Shown piece by piece: positions 1-64,000 of a stretch of DNA of 64,000 bases. The first letter of the stretch is position 1; each line of letters starts with the position of its first letter. The notes below the pieces were generated by a model. The model was not told the DNA's origin. It worked only from the letters and a program-made list of their open reading frames with translations, and did not search any database. Origin of the DNA: Basidiobolus meristosporus CBS 931.73. Its lineage: Eukaryota; Fungi; Basidiobolomycota. The translations under genes were made by a program, and so were the position numbers. The DNA lies in NCBI GenBank assembly GCA_002104905.1, contig MCFE01000379.1, positions 1 to 64,000 of the forward strand, given 5' to 3'.

Positions 1-1440
1 ACATTCAATTTGGTTGGAATTGAGTATTTTAGGCCCAAAACAAGTTGATTTTTCACCAATTGGCTCATTTCCTATTCCACAATGTGTCCTAGCCTCCTAT
101 GCCACATCTCCCAGTTGGTTTCATCAGTTTCAGCAATGTTGACATACTTGGATACAATGATCTTGCATTGTAACTTGTAAATATTGTGATCTCTGAATCC
201 CAAAGCTAATTTTTGTCCATTCTCACTCAATATTGAGCAGTCATCTTAGTAAAAACAAATTTCAGTCCATGAGCAGTTGCTTTGTTGACTGAGAGTAAGT
301 TCATAGCTATTCCAGGTGCATAGAGTACGTCAGTGAGTCTTGCTATAGTCCCCTGAGTTACTGCTCATATTTAGCTGTATAGACCCACTTGTGGTAGCTT
401 CCAGAGCAGAGCTATCTCCCAGATAAACCTTTCTTACGGGAATAGTTTTTAGGTTGCTGAACCACTCCTTTATACCACAAATATGGTGTGATGATCCAGA
501 GTAAATGTACCATTCATTACTTTGGTTACTTGCACTCTCTTGTACAGTTACAAATAACTGTTCATCAGTAGTTATATGGTTTGCCTGCTCTATTTTCTGT
601 TATTTGTCTGGTTGTTTCTTCTTGCATTCTCTTGCCCAGTGTCCTGGCTTTTTACAATAGTTGCAGGAACCAGGTTTTTGTTGGTTTTGTTGCTTTCCCT
701 TCTCTTCTGAGTGCCTTTCTGAACTGAATAAAGTATTACCTTTGATTTTCTCTGCTTGATCATTACGTTTGAGTTCTTCATGGAGAAGTCTTCCTCTGAC
801 ATAGTCTAAAGTCAAGTTGTCTTCTCTGCTTTCAAAAGAGATTATGAGTGGCTCATACTTTTCTGGTTGGCTGCAAAGCAGACAGAGTATCTTTTCTTCA
901 TCATCTACACCAGCATTGATACTGTAAAGTTCTTCTGCAAGTGTCTCCATTTTGGTAATGAGTTGCAGCATGTCATCATCTGGTTTCTTCCTCATGCTGA
1001 AGAACTTTTGTTTCAAATAAAGCTTGCTTGATACTGACTTTGCTCTAAAAATCTTCTCTAAGGATTCCCATGCTGTTTTGGCAGTATTTGAGGCATGGAC
1101 TTGTCCAATGAAGAAATCTTGCACATTGATACATATGGTATTTAAGGCCTCTCTCTCCTTCTCTTGAAACTTCTCCACTTCTTCTGCTGTTTCTTTAGGC
1201 TCAACTTCTTTTCCCGTTACTATATTGCAAAGCTTCCTTTCCTCAAGGTGGATCTGCATCTTGATTCTCCAAAGTCTGTAGTTCTTGATGCCGGCCACCA
1301 AGATCTGGGTGCATATCCAATTTTGGTAAGTCTCCAAACTGGGGTGATCTGCACTTGTCTGGTGCTGGTGGTATTTTCTGTTGCAATTTAAGAAGTGATT
1401 TGGATATAAGGAACTTATCAAGAAATAGTGATAATAGTTG
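1..1440 (-). mobile_element. Degenerate Ty1/copia fragment (gag, zinc knuckle, decayed protease)
   Basis: ORF 600..1421 has copia gag features (NYRLWRIKMQIHLEE, LKQKFFSM) and a CCHC knuckle CNYCKKPGHWAREC. Reverse translation near 480-525 gives NEWYIYSGSSHHIC, a mutated WxxDSG protease motif. Confidence 0.85.
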
Positions 1441-1449
1441 GACTGTTGT

Positions 1450-2597
1450 TTATTAATTAAGAAGCTCAGTATTTATACCTCTGTAGAAGTAATACAGCTG
1501 TAACACTAAGTAAGGAGGGTTTCTCAATATTCAGGAGCATTCTGTAACAGTTTCAGGGTTAATACATAATAGTTAGTATTAGTGCTTATTTGATCCTGAC
1601 AATAGGGGAATAATCATAAGATCATAGATCTGGAGAAAGTGGCAAGGTTAGAGCTGTAAGTTAGTCCCACAGTGATCAAGGCTAGTCCAGAATTGTTAAG
1701 TGAATTTTTAGCTGCAGAATGATACCAAATAGTCCAATATTTCAACATTTTCCGGCATTTAGCTGTATTAGGTATTATCTTGGTCATAAGGGATTGTTGC
1801 ATCATCAGGCACCTGTCCAATGCTCTTAGTGGCCTTCTGATCTGAGTTCCATTCAAATACAATATTCTTGCAGCTAATCAGCTCTGAACTTTGTCATCAT
1901 GCACCCTAAGCCTACTGGGACTTCACAACACTCAAGAAAGATCCTTTTGTGCTCACTGGATCAAGCTTTGAGGCTTTTTGTCAGAGACGTGAAAAAAAAT
2001 ACTACTGCCAAAGATCCTGAGGTGCTGGATGCCAGGTTTTTTGCATGCAGAGGCTTCAAGAGTGTGATGTCATGTAGTGCTGTTATTGTGTGTCAAATCT
2101 TGATTTATTCTATAGTGGCAATAGATTATGCCCAATACTTGTTAACTGTATTCAAATTTTGTAACGTGTATTTTCCCAACACTACCATTGTCCAATTTCA
2201 ACATTCAAGTATTTCATTTTGCTGTGGAGTATCAGGAATAGTGGTCTGTTGCAGTTTATTAGTATTTGAGCAATGCTTGGCAAGCTCCTCAAAGCACTGT
2301 TGCTCTCCATTGTAACCTTAAATTATCTTCAGCTTAATCCCAGCTTGTGTGATTGCCATTTGCTTGAGCTATATGAACCTCTTCAGAGCCTCATCCTTTA
2401 TCTTTATGAAGTACATTAGTATGTAACTTGAGTTATCATCAATTAAAATAACAAAGTAAAACATGGCTCTAAAGGACAGTGTTTGTATAAGCCCACATAT
2501 TCCAGAGTGCACCATACCCAGTGTCTAATGGTGCCAATGCATGCTGGGCTCCAGCCACTGCACTTAATTGCTTTATTAATGATGGTGGTGGTAATTT
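1450..2597 (-). mobile_element. Degenerate copia integrase fragment
   Basis: Reverse translation near 2370-2470 gives FYFVILIDDNSSYILMYFIKIKDEALKRF, matching the copia rve core. Multiple stops. Confidence 0.7.
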
Positions 2598-5500
2598 TGT
2601 TACAATTTACCACTTGAATGTTGAAGTAAGATCAGTTTTTAATCAAAAAAATTGGTTATATGCTTAGCCTATCAGTATATTAGTGTCATTTATAACATTG
2701 GTAACATTAGTAAGCAAATAAATCAGCAGATCCTTCTCTTAAGGAATTCAATTAGTAATCAGTTGATCTGGCAAAATGTATATAAGGAGCTGCTGGAACC
2801 TCAATAAAAATCAGTTCAAGCTTAGTGAATACAATACCAGCTAAATTTCCTACTCCTCTACAACTGTTATATCAAGACTAGTAACATTGTAGCAGCAATA
2901 ACCAGACCTCCTTCCTAAAAAAAGAAGAAGCTTCCCTCAAGATGTCTAAAAATCAAGAATAGAGGAATCTCTGCAGCAGATCCTGGCTCAACAGCAACAG
3001 TTACTCCTGAACCCCCACACCAGCAGACACTACTAAGGTGAACATTGAGGACACTCAGACAGAAAGAAATTGTTCAAGAGTTCATCTATGAATATAGATG
3101 TCAACTTGGACAAGTTGAAAGAATGAACCCCCTGGCTCAAGTAGAATACTTTATTGATGGGTTGAAAGAAAGAATTTGCAAGGAAGTGAACTATCAAAAA
3201 CCTCAGACTATGGAAGAAGCCATTAATATTGCCATTGAATATGACTCAGCCATGCTTAGAGTTGGGAAGCCCACAATGACTAACCAGACAGGCTATAGTC
3301 ACTATGAAAGAGGACAATCAGAAGCAGCACCAGTGGAAATAGATGCTAAGCAGAAGAATCCTGCCTTAGAAGAATGAGAGAAGGAAGGACTTTGCTTTGA
3401 TTGCCATCAGCAGGGGCATATTGCAAAGTACTGACCTCAGTGAAGAAATGGACACCAGCCATCAAAAAACTTCAGCCATATTGAAGCCCCTGAGCATTGA
3501 AACATGGAGGATGAACTTGAAGAAGACTCAGAGCTCACCTTTGATATGACAGAAGAATACCAATCCCAGATGACCTCAAACTCAGGAAAGCTTTTATATT
3601 TGAATGGAGTAATCAATGGGGTACCTGCCAAGATCATATTTGACTCAGAAGCATTGCATGAGTACATGTCAGAGCAACTTGCTGTGAAGGCTGGAATCAA
3701 CTTGGAACCCACCAAATCAACTTCAGTCTGAACAGCTGATGGGAACTCTCACATAATCAACTGTATTAGTCAGCCTGTCAGGATGAAGATCAATGAATAT
3801 GAAGAGGACCTACAGGCTTATATATTTGGGAACTGCAAGCTTATATTACCTGTATAATTGGGGACTGCAAGTTTGACCTTCTACTTGGAAAAACCTGGCT
3901 ATTTTGTTGTAATCCATGAATTAACTGGAGAACTCATGCTTTTCAGATCCAGTAGGACTAGAAGACCTATGAGCTATTACCTGCCAGACTGGATCTCAAC
4001 TTGGTCAATTCCAGCGTGTGTGAAACAAGTGAATTTAGCAAGACACAGTTCTGTAGAGCACTTAGAAAAGGCACCCAGATGTTTTGCATGACTGTATTAC
4101 TCAAGGATTCCTCTACTCCAGTACCCCAGGAGGCCCAAACTCTTTTGAAGGAATTTTCAGATGTATTTCCACATGAGCTTGTAAGCCTACCTCTGGTCAG
4201 AGACATGGATCAGACCATTGACACCAGTGATAGCCCTCCAGTGAGTAAGACACCTTAAAGATTGAGTCCATTGGAGTTGGAAGAGATGAAGAGACAAATA
4301 GATCAGTTACTGGAGCAAGGATACATCATACCCAGCAAGTCACCTTTGGGAGCATCAGTACTCTTTGTGGAAAGGATGGATGGAACACTCAGAAGGTACA
4401 TTGACTACTGAGCCCTCAACCCAGTTACTGTGAAGAATAAGTACCCCATACCTTGGATTGATGAACTCTTGGACTAACTCAGTGGAGCCACTATATTCAG
4501 CAAGATTGACCTCATGTCAGGGTACAATCAGATTAGGGTTAAGCCAGAAGACATCCCTAAGACGGCATTCAGGACCAGATATGGACATTACAAGTACTTA
4601 GTCATGAGTCTTGGCCTCACCAATGCCCTTGCAACACTCATGACCCTGATGCAGACTGTCTTCCAGGAGTACTTAGACAGGTTTGTGATAATCTACCTAG
4701 ATGACATATTTATACACAGCAAGACAAAAGAGGATCACTTGGTAAACATTGAAAAGGTTGCAAAGAAGCTAAGAGAGAACAAGCAATATGGTAAGCTAGC
4801 AAGTGTGAATTCTTCAAGAAACATGTTGAATATCTGAGGCACATAGTGACTAGCACAGGAGTAAACTTAGACCCTAAAAAGATTGAAGTTATCAAGAATC
4901 TTAAGCAGCTCCATAGCATATCAGAACTCAAAGCATTCCCAGGAGTGGTTTTCTATTATTGGAGATTTGTCAAGTCCTTTGCAAGTATTGTAGCCCCTTT
5001 AACTGATATCCCCAAGAATGACAACTCCTACAAGTGGGACATAGCCTGTGAGACTGCCTTTCAGACACTCAAGATTGAACTTGCTAAGCTGCCAAGCTCA
5101 AGCATACCTGACTTAACAAAAGAGTTTACTCTGTGCACAAATGCTTCAGATTATGCAATTGGTGGAGTGTTCAGCCAAAAACACAAGGGAAAGGACTACC
5201 CAGTTGCCTTTGAATCCAAGAAACTGAACTCAGCAGAACAAAACTAACCAGTGCATAAGAAGGAGATGCTTGCTGCAATACACTGCTTGAAGAAATGAAG
5301 ATGCTATATTGAGGGAGTCAAATGCACTGTGAAGACTGATCATGCCTCCCTCAAGTATATATTTACTCAGAAGGTACTCTCTAGAAGAATGACAAGATGG
5401 AGTGAATACATTCACCAATTTGATACGGAGATTGTCTACTGCCCTGGGAAACACAGCACTGTTGCTGATGCCTTATCAAGATTAGAACAAGTTGCACAAC

Positions 5501-7447
5501 TTAACTTGGTGTATAAATTAGATTGGCCTAGCCTATTTCCAAAGCACTTGGAGGACCAAGACACTGTATGAAGACATGGAGATGCTATATTGAAGGAGTC
5601 AAATGCACTGTGAAGACTGATCCTGCCTCCCTCAAGTATATATTTACTCAGAAGGTACTCTCTAGAAGAATGACAAGATGGAATGAATACATTCAGCAAT
5701 TTGACTTGGACATTGACTACTGCCCTGGAAAAAACAACATGGTTGCTGATGCCTTATCAATATTAGATCAAGTGGCACAACTCAACTTGGTGCATGAATC
5801 AGATTGACCTAGCCTATTACCAAAGTACTTGGAGGACCAAGCCATTCCTAATGAGGTGGATGAAGAGATCAAGAAGATAATCCGGGATGAAGCCAGTAAA
5901 TCTGTGATACACACTGAAACACTCTACCAAAATGTTGATGGAAGCCATATTGCCTATTGCCCTTTTGTTGCTTGCTGGGATTTAATACAAAAGCTACACA
6001 ATGGATATGGACATCTCAGAATTGAAGGAACTAATAGCCCTGTGAAAGCCAGTGCATGGTGGCCCAGAATGAAACAACACATTGAGAAGCTAGTGGAAAC
6101 ATGCACAAATTGCCAAATCAACAAAGGCCAACCACAGATAACTGCTCAACTTTTCCCTTGGAGCCTGTAAGACCATATTAAAGATGAGGAACCTACTTTG
6201 TTGGAAGCCTACTAGCTACCAGGAAATGCAACCGTTGAATCCTGGTAGCAATTAACCATGCCTTAAAATGGCCCGTGGCTAAAGCAGTACCTGTAGCCAG
6301 TGAACAAGAAGTTGCAAGCTTCATCTACCATGAGATCCTTATGAAGTTTGGAGGCCCTGAAGATATTTTGTCTGATGGAGGAGCAAACTTTATGGCAAAG
6401 ACATTGAAAGCTTACCTGGAAATGCAGCAGATCAACCACTCAAAAACCTTGGCATATTACCCTAGAGCTAATGGAATTACTGAGCAGTTTAATGGATTAT
6501 TTGGAAAAATGCTGACCAAATATGCAAATGGAGCTGTCAGTTGATGGGATGAATGTATAGACCAAGCATTTCTTTGCATGCAGAGCCTGAATAAACAATG
6601 CCACCCAACAATTGCTATTTTACTTGGTGTATGGATGTGAACTAAGATTCCAGGAGATCTCACACAACCAAAGCTTACAGATGCCTTAGAAGATGAGCTC
6701 AGTCAGCCAAGTAAGTACCGGCAGCTAGAACAAAGATGTCAAGAGGAACAGGCCAATGTATCTCAAGGTGCAGAAAAGATGAAGCAGCGTTTTGATAAGA
6801 TTGTATCACCAGAAGCATTGACAGGTGGGAACTTTGTATTGTTGAGAACCAACACTCACAAGAAGTTTGAGCTACAATGGATGGGTGCTTTTAAGATCAT
6901 CACAGAATATTCATTTGCAGCTCACCAGCTTGTGGATAAATAAGGAAATATCCAGGAAAATTTAGTTCATAGAGACAGGCTCAGGCTTCAAAACTTGCCA
7001 ACAATACTGAACCATCAAAAAATTGGTATCACAAGAAAAGAGATACAGGAGCACCCTCTCAGCTTTAGTGGGGGAGAACGTTATGATTTACTGCTTGAAT
7101 GTTGAAGTTAGAACTTTTATTGGACAAGTCAACTAGTTATATATCTATTCTATCAGGATAGTAGTGTTATCTATCAAATAAGTAGCATTGATAGGTATAT
7201 GAATCAGCAGATCCTTATCAGACAGAAATAGATATATTAAGTAGGATCTTACTGGGTGAAGATGATGCAATTGAAGGAGTCATCAGCCACAGCTTGCATC
7301 AGGAAATTCATTAAGTCAGCAATACACGTGCCAAAATGTATATAAGGGGAGGCTGGAACCTCAATAAAAATCAGTTCATGTTTTAGTGAATACACTACTA
7401 GCTAAACTCCCCATTCCTCTGCAACTCTTATATCAAGACTTACAACA
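2598..7447 (+). mobile_element. Degenerate Ty3/gypsy LTR retrotransposon (gag, PR, RT, RNase H, IN)
   Basis: LTR-like repeats at 2598-2886 (TGTTAC...GTAACA) and 7079-7447. PBS-like TTGTAGCAGC at 2887 and PPT GTGGGGGAGAA at ~7068-7078. ORF fragments include KTAFRTRYGHY and VIIYLDDIFI (RT), TNASDYAIGGV (RNase H), GYGHLRI..WWPRMK..CTNC and ILSDGG (IN). Many stops and frameshifts; no TSD seen. Confidence 0.92.
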
Positions 7448-9839
7448 ATATACAATACTTGTTCCATTGTACTGTGCCAGGGCACTCAGTGCAATCTGTG
7501 GTCTTCAAGAGCAATTGGGCACAATATTATAGCTACCAGTAGGCAGGATTACTCGTAGACAATTTTCACCATGTAGGACAATCTTGCACACTGTGGCACA
7601 ATCTGACATAATGAAGTTGGCACAAATGATTGCCCCAACTTGTAGCGTTTGCATCATGTGTACAATTGGATACCACTATTTTGGTAGGTAAAATCCAATG
7701 TTTGGATATGCTTTTTTAATGTAAATAGGAATAAATGTGTATCACACTATAAGCTACACTGATACATACCATTATGGTTACCATCACTCCAATTGAATAG
7801 TATCTCAGCGGTTAATTGGTCCAAAAGTATCCTGAAGCTGTCAGCCCTCAATTGGCTCTTTGACCAATACACAAGCTGCCTGATTTGCCTCCAAATATCC
7901 CATTTTACCCATTGTGCAGGTAAATCTCTGATCCTAGTGATTGGACAAGGTGTCATAGCTAGCACACAACCAATCAAGTAGGTGCAAACCAGATCAAATG
8001 GCTGCACTGGTGCAACAGATGATATATATAAGCAGGATGTTTATTTATAGGGGTTCTATCTCAAATGTGTGACATCCTTGATATTACTTATATCATAAAT
8101 TTAGTGATCACCAATTTGCAATTGCTTGATTTGGATTGCATAAAACAAATGAGTTGTTTGGATCACAACAATTAATAGCAATTCAATGCAATTGCATCAT
8201 CTTCTCCTAGGTTTTTTCTCACAGGGATTACTACTGAAGCATTTGGTAGTGATTCACTTGGCACACCTAAACACTTCCTTCTTGACTATCCTCTTGGCTA
8301 CTTGTGTATTTGTAGTTGGTATTTTGCCTCCTAGTTGATGAGTGTATTGCTGCAGCTTAGCCATACTTAATTGCTCTGGATAATGCTACTGAGCTGGCCT
8401 TCAATACTACACACTGACATGTTCTTTTACTTGCCAAAGGCTCTAGTGGTGGAGGCACTTCATGTAGGTCATCATCAGGCAGTTCACCAGAAGAAACTTG
8501 CTGATGGTCAGGAGTAATAGCACATTTAGGCACAACTTGATGTGCTGGCATGGCCCTTGGCTGAGTTTGATGTGATGCTGCTTGTTGATGCCACTTGGCC
8601 TGCTCCAATGGACTTGTGTCTAATGAGAAGTTTGGCAAGTTCTGGTGATTTTGCTCTGAAACACACACATTGACCCAACATGCATTGCCCAAATGCCGGG
8701 TGATCTTGTGAAGGGTGTTGGCATGGGTTGGACTGACATGCACCAGCATGCTGAAGCTGCAAGGGATGGTAAGGAATCCAGCAAGGAGTGCTGGTGCAAT
8801 CTAGACACAGTTGCTTGCAGTCTCTATTCTTCCACTTGAAGCTCACCTTCTGATTCCTCAAGGTATTCACTTACCCTCTGTCTGATACTTTAGAACTATT
8901 GCCTAGATGAGTCCTGTGTATATTGCACTTGGAAGCCACTTAGCTCTACTAATATATCATGAAATACGTTAGTCACTTGGGGCAAAAAAGCATTCATAAT
9001 CCCTTTGGTTCCCAAAGTTGAGGCACAAATGGATGTGTCCAACCCATTCTGTGCAAATTGCATGCAAAATTGTTCCCATACAGCTTCCTCATCAAATCCC
9101 CTCACTCTCACCTCATTCTCAATATCAATACTTGCCTTGTTATATATATTCTTACATACAACGGCTGGCTTCTTGATGTAGAACTCATGCCACAGCTTTC
9201 TACTCTGGTTCTTCCATCTCTGTCAACTCTCTGAGGTATCTAGTTCTGCTAGATAAATGAGTAGTGCCCAAATATCTGTATGAAGGCTTATCATATACAT
9301 TTGGGTCATATTAAGATCATTTGGTAAGAACTCAAACAGATTCAACATTGACTTCACTGGGCTGGACCATGCTTGTGAGCTGGGGGATAGGATTTGTCTG
9401 GGTTGTACTAAAGATAAGTTGAGACTTGGCATAGGGATTGTAGAGACAGATTTGGATACAAATACAGTAGTGTATTGGCATCAACCTAGTCTTATATGAG
9501 ATATATATGAAAACTAATGTGATTGTTGAGTTTTCCATATGTTACGCATGATGCATCTTGGATTACATGGATACAGATCAGATCACCTTGAATGCAGATT
9601 TCCTATTTGATTATAGACTAGTGGGTAAACCATCAATAAAAATACCAAGTCATTGTTTGAGGATGACGTTTGCAACATAATGATAGGATACATGACAATT
9701 GATAGAGATTGAATCATAATGCATGGAAACTTAAATAAATAAAGCTGATAGATCCAAATCAAATCAAATCACCTCAGCCCAATAACCAACCAATTATAAT
9801 ATAGCTTACTCATCTAGGTGGTCCTTTCCCATCAATCCC

Positions 9840-10303
9840 ATCACTACCACTGGATTTCCTTTTGACACACTAGAGAAGATCAATGCCAAGTACTGTGGAC
9901 CATCTACACTGATCTACTCAAGGAGATCCCTTGTTAAGCTTCTCTGCTATTACAAGAACTATTGCCCCACAAGGTTTCATACCACCATACATGGTACCAG
10001 AAGTCCTAGAAGCTTTCATCCCCAGCTGGCAGCAATGGAGAACAACCTTGCAGAGGGTATGAATGATTTAGAGCAAGCTTGGAATACAAGGTTCAGAAGC
10101 TCCAATAGGTGTTCATATCCCAGAGTTTTCAGCCACAGGTTCCATATTAGGAGTATTTAGGATACCTTCCCAGTCAGGATTAACAGACCTTCTAGAGGGC
10201 AGAAGCACTGTTATATTGGCAAATGCAGAGCACACTGTGTGAAGTTTCAGGCACTGTCTGACATTGAGGGTAACATCATCTGGTTTAGTGGGCCATTTGC
10301 CGG
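9840..10303 (+). mobile_element. DDE_Tnp_4 (IS5/PIF-Harbinger/ISL2EU-type) transposase relic, cut off by an LTR insertion
   Basis: Manual translation reads TTTGFPFDTLEKI...LVKLLCYYKNY...SI*DTFPVRINRPSRGQKHCYIGKCRAHCVKFQALSDIEGNIIWFSGPFAG. This resembles the DxT.I.RP..Q...Y.GK..H..K.Q...D..G.I..SGP..G core of DDE_Tnp_4. Confidence 0.7.
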
Positions 10304-11300
10304 TGTTACAAGTCTTGGTATCAGAGTTGTAGAGGAATAGGGAGTTTGGCTAGTATTGTATTCACTAAAACTTGAACTGATCTTTATTGAGGTTCAAGCA
10401 GCTTCTTATATACATTTTGTCAGATCAATTGCTGACTAATTGTATTTCCTAATGTAGGTTGTGGCTGAAGACTCATTTGATTGCATCATCATCACCCAAT
10501 AAGATCCTACTTAATATATCCATTTCTGTCTGATAAGGATCTGCTGATTCATTTGCTGACTAATGCTACTGATTTCATAGATAATACTGATATACTGATA
10601 ACCTAAACATATACTGATTGATCTGACTAAAAACTGATCTAACTTAAACATTCAAGCAGCAGATCATAACATTCTCCCCTGCCAAAGTTGAGAGGGCTCT
10701 CCTAAATCTCTTTTCTTGTGATATTAATACCCTGATGGTTCAGTATTATCAGCAAGTCTTGCAAGCTTGAGTCTGTCTCTATGCACTAAGTCTTCCTGGA
10801 TATTGCCTTGTTTGTCCACCAGTTGGTAAGTTGCAAATGGACATTCTCTGATGATCCTGAATGGTCCTGTCCATTGTGGCTCATACTTCTTCCAAGTGTT
10901 GTTTCTTAGCAATACAAAGTTCCCAACTGTCAAGGCGTCTGGTGCTATAATCTTATCAAATCTCTGCTTCATCTTTTCTGCACTTTGAGATACTTTGGTC
11001 TGTGCCTCTTGACATCTTTGTTCCAGTTGCTGGTGTCTACTTGGCTGACTGAGCTCATCTTCTGAGGTGTCTGTAAGCATTGGTTGTGTGAGATCTCCTG
11101 GAATCCCTAGTTCACATCTGTGCACTGAGTAAAATGGTGATTGCTGGGTGGTGTTGTGTACTCTGACTCTGCATGCAAAGAAATGCTTGGTCTATATACT
11201 CATCCCATCTACTGACAGCTCCATTTGCATATTTGGTCAGCATTTATCCAAATAATCCATTAAACTGCTCAGTAACTCCATTAGCTCTCAGGTAATATGG
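10304..11300 (-). mobile_element. 3' end of a second copy of the gypsy family at 2598-7447 (3' LTR 10304-10671, PPT, integrase C-terminus)
   Basis: Reverse complement of the 7079-7447 LTR, followed by PPT TTCTCCCCTGCC at 10672. ORF 10724..11125 (GNFVLLRN..KYEPQWTGPFRII) is homologous to 6650-7020. Confidence 0.9.
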
Positions 11301-11397
11301 CTTCATTGAGGATGACTGAGAGAGCACTTTGTTCTCCAAGCTTACAGTGGTTAGCTAAAAAGTTCCCTGAAACTTTTTAGCTCAAGTGGGGGGTGGA

Positions 11398-12157
11398 TGT
11401 GGTAGGGTAAACATACCTCCCACAGACAAGTTTATTCATATAGTCATTATGATTTACTTATCCATATTTTATCTTATCAGTATTATCCTATTCTTCTTTT
11501 GCCCATATTATTAGTATTATCCCCATATCATGTTTACCCTGATTAGTTATTAGCATTAGTTATCCCAGATCTAATTCAGCTTTGTGATCAGTATATGTAT
11601 CTACATAAGGCAAGTACCTGGGTCAGTACCTGTGACACGTGACCTTGGTCTGTGTTACCATCCCTACCATTTCAATACCATATATGGTATTTCTATGTTG
11701 CACAGGTTTCAGACTACTGATTCCTGATTGGTTTAATGTGCTGTGCCTTTTAGAACCTTCCAGGACATTCTTGGTATATTTTTAGCTCATAGTGATGTCA
11801 TCAAGAATTCCACTGATACCTAGAATCTTCTAGAACCTTTTCATCAGTAATCACTTGGCAATCAGGAAAGTATTTGAGGGAAAGCAACCCCTCATCAATA
11901 AATCATCCCTTCTATCAGTAACACTTCTATCTTATTAATTAGCAGTTGATCACTGCACCTGCCTTCAACAGTACATCTCAGACCTACCATCAAGGAGCTT
12001 TTCAGGGTAGTGCACAAGACACACAGAGGCCTTTGGAGACACTTGGAGCACCTAGGAAGCTAGAGAAGCAGGAGCTTCTACGATAGTGACATATTGGCAA
12101 AAACACCAGCAGTTTAGACACAGAGGTTATTGCACCCATCAGACACCTCACACACCT
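11398..12157 (+). repeat. LTR of a further family, 3'-truncated, preceded by a PPT-like tract
   Basis: Highly similar to 14357-15160 and starts TGTGGTAGGG. Purine-rich AGTGGGGGGTGGA lies immediately upstream. It lacks the last ~45 bp and joins copia gag sequence at a CTT microhomology. Confidence 0.85.
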
Positions 12158-15100
12158 TTAATAAGTAATGGTCACCAACAAAGGAGGTACCCAAGACCTT
12201 ACAAAGGCAACAGCAACCTGTTTTGCAACTACTGCAAAAGGAAAGGACACACATCAGACCGGTGTCTCAAAAAGAGAGATTATCAGCAAAAGAAGCCTTA
12301 ATATGGAAATGCTGCAACAACTGAATATAGACTACTCATATCTGCACTAAATATGACCACAAACAAGGATTCTCAGGCGTGGTATATTGACTCTGGAGCT
12401 TCTCAACACTTTACACACCAAAAAGAACTTTTTACTCATTATCAAGAAATTCCAATTAAGAAGGTTTTCATGGGTGATAATAGAACACTTGATGCAGTGG
12501 GAGAAGGAACTATGGAAGTAAACCTTAAAGGCAGTGTCAGAAGCCATAAACTGACCTTTAAGGAAGTACTCTATGTACCAGGAATAGCCAAGAACCTACT
12601 CTCTGTAAGCAAGGCCACAGCAGAAGGACTCAGTTTCAGTTTTGACAATTCTGGATGCAGTATCACTGATCAAAATGCAGCCCATATTGCTTTGGGCATC
12701 AGAGATCAGAATCTATACAAGTTGACTTGTATTCCATCACATCTGGAAGCCAATATAAGTAACTTAAATGAAGCAACCCCAATGCTTTGGCACAGGAGAT
12801 TTAGACACATCAATTTTGATTATTTGCGTAAAATGATCAAAGAACAGCTAACATCTGGAGTGAAAATTGATCCCCCAGCTAATTTGGAGCACTGTAAAGC
12901 CTGCATATATGGGAAACAAGCCAGATAACCGTTCAAGAGCTCTGGGTTAATCAAAACTAAGAAAAATTTAGATCTAATTCACTCTGATCTGTGGGGACCT
13001 ATGGAAAAATTTTACTTAGGCGGGATGAAGTATTTAATGACTTTTATTGATGATTATACAAGATACACATGGGTCTACTTCATGGAGAGAAAGGAAGATG
13101 CTGTGTCTAAGTTCAGGGAGTTTAAAGCCATGGTGGAGAGAGAAACTGGTGAAAAAATGAAGAAAATACGCTCTGCCAATGGTGGAGAATATGCCTCAAA
13201 ACTCTTCATCCACATCTGCAAAATTCATGCGATAAAGCAAGAGACTACTCTACCATACTCCCTACAGCAAAATGGAGTAGCAGAACATGTTAAAAGATCA
13301 ATAATTGATATGGCAAGATCTATGATCCATGATCAAAAATTATCATATGATTTTTGGGCGGAATCAGTTGCCACTGCTGTATACCTTAAAAATAGGAGTT
13401 ATACTAGATACTTCATGATTCTACTCCATTTGAAGCATGGTATGGATACAGACCAGGTGCAGAACATCTAAGAATATTTGGGTGTACAGCATATGCCAAG
13501 AAACTGCCAGGAAATCAGTCAAAATTTGAGCCAAAAAGTGTAAAATACATATTTTTGGGCTACTGCAATGAGAGTAAGGCATACAGACTCTACAATACTA
13601 AAGCAAAGAAGCTAATCAAGTTTAGGGATGTGTTGCTTGATGAAAATTCAAAATTTTTACAAAAAATGACATCAGATGATGACAAAAATTGGATCTCAAG
13701 TCCACCAATTGTCAGGATTGTGTCAGAGCAAAACAATGAGATTTTTTTCAATCCAGAGGACTCTACAACCATGGTTCAGCCCAAATTAGTGCCCAGGAAT
13801 ATCCCAGAAGTGATCATTTCAGTATCAAATGCCCAGAGATCCAACTGGACAAGAAATAGCCCAAATTACTATACCAATGAGGGTACAAACTTAGCCTATG
13901 CCTATTCAGTCCATGTGGATGACCCCAGACTGTAAAAGAGGCACTAAATAGCCCTCAGACAAAGCTTGGGAGATCTGCAATGACTGTGGAATATCAGGCC
14001 CTGATGGAAACTCAAACTTGGTACTTAGTCAAATTACCAATCAACCAAAAATAAGTTGGATGCAGATGGGTCTTCAAGACAAAATACAAGGCTGATGGCT
14101 CAATTGAAAGATACAAAGCAAGACTTGTAGCCAAAGAATACTCTCAAACAAAGGACTTGACTATACTGAGACATTGGCACTGGGTGCCAGGTTTAACTCC
14201 ATCATATTAATATTGGCTATTGCAGCAAAATATAAGTTTTTTATCATCATATGGATGTAAAAACTGCATTTTTGAATGGAGAACCTGATGAGGACATATA
14301 TATGAACCAACCTGATGGGTTTGCCGACCAAGATAACCCCTATTTGGTCTACACGCTGTGGTAGGGTAAACATACCTCCCACAGACAAGTTTATTCATAT
14401 AGTCATTATGATATACTTATCCATATTTTATCTTATCAGTATTATCCCATTCTTCTTTTGCCCATATTATCAGTATTATCCCCATATGATGTTTACCCTG
14501 ATTAGTTATTAGCATTAGTTATCCCAGATGTTATTCAGCTTTGTGATCAGTAGATGTATCTATATAAGGCAAGTACCCGCGTCAGTACCCGTGACACATG
14601 ACCTAGGTCTGTGTTACCATCTCTATCATTTCAATACCATATATGGTATTTCTATGTTGCACAGGTTTCAGACTACTGATTCCTGATTGGTTGAGAGTGC
14701 TGTGCCTTTTAGAACCTTCCAGGACATTCTTGGCATATTTTTAGCTCGTAGTGATGTCATCAAGAATTCCACTGATACCTAGAATCTTCTAGAACCTTGT
14801 CATTAGTAATCACTTGGCAATCAGGAAAAGTATTTAAGGGAAAGCAATCCCTCATCAATAAATCATCCCTTCTATCAGTAACACCTGTACCTTATTGATT
14901 AGCAGTTGATCACTGCACCTGCCTTCAACAGTACATCTCAGACCTGCCATCAAGGAGCTTTTCAGGGTAGTGCACAAGACACACAGAGGCCTTTGGAGAC
15001 ACTTGGAGCACCTAGGAAGCTAGAGAAGCAGGAGCTTTTACCATAGTGACTTATTGACAAATACACCAGCAGTTTAGACACAGAGGTTATTGCACCCATC

Positions 15101-15289
15101 AGACACCTCACACACCTTGAGTTGTGTAGCTTCTCCCAGGAGTACCTCTACACCACCACAACGCTTAAAAAGTCACTATATGGTCTCAAACAATCACCAA
15201 GAGCCTGGAATTGCAAGATAGATTCATATTTGGAATCTTTGAGTTTCAAAAGGAGTAATGCTGACTATAGTATATACTATAAGCCAGAT
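12158..15289 (+). mobile_element. Copia copy A (gag end, PR, GAG-pre-integrase, IN, partial RT), interrupted by a solo LTR
   Basis: ORFs 12086..13935 (CNYCKRKGHTSDRC, WYIDSGASQH, LWHRRFRH, FIDDYTRY) are highly similar to copy D. RT sequence resumes at 15165 ([15 protein letters not shown]). Confidence 0.92.
14357..15160 (+). mobile_element. 804-bp solo LTR with 4-bp TSD ACGC
   Basis: Termini TGTGGT...ACCACA. ACGC at 14353-14356 and 15161-15164. Removing it restores the copia RT sequence TTGGTCT-ACACGC-TTAAAAAG. Confidence 0.9.
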
Positions 15290-17350
15290 TGGAAACCGCA
15301 ACAGTTTCACCTCTTTAATTGTCACACTGTTGCTACACGCCTTGCTCTCATTGGTGATATGAATTAGTGGGATACTCTTGGTATCCCATCTGAGTTCAGA
15401 TGCACTGTAAAGTATATCCATCTTATGTTGGATAAACCAACTCTCACCAATGAGTAGGTTGTTGGCTACAACTGGTAGAACCACAACATCTTGATGTATA
15501 ATCAAGTTGCCTAGCCAGATGGGGCAATTAGGCACCACTCCTACTGTTGTGTCCAGCAGGCCATTTGCTAGCCATACCCAAATGTGTTGTTGGGGACTAT
15601 ATCTAACTTTAGATATTTTGCTAATGATTTTGACATGATCAACATAGATGATCCTGTGTTGATCAGGGCAAGAATCTTCTTATTCTCTCTATGTACCTTT
15701 ACGTATGAACCTTTATTTGGTTTTTGCAGGACCATCTGGTTGACATGAAGGGTTGTTGTCTCCTTCAATCCCTCTATCAGCTTCTTGACTAGAGCCAGGG
15801 CCAGTCCCAGTAAATTGGTTACTGGGAGGGTTGCCTTGGTTTGCTCTAGTACCTTTATTATGGGGAATAGGCTGTGGGAAGATGTACTAGCATTCTTTGT
15901 TTGTTTCAATACTTCTTCCCAAGGCTCATTTTGTACCTCTTCACCTAATTCCGCAATCTTTCCTTTTAACAGAACCTCTACTAAAGGTTTCTTCACCTCC
16001 TCTCTGGAAGCATCATGGCAATGCTTCTTCTTCCATATTTTGACTGTTCTGACTGGAGGGCTTAAATTGACTGAGTCCTGTTGGCCTCCTGGCAAGGGAC
16101 TCTGTCTTTTGATGCCTTCTTCTCTTTTGTGTATGGTACGGGTTTTTGTCAATACCATTTTTCACATTTGTGGGCTCTGTGGCCTACATCTCCACATTCA
16201 TAGCACAGGTACTGTTGTTGCGGTTGTTCCATCTGTTGGGTCAGGGCTTGTACCTGGGCCTTTAAATCTATAACAGCTTCACAGAGTTTATCACCTTCTT
16301 TGGGGGCTTCTTGGACATTGTTGATCAAGAGTTTGTGGACCTTTTGCCGTAATTCCTCTAACTCATGGTCATTTGGGGAGGCCATTTTTCCTTTCTTATG
16401 GGGGATCCCTGTCCTTCAGTCATTTGTATCACTATAGGGTAGCCCCCATAGCAGGATGACCCCTTGTACTTGTTTGACCAACTCTTGCAATGTTTTACAT
16501 CCCTGTTGTTCTATGGATGCCCTATGTCTTATTTTGTCATCTATGCCCATGATATAATACCTCATGAGCTGTTGTTTGGCAGTTTTGTCCTGTGGGAGAC
16601 ATTGAACTTGTTGGAGAAACAGTTCAGCGTAGGCTTCATAGCTCTCATTGCTTTTCTTCCATGAGGACAGTAGAAGGGCTTTGTAGTGGTATCCTTTGGC
16701 ATATAGAAAGCATGTCTTGTAGGCTTCTCCTAGTGCATCCCAGTCATCTTTAACTGTGCCTTCCAACCCATAATGCCATTGCCATGCTGACCCTTCCATA
16801 TGTCTTGCAAACTCCCTTACTTTCTTATTGTTGTCCTATCCTGCATCAACAGCAACTCTCTCAAACTTATCAAACCACTCAAGGGCTTTCTCTCTCTTTC
16901 CCTTGTAAGTTTTTAGTTTAATTGTAATAGTCATTATCTCACTTGTGCATATTTCCGCAGAAAAGGCACCAAATATGTGTGTTATTACTGACTGTACTTG
17001 GTGAGTGGGAGAGCTTGTAGGTCAAGTCAGTACCACTTGGTTCAGAATAGCTTCCAATAGAAGGTAGCAAGGTAATAAAGACTTGTGTTTATTTTGTCCA
17101 AATCCTCTTGTCCTCTCACTTGGTTCAATTGGGTAGATATATATCACTTGGGGGGGCTTAGATAATAGACAATGTGTTATAAAATAGGGGTGTGAGCACC
17201 TTCCTGTTATAGTAAGTGCTCTAACTAGATTAGGGCAGGGATAGGAGGGAGGGCGTGTGGGGGAATCATAGGGAGGATACTGGGGGACATTGGGTAGAAC
17301 TCTGGGGAGAACTCTTGGGCAAAGAGTGGGTACTGCATTTAGTACTCACA
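15290..17350 (-). mobile_element. 5' half of a second Ty3/gypsy family (LTR ~16976-17350, gag, knuckle, protease)
   Basis: ORFs 16416..16799 (retrotransposon gag), 16149..16385 (CYECGDVGHRAHKC), 15568..16158 (LALINTGS) and 15224..15538 (NNLLIGESWF). PBS-like TTGGTGCC follows the TG...CA-bounded repeat. Confidence 0.8.
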
Positions 17351-17976
17351 ACTTGTTCTTCCAATCACTTCCAATATCTCCAGGACTCTTACAACATGCT
17401 ACAAGCCCCAAGCTGTCACTCTCTGCAATGTCTGCCATTGCAATCACTGGAACTTTTCCCTCTGCTGAAAAGTTGGATGGATCTAACTACTGAGCAAGGA
17501 AGGAGAAGATGAAGATGCTGCTACAAGAAAGAGGCCTTTGGGATATTGTTGTGGGAGAATATTGCCCTCATAAATATATGGGAGAGGAAGTCTCAGAGTA
17601 CCTGAAGAAAGAATAAAATGCCTTTAACTGCATTTGCCTTAATGTTAAAGACAAATTGCTGATTCAATGCTCAAGAGCAAAAACAGCAAAGAATGCCTGG
17701 AAGGCATTAGAAGACACCTACCAGTCATGTTCAGTTGCAAAGAAAATGTATCTTAGACAAAAATTCCTTACTACAAAGATGCTGCTGGGAGAAGAAAGGA
17801 AAAATGTAATCAACAGAATTACCCTGCTGGTAGATGAGATAGAATCTATGGGTGTACCAGCTACTGATGAGGATGTGATAGTAGCTATCCTGAATAGCCT
17901 GACAGACAGGTTTCAGGGCCTTGTGTCAGCCCTAGAGTCCAGGACTAATGATTTGACCTTAAATTACATATATGGA

Positions 17977-18299
17977 GCCCTATGAAAAATCTTAAACTTG
18001 GGATTCATCTGATTTTTAGCTGGTATTCTGCTGGTATTCTAATGGGATTTTGCTGGTATTTGGCTGGTGTTTTGGGTTCAAAATTTCAAGTGCAATTTTT
18101 GATGGAAGTAATGGGCAGCTAGTTACCAAATTTGGTACAGATGCTAGTTTGCTTAGTCTCCTCCTGGAGAACTTGTTTGCTTGCCTGCACATCAGCTCAG
18201 AACAGAGATATTTAGAGTTGTCAATTTTGAGAAACTTGGAGTTCAGCTGATACTATGATGGTATTTTGCTGGCCTTTTCTTAGTTTTTTTTCTTAGGGC
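17977..18299. mobile_element. 323-bp MITE-like insertion with 13-bp TIRs in the gag of copy B
   Basis: GCCCTATGAAAAA...TTTTTCTTAGGGC (one mismatch). It splits the conserved TATGGA|AGGCTCC of the copia gag and is non-coding, with internal GCTGGTATT repeats. Confidence 0.8.
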
Positions 18300-21200
18300 A
18301 AGGCTCCTGGATGAAGAATTAAGTGAATCAAGCACCAACAAGAAGGAAGAAAATGCTTTAATAAGCGATGATGAGCTACAAAGGAGGTACCCAAGACCTT
18401 ACAAAGGCAACAGCAGCCTGTTTTACAGCTACTGCAAAAGGAAAAGATACACATTGGACCAGTGTCTCAAAGCCGTGATAATCAGCAAAAGAAGTCTGAT
18501 TATGGAAATGCTGCAACAACTGAAGATAGACTATTCATATCTGCTACTAAACATGACCACAAACAAGGATTATCAGATGTGGTACATTGACTCTGGAGCA
18601 TCTCAACACTTTACACACCAAAAAGTACTTTTTACCCAATACCAAGAAATTCCAACTAAGAAGGCTTTCATGAGTAACAATAGAACAATTGATGCAGTGG
18701 GAGAAGGAATATCCAAGCAAACCTTAAAAGCAGTGAAGGAAGCCATACATTGACCTTTAAAGAAATACTCTATGTACCAGAAATAGCCAAGAACCTACGA
18801 TCTGAAAGCAAGGCCACAGCAGAAGGACTCAGTTTCAGCTTTGACAATTTTGGATGCCAGATCATTGCTCAAAATGGTCCCCATATTGCTTTGGGTATCA
18901 AATATCTGAATCTATACAAGTTGACTTATATTATATCACATCTGTAAGCAAATATAAGTAACTTAAATGAAAAACCACCAATGTTTGGCACAGGAGATTT
19001 GGGCACATCAAATTTTGATTACCTGTGCAAAATGATCAAAGATAGCTATTTTCCGGAGTGAAAATTGATCCCCCAGCTAATTTGGAGCACTGTGAAGCCT
19101 GCATATATGGGAAACAAGCCAGACAACTGTTCAAGAGCTCTGGGTTGATCAAAACTAAGAAAAATTATATCTAATTCACTCAGATGTGTGTAGTCCTATG
19201 CAAAATTTATCCTTAGGCAGGATGAATTATATATTCAATTTTATTGTAAATTATAGATGATACATCTGGGTCTACTTCATGAAGTGAAAGGAAGAAGCTC
19301 TGTTTAAGCTCATGGAGCTTAAAGCTATGGTGGAGAGAGAAACTGGTGAAAAAATCAAGAAAATAGGCTCTGACAATAGCGGAGATTGTACCTCAAAACT
19401 CTTCATCCACATTGGCAAAATTCATGGGATAAAGCAGGAGACTACTGTACCAAACTGCCCACAGCAAAGTGGAGCAGCAAAATGTGCAAAAGATCAATAA
19501 GTGATATGTCAAGATATATGATCCATGATCCAAAATTTTCCAATGATTTTTGGGCAGAATTAGTTGCCACAACTCTATACCTTAAAAATAGGAGTATAAC
19601 AGAATACTTCATGATTCTACTCTATTTAAAGCACTGTATGAATACAGACCAAGTGCAAAACATATAAGAATATTTGGGTGCACAGCATATGCCAAGAAAC
19701 TGCCCAGAAATCAGTAAGAATTTGAGCCAAAAAGTGTAAAATCCATATTGCTGGGTTACTGCAATGAGAGTAAAGCATACGGGCTCTACAATACCAAAGC
19801 AAAAAAGCCAATCCACTCCAGGGATATGTTGTTTGATAAAAACTCAAAATTCTCACAACAAATGATATTAGATGATGACAAAAATTTGATCTCAAGTCCA
19901 CTAAAAGTCCAGATTGAATCAGAGCAAAACAAGGAGAGCCTTTTCAGTCCAGAGGACTCTACAACTGTGGTTTAGTCTGAATCAGTGCCCCAAAGTTTCT
20001 CAGAAGTGATCACTCCAGTATCAAAAGCCCAGAGATCCAACCAGACCAGAAATAGCCCAATTTACTGTATCAATTGTTGTAAAAATTTGTAATTCCTCCT
20101 AAATATTCACCTAACTTAGTCACTTGGATCATTTCCCTCAAATCCTAGAGAATACTGACCAAATTCCTTGTTGGGATTTACTTAGAATGTTTTCACCAAA
20201 ATACCAGGTACCCAGAACATGAAAATTCTCAAAGTTGCCCAAGCAGCCTCAGACTTTGCACATATGTTCTTGGGACCTCCCTTAGCCTATTCTTTGTGTT
20301 TGTAATGCCAAGATCAGGTTAAAGTATAAATACTACTTTCACATTCAAAAATCATTGAGTGAAAACCACATAATCTACTTGTTCTCCCAATCACTTCCAA
20401 TATCTCCAAGACTTTTACAACAGGTTATGAGCCCCAAGCTGTCACTCTCTGCAATGTCTACTACTGCTATTACTAGAATTTTTCCCTCTACTGAAAAGCT
20501 GGATGGATCTAACTACCAAGTGTGGAAGGTGAAGATGAAGATGCTGCTACAAGAAAGAGGCCTTTGGGATATTTTCATGGTAGAAGAATGCCCTCCCAAA
20601 ACCATGGGAGAGGAAGCCTTAAAGTACCAGAAAAAAGAACAAAGTGCCTTTAACTGCATTTGCCTTAATGTTAAGGACAAGTTGCTAATTCAATGCTCAA
20701 GAGCAAAAATGGCAAAGGATGCCTGAAGGGCATTAGAAGACACCAACCAGTCATGTTCAGCTGCTAAGAAAATGTATCTGAGACAAAACTTCCTTACTAC
20801 AAAGATGCTGCCAGGAGAAGAAATGAAAATTTTAATTAACAGAATTACCTTGCTGGTAGATGAAATGGAATCTGTGGGTGTACCAATTACTGATGAGGAT
20901 TTCATAGTTACCATCCTGAATAGCCTGACAGACAAGTTTCAGGGTCTTGTATCAGCCCTAGGGTTCAGAACTGAAGATTTGACCTTAAATTATGTATATG
21001 GAAGGCTCCTGGATGAAGAATTAAGAAAATCAAGCACCAATAAGAAGGAAGAAGAAAATGCTTTAATAAGCAATGATAACCAACAAAGGTGGTACCCAAG
21101 ACCCTACAAAGGCAACGGCAACCTGTTTTGCAACTACTTCAAAAGGAAAGGACACACATCAGACCAGTGCTTCAAAAAGCAAGATAGTCAGCAGAAAAAG

Positions 21201-21942
21201 CCTGAATATGGAAATGCTGCAACAACTGAAGATAGACTATTCATATCTGCACTAAATATGACCACAAACAAGGATTTTCAGGCGTTGTATATTGACTCTG
21301 GAGCATCTTAACACTTTACACACCAAAAAGAAGTTTTCACCCAATATCAAGATATTCCAATTAAGAAGGTTTTCATGGGTGACAATATAACACTTAATGC
21401 AGTGGGAGAAGGAACTGTCCAAGTAAACCTAAGAAGCAGTGAAGGAAGCCATACACTAACTTTCAAAGAATTACTCTTTGTGCCAGAAATAGCCAAGAAC
21501 CTACTATCTGTAAGCAAGGCCACTGCAGAAGGACTCACTTTCAGCTTTGACAATTCTGGATGCAAGATCACTGATCAAAATGGTGCCCATATTGCTTTGG
21601 GTATCAGAGATCAGAATCTGTACAAGTTGACTTATATTCCTTCATATCTGGAAGCCAATATAAGTAACTTAAATGAAGAAACACCAATGCTTTGGCACAG
21701 GAGATTTGGGCACATCAATTTTGATCATTTGCACAAAATGATCAAAGATTAGCTAATTTCTGGAGTAAAAATTGATCCCCCAGCTAATTTGGAGCTTTGT
21801 GGAGCCTGCATATATGGAAAACATGCCAGACAACTGTTCAAGATCTCTGGTTGATCAAAACTAAGAAAAAATTATATCTAATTCACTCAGATTTGTGTGG
21901 ACCTAGGCAAAATTTATCCTTAGGCAGGATGAAGTATTTAAT

Positions 21943-22153
21943 AGACTTGTTCCATCATTCCAGCTGATCATAGTGCCCAATAGTGCCATAGCATGCCAGA
22001 TGGTGCCTGATCATGCCACACAGTGCCAGATGGTGCCATACAGTGCCAATTTGGGATCAAAATTGACATGCATATGACCCTAAAATATTAAGTCAATAAC
22101 AAAATATACAGCACTTTCTGGCACTATGATCAATGGCACAATGGAACCAGTCT
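21943..22153. mobile_element. 211-bp MITE with ~35-bp imperfect TIRs and 3-bp TSD AAT in the integrase of copy C
   Basis: AGACTTGTTCCAT..TGATCATAGTGCC versus GGCACTATGATCA..ATGGAACCAGTCT. AAT at 21940-21942 and 22154-22156. Removal restores TATTTAATCAC. Confidence 0.88.
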
Positions 22154-23019
22154 AATCACTTTTATTGATGATTATACAAGATACACATGGGTTGACTTCA
22201 TGGAGAGAAAGGAAGAAGCTCTGTCTAAATTCAGGGAGTTTAAAGCCATGGTGGAGAGAGAAACTGGTGAAAAAATCAAGAAAATGTGCTCTGACAATGG
22301 TGGAGAATATGCCTCAAACTCTTTGTCTACTTCTGCAAAATTCATGGGATAAAGCAAAAGACTACTGTTCCATACTCCCCACAGCAAAATGGAGTAGTAG
22401 AACATGGTAACAGATCAATAATTCATATGGCAAGATCTATGATCCATGATCAAAAATTATCCTATGATTTTTGGGCGGAATCAGTTGCCACAGCTGTATA
22501 CCTTAAAAATAGGAGTTAAAATAGATACTTTGTGATTCTACTCCATTTGAAGCATGGTATGGATACAGACCAAGTGCAGAACATCTAAGAATATCTGGGT
22601 GCACAGCGTATGCCAAGAAACTGCCAGAAAATCAGTCAAAATTTAAGCCAAAAAGTGTAAAATGCATATTTTTGGGTTACTGCAATGAGAGTAACGCATA
22701 CAGACTCTGCAATACCAAAGCAAAGAAGCTAATCAAGTCCAGGGATGTGTTGTTTGATGAAAATTCAAAATTTTCACCAAAAATGATATCAGATGATGAC
22801 AAAAATCTCATCCCAAGTCCATCAATTGTCAGGATTGAATTAGAGAAAAACAATGAAAATTTTTTCACTCCAGAGGACTCTGCAACTGTGGTTCAGCCAG
22901 AATCAGTGCCCAGGAATATCCCAGAAGTGATCATTCCAGTATCAAATGCCTGGAGATCCAATTGGACAAGCAATAGCCCAAATTACTTTATCAATGAGAG
23001 TACAAACTTAGCCTATGCC

Positions 23020-23546
23020 TGTTATGAATAGACACAAGGCAGGAGAGTAGAGCTAGGCAAGGCATGACCAGGAAAGGACTTAGGTGTGGATCAAAAAGGC
23101 AAGGCGGATTTCCAAGGCAAGGCTGTTTATTCAAGACCTGTGTTTATCAGACTGAGGAATACTTAAGGGGGGATAGGACTATATATACTTTTTGGTTACA
23201 CTGATGCCGATAGATATTGGCTAATATTAATGGGGTTGTGGGGTGAGGCACAGCAATGTGCTGGGGATAATAATATAGAAGGCAAGGCACTGTGACAGGA
23301 TGGGGAAATGGATTGGGTCACCTGATCATGTGACTAAGTCATGTGACCTGGTATTTCCATATATGGAACTGGACTATGAAAAATATGATGGGAAGCTTCC
23401 ATGGAATGTTCCATTGTGTAACAATGGTTTGGAATGGTCAGGAACTTTCTGGAAGGTGGTAGAAGGTTCCAGAAGGAATCTCTTAGAAATTGAACTAGGA
23501 AGCTCAAATTGGCATGGGTGTTCATGATTGTCATGTGATCATGACA
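23020..23546. mobile_element. 527-bp solo LTR with 5-bp TSD ATGCC in copy C
   Basis: TGTTATG...CATGACA termini. ATGCC at 23015-23019 and 23547-23551. The flanks rejoin to GCCTATGCCTATTCAG. Confidence 0.92.
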
Positions 23547-26500
23547 ATGCCTATTCAGTCCATATTGATGAGCCCCAGTCTGTAAAAGAGGCCCTCAACA
23601 GCCCTCAGACAAAGTTTTGGAGATCTGCAATGACTGAGGAATATCAGGCCCTGATGGAAAATCAAACTTGGGACTTATTCAAATTACCAATCAACAAAAA
23701 ATCAATGGATGCAGATGGGTCTTCAAGACAAAATACAAGGCTGATAGTTCAATTGAAAGATACAAAGCAAGACTTGTAGTCAGAGGATACTCTCAAACAA
23801 AAGGACTTGACTATACTGAGACCTTTGCACCATTAGCCAAGTTTAGTTCCAACAGATTAATATTGGCTTTTGCAGCCAAATATAAGTTTTTTATTCGTCA
23901 AATGGATTTAAAAACTGCATTTTGAATGGAGAACTTGATGAGGACATGCATATGGACCAGCCTGATGGGCTTGTTGACCAAGATAACACTCATTTGGTCT
24001 GCAAGCTTGAAAAGTCACTATATGGTCTCAAACAATCACCAAGAGCCTGGAATTGCAAGATAGATTTTTATTTGGAATCTTTGAGTTTCAAAAGGAGTAA
24101 TGCTGGCTATTGTATATACTATAAGCCAGATGGAGCAAATCCAGTTCTATTAGCTCTATATGTGGATGATCTTATTATAGCTGCTAATAACCCAGAAGCA
24201 TTGGAAGTGACTAAATCCAGCCTATCTAAGGAGTTCAAGATGTCCAATCTAGGAGAACCTAATTACTACTTAGGGATTAAGTTCTCCATTGACAGAAGTA
24301 CCCAGACTATCTCCCTAAGCCAATCCAAGTATATTCAAGATATACTAAAGAAGTACAAAATGGAAGACTGTAAACCAGCAGCTACCCCAAAGGAGACAAC
24401 CCTTAACTTGGGCAAAACTCAACCAAATCAAAAGAGCTTGGTGCCATCTGAAAGCTCTGACTTTCCTTATCAATCTATGGTTGGCAGTCTGATGTATATC
24501 ATGCTTGGATCACGTCCAGATAACTCATATTGAGTGGGAGTTGTCAGCCAACATAATCAGAACTATGGATCTGATCATATTGCAGCAGTTAAGCAGATTT
24601 TTAGATACCTAAAAGGAACTGCTGATATCTGCTTAAGATACACTTAGAAGGATTCAGAACAGGATCCTGTGGGATACTCTGATGCTAATTGGGACAAAAT
24701 TTAGAAGACAGAAGATCCACCACAAGACAAACCTTTCTTTACTGTAAAGGAGCAATTTCATGGAATTCAAGAAAGCAACCAACCGTAGCACTTTCTACCA
24801 CAGAGGCAGAGTATATAGCAGCCTGTGATGCTACATAAGAAGCAATGTGGTTAAGAAAGCTCTTTGCAGATTTAGGCCTATGTCAAAAAATGCCTATTAC
24901 TTTATTTCAAGATAATCAAGGATGTATACAATTAGGTAGAAATCCTACTGTTCATGCATGAACCAAGCACATAGATATTAGACATCATTTCATATGTGAA
25001 GCTATAGAGAATAACTTAGTTAGCTTAGCTTACTATCCTACAGATGCAATGATTGCAGACATATTTGCCAAACCATTAGCTAGAGACAAGTTTGAATATC
25101 TTAGGTCAAAATTAGGACTAGTCACTATGAGCATTTAGCTGAGCAGGGGTGTTGTAAAAATTTGTATTTCCACCTAAATATTCACCTAACCTAGTCACTT
25201 AGATCATCACCTTCAAATCCCAGAGAATACTGACCAAATTCCTTGTTGGGATTTACTTAGAATATTTTCACCAAAATACCAGGTACCAAGAACATGAAAA
25301 TTCTCAAAGTTGTCCAAACAACCCCAAACTCTGCACACAGGTACTTGGGACCTTTCTTAACCTATTCTACATGCTTGTAATGCCAAGACCAGGTAAAAGT
25401 ATAAATACTACTTTTACATTCAATAAATCATTAAGTGAAAACCACATAATCTACTTGTTCTCCCAATAACTTCCAATATCTCCAAGACTTTTACAACATC
25501 AATGAGGGTACAAACTTAGCCTATGCCTATTCAGTCTATATAGATGAGCCCCAGACTGTAAAAGAGGCCCTCAATAGCCCTCAGACAAAGTTTTGGAGGT
25601 CTGCAATGACTGAGGAATATCAGGCTCTGATGGAAAATCAAAATTGGGACCTTGTCAAATTACCAATCAACCAGAAATCAATTGGATGCAGACAGGTCTT
25701 CAAGACAAAATACAAGGCTAATGGTACAATTGAATGATACAAAGCAAGACTTGTGGCCAAAGGATACTCTCAAACAAAAGGACTTGACTATACTGTGACC
25801 TTTGCACCAGTAGCCAAGTTGAGTTCCATTATATTAGTATTGGATATTGCAGCCAAATATAAGTTTTTTATTCATCAAATGGATTTAAAAACTACATTTT
25901 TGAATGGAGAACTTGATGAGGACATGCATATGGACCAGCCTGATGGGTTTGTTGACCAAGATAACCCCCATTTGGTCTGCAAGCTTAATAAATCTCTATA
26001 TGGTCTGAAAAAATCACTGACAGCCTGGAATTGCAAAATAGATTTTGATTTGGAATCTTTGAGTTTTAAAAGGATTGATGCTGACTATAGTATATACTCT
26101 AAGCCAGATAGAGCAAATGCAGTCCTGTTAGCTCTATATGTGGATGATCTTATTATAGCAGCCAATAACCTAGCAATATTGGAAGAGACTAGTTCCAGCC
26201 TATGTAAGGAGTTCAAGATGTCCAATCTAGGAGAACTCAATTACTACTTAGGGTGAGAGTCTGGATATTTCTATCTATGGAGAACTTTATCCCTGAGCCA
26301 ATTCAAGTAAATTCAAGACATACTAAAGAAGTACAAAATGGAAGACTGTAAACCAGCAGCTACCCCAATGGAGACAAACCTTAACTTGGTCAAAACTCAA
26401 CTAAATCAAGAGCGCTTAGTGTCATCCAAAAGCCCTGACTTTCCTTATCAATCTATGATTGGCAGTCTGATGTATATCATGCTTTGAACATGTCCAGATA

Positions 26501-27383
26501 TTTCATATTCAGTGGGAGTTCTCAGCCAGCATAATCTAAACTCTGGATGTGATTGTATTGCAGCAGTTAAGCATACTTTAGATACCTAAAAGGTACTGCT
26601 GATATCTGCTTGAGATACACTTGTAAGGATTCAGAACAAGATCTTGTGGGATACTCTGATGCTAATTATGGACAAGATTTGGAAGACAGAAGATCCACCA
26701 CAGGATACACCTTTTCTTACTGTAAAGGAGCAATTTTATGCAATTCAAGAAAGCAGCCAACCGTAGCACTTTCCACCACAGTGGCAGAATATATGGCAGC
26801 CTGTGAAGCTACAAAAGAAGCAATGTGGTTAAGAAAGCTTTTTACAGATTTAGGCCTATATCAAAACATGGCTATTAATTAATTCAAGGTAATTAAGGAT
26901 GTATACAATTAGGTAGAAATCCAACTTGTCATGCTAGAACTAAGCACATAAATATCAGACATCATTTCATGCAAGAAGCTATAGAGAACAGCTTAGTTAA
27001 CTTAGTTTACTGTTCCCCATATGATAATGATTGCAGACATATTTACCAAACCATTAGCTAAAGACAAGTTTGAGTATCTTAGGTCAAAATTAGGACTAGT
27101 CAGTATGAACATTTAGCTGAGTGGGAGTGTTGTAAAAATTTGTATTTCCACCTAAATATTCATCTTACTTAGTCACCTAGATCATTACCTTCAAATCCTA
27201 TAGAATGCTGACCAAAATCCTTATTGGAACTTACTTAGAATATTTTCATCAAAATACCAGGTACCAGAACATGAAAATTCTCAAAGTTGTCCAAACAGCC
27301 CCAAACTTTGCACACATGCTCTTGGGACCTTTCTTAGCTTATTCTATGTGCTTGTTATGCCAAGAGCATGTAGAAGTATAAAT

Positions 27384-30300
27384 TGTTGTAAGAGTCTTGG
27401 AGATATTGGAAGTGATTTGGAGGACAAGTAGATTATGTGGTTTTCACTTATTGATTTATTGAATGTAAAAGTAGTATTTATACTTTTACCTGGTCTTGGC
27501 ATTACAAACATGTAGAATTGGTTAAGGAAGGTCCCAAGAACATGTGTGCAAAGTTTGGGGCTGTTTGGACAACTTTGAGAATTTTCATGTTCTGGGTACC
27601 TGGTATTTTGGTGAAAATATTCTAAGTAAATCCCGACAAGGAATTTGGTCAGTATTCTCTAGGATTTAAAGGTGATGATCTAAGTGACTAAGTTAGGTGA
27701 ATATTTAGGTGGAAATACAAATTTTTACAACACTCCCACTCAGCTAAATGTTCATACTGACTAGTCCTAATTTTGACCTAAGATATTCAAACTTGTCTCT
27801 AGCTAATGGTTTGGTAAATATGTCTGCAATCATTTCATCTGTAGAACAGTAAACTAAGCTAACTAAGTTTCTCTCTATAGCTTCACGTATGAAATGATGT
27901 CTAATATCTATGTGCTTGGTTCTAGCATGAAAAGTTGGATTTCTACCTAGTTGTATACATCCTTGATTATCTTGAAATAAAGTAATAGGCGTTTTTTGAC
28001 ATAGGCCTAAATCTGCAAAGAGCTTTCTTAACCACATTGCTTCTTTTGTAGCTTCACAGGCTGCCATATACTCTGCCTCTGTAGTAGAAAGTGCTACAGT
28101 TGGTTGCTTTCTTGAATTCCATGAAATGGCTCCTTTACAGTAAAGAAAGGTGTATCCTGTGGTGGATCTTCTGTCTTCTAAATTTTGTCCCCAATCAGCA
28201 TCAGAGTATCCCACAAGATCCTGTTCTGAATCCTTATAAGTGTATTTTAAGCAGATATCAGCAGCTCCTTTTGGTATCTAAAAATCTGCTTAACGCTGCA
28301 ATATGATCAGATCCATAATTCTGATTATGTTGGCTGACAACTCCCACTGAATATGAGATATCTGGACGTGTTCCAAGCATGATATACATCAGACTGCCGA
28401 TCATAGATTGATAAGGAAAGTCAGGGCTTTTGGATGACACTAAGCGCTCTTGATTTAGTTGAGTTTTGACCAAGTTAAGGTTTGTCTCCATTGGGGTAGC
28501 TGCCGGTTTACAGTCTTCCATTTTGTACTTCTTTAGTATATCTTGAATATACTTGGATTGGCTTAGGGTTATAGTCTGGGTACTTCTGTCAATGGAGAAC
28601 TTAATCCCTAAGTAGTAATTAGGTTCTCCTAGATTGGACATCATGAACTCCTTAGATAGGCTGGATTTAGTCACTTCCAATGCTTCTAGGTTATTGGCAG
28701 CTATAATAAGATCATCCACATATAGAGCTAATAGAACTGGATTTGCTCTATCTGGCTTATAGTATATACTATAGTCAGCATTACTCCTTTTGAAACTCAA
28801 AAATTCCAAATATGAATCTATCTTGCAATTCCAGGCTCTTGGTGATTGTTTGAGACCATATAGTGACTTTTTAAGCTTGCAGACCAAATGGGGGTTATCT
28901 TGGTCAACAAGCCCATCAGGCTGGTCCATATGCATGTCCTCATCAAGTTCTCCATTCAAAAATGCAGTTTTTACATCCATTTGATGAATAAAAAACTTAT
29001 ATTTGGCTGCAATAGCCAATATTAATCTGATGGAATTAAACTTGGCTACCGGTGCAAAGGTCTCAGTATAGTCAAGTCCTTTTGTTTGAGAGTATCCTTT
29101 GGCTACAAGTCTTGCTTTGTATCTTTCAATTGTACCATCAGCCTTGTATTTTGTCTTGAAGACCCATCTGCATCCAATTGATTTTTGGTTGATTGGTAAT
29201 TTGAATAAGTCCCAAGTTTGATTTTCCATCAGGGCCTGATATTCCTCAGTCATTGCAGATCTCCAAAACTTCGTCTGAGGGCTATTTAGGGCCTCTTTTA
29301 CAGTCTGGGGTTCATCCACATGGACTGAATAGGCATAGGCTAAGTTTGTACCCTCATTAATATAGTAATTTGGGCTATTTCTTGTCCGATTTGATCTCCA
29401 GGCATTTGATACTGGAATGATCACTTCTGGGATATTCCTGGGCACTGATTCTGGCTGAACCATGGTTGTAGAGTCCTCTGGAGTGAAAAAATTTTCATTG
29501 TTTTGCTCTGATTCAATCCTGACAAATGGTGGACTTGAGATCAAATTTTCGTCATCATCTGATGTCATTTTTTGTGAAAATTTTGAATTTTCCTCAAACA
29601 ACACATCCCTGGACTTGATAAGCTTCTTTTCTTTGGTATTGTAGAGTCTGTATGCCTTACTCTCATTGCAGTAGCCCAAAAATATGCATTTTACACTTTT
29701 GGGCTCAAATTTTGACTGATTTCCGGCCAGTTTTTTTGGCATATGCTGTGCACCCAAATATTCTTAGATGTTCTGCACTTGGTCTGTATCCATACCATGC
29801 TTCAAATGGAGTAGAATCATGAAGTATTCTGCTATAACTCCTATTTTTAAGGTATACAGCAGTGGCAACTGATTCCGCCCAAAAATCATAGGATAATTTT
29901 TGATCATGGATCATAGATCTTCCATATCAATTATTGATCTGTTAGCTTGTTCTGCTACTCCATTTTGCTGTGGGGAGTATGGTACAGTAGTCTCTTGCTT
30001 TATCCCATGAATTTTGCAGAAGTGGATGAAGAGTTTTGAGGTATATTGTCCACCATTGTCAGAGCGTATTTTCTTGATTTTTTCACCAGTTTCTCTCTCC
30101 ACCATGGCTTTAAACTCCCTGAGCTTAGACAGAGCTTCTTCCTTTCTCTCCATGAAGTAGACCCATGTGTATCTTGTATAATCATCAATAAAAGTGATTA
30201 AATACTTCATCCCGCCTAAGGATAAATTTTGCATAGGTCCACACAGATCTGAGTGAATTAAATCTAATTTTTTCTTAGTTTTGATTAACCCAGAGCTCTT

Positions 30301-32066
30301 GAACGGTTGTCTGGCTTGTTTCCCATTTATACAGGCTTCACAGTGCTCCAAATTAGCTGGGGGATCAATTTTCACTCCAGAAATTAGCTGATCTTAGATC
30401 ATTTTAAGCAAATAATCAAAATTGATGTGCCCAAATCTCCTGTGCCAAAGCATTGGTGTTTCTTCATTTAAGTTACTTATATTGGCTTCCAGATATGATG
30501 GAATATAAGTCAACTTGTATAGATTCTGATCTCTGATGCCCGAAGCAATATGAGCACCATTTTGATCAGTGATCCTGCATCCAGAATTGTCAAAACTGAA
30601 ACTAAGTCCTTCTGCTGTGGCCTTGCTTACAGAGAGTAGGTTCTTGGCTATTTCTGGTACATAGAGTACTTCTTTAAAGGTCAGTATATGGCTTCCTTCA
30701 CTGCTTCTAAGGTTTACTTGGATAGTTCCTTCTCCCACTGCATCAAGTGTTCTATTGTCACCCATGAAAACCTTCTTAATTGGAATTTCTTGATATTGGG
30801 TAAAAAGTTCTTTTTGGTGTGTAAAGTGTTGAGAAGCTCCAGAGTCAATATACCATGTCTGAGAATCCTTATTTGTGGTCATATTTAGTGCAGATATGAA
30901 TAGTCTATCTTCAGTTGTTGCAGCATTTCCATATTCAGGCTTCTTTTGCTGATAATCTCTCTTTTTGAAACACCAGTCTGATGTGTGTCCTTTCCTTTTG
31001 CAGTAGTTGCAAAATAGGTTGTTGTTGCCTTTGTAGGGTCTTGGGTACCTCCTTTGTTGGTTATCATTGCTTATTAAAGCATTTTCTTCTTCCTTCTTAT
31101 TGGCGCTTGATTTTCTTAATTCCTCATCCAGGAGCCTTCCATATACGTAATTTAAGGTTAAATCTTCAGTTCTGGACTCTAGGGCTGATACAAGGCCCTG
31201 AAACTCGTCTGTCAGGCTATTCAGGATGGTAACTATCACATCCTCATCAGTAGTTGGTACGCCCACAGATTCCATCTCATCTACCAGCAGGGTAATTCTG
31301 TTAATTAGATTTTTCATTTCTTCTCCTGGCAGCATCTTTGTAGTAAAGAATTTTCTTCTCAGATACATTTTCTTGGCAGCTGAACATGACTGGTAGGTGT
31401 CTTCTAATGCCTTCCAGGCATTCTTTGCCATTTTTGCTCTTGAGCATTGAATTAGCAATTTGTCCTTGACATTAAGGCAAATGCAGTTAAAGGCACTTTG
31501 TTCTTTCTTCTGGTACTTCAAGGCTTCCTCTCCCACGTTTTTAGGAGGGCATTCTTCTCCCATGACAATATCCCAAAGGCCTCTTTCTTGCAGCAGCATC
31601 TTCATCTTCACCTTCCACACTTGGTAGTTAGAGCCATCCAAGTTTTCAGCAGAGGGAAAAATTCCAGTAATAGCAGTAGTAGACATTGCAGAGAGTGACA
31701 GCTTGGGGCTCATAACCTGTTGTAAGAGTCTTGGAGATATTGGAAGTGATTTGGAGAACAAGTAGATTATGTGTTTTTCACTTAATGATTTATTGAATGT
31801 AAAAGTGGTATTTATACTTTTACCTGGTCTTGGCATTACAAACACGTAGAATAGATTAAGGAAGGTCCCAAGAACATGTGTGCAAAGTTTGGGGCTGTTT
31901 GGACAACTTTGAGAATTTTCATGTTCTGGGTACCTGGTATTTTGGTGAAAATATTCTAAGTAAATCCCGACAAGGAATTTGGTCAGTATTCTCTAGGATT
32001 TGAAGGTGATGATCTAAGTGACTAAGTTAGGTGAATATTTAGGTGGAAATACGAATTTTTACAACA
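27384..32066 (-). mobile_element. Copia copy D: youngest, full-length 4.68 kb, inserted antisense into the 3' LTR of copy B
   Basis: 349-bp LTRs at 27384-27732 and 31718-32066 differ at ~9 positions. TSD TAAAT at 27379-27383 and 32067-32071. The gag-PR-IN-RT-RH frame runs from ATG 31713 to 27744, broken by one nonsense codon (30394) and three 1-bp frameshifts. Confidence 0.97.
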
Positions 32067-32163
32067 TAAATACTACTTTTACATTCAATAAATGATTAAG
32101 TGAAAACCACATAGTCTACTTGTTCTCCCAATCACTTCCAATATCTCTCAGACTCTTACAAAA

Positions 32164-33220
32164 TAAAGGGTCTTGAGTATCTCCTTTGTTATTCACTGTT
32201 GCTTTTTAAAGCATTCATTCTTCCTTCTTATTGGCATTTGATTTTCTTGATTCTTTGTTCAGGAGCCTTCCATATTTGTAAGTTAAGGTCAAGTTTTTAG
32301 TTCTGGACTCTATGGCAGATATAAGGTCCTAAGACTAGCCTGTTAGGCTACTCAAGATAGTAACTAGCACATCCTCATCAATGAATACAATGCCTACAGA
32401 TTCCTAGAGGTAATGTGGCAAAGAAAGCATTTTAGTGACTAGGCTCATGTAAAAAGCCCCTACTACACAGTTTTGAGATCATCAGGGAGGTATTTAATTT
32501 GATAGGAGTCCAACTATTCATGTTGTAACTAAGCATATAGATATTAGACATTGTTTCATATGTGAGGATATACTGAATAACTTGGTTAATTTAGTTTACA
32601 GTCCTACAGATGAAATGACTGCTGACAAATTTACTAAACCATTAGCCAGAGACATATTTGAATATTCCAGATCACAACTAGGACTAGTTGATATGATATA
32701 TAGTTGAGTGGGACTGTTATACAAATTTGCAATTGCACCTAAATACTCACCTGACTTGGTCACTTAGACCAATATCTGCAGATCTTAGAGAATTCTGAGC
32801 AAATTCCTAGTCAGGATTTACTTGGAATAATCTCACCAAAGCATCAGGGACCCAGAAAATGAAATTTTGTTAAGTTGACCAAACAACCCCAAACTTTTTA
32901 AACATGTTCCAAGGAGCTTCCCAAGCATATTCCAAGTGTTTGGTTTGCCAAGATTATGTAACAGTATAAGTACTACTTTCACATTCAATGAGTCATTAAG
33001 TAAAAGCCACATAATCTACATATTCTCCCAATCACTTTCAATATCTCCAAGACTCTTACAACTTGGACAACTAATCAATATTTCATGTTCTGGGTACCTG
33101 ACATCTTGGTAAAAATATTCCAAGCCCAACATGGAGTTTGGGCAGAACTATCCCAGATCTGTAGGCAATGCTCTAAGTGACCAAGCTAGGTGAACATCAG
33201 CTGTATTTACAAAATTTACA
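32164..33220. mobile_element. Older scrambled relics of the same copia family (gag piece, RNase H end, LTR ~32715-33062)
   Basis: Recognisable diverged matches to the gag of copy D (minus strand), to the KPLARDKFEY region plus PPT, and to the LTR 3' end CAATATCTCCAAGACTCTTACAAC. Confidence 0.75.
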
Positions 33221-34214
33221 ACAGTGCAATCCGTGACCTATGTTTAGAGTGTGTTATCATTGTTGTTGAGGAGGAAATAACTCAGTTCCATGACAAAAGC
33301 CTGATTGTGCTATTACCAACAATATCAATGGAGGAACATTGTACAATTCTTATATTTGTGGATATAGACTTCCAATGCAAGAAATTCAAGAATATCAAGT
33401 GTACACTGCGTATTTGACCCATCTTATATACAATGATACAGATAGGTAAATGACATTGATTTCAAATGAAACAGTAACGCTACGTTTTGCCTATCCAAGC
33501 AAATGTGGTTAGAGGAAATGGTTTCTGAATCATGGACGGTGAGCTGTAACTGTGCCAGAGTAAAATCGCACAATGGGTTGTCAGACGATGATGGAATAAT
33601 CAGTAGAATTATCGAGGGACATATTATAGAGGGATTATATACGTCCTACTATAATGTGAATTAGTAGATTGCGCAAATGTAGTAACTGAGTCAATCGAAG
33701 GGCCATTACTTGCCTTTTCCGAGGACCTATGAATAGATGGGGGTTGTGATCAGGATGGCAATTGGTTGGCGTGATGAGCTCACAAACTAAAAACCAAATT
33801 TGTCACCGTTCACTTTGCTCAGGCAGTGTTTGGTGCGCAATATATTCCGAGTTTCCTATACTGCTCCCACCCGCTGCTCATACCCGCCCCTCGCGCCCAG
33901 TTCACTTTCGCCACTTTGCCATATATCCTTCCGGGTGACACGTCTGACATCTCTTACACGCCATGTCGGACCCCGATTTTTCCGTTATCTCCTCCCCCTC
34001 ACCGAGCATCTATGTTTCTTCGAATCGGATCCGGAAAAAACCCTCCTCCTGCTCCTCCCAGTCAGACACTGAGGAAGCACCCAGCATTTCGGAACAGGCA
34101 GAGACGAACCTACTAAAGCCCGCCACGACCCCTTCGTTCTCTCGAACCACCACTCCGCTCAACTCCCCGACTGCTCGAAGCTACAGCTCTTTGTTTCCTT
34201 CGCAACCAAATTCG

Positions 34215-36411
34215 ATGGCGCGCCATACCAACGTCAATATCCACTCGATCTTTAGCAAATTAAACACCCTCAACGAGAAAACCAGACATGATGATAAACG
34301 ATCTTTTCTGCACTCCATCAAAGGGTTCGTACTTCACCTATACGACCACCTTTGGGTTGGATCCTCTCCTGACTAACTGGAATTACCCCGATTTGCAGTC
34401 ATATGCGTAGGAATAGTAAGGAGAAGTTCCATTCGCTTTTTGATCCTGGGGAAGGAAGTCCGCTGAACGATACATGGTAGACTACTAAACATGCCTCTTG
34501 CCTTGTACCCACTGGTCACTCAGATTTTCAATAGGCGCGGCACACCACTTCCAGTGTTTACCGGGGAAGATTCATCATACTCGCCCACCCTCTCACCTCG
34601 TAGTCCTCTCGACAGCCCAACGGTAACTGCCTACCCCACCTTCGCCAAAAGCTCCAGCCATTCCAAGAAGAGGTATTCCCCAGCGTCCACCACACGCCCC
34701 CTCACACCCACTAACGAGACCTAGACTTGTCCAGGACAACACCATAGAGGAGATCGCTCGGGAGATCGAGCAATACTACGTGCAGAACAATCAAAGAATC
34801 GAGCAATACATCGATCAGATCGCCACCCTCGAGGTACTCTTCTTACGCCCCACCCAACTTTCATCGGCCGACCGAGCCAAGTAACGATGTACCATTCGTT
34901 TAGAAACAGAAGCGAGACGCGGTCCAGGAAAGCAACCAATGGAAGAAGAAGTTCATCCAAGCGGAGAACCAATCCCACCAACGGGAGCTGGAGTTGAAAG
35001 GTAGGTTTGGAATGAACAGCGGTTGGGCACATGGGACGCATTCAAACGGAGCCTTTCTATGTAGAGGAGCTTCAGAAATTCCGGGAGAAGTACCTGCGCG
35101 ACCTCGACGGGATCAAACGGGCTCACCGCAAGAAGTGCCAGCAGTACGGAGACACGATCAAAAAGCTGATGACAACCAACGAGTCGTTCCGCTCCCAGTT
35201 ACAAGAATCCGGGATCGCCCCAAGTAAGACGCCAACGAGTTGCGTGCGTCCCCGTTCTTGCTTCTAACCCCGGGCTTTCATCAACTTCAGTCACCTCTAC
35301 CCCAATGGCTGGCCCCATGGTAGACCCGGAATACAACGAGAATCACGAATATATTAAGGTACCGTTTAGCCTGGCAAGCAGCTCCCCTACCGAGTTATGT
35401 AACCTGTTGGCTGGTATGTAGTGCAAATTCGCCGCCGCCGAGAAGCGAAGAGCCTCCCTGAAGCTGGAGGATGACCTGGCAATCTGGAACGAGGTAACAT
35501 ACCGCGCGACCTTCCCACCTGTCCCCCGATACTTACCAGAGTTTGATCCGTAGTACATGATTCTCGCTCTGGGGGTGGAATTGCGACAAGCACAAGTCCA
35601 GAAGATCCAGGAAACGCCGGAACGCCCTCACCTCGCTCCCGATTCGAGGAAGCCCCCACGACGCCGCTCAGCCCTTCGAACCCCCCATAGCAAGCGCCCT
35701 CACTATTCCAGCAGCCTGCGGGTGGGGGATCAGGAAGACGACTCGTGCCAAGGGTCGAAGCTCTCGGATGGGGACACCCTGTCAGATGAGTCTTCTTCAG
35801 CAGAAGAGAGCAGCACCCCCCTTCGATATATTACTTTGACTCGGGGCTCATCAGCCCAACGAGCCAGACATGACGTATCCACCACGCCTTATCTATCTGC
35901 ACAATCGTCTAGCACGTCCCTTTCCACTATCGAGGCGATCAATGCCAAGGACGAATCTCCCGATCTACATCCCATAGAAGTCAACTGTATCTCCGAAGCA
36001 GCAAGTCAGCCGCTCGGAAGGGAAGAGAGCGATGCCAGCAGTGACACCGATTCACAGGTGGACATTGCTCTCTCCACACCCCTAACGTTCGACGAAGAGG
36101 CTGAGCCCACTCACCCTCCAACCAAACCGGTCACCGAACCCGAGGAGCCCTCCAGCCCCACCCTCGGCAGCTACAATTCTCCACCCTATGTCACCTCCAG
36201 CCTCTCGGTGTTTGCTCGAAAACGCAACTCCGTTCGTACCGAATTCCCCGCACAGGACCGGCGGCGAAGTGTCGGTTCGATCAATTCGGCCGGGCGGGAG
36301 CAGCCCCACCCATTACAACACACTCCAGCCATGCGACGAAAGCCTCTACCCAAAACACCGGAGATTCAGTCGACCGCGACATCACAAGTTTCAGGTCCAG
36401 CCGACCTCTAA
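34215..36411 (+). CDS. Hypothetical multi-exon protein (~9 exons): central coiled coil, S/P/E-rich C-terminus
   Basis: GT-AG introns link MARHTNVNIHSIFSKL..., RLVQDNTIEEIAREIEQYY..., KQKRDAVQESNQWKKKF..., EELQKFREKYLRDLDGIKRAHRKK... and the long exon 35555-36411. No family recognised. Confidence 0.75.
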
Positions 36412-36662
36412 CATCACTGTAAAATACCCATCACCCCCTCCACCACCTCCCTGTCACCCTTCTACCCATTCTTCCCTAACTCACCCAGTCGATTGTAAAA
36501 ACTACATAGCCTCCGCGGAAGAATGGCTTACTCAACCTAGCGCAGATTTATTATTGATCTCCACACCAAACCTAACATCCATATATAAAGCCTAATCATC
36601 AGCCACCTCCGAATCCATTCAATTCCCCGACCACGAGTCGAACTCGATCTCACTCACTTGGG

Positions 36663-37999
36663 TCAATCGTTTCGGGTCAGGATCTCCACCCCGTCCTGAG
36701 TGATCAGCAATGTGTGTTCGAACTGGGCGGACCGCCCAGCATCCGCGGTCACAATGGTCCAGCGATCGGGCCAGGTCATGCCGACGGCAGTGCCTTGACA
36801 CAGGATCGGCTCGATGGTGAAGGTCATGCCGGGTTGCATCACGCCTTCCTCATGGTTCCCTAGGAAGTACCGGGTTAGCATGGTCCTCACGAACGTCCGC
36901 ACACAATCCCCCGAGAGCACTTACGATGATGTAGAATCAGGGGAAGCGAGTGGAACTCCCGGCCGATCCCATGGCCGGAGAGTTCGGTGGAGACAGAGAA
37001 TCCTTTGCTCTCGGCGTAGTCGCTGTATTATCAAGGCGATCGAGTTACCAGTCAAGTCACGCTTACATGTCGTTATCTGGGGAAGGGGGGTTACCATATC
37101 ACTCGGCCGATCTCCTGGAAGGGGGTGCCAGGTTTGCAAATGTCCACGGCCAAATCCAAGGATCTCTTGGTCGCCTCCACCAGCTCGCGCCCCTTCTGAT
37201 CCACGTTGCCGACGTAGAAGGTGGCGGAGTTGTCGCCATGAACGCCGTTCAAAAACACCTAAACCAGGTTAGTTGATTCGGAACCGCCAGCGATCTCTAC
37301 GTGTACCCCATTACCGTGATATCGATGTTGATGATATCTCCATCCTGCAGAGGTCGGCTGCGACCATGGAAGTGGTCAGAAATGTGGGGACTTGGAAGAT
37401 TCGCGTCGAGCTTACCTATCGGGGATGCCATGGGCAATCACGTTGTTGACCGAGGTGCAGACGGATTTTGGGAAACCCATGTAGTTTAGGGTGGATGGGT
37501 AGGCGTTGTGCTGGACGATCTCCTCGTGCAAAATCCGGTCTATCTCGTCGGTGGTGATGCCTACCTAAACCAAACCCCCCACCCCCGCCAAGGGAAAAGG
37601 TTAGCACCCACTTGGGGGAGGGACTTTTGCGAAGAACCTTACTTTGACCAACTGGCCACCTATGTCCAACATCTTTCGGGCCAGTCTTCCCGCCTCCCGC
37701 ATCTTCTCGATCTCCTCCGGGGTCTTGATGTCTATGCTGGCGCTCCAAGCGGGCGGTTCCCCGGTTTTGGCGTAGTTGGGGTGTAGGATATGTGCGGGAA
37801 CACTGCGTCGCTCCTGTTGCACCTTGTCACCTAAGGCCAAGCTGTTCGGGACTATCATTGAGTAAGAACCAAATACTCTGGGCGGGGTAAATGGCAGGGT
37901 CACCTTCCTACACCTCGGGGCACACAAGGCTCTGCCCGTATGGAGGCTGGCTCTCAGCATTCTGAAAGGTAGTCTGGCGGGGAAATGGGTTGGGTTCAT
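36663..37999 (-). CDS. METAP1D: Methionine aminopeptidase type I with organellar presequence (multi-exon)
   Basis: [49 protein letters not shown] and [11 protein letters not shown]. The Arg/Leu-rich N-terminus [19 protein letters not shown] has no zinc finger. Confidence 0.92.
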
Positions 38000-38171
38000 T
38001 CGAAACACTGCGTCACTATAGGGTAGGTCGAGTGCGGTGCGCTTGGGGGGGGGGGGGGAAGAGAAAATGGCGAAATCTATCTGGGAAATCAGAATTTTCA
38101 TTCCGTCATATGGGATGCGGCGGGGCGATTTTATTGAAGCCAGAAATTTTACAATGAATGATGGAAATGAT

Positions 38172-39693
38172 CTACAACCCGTCCACCAGCGTGGACGGTG
38201 CCTGGTTACGATAGACGATGTCGTGGATCTTGGTGAAGAGCGGGTACCTAAAGGGTGGAAGGTGAGAAACCCCGCCACGGGATGGGTTGACTTGGGGGAT
38301 ACCACGTACCGATCAGTCAATTGTCTTGCCGCTAGGAACGCATGAACCTCCTTGGCCGTCAATGTCCCCTGTAGCTTTTGGCCATGGAGCATCTCCTTCT
38401 CGAGCACATGGAATGGCTTGCCTGTAAGTACATGAGCCTCCGCCACTCTGCGATTGCGACCTCCGGCGCAAGTGGTTATCAGGTCCGCCACTCCACAGCT
38501 CTCAAAGAACGTCTCCACCTTGACCCCCGAGTAAAATGTCTGCGCGAATTGGATGATCTCCATCAAGCCGATTCTCATGATGGCGGCCTTCGTGTTATCT
38601 CCGAGCCTACTCGACAGGGTGAGTGAGGTTCGTCAATGCCGATGAGTGGGTTGTTTGATGAATACGTACTTGAGACCGTCAACGATACCCGCCCCGATGG
38701 CAACGATATTCTTCAGCGCGCCGCACAACTCCACCCCCGCGACATCATCCACCACGGTAACTCTGAAGTACTCCGTGTTGAACAACTTGCGGTAGATTTC
38801 CCCGTGCTCCTTCACTCGCGACCCAATGGTGGTCTCACAGAAATGCTCCAACGCCACTTCCTGGGCGATATTCGCGCCCGACAACACACTCGTCTCGATC
38901 CCCAGCGTTCCGGAGATCTCCTCTGAAAACAGACGAACCCCCTCGGAGGATGCGTCGATTCCCTAGATGATGGCTTAACATTGATCCCGGTAATACATCT
39001 ACTGATGAATGATGTACCTTGATCAGTGAGATGGCCTTGGCATCCGGGCGGACTTGGTTAACTAGATCGGCGCAGACCCCCTTCAGAAACTTCGATGCGA
39101 GTCAGTGAGAGCCCAGCATTCTCGTACTACTGTGACAGGTCAACATACTTGATGAGGCACAACAAATGCGATCACAGTGGCGTCTTTTACGCACGCGCGG
39201 AGGTCCGGGCAGGCGACCAGGTTGGTTGGAAGCTGGATATTCGGCAAGTACCTGAATGTTCGCAGATAGCGAGGTCAAGGCTTCCAGATCACATGATGTG
39301 GGGAGGATACCCTCCCATGAAAAAGCCGAGCGTGTAGCAAAGGATACTTCACGTTTTCGTGGCGTTGGTTAATCACCTCACTCAGCTTCTCGCCGCGGGA
39401 GATTTCTTCGTGAACCCACAGCCTCACCTCGGGGTCAAACTCCCCGTACCGCAACACGTTGTTCGCGAGGATCTTACTGACAGCGGTGCCCCTAGGAAAT
39501 GGTTAGGAATGGTAGGCCCCGCTCGTCCCCTCCCAACCCACACTAAACAAAACGGTTACCAGTTACCCGACCCGACGACGCACACCTTTTCTTTGGAAAG
39601 ACGGCTTGAGAGGCTGAATTCCCGAAACGAAGGCCGGAGACGGGCGAAACTTCGGGTCACCAGGCTGGTGTGACGTGGGAAGATGGAAAGCAT
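38172..39693 (-). CDS. GPD1: NAD-dependent glycerol-3-phosphate dehydrogenase (multi-exon)
   Basis: [10 protein letters not shown]|[48 protein letters not shown] and QKLQG. The last exon reads [12 protein letters not shown]...DGL*. Confidence 0.95.
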
Positions 39694-41205
39694 GCCTGTC
39701 TTCTGGTGAGGTCAAACCCCTCTGAGGAAGAAACGTATTTTGGTGAATCCCACCAAGGATGCACCAGCTCATCGGGAATTTGGCCGACTTGGATCTCCCA
39801 TATTATTGTTGCGGTATATCATCGCAAAGTGGAGCAGCCAGAAAACATGGTGGTTTGAGCTTCAGTTGGAAATCCGATAAAAAAACATTCAATCAATCCA
39901 GTGGAACACCATCTTCATGTTGGAACAAGCTGGTAACAACCTGGTAACAACCGACCTATTACCTGGGGTGGGGTACTTGGGTAATATCTGCATGTGGTAA
40001 AAATGGTCACTTTCCATCCCGCATTAATAAGGAATGAAAGGCTTACTTACTGGTGAAGGCTGAGCTGGCCAATCAGGACGAGTACGGTGAAAATAACCAT
40101 CTGGGTCGATCCAAAGAGCAATTTAAATTGACAGATGATTACCAAAGCAAATGGCACTATATTGTGCTAGCCAGCTTAGGCCTAATATTCTAGCAATCTA
40201 CGGATATGGGAATTCCATCATACACCACTCGCCTAACGGGTGCCTTCATCTTGCCTTGTACGGAACATGGCTTGGACCTTTTCCATAGATGCTTGAATGC
40301 CAGGGTATTCAAGCTTAGAAGGGTATATCAGATACGGCATTCCCAGAAGATGTATTGCAAAAAGGATTATCCACGCCACGAAGAAAGAGACTGAGGCCTC
40401 CAGAAAGCGCTTCTCCCTTATTTTACAATTGGTTTAGCTTATCTGGAGACCCAGTGGATGTGGCAGTGGGTTAGCTTGCACAACAATGAACCGGGCAACG
40501 CAAGTCTTAGGTTTGAAGACAAAGCCCAGCTCTGCTCGGGGTGAAATGGGATGCTGCAAGGGGTGGCCGAATCCTCAGAAAAACCACTGCTTAAAATGGA
40601 TAATGAGTACCGTATTTTCGGGGCATTTTCGACGTTTAGAGAGTTGAGCGGTCGCCTGGAAAAAACCCAATGCCCCATCCCCGAATGCTCGACATAAATC
40701 CCGATCAATCCAGGGCCAACGATACTCCATTAAGCAGATTCGAACGATCAATGGGGGTTTTGGGAATGTCTGGACATCGCCGGCAAGTAATCCAATATGG
40801 ATCATGCAAACTCCCGATTTCGATTGGACCTTGCTAATTTGGGCGGTTTCTCTGTCGCTTTCATGAGTACCTGATTGGTCTTAGATTACGCTTATGATTT
40901 ACTAGGGTTTGGGTTGCTTCAACGGAGTGACGCTGTTGCTGGCGCTTTGTGGGTGCTAGGTGGGCAGGGTGCGACGTGAAGTGTGAGATAGAGGGTAATT
41001 GGAGGATATCAAGAGCGAGGAGATGATGGGACGAGGCTGAGACCATATTTCGTTGATGTTTGTCCAAGTCTCGGATCGAAGGTGTGTGAAAATATGGGAT
41101 GAAACGAAGCCAATGTTTCCAAGTCATGAGATATGAGCAGGAGGCGCTGATGAATTTTCCGTCATGAATCATGAATATCAATATGGATATAGATAGAGTG
41201 CGGAA

Positions 41206-41310
41206 GTGGATATGAGTGGATATGAGCGTGGTTGTGGGTATGGTTATGGGTATGGGTACAGTATGGTATGGGTATAGGTATAGGTACGAGTATGAGTATG
41301 AGTATGAGTG
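41206..41310. repeat. Degenerate hexamer microsatellite (TATGRG)n
   Basis: Runs of TATGAG/TATGGG/TATAGG are visible directly and produce the spurious SYSYSY ORF 40861..41343. Confidence 0.8.
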
Positions 41311-41851
41311 GAGTGAAGCAGCGGACTGGTTTGCTAAATACAAGGGTAGGGTTCGGGAAGGATGAGGTCGGCGGTTCGATGATGTGTGATGTATTTTAAG
41401 AACGTGGGGTGGAACTGAGGGCCCGTTAGATAAATATTCTCCATGTGAAGATGAGTATGCGTGCGAGGGTGAAAATAGACTAAATTAGTGTGGATGAGGC
41501 TAAGAGCAGGTCGGGTTTGGCAAATAAACGAGAGAGCATAAGTGGGGTAGACTAACGATGAAGGTGTACGCCAACTTCACAGCTGAGGCAGCATTCTGAT
41601 AAACTCGCTATGTACGTGAATGGACGGTATAGGTTAGGATGAACTTTCCAGATCGGGTTGTGAATAGGGTAATGGGATTTCCTCAGCTATGTAAAGTTGG
41701 GAAAAGGCTAGGTTTACAAACAGGACAAATTTATTATATCATCTATAGAATAAGTAAATAAAAAACTACATGTGTCTAAGCGCAAAAACGTCAATAACGC
41801 AACATTCGAATATAGAATACAGCTGGTATAGGTATGTACTCCTTGGGTGAT

Positions 41852-42856
41852 TTAATCCTTCTTGCGCTTTTCGGCTTCGTGATGAGGAGGAGCGACCCAG
41901 TACATGCACCCGTGGACCATACAGGCGAGGAGAGGGGCAATCCAAGGGATCCAGTGCTCTTGGAAGTTTCCGGAGGCAACGGCGACACCGAAGAACTTTG
42001 CTGGGTTGGCACCGACACCACCGTATCCATCGGTAAGACCACCACTGACATAAATGTTAAGACCAAGGGCCAGACCCACACAGATAGGACCGACAACTGG
42101 ACCGAAGACCTTTTGCTGCTTGGGGTCGATGGCGGTACCCCAAGTAAGCCATACGTAAGACCAACTGAAGAAGAACTCCAGGCAGAAAGCCTGACCAACA
42201 CTCACGATCTCGGGCTTGAAACCCCAGGAACCAAGCTTGGTAGCTTCGGTGACAGCCTCACCACAAGCGGCGCGAAGCATAGCACCTCCAAGCATGGCAC
42301 CAATGCAATGCATGCCCAAATAGATAATGGCACGAGGAACCGAGCAAAGACGAGTGAATACGGCAGTCCAGGTAATACAGGGGTTGAAATGGGCACCGGA
42401 GACGGAGGCAGAACCCATAATGTAAAGAGTAAGGGTGACGAAGACACCCAAACCGACATCAAGCGAAACAACGGGACCTCCAACTTGAACGGCCCAAACA
42501 GTAACACCGCATGAAACCAAGACGTAAAGGGCCATCAAGAAACATTCGTGGACACCCGAACGCCAGATGGCGGGGTTGCGGAACTCAGACCAGTCAAACA
42601 TCTGCTCATAGGACAAATGATCTTCGTCAGCGATAACGTCAGGATGGAACTCGGGTGTAGGAACGCCTGAAAGAGACTTTCTGTGAGGAATAGCATTGAG
42701 GGAAGCTTGGCGACTACGAGTGATGTGTTGTTCTAGCGAAGCAAGGTGCTCATTACTGAGAGGGACACCAACGTTGAGAGCAGTCTCGTGAGGTCTAAGT
42801 TCGGTGGCTCCTTGACTAACAAAGCCATCGGGAGGGCTGAGTCTTGACGATTCCAT
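41852..42856 (-). CDS. Major intrinsic protein (aquaporin), XIP-like, single exon
   Basis: Six hydrophobic helices with SGAHFNPCIT and GANPAKFFG pore motifs and C-terminal HWIPWIAP. Likely start MESSRLSPP at 42856. Confidence 0.9.
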   Translation of the reverse strand: MESSRLSPPDGFVSQGATELRPHETALNVGVPLSNEHLASLEQHITRSRQASLNAIPHRKSLSGVPTPEFHPDVIADEDHLSYEQMFDWSEFRNPAIWRSGVHECFLMALYVLVSCGVTVWAVQVGGPVVSLDVGLGVFVTLTLYIMGSASVSGAHFNPCITWTAVFTRLCSVPRAIIYLGMHCIGAMLGGAMLRAACGEAVTEATKLGSWGFKPEIVSVGQAFCLEFFFSWSYVWLTWGTAIDPKQQKVFGPVVGPICVGLALGLNIYVSGGLTDGYGGVGANPAKFFGVAVASGNFQEHWIPWIAPLLACMVHGCMYWVAPPHHEAEKRKKD

Positions 42857-44580
42857 AATGAGATATTGAATACGAAATGATAGTGTGGTACAAGGGGGCA
42901 CCAAGGCCCACTTATATACCTTTTCCGTGGACCACATTTGAGGCTATCGATCATTTTGTTCTTTTCAGCATTCTGTGACCCAGATACCAATCCCAATCAA
43001 ATCGCTTAAACGATACCGTTAGATTGCTATATTTTGATGATGTTCAAGTCGAATTTGTGCTATCCAAGTAATTTTGGATTTTTCCTAATTAACCTGATAT
43101 GGCTGATATTCTAACTGCCAAAGTAAGAAGACTGAGATACTATAACTAGATAATGAGTGATTATTTGCTCCATATAAGGGATTTTTTCGTTGCCTATTTG
43201 ATGTATCTACAATTACCAAATCAGTCCATGAAACTTCTTATCCCAAAGACTGTGTCCAATTTCGTCTCAGCTGCCACCAAATCGAAATGTTTATAAGTTG
43301 GTATATAGCTGGCCTACGGAACATTCTAAAATGATCATCCATTGCCATCCATCATATCCGAGATGTTGTGGTCAGATTCCAGAACCTGACATGATTTCTT
43401 GGTCAATGTTACATCGTCTGAGACTGACAAGGACGTGTATTATGGCTCAATAACCCCCGGGTTTATCTAGCAGAGGTGGGATTACATCAGTAAGCTAGTG
43501 AATAAATATATAGGACAGAGCAATCTCATCCCATCATAGATTAGGTTAAATTACACCAGTTGCCATGATTCGTATGTGGAGTAGTGTAACCAGGTAACCC
43601 GCCTAATCAGGTTTTTCAAATACGGATGCTGGTCATGAATTACAGCTAGTATGTAACGCGCTTCCTGATCGATATGGCTTTCCAATCATTGGTGTGTTCC
43701 GGCAAATCATCATTGTCAACATACCTCTCTCGACATCAATTGATCCAGGAAAGTTCTATTGGTTTGCTCACTAGTTTCCGGGTTCCTCCAAATGGTATTG
43801 AACCTGGTCAGCGGTAATTATCCAAAAGATTTGACCATAGTTTTAGCGGTGTTTCCCATTTGTTGCACACACGGTCACCATATTAGGAGAATCCCAGATT
43901 TGATTAATTGGACTCATTGGGAAACGTGAGGATTTATAATTGCGTCAATCACTCACATTTCCTGATTTCATTAATTGAATTCATAATGGTTTTTCAGAAT
44001 CGGAAGCAACTGCCCAAAAGTCACTCAATAGTTTTCCCAAAACCCAAATAAACCGCACCAAAAAGGAGGTTGTTACTCACTGTCCCCATACACTAATTTC
44101 ACTTAAACGACCAACGTCCTCAAACATCCTGATTTGAAATGAATAACCAAGCTGAGTTTTTAAGAATGTTTCTCACGTTTACCCAGCGGGCAAATTTAAC
44201 TCCCTTTACATGTGTTGCCATAATTTACTATGGTACGCTCCTACATGTTGCCTCCGTCCGGGATTCAAGTCCGGTTGTTAGTCACAAGTTTTAAATTGGT
44301 GCAAATAATTAGGAAGTGTTTTACTTATTCAGTCGTGTCGCTTTCATACTTTGGATTAATTTTATCATGATTTTTCTTGAACTTTTGATTAGTTAACAAA
44401 ATAGTCAAGTATTTAGTCTCGTACCAATCATGCCTGGACTAATGAAGAGCTTGGTGCTTGGTTTTTAGTAACTTAATTTTGCACATGAACAGTCGGTGAA
44501 AATATAGCCTAAGTCATACCAAGGGGATATTTAATGTGGCAGTGGCGACCTGGAAGTGGTTGGGAGTATTTAGAAGAAAA

Positions 44581-45900
44581 TGTTGCAAATTTCGTGATGA
44601 CACCTAAATGTTCACCTAACTCATAGTCCACAAATCTTGGAGAATTCTGGCCAAACTCCTTGTCGGGATTTACTATGAATATTTTCGCCAAAACATCAGG
44701 TACCCAGAATGTGAGGTATTTCAGAGTTATCCAAATAGCCCCAAACTTTGCATACATGTTCTTGGACCTACCCGAACATATTTAACGTATTTTCTTTGCC
44801 ATAACTACTTGAAAGTATATATACTACATTTACATTCAATAGATCATTAAGTGAATACCACAAAGTCTACTTACGCACCCAATCACTTCCAATATCTCCA
44901 CAGCTCTTACAGTACTATCTAGACATATTCCACTTGCTTTGTTGCCAGGGCCATGCAGAAGTACAAATACCACACAATCTACAGGTTCTCCCAATCACTT
45001 CCGGTATCTATAAAACTCTTACAATATGAGCAAGATGTGCAATATTTGAAGGCTGTTGGGTAAGTTTGAAAATTTTGGGAACTTCCGGGCCTTCACTAAT
45101 CCTGAGAGTTGGCTGATGACTTACAAACTAAATCATAATCGATTATTCCGTAATTGGCTAGCAGTCAAATATGTTGTAATAGTTTTGACAATATTGGAAG
45201 TGATTGGGAGAACCTGTAGATTATGTGGTTTCACTCAATGATTCATTGAATGTGAAAGTAGTGTTTATACTTTTACATGATCCTGGTAAAATAAGCATGT
45301 AGAATATGCCAAGGAAGTTCCCGAAAGCATGTGTGCAAAGTTTGGGGCTGTTTGGATAACTTTGAGAATATTCATGTTCTGGGTACTTGATGTTTTGATG
45401 AAAATATCCTCCAAGATTTGTAGGTAATGATCTAAGTGACTGAATTAGATCAATATGTAGGTGAAATTCCAGACCTTTACAAGCAAAATAGAGCCCTAGG
45501 GTATATGTAGTACATGTTGTAAGAATCTTAGAGATATTGGAAGTGAGTGGGAGAACAATTAGATTATGTGGTTTTCACTTGATGATTTGTTAAATGTAAA
45601 AGTAGTATTTATACTTTTACCTGGTCCTGGCATTACAAACATGTCGAATAGAGTAAGGAAGGTCTCAAGAACTTGTGTGCAAAGTTTGGGGCTGCTTGGA
45701 CAACTTTGAGAATTTTCATGTTCTGGGTACCTGGTATTATGGTGAAAATATACTAAGTAAATCCAATTTTCATATTCTGGGTAAATATTCTAAGTAAATC
45801 TCAACAAGGAATTTGGTCAGTATTCTCTAGGATTTGAAGGTAATGATCTAAGTGACTAAGTTAGGTGAATATATAGGTGGAATTACAAGCTTTTACAACA
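44581..45900. mobile_element. Island of solo or partial LTRs of the resident copia family
   Basis: A diverged + copy at 44581-44911, fragments at ~44960-45480, and a - copy at 45515-45900 with a short internal duplication. All match the LTR of copy D. Confidence 0.85.
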
Positions 45901-48333
45901 ATTACTTCTAAGAATTAATTAATATGCTACAAACTATATCTTAGGAGAATAGCTCATAGCCTAGCAATAGACAAAGTAGATTCCTTCATTATAGAATTGG
46001 TTTAGGTGTGAATTAAATACTCAAAGTAATATGAGTGTCCTGGGTGTACAGTATACATGTTGCATTTTCTTCCACATTGTTAGTATCATATTGGTCCACT
46101 CCAGTAGATTCTGTACTTGTATAAACCAGAATTAATATGGACACTTAGGCTCCCGCTTAGTGTGTTTGGTATTGTAGTAAGATTCTAGAGAGTATTAAAA
46201 GAGATTTGAAGAACTAGAAGAGATGCATCACACTCAATTGTTGATATACTAGTTCAACAAACATCTTTTTATACTATTAGGGAAACTATGTGAAGCAAAT
46301 GATGTGAGTTAGCTGAAAGAAGTCTCAGAAAGTAGTCCACAAGGCCTAGGGGCTCTTGAGTAATTACAATATCTAGGTCCTCACTAATTCTAAGAGTAAC
46401 CTGATATCCAACAATTAGTATCTTTGGTGTATAGCTCATGGTTTAGCAATAAGTTGAATAGAATTTACAGGTATGCAAATAAATTAGGTTGAACTCACTG
46501 CCCAAAACTACAGTTTCCTGCTAAAACTCTTTGTCAGGGCCTGCTTCAGATGTCTTCATCAACATGTGTGCTGACAGGTGAATGGAAACCTGATAGTTGG
46601 AAAGATTTTCCAAGTAAATGTCAACAGGGAATTTAGGCATGATATTTCAAAATTCATTGACTAGGATCCAAGTGACCAAATGGATAGAGTATTTAGTCAC
46701 AACACAAAATTCACAACATTCTGAACCACTTATTAGATGCTTATGTTTAGAGTACATGACATCTTGGAAATAATGTTCCAAGTATATCCAAACATAGGAT
46801 TTAGACCACAAATACTATGGCTCATAAATTATGATTTAAGTGACCAAGTTAATGGAGTATTTGGGTGTGACTACAAAGACTTGCAACATGACCTACCTAT
46901 TCTTGTAATCATTATCAATAAATCCAAAAACCTCATTACAAGTACAATTATGGGAGATCTTTGATTTGTTGATAAACCAGGTTGAAGTAAAGCCTCACTA
47001 GTTTGAGGGGAACCGTTATAAAGTAAGAATAAGCATACTTTTGGGAAGGGCTTGGACCATTTGGATGTGTTTCAAGATTTGGGCACTTCTGGTATCTCCA
47101 CAGTTTGAAGCAATTGGTGGGCAGATCAAACAGCTTTAATGTCATATAAAAGAAAGTATAGGATCAAAGTTGGCAAATATCTGTGCTGGACTAATTATTA
47201 GCAGCAGTTGATACTATAAGCAACACGCTCCTTTTGCTGAATTCCTCGCGGTGAGGGGGACACCAGCACCAGCAACGACCAATTTATGGCCGTATTCCAA
47301 CCTTCAGGGATCACTGGTGGCTATTGTAAAGTAATCATCGAAATTCAATTCGTTTTGCAAACAATCAGCTTGGAAATTATACAGTAGGCGATAAACGGAT
47401 CATTTGCAACCCAAGTCACCACCAATACTCCCCCCAAACTCTTGCGATCAACAGTGCCAACAAAACAGAGGGATTTTTGATATCCCTTGCTGCCACTGGA
47501 TGTGACTTGATGTCGGAAATTCCAATTCAAGGTGCGCTGATCAAGTGATGGTAGATTTATTCATGGTTGGGTGGGACTTGGAGGGGATTGAGCTTGGTAC
47601 ATATACCACCATGGATTTTCACTGGGCATCCACCAGTCTGCTTATGATCCCTTTGAATGGTTCTCCACGGATCTTAACCATTCTCGCAAACTTGGGTCAA
47701 ACAAGTAGCTTGGCGGATTCGGGGGCCACTGGTGAGCAACCTCTGTGCAGTATCTTCCTAGCGCTACTCAAATATGTATGATTTATCTAGAAGGATGGCG
47801 CCATCGTCTTGGCTACGGGCATGACTTCCCTCCGGATCATTCTGCCAACACTGCGCATATCTTGGTGTGGGACCGATAGCCAGATAGAACAAACATCGGA
47901 CTATCTGGTGCCACTGGTCCTCCTAACCTGGCAATCCCCGAACGAAAAAGGCTGCATTGGACAAAGCGACTGGGATCTGGTTGTTGGTTATCACTCGCCC
48001 TAGCCCTAACCCACTGGCTATCACTCCACATGATTGGAAAGGAATCATCGGGGTTGCTCAACGCTTTCCCGAATCGCCATCTCTATTGGTGGTTGAGGTC
48101 ATGAATCCATATGATTCACCATGTATCATGATTCCAAGAGCCAAGTGCTCCAAACCAATCACATGGGAAGGTGATAATCGAGCAGTATACTACGGGCCAA
48201 TGAGAACCCCCAGCCGGAGCACTCTAGGGCGTAACCCCGAAACTTTTCGTTCGATTCGAGAGTATACCACGATATAACATGCGTACTCGGTAGGTTGCGC
48301 TTCAGTAACCCCCCGCCTGACCCCGACAACACC

Positions 48334-49317
48334 ATGGAACTTATCCCCGAGCTGACCGACCGTTTGCTGTTCGCCATACCCAAAAAGGGTCGTCTTCACG
48401 AGAAATGCCTTCAGCTGCTGAAAGGGGCTGACATCCAATTCCACAAAAAAGCCCGCCTCGACGTGGCGATCGTACGCAACTTACCCATCGCCTTAGTGTT
48501 CCTGCCCGCCGCCGATATCGCCACTTTCGTCGGCCAGGGTAACGTCGACCTGGGCATCACAGGGGAGGACATTATCGCCGAATCGGACGTTCACGGCCAG
48601 GTGGAGAAGGTCATGGATCTTGGGTTCGGAAAGTGCCGTCTCTGCATCCAGGTCCCCGTCAAGGGGGAGATCAAGAAGGTGGAGGATCTGGTGGGCAAAA
48701 GAATCGTCACCAGTTTCGAGGGCGTCTCCCGCAGATATTTCGATGGGATCGACGCGACCGTTCTCTCCGAGGAGGAGATCAAGGCCAATAAGGGGACCAA
48801 GATCACATGCATTAGCGGCAGTGTGGAAGCGGCTTGCACCCTTGGTTTGGCCGACGGGATTGTGGATTTGGTTGGTAAGTGGGCTTGATTCGGTGACTTG
48901 CACTCGACGACCTCGGCGTGACTAACATAATTCCATTTTCCAGAATCGGGAGAAACCATGCATGCCGCTGGCCTCCATGATATCGCCACCATTCTCACCA
49001 CCGAGGCGGTTCTGATCTCCAGAAAGTCCTCCAAGCATGTGGAGCTGATCTCCAAATTGAAGTCTCGTATCGAGGGAGTCATCGCCGCCACCAAGTACGT
49101 TTACATCAACTACAACGTTGATCGCAACAAGCTGAAGGAAGCCACCAAGATCACCCCCGGTCGTAAGGCCCCTACAGTCAGCCCCTTGGAGAATGATGGC
49201 TGGGTCGCTGTAAGCTCCATGGTGTTGAAGGCGGATGTCGCCGATATCATGGACGAGCTCAAGCACATTGGTGCCACTGACATCATGGTGTTTAACATCA
49301 ATAACTGCCGTGTTTAA
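48334..49317 (+). CDS. HIS1: ATP phosphoribosyltransferase (long form), one intron 48875-48943
   Basis: LLFAIPKKGRL, VDLGITGED, GSVEAACTLGLADGIVDLV|ESGETM and TPGRKAPTVSPL. The intron has GTAAGT, GACTAAC and CAG signals. Confidence 0.97.
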
Positions 49318-49876
49318 TGTAGTTCAGATCCAAACTAATGTTTATACCCCCACCACCCTCACTGCCCTCACCACCCACTCATCTGCTGTGCCCATAGAAT
49401 AAATCACCATCGCTATGACGTCGTTGGCTTGCTGATCATTACAAACTGTCCATTAGTGCACCACAATAGAGATCCACCCGCAATCAAGGTCTGAGCGATT
49501 CTAGGCCTCAATGGGCAATATACCAGGAATCACTGCACCGAATGATCGATTCGGGAGCCAATCATCGCTGCAATCGCAGTGTTTAGCCTCTCGACGGAGT
49601 CAATGTTCTAGCCCTGAGAGGACCAATAACAAATATCGCCACCTTCCGTGGGCTCACATAGCGAAGTGGCATTTTGGACGATCGATTGAAGTGACAGCAG
49701 TGGGGCCAATCATCAAGATTTAATATAGGTTTCGTTCTCGAATTTCGATGCAAGCCCCGAAATCTATAGCGCAGATTAACTCAATTATACTAATACCCAT
49801 TCCGGCTAATGCTTGGTATTTGCTCATATATATACCGGTGGACCATCCACTCTTCCCCTCTTCCGTCACAGTAATC

Positions 49877-50450
49877 ATGCAGTCGAACAACAAGCAACAC
49901 AAAGTCGTGGTCCTCGGGGATGGTGCAGTTGGTAAGACTGCGCTCACGGTCCAACTCTGCTCCAACCACTTCCTAGAGACATACAACCCCACCATTGAGG
50001 ATTCATTTCGTACTCAGGCGGTGATCGACAAGAAACCATGCTCCTTGGAGATTTTGGATACAGCCGGCCAGCAGGAGTTTACAATGCTGCGAGATCAGTG
50101 GATTCGTGAGGGAGAGGGGTTCCTCCTTGTATACTGCATCGCAGCCAGGTCTAGCTTCGAGCACGTCGAGATGATCCGGAATGAGATAGCCAAGGTCCGG
50201 GATATCACCAAGACTCCGATCCTCCTGGTCGGTAACAAATGCGACAAGAAGACCGAGCGAGAGGTGTCCCAGTTTGAAGGGCATCGCGCTCGCCAAGCGA
50301 TTGGGATGCCAGTTCATTGAGAGCTCGGCCAAAACGGCCGTGAACGTGGAGAAGACGTTTCATCGGATCGTGCGTCTGATGCGATCCAAGCAAGAGGAGC
50401 CCCATGGTCGGAAAGTCAACATAATGAAGACCAAATGCCACTTGATGTAA
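49877..50450 (+). CDS. RAS2: RasB/Ras2-like small GTPase, copy 1, with a 1-bp insertion at ~50284 (pseudogene or sequence error)
   Basis: GDGAVGKT, YNPTIEDS, DTAGQ and NKCD. Deleting the T at 50284 restores SAK and a CAAX end KCHLM* (TAA 50448-50450). Intronless. Confidence 0.9.
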
Positions 50451-50816
50451 ATTCAATGTAGAGTACCTCACACGTAGACACACAATATGTACATACCAGC
50501 ACCAACCATATATCATCGATAAATAAATTCCCCATAGAAACCGATAGAAAATGATTTATAGTCTATCTTCTTCCATTTTTCGCTAGAAGCAGTCTGGTTC
50601 AATTCACCACTCCAGACGCCACGATATGATATAAATAGATTGCCACAAAGTGCGCAGCGGAATGTGAATTCAGTGATCGTTCGGGTGGCTTCATATGTGG
50701 TTGAACCAAAAAGTCTATATTGAATCGAAGTTAAATCCTTGATTTTATTTACATGGACTGGAGGCGACGGATTGGATGGTATTTTACAAGTTGAGTGCTA
50801 TGCTACACCAATATAC

Positions 50817-51386
50817 TTACATCAACAGGCACTTGGTCTTGGTTTTGTTGGTGCAGCCAAGTAGTTCCTCTTGCTTGGATCGCATCAGACGCACGATCCG
50901 ATGAAACGTCTTCTCCACGTTCACGGCCGTTTTGGCCGAGCTCTCAATGAACTGGCATCCCAATCGCTTGGCGAGCGCGTGCCCTTCAAACTGGGACACC
51001 TCTCGCTCGGTCTCCTTGTCGCATTTGTTACCGACCAGGAGGATCGGAGTCTTGGTGATATCCCGGACCTTGGCTATCTCATTCCGGATCATCTCGACGT
51101 GCTCGAAGCTAGACCTGGCTGCAATGCAGTATACAAGGAGGAACCCCTCTCCCTCACGAATCCACTGATCCCGTAGTGTCACAAACTCCTGATGTCCGGC
51201 TGTGTCCAATATTTCGAGGGTGCATGGTTTCTTGTCGATGACCGCCCGAGTCTGGGAGCAATCCTCAATGGTGGGGTTGTATGTCTCTAGGAAGTGATTG
51301 GAACAGAGTTGGACCGTTAACGCTGTCTTGCCAACCCGTCCATCGCCGAGTAAAACAACTTTATGATGGTTGAGCTTCGCCTTCAT
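50817..51386 (-). CDS. RAS2: RasB/Ras2-like small GTPase, copy 2, intact 189 aa, with atypical catalytic residues
   Basis: GDGRVGKT, YNPTIEDC, DTAGHQEF, NKCD, SSAK and CAAX CLLM with an upstream Cys. Intronless. Confidence 0.95.
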   Translation of the reverse strand: MKAKLNHHKVVLLGDGRVGKTALTVQLCSNHFLETYNPTIEDCSQTRAVIDKKPCTLEILDTAGHQEFVTLRDQWIREGEGFLLVYCIAARSSFEHVEMIRNEIAKVRDITKTPILLVGNKCDKETEREVSQFEGHALAKRLGCQFIESSAKTAVNVEKTFHRIVRLMRSKQEELLGCTNKTKTKCLLM

Positions 51387-51682
51387 AGGTAACCAGCAAG
51401 TTCGCACCGCCCTTCTTATACAGCAAAATGAAACGCCACCAAGATGATTGGCGAGGCGAACAAGGCAGCTTTAAAGGCTAATCGCCAACCGTTTTGTATG
51501 TAGAAGATTACTCAAGATTGATAAGCGAATATATTTGTACAATCTGATGGCCGGATATATCCATCCAGAAGGATCGTCAGCTTTGTAAGCAACTCAGTGG
51601 ATTAGATACTATGGAAACGTGACAGAATATGCATTTCAATTGAATGTTTATTTTGATGGCAAATCGAGGTTGTCCGTTGGAT

Positions 51683-52239
51683 TTAGGCAGTAAGAACAAC
51701 GGCACCACCAGTTTGCTTAATCTTCTCTTCGGCACGACGAGAAACATAACGAGCCTTAACGATGACGGGTTGCTCGGGGAGACGTCCCTTACCGAGAACC
51801 TTTCCGTAACCGGCACGAAGAGTGTCAATGACTGGAACAACTTCCTTGTTGGCGGCATACTTGACACGGGTTTGCTCAGAGACCAAGGTCCACAATTTGT
51901 CAAGGTTGACAACAGGGCGATAGTATTGGTTACGAGTCAAATGGAAGTGACGCATACCAACCTTACCGAAGTAACCAGGATGGTACTTATCCATGTTGAT
52001 ACGGTGGTGATGTTGACCACCAGCCAAACCGCGACCTCCCGGATGTTTTCTGTGCTTACCAACACGACCGTGACCGGCGGAGACGTGTCCGCGCTTCTTT
52101 CTGTTATGATGGAGTCTGGTAGGCTAGTAGAAGGGAAAAGTAGGGTCAATAAATAGTCCGCAACAGAGAAGATCGTCAACTGCATCCATCGCATGCATAT
52201 CTCCATCCATTTCATTCACTGATAATGATCACGTACCAT
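51683..52239 (-). CDS. RPL28: 60S ribosomal protein uL15 (L27a/L28); exon 1 is the ATG only, intron 52124-52236
   Basis: M|[59 protein letters not shown]. Confidence 0.97.
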
Positions 52240-52667
52240 GGTTTAAGGCCAAGCGGGAATATGAGAGAGGAAGAAACGCCTGGTTGGGCATTCGCTCCTA
52301 TATGGTTGATTACTACGAAAAAAAACTTTCCATTCGAGGATTTTTTTCTGATCTTTTGACTGGATGGATGGTGGTTTAGTTCCCGTGATCCGCTAGTTAT
52401 CAGAATTCCCGGCCAGTTTAATCAGAAATGTATGCTTGCTTGGCTTCTTGTTTAGCCAGTCGGAGGTTGTTTTTGTTTTGAATGTGGCTGATGGTCGTTG
52501 ATTGGGCCATAGGTCATGGTGTTTACACATTGAGCCAAATCATAAATAAACAACTCCCGGTCACTAATACTAGTTTAATCGTCTGTTTGGTTTGCACTTA
52601 CACCACCTAGAGTGAACTTGTACCGGTTTCGTTTTCTTACTTTCGACCCATACACGAAGCACAGCCC

Positions 52668-55600
52668 ATGAGCAAATTCAACATCCAGGACGAGCTGGAG
52701 AAGCTTCAGGACAACAGCGTCAAAATCGACAATGAGGTGGATGTCGCCAACTTGAATCCCGCTGCCGTGGAGACGTTTTTGAACGGTAGGGTCCCCACTT
52801 TTACGCTTCCTTTTGAAATGTCCATCTAACCTTTGGGATGAGCAGATGCTGTAGATAAAATCGAAGATAACTGCGAGTCTATCACCGACATGGAGGTGTT
52901 CGACTGCTTTCGCAGTTTCATCAAGTAAGGATCCATGGAAGCCATCTGTATTCATGCACCAGTACTGATCTTCCACCAAATCAAATAGGTATTTCGACTT
53001 GCTAAAGCCACAACAGAGCAACAAGCTCTTGGACATCATACTGTCTGGATTCCAGACCCAAATCGATCAAACAGAGGAGGCAGCCTCGAGCAATAGTCCA
53101 CCATACGACCAGCAAATCCAAGCGTTGATGATGTATGGATTTCTTCTTCATTGGCTCACGAGAGTGGCCGAAAAGAGGGCTATGGCCAAGAGCACCGCTG
53201 ACAAGAATGCCGCTAAAGCCAAGAAGCCTCGCAGTAAGCGTGACGAAGAGCAAGAATCGTGGGACTGGATGCAGCATAAGCAAAAATCATTGGAATTGAT
53301 GTCCAGAATGCTCGACATCAAACTGAACAAAATCTGCAGCTCCTCCCATGAGCGCGACACATGCGTCAATCTACTCACTCGCTCCGCCTATCAAATTCTC
53401 GAGAATCCAGATAACACGAAGGCCACACCAATCAAGCTCCAGGCGTACCACATCATCAACAAGAGCGTTGTCGACTATGAACACTCATTTGCTGCGCAAA
53501 CCACGATCTTGCAGAACCTCCAATACTATGAGCACTTAAGTGAGCCGATGGCTGAACTTCTACATTCGCTGGCCGAACAGTTTGAGTATCCACAACTCGC
53601 CGAAACCATCCTCCGTGAGGTCAGCAACAAGAATTTCCACACGAATGACAAGAACGGGCCCAAGTCGTTCGCACGCTTCCTGGTTAAGCTCTCCGAACTC
53701 TCGCCGAAACTGATACTCAAGCAGATGGGGCTGTTGGTTCGTCAGCTGGACAGCGAATCTTATGTGCTCCGCTGCGCGTTGATCGAGATTGTAGGCCATA
53801 CCATTCTGCACTTGGCCACGCTGGAACAGAACGACATTCAACACAAGCAGATCGATCACTACTTTGACGTCTTGGAGGAAAGATTTAGAGACCTGAATTC
53901 CATCTGTCGATCCAAGGTCTTGCAGGTACTGTCTCTACTTTGCGACAGCAAGGCCAAGTTCCCCAAGAGAAGACCTCGCCTGGTCGCCCTGGTTATCAGC
54001 CGGCTAGAGGACAAAAGCAGCAACGTCCGGAAAAATGCCATCAGGACACTTTCCAGGTTTTTGGAGACGCATCCCTTCCTGATTGAAGGGGGTGAGCTGT
54101 TCCTGGACACTTTCCAGAACAGACTGAACCAAATCGATCAGGAATTGAAGGAGATTGTTATCCCCTCCCTGGGCAAACCCAATTCCAAGAAGAAGTCTAG
54201 AAAGCTATCTCACAAATCCACCGACGAAAGCCGTGACGATGATTCTTCCGAGCAGAGCAATGACGAGGAGGAGGAAGAAGAGGATCAAGCCGAGGGCGAA
54301 CAAGACGGCTCCGATGAGCCTGCCCCTAACCCACTCATGAACCCAGAAACCGCCACCAAGGTGATTCAACTTCAGTTCCACAAACGCTACTACACAGACG
54401 CTGTTCAATTCGTCGAGAGCATCCATGAGGCGATTCCTGTACTCTGCCAGCTACTCGGATCCACCACCAAGGCTGAGGTGATCGAAGCCATGGATTTCTT
54501 TGTTACCGCCACTAGATACAAGATCCAAATGGCCCAAGAGGGAATTCGTAAGATGCTTCACTTGGTCTGGGTCAAGGATAACGGCAATGACGAAACCAAG
54601 GGGGTTCGAAGCCGCCTAATCGATTCCTTCCGTGCGCTGTATCTGACCAGCGACCCAAGCCTTACTCCCAAGGAGAACGTCAATCTTTTCTCCAAAAATC
54701 TAATCGGTTTGACCCTGGACTCTTCTCTGGCAGAGCTGACCTCCTTGGAGGAGATTCTGAGCATCATCATGGCCGAGGGATATATTCCTGAAGAGCTGGT
54801 GTCTAAATTATGGGGCGTGTACGGCATCACGAAGAAGGAAATCCAAAGATCCAACGTCGCGGCGCCATCATCATTTTGGGAATGCTAGCCAAGGCCAAGA
54901 AAGAGATCATCTCGGAGAGAATCGATCTTCTACTTAAGATTGGTATGGGCGATTTGGGCAGGGATGACTTGGGCTTGGCAAAATACACCTGCCTGGCGCT
55001 GCAGAGACTAGGTGAGGTGAAGAGAGGCAAGGGTCTGGTCAACACTGGCAACATTCGTCTTCCTTTGTCGCATCCGATCTTCAAGAAGATTGAGGAGTTC
55101 ATTGAGCAAGACTCCGACTCCAGTGAGTGGTCTACCGTTGCGGAGCAAGCCGTCAACACCGTCTATCTACTCTGCGACCACCCCGATGTTTTGTGTGGAA
55201 ACATCATCAAAGCTAAAGCACGCCAAGTGTTTGCTAAAAGCCCAGCAGCCGAAGCGGAGTCCGAATCAGAAACGAATGACGACTCCAAGCACAACGCCCA
55301 AACCACCTCATTGCTCTCGCAACTGCTCTTCATTGTAGGCCACGTTGCCATGAAGCAGATCGTTCATCTAGAGGTCATCGAGAGCGCCTGGAAAAAGAGA
55401 AAGGCCGAGGCCAAGCAGTCGGCCAGCAAGAAGCCAGATGATGATGAGTTGGATCAGGTGGTTGGATCGACCGAAGATGATGTTGCCGACGTGATCAGCC
55501 ATGTTCGTGAACGGGAATTGCTTTTCGGAGCCAAATCGTTGTTGGCAACATTCGGGCCCATGGTCGTACACATCTGCGCAAACAACACCACCTACCCCGA

Positions 55601-56561
55601 CCGCTTGCTTCAAATCAATGCAGCATTGGCACTGGCGAAGTTCATGTGCGTCAGCAGTGACTTTTGTGAGAAACACCTTCAGCTGCTCTTCACCATGCTG
55701 GAGAAATCTGACGACCCAATTGTTCGAAGCAACATTGTGATCGCACTTGGCGATGTGGCGGTCTGCTTCAATACCCTGGTTGGCGAGAACATCGCATTCC
55801 TTTACAAACGCCTCCGGGATCCAGACAGTTCTGTGAAGAAGAACACGTTAATGGTGCTTACGCATCTAATCCTCAACGGAATGATCAAGGTGAAAGGACA
55901 GCTGGGCGAGATGGCCAAATGCTTGGAAAACCCCGATCAGAGAATCAGCGATCTCGCTCGCTTGTTCTTCACTGAACTGGCTTCTAAGGATAACGCCGTC
56001 TACAATAACCTCCCCGACATGATCAGTAGCTTATCATCGGGCAACAACGCCGTCGATGAGGAATCGTTCAAGCGGATCATGAAGTTCTTGTTTGAGTTCA
56101 TCAAGGACAAAGAAAGGCAAACCGAGAACATCGTGGAGAAACTGTGCCTCCGTTTCCGCAACACTGATGATCAGCGTCAGTGGAAGGATATCTCGTATTG
56201 CCTTTCGTTGGTCCAGTACCGATCGGACAGAACTTTCAAGAAACTGCTCGACGGTATGGTGTACTTCCATGATAAGCTCCACAACAACACCGTCCATCAC
56301 CACATGATGGAGATTGTTACCAAGGCCAGGTCTCAAGTGTGGCAACGAGACAAATCGATGGTGGATGAATTCGAGAGTAAGATCGCGGAAATCAGAAAGT
56401 TCGCCGAGAAGCCAAGCGATGAGCTGGACGACGAAGATATTGCCGCCATCATCGGCGAACCAACGGAGGAGGAGCAAGAGAGCGAGGCCGAGGAATCCGA
56501 CGAAGAATCTGGCGAGACCAAACAGGAATTGGAGACCAGTGAGATCCTCGCCTCAGCCTAG
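52668..56561 (+). CDS. YCS4: Condensin complex subunit 1 (Cnd1/YCS4/CAP-D2); two 5' introns and an apparent 1-bp frameshift at ~54843
   Basis: HEAT-repeat motifs LEDKSSNVRKNAI, KAEVIEAMDFF, IRKMLHLVW, QRRGAIIILGML, RSNIVIALGDVAVCFN and LTHLILNGMIKVKGQLGEMAKCL. Confidence 0.95.
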
Positions 56562-56876
56562 ATTTGTTAATGAAACCATACTTTTTGTTTTCCTTTGTAT
56601 GTTGCCCTCCAATCTGTATATATTCCGTTGGCTTGTTTACTAAACTAGATACATTCATTGTTTACTTCCCTGCCTAAATTATTATCAAGCGAGATGAGTT
56701 TTGTTTACTTCCTGCCTACATAGCAAGTTGTTTGCTCGTTATAGAAAGCGAAGGATGTGGCGAGGTGAATATGTAGATACAGCGAAGGGTTTATTGAAAA
56801 ATAGAATTGTTATGGAATGATTTCTTCTATGCTTAAATATTTGAAAAGTCCGTGTAAATCATTGTTTAAGTAGTGG

Positions 56877-58342
56877 TTAAATTAAAATTCGGTCTTGATG
56901 GCATTGATCGTCAAATCCAGGCATGGGGAAAGACATGGCGAACTCCTGGACCTCCTTCTTCAACTTCTCTAATTCCTCATTGCCCTCAAGAGTGGCTACG
57001 AAATCCTTGATGAGCTTGCTACCAGCCTTCTCTTGAGCAGCAAGAGCAATTTGGACCGCACGATGAAGGAATTCAGCAACCTTAACGAAATCTTCCTCCT
57101 TGAAACTTCTGGAAGTCAAAGCAGAGGCTCCGATACGAACACCACCTGGGGTAACTGCGGATACGTCACCATGGACTGCGTTCTTGTTGAGGGTAATGTG
57201 GCACATGTCACACAACTTCTCCAACTTGGAGCCAGTCAATTTCTGAGGTCTAAGATCCCACAAAACCAAATGATTGTCGGTTCCATTGGTGACAATCTTG
57301 TAACCGTGGCTAGCAAGTGTTTCGGCCAAAGTACTAGCATTGGCACGAACTTGCTTAGCATATTGCTTGAACTCGGGGGAGCCAGCTTGCTTGAGGGCAA
57401 CAGCTACGGCAGCAATGGTGTTGTTGTGTGGTCCGCCTTGGCAAGAGGGGAAAACAGCCTGGTTGACTCGAGATTCGATGTCGTTCTTCTTGCGGAAGAA
57501 GATGATACCGGCACGAGGACCTCTGAGAGTCTTGTGGGTGGTGGTAGTGACAATATCACAATATTCGAAGGGGTTTCTAGCTTCTTGGGCAGCGACCAAA
57601 CCAGAAATATGGGCCATATCGCACATAAGGTATGCACCGTGTTGGTCAGCGATCTTTCTGAATCTGGCGTAGTCCCAGTCTCTAGCATAAGCAGAGGCAC
57701 CACAAATCACCAGTTTGGGTCTGAAGAGAGCAGCATTTTGCTCCAGTCTATCATAGTCGATGATGCCAGTAGCGTTGTCAACTTGATAGGGCATGGATTC
57801 GAAGTAAATCGACGAGGAAGAAATCTTCTTCTTGGAGGTTTGGTAACCGTGAGTCAAATGACCACCAGAAGGTAAATCAAGACCCATAATACGGTCGTGG
57901 GGCTGGATCAAAGCAGTGAAGGCGGCGAAGTTGGCAGTACTGCCAGAATAGGGTTGAACGTTAACTCCCCATTCCTCAGGGTTCAAGTTGAAAGCTTTAA
58001 GGGCACGTTGGCGGCAGATATTTTCAACCTGGTCAATGAATTCGTTACCACCGTAGTAGCGAGCGCCTGGAAGACCTTCCGAGTACTTGTTGGTGAGGCA
58101 AGAACCGTTGGCCTCAATCACAGCTTGGGAGGTGAAATTCTCCGAGGCAATCAATTCTAAGCCAGAGAACTGTCTGAATTTCTCTTTTTCAATGAGGTCG
58201 AAGATTTCTCTGTCTTCTTGCTCTAACGAAGTGTTGAGACAAGTATTCTGAAAGCAAGGGAATCGGTTAAAGAAGAAAACGAATGCAGAAACAGTATCCT
58301 ATTGCATACCCAGTTATCAGCAGGCTTAGTATTGTAGACCAT
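56877..58342 (-). CDS. SHM2: Serine hydroxymethyltransferase, cytosolic type; intron 58248-58309
   Basis: [11 protein letters not shown]|[55 protein letters not shown] and FPSCQGGPH. No mitochondrial presequence. The last few codons are uncertain. Confidence 0.96.
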
Positions 58343-58876
58343 TTTAGAATCAGGCGATGGAAGAAGGATAGGTAGCGGATGGATCAGGATGGACAGGGAA
58401 GTTTTATAGCTACGAGGTTTTGACTCAGAACAAGCGCAGAATTTAAACGTAGATGATTTACCCCATTTCTCAAAACCATCTAAATATTCGTGTACAATGA
58501 ATTGTTGAACTAATCAAAAAACCCGTGTTTTCATTTTCAACAAATTATTCCACTGCTTAGTGGTGGAATCCTGAAAGTATTCGCTCTCATCTCATCTTGT
58601 TACAGCGAAGCATGGCCAATTTTGATTGGATGTCGAGTTCTCGCGTAATGAGTCAGGGTCATCAACAAGATTATCCGCGCGTTGGTCACCTTGAGTAAGA
58701 CTCTCCATAAATGGGATTTGGTGCGAGCTTCGTCTGCTATCAAAGAGATAGGATCTACTGAATGCTGTGGTTCTGGAATAGACTGATTGCTTGGATTATC
58801 CCTGATGTTTGTCCATTTTCTATTCTGGTTTTAAGCAAGTGGATACTTGTGTTCATTCTATGTAGTGGTTTAACAT

Positions 58877-60247
58877 ATGTCAGGGTTTGAGAATCTCTTG
58901 GAGCAGTTGCTCATTATCTGCCGTGTACTTAGCTTAGCCAATTCCCAGAATTTCTGTTGGACAATAGAGTTATTTCAACAGGGCGAGGCTTGGTGTACTC
59001 ATATACAAACTGTACTTCAAGAATTGTCCAAATCAGACCAAGTGGAGGTGTACGACCTTCTGTTGAGCCAGGTTGACTCATCTTTACGTATACCTAGCTT
59101 GAGAGTTTTATTGGAAGCCAAAGTTCATTTTTATAAGGCTCTTTTCCTAAACGAAGCCCTCTCAAAGTTGCTTGTTTCTAAAGTATGGTCGACTTGGAAA
59201 AGTACGAGTACCTCCAAAAATCTCTCAAGAGTAAGTCAGGTTGTGAATGCTTTAAAAGCTTGTTTCCCCGGATTGAACTTCCACTCGTATAACCTAGAGT
59301 ATTCAAGCCGTTGCTGTTACCACAGCCTCGATCGATATTATGCTGGAAGCTACAAAAAAAGCTGCTTGAGAGAATCCAAAGTCCGAAGTCCAACGAAGGT
59401 ATTACTTGTGTAATGTTTGCTGATCATTAGCTTAGGTGGTAATGCTATATTGATTTATTAGGGGAGGGATATGTAACTCGGTATAAGTATAAGCTCTCGC
59501 CTAGTTCTACCGTCAAGAATGTTATGGCGAAAATATGGCTTTTAAGGATAATCCAATTGGTTGTAAAAGAGTTGAATGGCTTTGATGCAGCGACGATTGA
59601 AAAGCACATTTCACTAGAATGCAAAAATTTGGTTGAAAACCAGTCAGGGGGAATGGTATGGGCTAGCGGGCTTATTGTGGTTTACTGTTCATACATTCAT
59701 GTGAAGCATAGTCTAACTTGAAATTTGTTGCTCCAGGAAATTCTAGTATTATGCTTATTTTTGAGGGATGAAGATCTCTCTCGAGCTGTAGAGATGAGGA
59801 ATATCAAACTTGAGGAAGACTCCATACCGCCTGTTCAGCTGCTGTCTTAGCAAGTGGCTTTTGATGAAAGTTGTGTCGAAGGAGACACCGATCACGAGCA
59901 AGTTGTGGAGCCTTCCGTACTGGATTTTATGTCAGTTGGCTAAAACACATCCCACCTTCTTGCCACATTATCTCAGTCATCTCAAGTCGATGACCAAACT
60001 TTGTCAACAGAGAATGGCTAACGTTGATGGTTGGGCTGGTATCTCAAAGTGCGGATTCACCGATTTGAAGTGTACGTGGAATCTACTCGTAACTACCACA
60101 GCAGCAGGTCTTGACCAGCAAGCTCGAATGGCACTTCAAGGGCTGCGGCATGAGAGCCGTAGCAGCTTTGAGGATTCACTAGTATTACATGGTGAACGTG
60201 AAATCATGTATCAGCAATATTGGAGTCGTTTTTTTGATTTGAAATAA
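58877..60247 (+). CDS. FANCF: Putative FANCF (Fanconi anaemia group F)-like protein; exon structure not fully resolved
   Basis: The N-terminus ENLLEQL..VLSLANS..CW..LFQQGEAWCTHIQ...LLEAKVHFYKALFLNEAL and the C-terminus WSLPYWILCQLAKTHPTFLPHYLSHL...W.G...FTDLKCTWNLL match the FANCF pattern as recalled from the human protein. Not verified by search. Confidence 0.6.
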
Positions 60248-60625
60248 TCCCTGTACTTATGCTAAGCTTAGCCAACAGTAGTATAGATTGTGACTGCGCC
60301 TTAAAAAATGTAAATATTTTCCACCTCCTCTTCAACCCGCATTCAATCACCAAACCGCAATCACTTCATAAATTAATACGCTCATTCAAAGCTCATTAGT
60401 GTGTGATGAATCATCCTTGGAGTAGTAAACTTTATGTTACGTAATATTCGTCGTTTTTACAAAAAGTGCAAGTTTTTAATGCTCAGGAGTTCTCGTGTAC
60501 AAAGTTAACAAGCGTTTATAACATCATTTATGAAATTTACCTTTGTCATACATACCATCACGTTCTCGACAATTGGATTCTGGCGAATTATATAAGTTAC
60601 TGATACCTCCTTCTGATGAGTTAAA

Positions 60626-61884
60626 ATGAATATTTCTGAGAAAAGAAGGGTCAGCGGTTCTAATAATGAAGTAAAGGGGGATGAAATGAAATTTCGCGAC
60701 GAGAAAAGACCTAAGGTATCCAGTAAGTACTTCAGCCAAAGCCATACTCAAGTCAGCCTTGAATCACCGGAGAGAGAAGCATCAACTAATGCTGACACGA
60801 ATGTTGAATGCAATGGCAACCTATCAGATATTTCTACCAGAAGTATCCCGTTGTCATTCAAGCTTGTAAGGAAGATAAAAAGGCAAGGCGAACTGGACTT
60901 GCTGTATTTCCAGAGACTGATACCAGAAAAGTTGGCTACCAATCTATTTCAATGGTGTTTGTCCGAGTTACCTTGGTATAGAGTACAGTATACTGTTGGC
61001 AACAGGCACGTATTGACACCGCGATGGACCACGTTATTTGGAAAAGATTTCACGCCACACACGCCGACAGACAAGGTTTATCGTAGAAAGCCTCAGCCCA
61101 TTCCCAAGAGATTAATCGATCTCGTTAAATTAATGGAGTCATATATCGACCAAGTCAATAATTCAAATGAGATAATAATCCAAAAAAATAGCACCCCGAG
61201 CTCATCACACGATATCAGAACCATGTTCAGCAGAGTAACATCTAAGAAAACCCCAAAGCCTGAAAGCACAGCTGATGATACATCAAGCATACTACAGCAA
61301 CCATTAGCTGGCCCACCGAATTCGACGCCGCAGGGGAAAGCTCCAAACAAATCAATCGACTATGATCGAACCGCTTTTAATATTGTACTTTTGAATTATT
61401 ATGAGACTGGTAGTGACTCTATCAGTTACCATTCAGACGACGAAAGCTTCTTGGGCGTCAATCCAACCATCGCCAGCTTTACACTTGGTGGCTCAAGGGA
61501 TTTCCTTATGAAGCACAAAGTTAATTCTGACCTGAAGGAGAAGTTTACCTTTGCGAATGGCGATTGTTTGGTCATGCAGGTAAGTAAGCATACATACCAA
61601 GCAATGTAATGGGTCGATTCTTAACCCCTTTAATCTAGGGTGGCACTCAGAGTAATTGGTTACACGCAATCCCGAAGAGAAACACTGCAGTACAACCAAG
61701 AATTAATATCACGCTGAGAAAATCCATCAGTATAGAGGGAACAAACAATTACTATAAAGTAAGTAACGCTGCAGATAACAGACAACACGCAATTAGTAAC
61801 GCGTTCATTACCGTGTAGTTCAACGTTGGAGATGGGGCTGCTTACCGCTATCGTCAAGGTAAAATGGTTCCAGAGATGAGCTGA
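60626..61884 (+). CDS. AlkB-family Fe(II)/2-oxoglutarate dioxygenase (ALKBH2/3-like); introns 61580-61638 and 61759-61818
   Basis: TPRWT..FG, FNIVLLNYYE..SDSISYHSDDE, IASFTLG..RDF, GDCLVMQ|G.TQSNWLHAIPKR and PRINITLR, giving the HxD...H and RxxxxxR motifs. Confidence 0.92.
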
Positions 61885-62304
61885 CCCTACTTCATTTCTG
61901 AATAGATTTGGTGAATAGCGCAACCAAGATATCTGAGCAATAAAAAGTTACTGTGTATATTTAAGGTTTTTGGTTGTGAAACCAGGATATCTTCATATAG
62001 ACTAGAGAGGAACTGCAGCGGCGATCAGCTACCAATCATTTCCCTGGAAGGAGCAATGCGCTTCGGATTCCAAATCGGATGTTGAACTCGGTAATACTAC
62101 TTGGATAACATATACAAGTGAACACCAGTACAGCCACAACCAGAGTCATGTGAAGAGTTGGGGTGAATATCTGCTCAATATGAACCCTAAAAGTATTGGC
62201 TTAAGAGTGAATATAATCGTGTGAAGTTCTAAATTAATTCCTGGGCTCAGAATTGGTATAAATATTGCGCTTCAACCGTCAACAGCAGGCACGTTATTTG
62301 AACT

Positions 62305-63183
62305 ATGGAGGCTAATTCAAACCAAGTGTCTTCCAATCATGCGTTCACTCGAATGACTCCCTCGTCAATCATGAGTTTGACGAGCTCTCACTCTATACTT
62401 CCTTTTGCCTTGCCAAGTATTCAGTCGGCATCGCCAGATACCTCTCCGAGCCTTCACCCTCATATGTTGCCTTATACTTGTTATGATATGCATGATTCGC
62501 CCCTGGTTTCTCCAAGCTCAAGTACACAAAATTCACCAGCAAGCAAGCCTATCAAGCCTTTAATTAGCCCTAACCTTCGACAGCTTCTTCCAGAAGGTAT
62601 TACATTTAAATCTCTATGGATACCGCAGCTCCTATGCTAACCTTGCAACAACCAGGTTCCCTTCGTGCTGAGCATGCAGCAATGAGACTAGCAACCAAAA
62701 GCAATTACCAGAATATTCTAGACGGTGATTCAGAGTAAGTGGCTGATGAACATTATCTCTTGCGGGTTGACTAACGGTATGTCAGGGTTATAGGGCTGAA
62801 ATACAAGGTAGACATACAATCAGGAATGGAAGTACGTAGAACAAACCACAAGACTGCAGAGCAAAAAAGACGAGACCTTTTAAAGCAATGCTTTGAGGAT
62901 CTCAAATCCGTAACGCCCGATTTAAACGAAAGGAATATCAGCAAGGAGTATATTCTAAAGAAATGTAATAACCCCATTGAGGCGTACACTTGATTGACTT
63001 GCTAACTAAGCTAACTTCTGTTTCAAAGGCCACACACATATATTGTCATTGCGCAATCGAATACGCCATAAGGATGACTACATCAAAGTACTCAAGTCCC
63101 AACTTGCTCGCAGGGGAATCACACCAGTACAATCTCCCCAAGGGAAGACCTCACTTGAGATGGAGAACCTCACAATGGCATGA
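62305..63183 (+). CDS. bHLH(-ZIP) transcription factor, Ino4/Max-like; about 4 exons
   Basis: Spliced exon 62786-62957 reads RRTNHKTAEQKRRDLLKQCFEDLKSVTPDL..ISKEYILKK. The next exon reads HTHILSLRNR...YIKVLKSQL. H-E-R E-box residues are present. Confidence 0.8.
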
Positions 63184-63925
63184 ATACAATGGTTGAATAT
63201 ATGTACATACTCTATTGTTTCTATCTCTATCCCGGTAATAAATCCCCCAATATCATGTTATCTACGCCGTATGTTCATCAACTGGGTTTCCTTACTTGGC
63301 TGTTTCTTTCATGTGTTACAAATACTGGTTCAGCAATTTCTCGGATTCAACTCATTTCCACGTGCCTTATGAATGGAAGATAATAGGCCTTCATGTAGAC
63401 TCCAGGTAGCTCAGTGATGCGGGGATGACTATTGATTAAAGAGCATCGTGGACTGTGAAAGCATATTCATTGGTTTGAGTGGCCTCACAATTTTGGTACC
63501 TATCCCCTAGTGCCAATAAAGTGGAGCTAATCCAAGCATCTGTTTCACCAAGGGCCCATTCTATTGGATACATCAGCAACGAAATCCACACCACACTTCT
63601 CACCCTTGATTGGTTGGAGGCACACAGGTTTTCTCTCAATTTCGGTTAGAGATGCTGCTTTCCAGTGTACTTAGAGGTAGGGATATGATGGTCGGATGAA
63701 ACCAATAATCCCATGAAGCGTGTAGAAAGACTGATGACTACAATATGTTGGGTATCGGAAACCAAACGTTAAGAGAAGAGTTACTGTGTAATTAAATACG
63801 ACTTGGTTGTTCCCAGTAAATAGCTATTGACCAAAGCAACCGGTGTATGGATGTAATGCTTCAAGACTACATCAGTACCACAGCGACATATTGTGATTCT
63901 TACATAACCGCCCCCTTCAGTGGAT

Positions 63926-63997
63926 GCCTGCTTAGCGCAGTGGTAGCGCGTCAGTCTCGTAAACTGAAGGTCGCCAGTTCAATCCTGGCAGTAGGCA
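63926..63997 (+). tRNA. tRNA-Thr, anticodon CGT, intronless
   Basis: Cloverleaf with acceptor GCCTGCT/AGTAGGC, D-arm GCGC/GCGC, anticodon stem TCAGT/ACTGA with loop CT-CGT-AA, T-arm GCCAG-TTCAATC-CTGGC and discriminator A. Confidence 0.93.
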
Positions 63998-64000
63998 ATA

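Follow-up and report, generated by a model that had tools for sequence, protein, structure and literature searches.

Organisation of the Ras locus

The analysed stretch of DNA, hereafter the window, comprises 64,000 nucleotides of Basidiobolus meristosporus CBS 931.73 (GCA_002104905.1, contig MCFE01000379.1), and window coordinates are identical to those of the record. It contains two Ras genes, designated copy A and copy B, that are arranged tail to tail with 366 bp between their stop codons (Table 1). HisG lies upstream of copy A and the gene for ribosomal protein L27A upstream of copy B. Copy B is annotated in the record as a 189-aa gene, and the annotated protein matched our translation exactly.

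Table 1. Positions of the two Ras genes, the motifs of copy B, the conversion tract and the marker genes in the window. Residues follow H-Ras numbering; L002 denotes the second Ras-containing block of the same genome.
Feature	Position	Strand	Basis or remark
MIP (aquaporin-type), left block marker	41852–42937	−	Pfam MIP 3.7e-32; 77% aa identity to L002 MIP
HisG (ATP phosphoribosyltransferase), two ORF pieces	48295–49317	+	Synteny anchor flanking copy A
Copy A, convergent sister gene with Ala13, Gln61 and Phe40	49877–50450	+	Annotated as 147 aa
Conversion tract, copy A arm	50093–50398	+	Codons for about residues 73–174, downstream of switch II
Copy B, Ras2-type gene, 189 aa, stop codon included	50817–51386	−	ORF and translation; Pfam Ras
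CAAX box CLLM of copy B	50820–50831	−	
Conversion tract, copy B arm	50866–51170	−	Alignment, dS, repeat finder
G5 motif SAK of copy B	50931–50939	−	
G4 motif NKCD of copy B	51018–51029	−	
Switch II start DTAGH of copy B	51192–51206	−	His61 codon CAT at 51192–51194
Effector loop (H-Ras 32–40) YNPTIEDCS of copy B, holds Thr35	51255–51281	−	
P-loop GDGRVGKT of copy B (G1, GxxxxGK[ST])	51324–51347	−	Arg13 codon CGG at 51336–51338
Ribosomal protein L27A	51683–52239	−	Synteny anchor flanking copy B
SHMT, right block marker	56877–58154	−	Pfam SHMT 6.8e-177; 88% aa identity to L002 SHMT piece

To the right of this group, a condensin subunit 1 gene (52999–56561, plus strand) is present as two overlapping ORFs, with Cnd1_N at 52999–54888 and Cnd1 at 54810–56561; the split is due to an intron or to a change of frame around 54810–54888. 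A Copia-type LTR retrotransposon occupies 28258–31845 on the minus strand (gag, pre-integrase and Pol beta-barrel at 30394–31845, RVT_2 at 28258–29757), and a second copia-type gag ORF was found at 600–1421 on the same strand. Positions 34001–40000 have a G+C content of 0.53–0.56 compared to 0.36–0.42 elsewhere on the left side of the window; ORFs of this block include the C-terminal domain of a glycerol-3-phosphate dehydrogenase (37601–38578, minus strand) and a 284-aa ORF (35557–36411, plus strand) that gave no Pfam match.

Copy B encodes a Ras2-type protein with Arg13 and His61

The Pfam Ras model (PF00071) matched the copy B protein at 1.8e-50, with 171 bits against a cut-off of 21.6, whereas the Arf model reached just 6.9e-08, which places the protein outside the Arf/Sar family. 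No GBP or dynamin family match was obtained in Pfam, and the 189 residues contain a single Ras domain. Alignment with the structures of Rap2A, a Ras protein and KRAS extended from end to end (E ~1e-47) and confirmed the register of the numbering, in which the residue number of copy B itself equals the H-Ras number plus 4. The elements G1 to G5 that characterize the Ras subfamily are all present, including Thr35, DTAG, NKCD and SAK, and the C-terminus, NKTKTKCLLM, consists of a basic stretch that precedes the CAAX box. The catalytic arrangement of Gln61 with Gly12 and Gly13 is not retained; Gly12 is kept, position 13 is occupied by arginine and position 61 by histidine. Copy B thus has wild-type substitutions of the kind (at 12/13, 59 or 61) by which atypical GTPases are recognized. 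As judged from its sequence, copy B is a real Ras2/RasB-type paralogue with its nucleotide-binding and prenylation motifs intact.

These results bear on a sequence-only reading of the locus, which had described an intact RasB paralogue with R13 (CGG) and H61 (CAT) that retained T35, NKCD, SAK and the CAAX box. Both codons were found as described, each of the retained motifs was located in copy B, and the assignment to RasB is in agreement with the Pfam result, with the nearest relatives and with the position of the protein in the Ras2 tree.

The proteins closest to copy B were Basidiobolus 'RAS2' proteins with 79–86% identity, followed by Ras2 of many fungi with 55–64%. In the maximum-likelihood tree, copy B was located within the Ras2 tree, inside a clade that contains only Basidiobolus proteins and sits on a long stem (support 100/99); within this clade, six genes including copy B form an Ala13 subclade (support 94/98). 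Compared to classical Ras, the Basidiobolus clade differs at positions 13, 33, 39, 40, 62 and 64. Based on the tree, copy B belongs to a fast-evolving offshoot of fungal Ras2/RasB that is restricted to Basidiobolus. Paper searches for literature on Ras proteins of Basidiobolus found nothing.

The residues at positions 13 and 61 are rare in this family. Among the 120 best Ras2 homologues, the P-loop reads GDGGVGKT in 101 and GDGAVGKT in four, all of the latter belonging to the six-gene Basidiobolus subclade, with GDGRVGKT detected in copy B only. The switch II motif DTAGQ is present in 117 of the same 120 proteins, and DTAGH only in copy B and one protein of B. ranarum. Rac and Cdc42 have GDGAVGKT as their P-loop, and Ala13 itself is compatible with a normal GTPase cycle.

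Gene conversion between copies A and B

When the two copies were aligned, a central tract of 305 bp differed by only two substitutions and a one-base indel; the repeat finder splits the arms at this indel into 123 nt at 97% and 407 nt at 88%. For the first 64 aligned codons, dN was 0.119 and dS 0.77, in comparison to a dS of 0.031 for the core partition that holds the tract. The central 305 bp have been homogenised by gene conversion, which we claim for this part of the genes only. As the tract begins just after switch II, what distinguishes copies A and B is essentially the P-loop, both switches and the C-terminal tail. Together with a 467-bp spacer, the near-perfect 305-bp arms form an inverted repeat between convergent genes (50093–51170), and read-through across the arms would give a long hairpin RNA.

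In the assembly, copy A has an additional T at 50284 that shifts its frame and cuts its product to 147 aa. The look-up of public runs returned X1 and X2, both from a single sample, which contain 87–89% of the words of the stretch; this sample may be the assembly's own source. A contig of 305 nt from X2 that spans 50093–50398 had no other letters and carried the copy A alleles at both neighbouring variant sites, without the T, and in B. ranarum copy A is complete and in frame at the corresponding site. The frameshift is not confirmed by the lone spanning contig, which is unphased because contig assembly pops bubbles; it could be an error of the assembly or derive from a single branch of a collapsed bubble.

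A second Ras pair in a duplicated block

The same genome encodes a second convergent Ras pair on MCFE01000408.1 (block L002), at 6001–6586 and 8573–9158, in which both genes have Ala13 and Gln61. These two genes are 98% alike over 586 nt with ~2 kb between the arms, and conversion has homogenised all but their first few codons. The pair is embedded in a common block: the series MIP (minus), Ras (plus), Ras (minus), SHMT (minus) occurs twice in the genome, at 41852–58154 of the window and at 265–12582 of L002, in the same order and orientation, with HisG, L27A and the condensin gene being absent from L002. This arrangement points to an old segmental or whole-genome duplication that was followed by gene loss. 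Since the Ras pair is flanked alike in both blocks, the tail-to-tail pair is older than the block duplication; after the latter, the L002 pair was homogenised by conversion and the window pair evolved the B type. The L002 genes were also considered as orthologues of the window genes, and this was rejected because both blocks belong to one genome and are hence paralogous. With copy A and the L002 pair, copy B has at least three close paralogues in the genome, i.e., its redundancy is high.

Origin of Arg13, His61 and the effector-loop changes

We compared the pair with that of B. ranarum (GCA_040143965.1), in which the Ras genes are split over short contigs. The gene adjoining L27A in this species encodes 193 aa with Ala13, His61, Cys39 and Ser40, and the gene adjoining HisG has Ala13, Gln61 and Phe40; the His61 gene is thus associated with L27A and the Gln61 gene with HisG in B. 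ranarum as in the window. Inverted downstream of the B gene of that species lies the 3' portion of copy A, which encodes SAK and a CHLM box, and therefore both B. ranarum copies are intact.

Both B copies use CAT at codon 61, where the four other genes of the subclade encode Gln by CAG or CAA. The derived states common to both B copies are Ser40, the loss of Arg41 and His61. Copy B and its B. ranarum His61 orthologue differ with a dN of 0.065 and a saturated dS. Any dS-based comparison of these species will be biased by the shift in GC3 between them, and synonymous patterns are partly compositional. His61 predates the split of B. meristosporus and B. ranarum, because it is shared by orthologues whose synonymous sites are saturated between the species. 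For the orthologous Ras genes, GC3 was 0.65–0.71 in B. meristosporus and 0.34–0.36 in B. ranarum (JASJQH). Sites with the orthologue pattern were non-synonymous in 4 of 6 cases, as compared to 14 of 65 sites with the species pattern (Fisher p = 0.03). An excess of synonymous sites with the species pattern had been considered as proof of conversion in the 5' half as well, and this was dropped because the GC3 gap makes the pattern largely compositional.

Codon 13 is CGG in copy B versus GCA or GCG, both encoding Ala, in the five closest genes. Because these five genes have Ala13, the step at this position was from Ala to Arg and not from Gly to Arg; it requires at least two adjacent base changes and was seen in this genome only. 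Arg13 is later than His61 and was added in the B. meristosporus line. Run X4, from a relative that is ~92% identical, covers part of copy B; its listed differences end ahead of the His61 codon, and no X4 sequence falls on the Arg13 codon. When the N-terminal 75 aa served as the query for fragments of the gene in closer strains, no candidates were returned.

The sequence-only reading is therefore to be amended at several points. It had presented position 13 as a G13R equivalent, and the starting residue in that name is wrong. A comparison with related genomes, which it had proposed, located His61 in the syntenic B. ranarum orthologue as well and Arg13 in this genome only. The effector-loop changes that it listed (D33N, S39C and Y40S) are all present as residues; however, D33N is common to the whole Basidiobolus clade, and Cys39 is ancestral to the clade because the L002 pair has it as well. 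Ser40 alone among these changes is specific to the B lineage.

Selection on copy B

Under a codon model with the six genes, omega was 0.062 when the N-terminal 64 codons were used and 0.054 with 140 codons; pairwise values were 0.15 for the A/B pair of the window and 0.08 for the pair of B. ranarum. The sequence-only reading had named a value near 1, together with lack of expression, as the mark of a decaying duplicate, and the values obtained for the clade are far from 1. Over the 64 codons, the B lineage has 7 replacements (positions 13, 40, 41, 43, 61, 65 and 66), all of them in the P-loop, in the end of switch I and strand beta2, or in switch II. The A lineage has 4 replacements over the same codons (8, 39, 52 and 66), and the excess of 7 versus 4 is not statistically significant. 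The pattern of the B replacements fits either a directional change of the switch surfaces or a somewhat relaxed constraint.

The strongest alternative to a maintained signalling protein is that copy B is a redundant duplicate that starts to drift, in which His61 is tolerated, Arg13, Arg43 and Val65 reflect relaxed constraint, and there is no special signalling role. Such drift would be consistent with an Arg13 that is private to this genome, with the higher number of replacements in the B lineage, and with the close paralogues on both contigs; moreover, copy A could, as a conversion donor, help to preserve an open frame in the 3' half of copy B even if B itself is not under selection, and among the public runs on record as RNA none holds the stretch. 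The ORF, however, is uninterrupted across 189 codons, also in the 5' part outside the tract and in the C-terminal tail, which is private to copy B. Omega is low for the clade and for the A/B pair, the excess of replacements lacks significance, and an intact orthologue has the same B-type residues in a species that is saturated at synonymous sites in comparison with B. meristosporus. We therefore regard drift as rather unlikely, roughly a one-in-five prospect. Outright decay to a pseudogene was largely rejected on the intact ORF, the omega of about 0.06 and the conserved His61: since His61 is shared with the orthologue and the clade is constrained to this degree, decay is unlikely, and copy B appears to be selectively maintained. 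It is probably a working atypical Ras whose His61 is old and conserved.

Predicted behaviour of the copy B protein

In human KRAS, Q61H impairs both the intrinsic and the GAP-mediated hydrolysis and decouples Ras from SOS (PMC8560773). H-Ras G13R co-purifies with more GTP than the wild type and with less than G12V or Q61L (PMC12719659). These reports support the statement of the sequence-only reading that both human substitutions impair hydrolysis.

Our preferred reading, to which we assign a probability of about 0.5, is that copy B is maintained and that its protein is a slow-hydrolysing, GAP-insensitive and largely GTP-bound Ras with a changed effector face. Because a histidine at position 61 of the Ras active site impairs hydrolysis, the B protein is probably slow, insensitive to GAP and mostly GTP-bound. 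As the comparisons above show, the A partner of an old pair kept Gln61, and the B gene gained Ser40, lost Arg41 and gained His61 before the species split; Arg13 was then added, from the Ala13 of the clade, in the B. meristosporus line. Conversion keeps the halves downstream of switch II near-identical, with the half that holds the P-loop, switch I and switch II staying different. The B protein would also be farnesylated, and its output would be set by its abundance and by the changed effector surface (positions 40, 41, 43, 65 and 66) and not by the GEF/GAP cycle. Control would then act on level and location, as in animal Di-Ras, kappaB-Ras, Rnd and RhoH. Arg13 may reinforce the state caused by His61 or be neutral on top of it; since no other genome was seen to have it, a neutral or mildly harmful effect is also conceivable. 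Given that the Basidiobolus clade departs from classical Ras, the rules of human Ras may fail to carry over.

It has also to be considered that GTP is still hydrolysed by another chemistry, which would make the protein a GAP-independent, self-timing switch and not a locked one. As in Sar1 or EF-Tu, the water could be positioned or activated by His61, and Arg13 could serve as a built-in arginine finger. In Sar1, His79 occupies the position of Ras Gln61 and is required for hydrolysis (PMC2150902). The GxxRxGKT sequence of copy B places its arginine at the position of Arg48 of GBP1 and R77 of atlastin, which are internal catalytic fingers (PMC5084822). Both precedents speak against the constitutively GTP-loaded protein, as a fixed-on signal or an effector/GAP decoy, that was put forward in the sequence-only reading; overall, the interpretation given in that reading is partly supported. 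The intermediate GTP content of H-Ras G13R (PMC12719659) would also be compatible with residual catalysis, and an Arg13 that is younger than His61 in one lineage is what a compensating change would look like. Against this, both substitutions lower hydrolysis in human Ras (PMC12719659, PMC8560773), the finger of GBP1 acts only after dimerisation of G domains of the dynamin type (PMC5084822) whereas copy B has a plain Ras domain, and the B. ranarum orthologue has long kept His61 without any arginine in cis. Overall, we consider retained hydrolysis improbable. The more specific proposal, in which Arg13 arose after His61 as compensation and both form a cis catalytic pair in a Ras fold that is GAP-independent and self-timing, seems to us very improbable.

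If copy B is impaired in hydrolysis, it would represent a Ras-subfamily case from fungi of the wild-type 'oncogene-like' GTPases, which to date are described chiefly from animals (Di-Ras, kappaB-Ras, Rnd and RhoH). If it still hydrolyses GTP, then Arg13 and His61 would not be intrinsically disabling in the Ras fold. The locus provides a built-in control, i.e., a Gln61 sister gene in immediate convergent vicinity with an almost identical C-terminal half; since the differences between A and B are essentially confined to the P-loop and both switches, the effects of these residues are easily compared side by side. It is also a locus at which a duplicated switch protein keeps its regulatory half distinct while conversion homogenises the rest.

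Reliability of the two codons

Contigs of X1 and X2 obtained from Logan on 51141–51289 and 51267–51500 had no other letters and reproduced the codons of both Arg13 and His61, so the proposed verification in read data bore out the deposited sequence; the check was conducted on contigs, and minor variants could escape it. Because these separately built contigs match exactly, neither codon is an artefact of the deposited assembly. That the two codons are errors of the assembly, which is presumably a long-read one and has in the adjacent copy A a one-base insertion that is absent from a read-derived contig, was accordingly rejected as extremely improbable: the contigs match 51141–51500 without one difference, two or three base changes, and no indel, separate Arg13 from Ala, and another species has the identical His61 codon.

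Run X3, a small run from the same study with another organism name, contains exact pieces at 49974–50122, 51115–51170 and 51141–51289. The pieces fall solely within both Ras coding regions; neither the spacer nor the promoters are represented, nor are the 5' coding parts. X3 could be a transcriptome or a cross-contaminated library, and it was not counted as expression of copy B.

Comparison with known GTPases

The best full-length relatives of copy B are fungal Ras2/RasB proteins, such as Ras2 of Ustilago maydis and of Mucoromycota and Zoopagomycota. Copy B shares with them a similar length, G1 to G5, Asp11, Thr17 and the basic tail with the CAAX box. Canonical Ras2 reads GDGGVGKT, YDPTIEDSY and DTAGQEEY; compared to these sequences, copy B has Arg13, Asn33, Cys39, Ser40, His61, Gln62 and Phe64, and it is located on the long branch that holds only Basidiobolus proteins.

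Sar1, through His79, and the translational GTPases with DxxGH resemble copy B in having a histidine directly after DxxG (PMC2150902); Sar1, however, belongs to the Arf/Sar family, with Sec23 as its own GAP and an N-terminal membrane anchor, whereas copy B has a CAAX tail and no amphipathic helix at its N-terminus. GBP1 and atlastin, with GxxRxGKS, share with copy B an arginine at the third variable position of the P-loop, which equals position 13 of Ras (PMC5084822). Theirs are large G domains of the dynamin superfamily in which the finger is engaged by dimerisation, and copy B is without such a domain.

The oncogenic G13R and Q61H alleles of human Ras have these residues at the corresponding active-site positions, likewise in a G domain of the Ras subfamily. 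Unlike in these alleles, the residues of copy B are germline and fixed, and His61 is conserved between species; position 13, moreover, started from Ala, and nearby switch residues also differ.

A further parallel is provided by the atypical animal GTPases. Natural GTPase deficiency is established for Rnd, RhoH and RhoBTB (PMC8072805) and for DIRAS and NKIRAS (PMC8526694). In Di-Ras1/2, NKIRAS (kappaB-Ras), Rnd1–3, RhoH and RhoBTB, as in copy B, the wild type departs from Gly12/Gly13, Ala59 or Gln61, and several of these proteins keep a CAAX box as copy B does. They belong to other subfamilies and have other residues at the position of Gln61; their low GTPase activity and mostly GTP-bound state are documented (PMC8072805, PMC8526694), whereas for copy B they are predicted. 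Wild-type GTPases with 'oncogenic' residues are thus already known from animals, and copy B adds a fungal Ras case to them.
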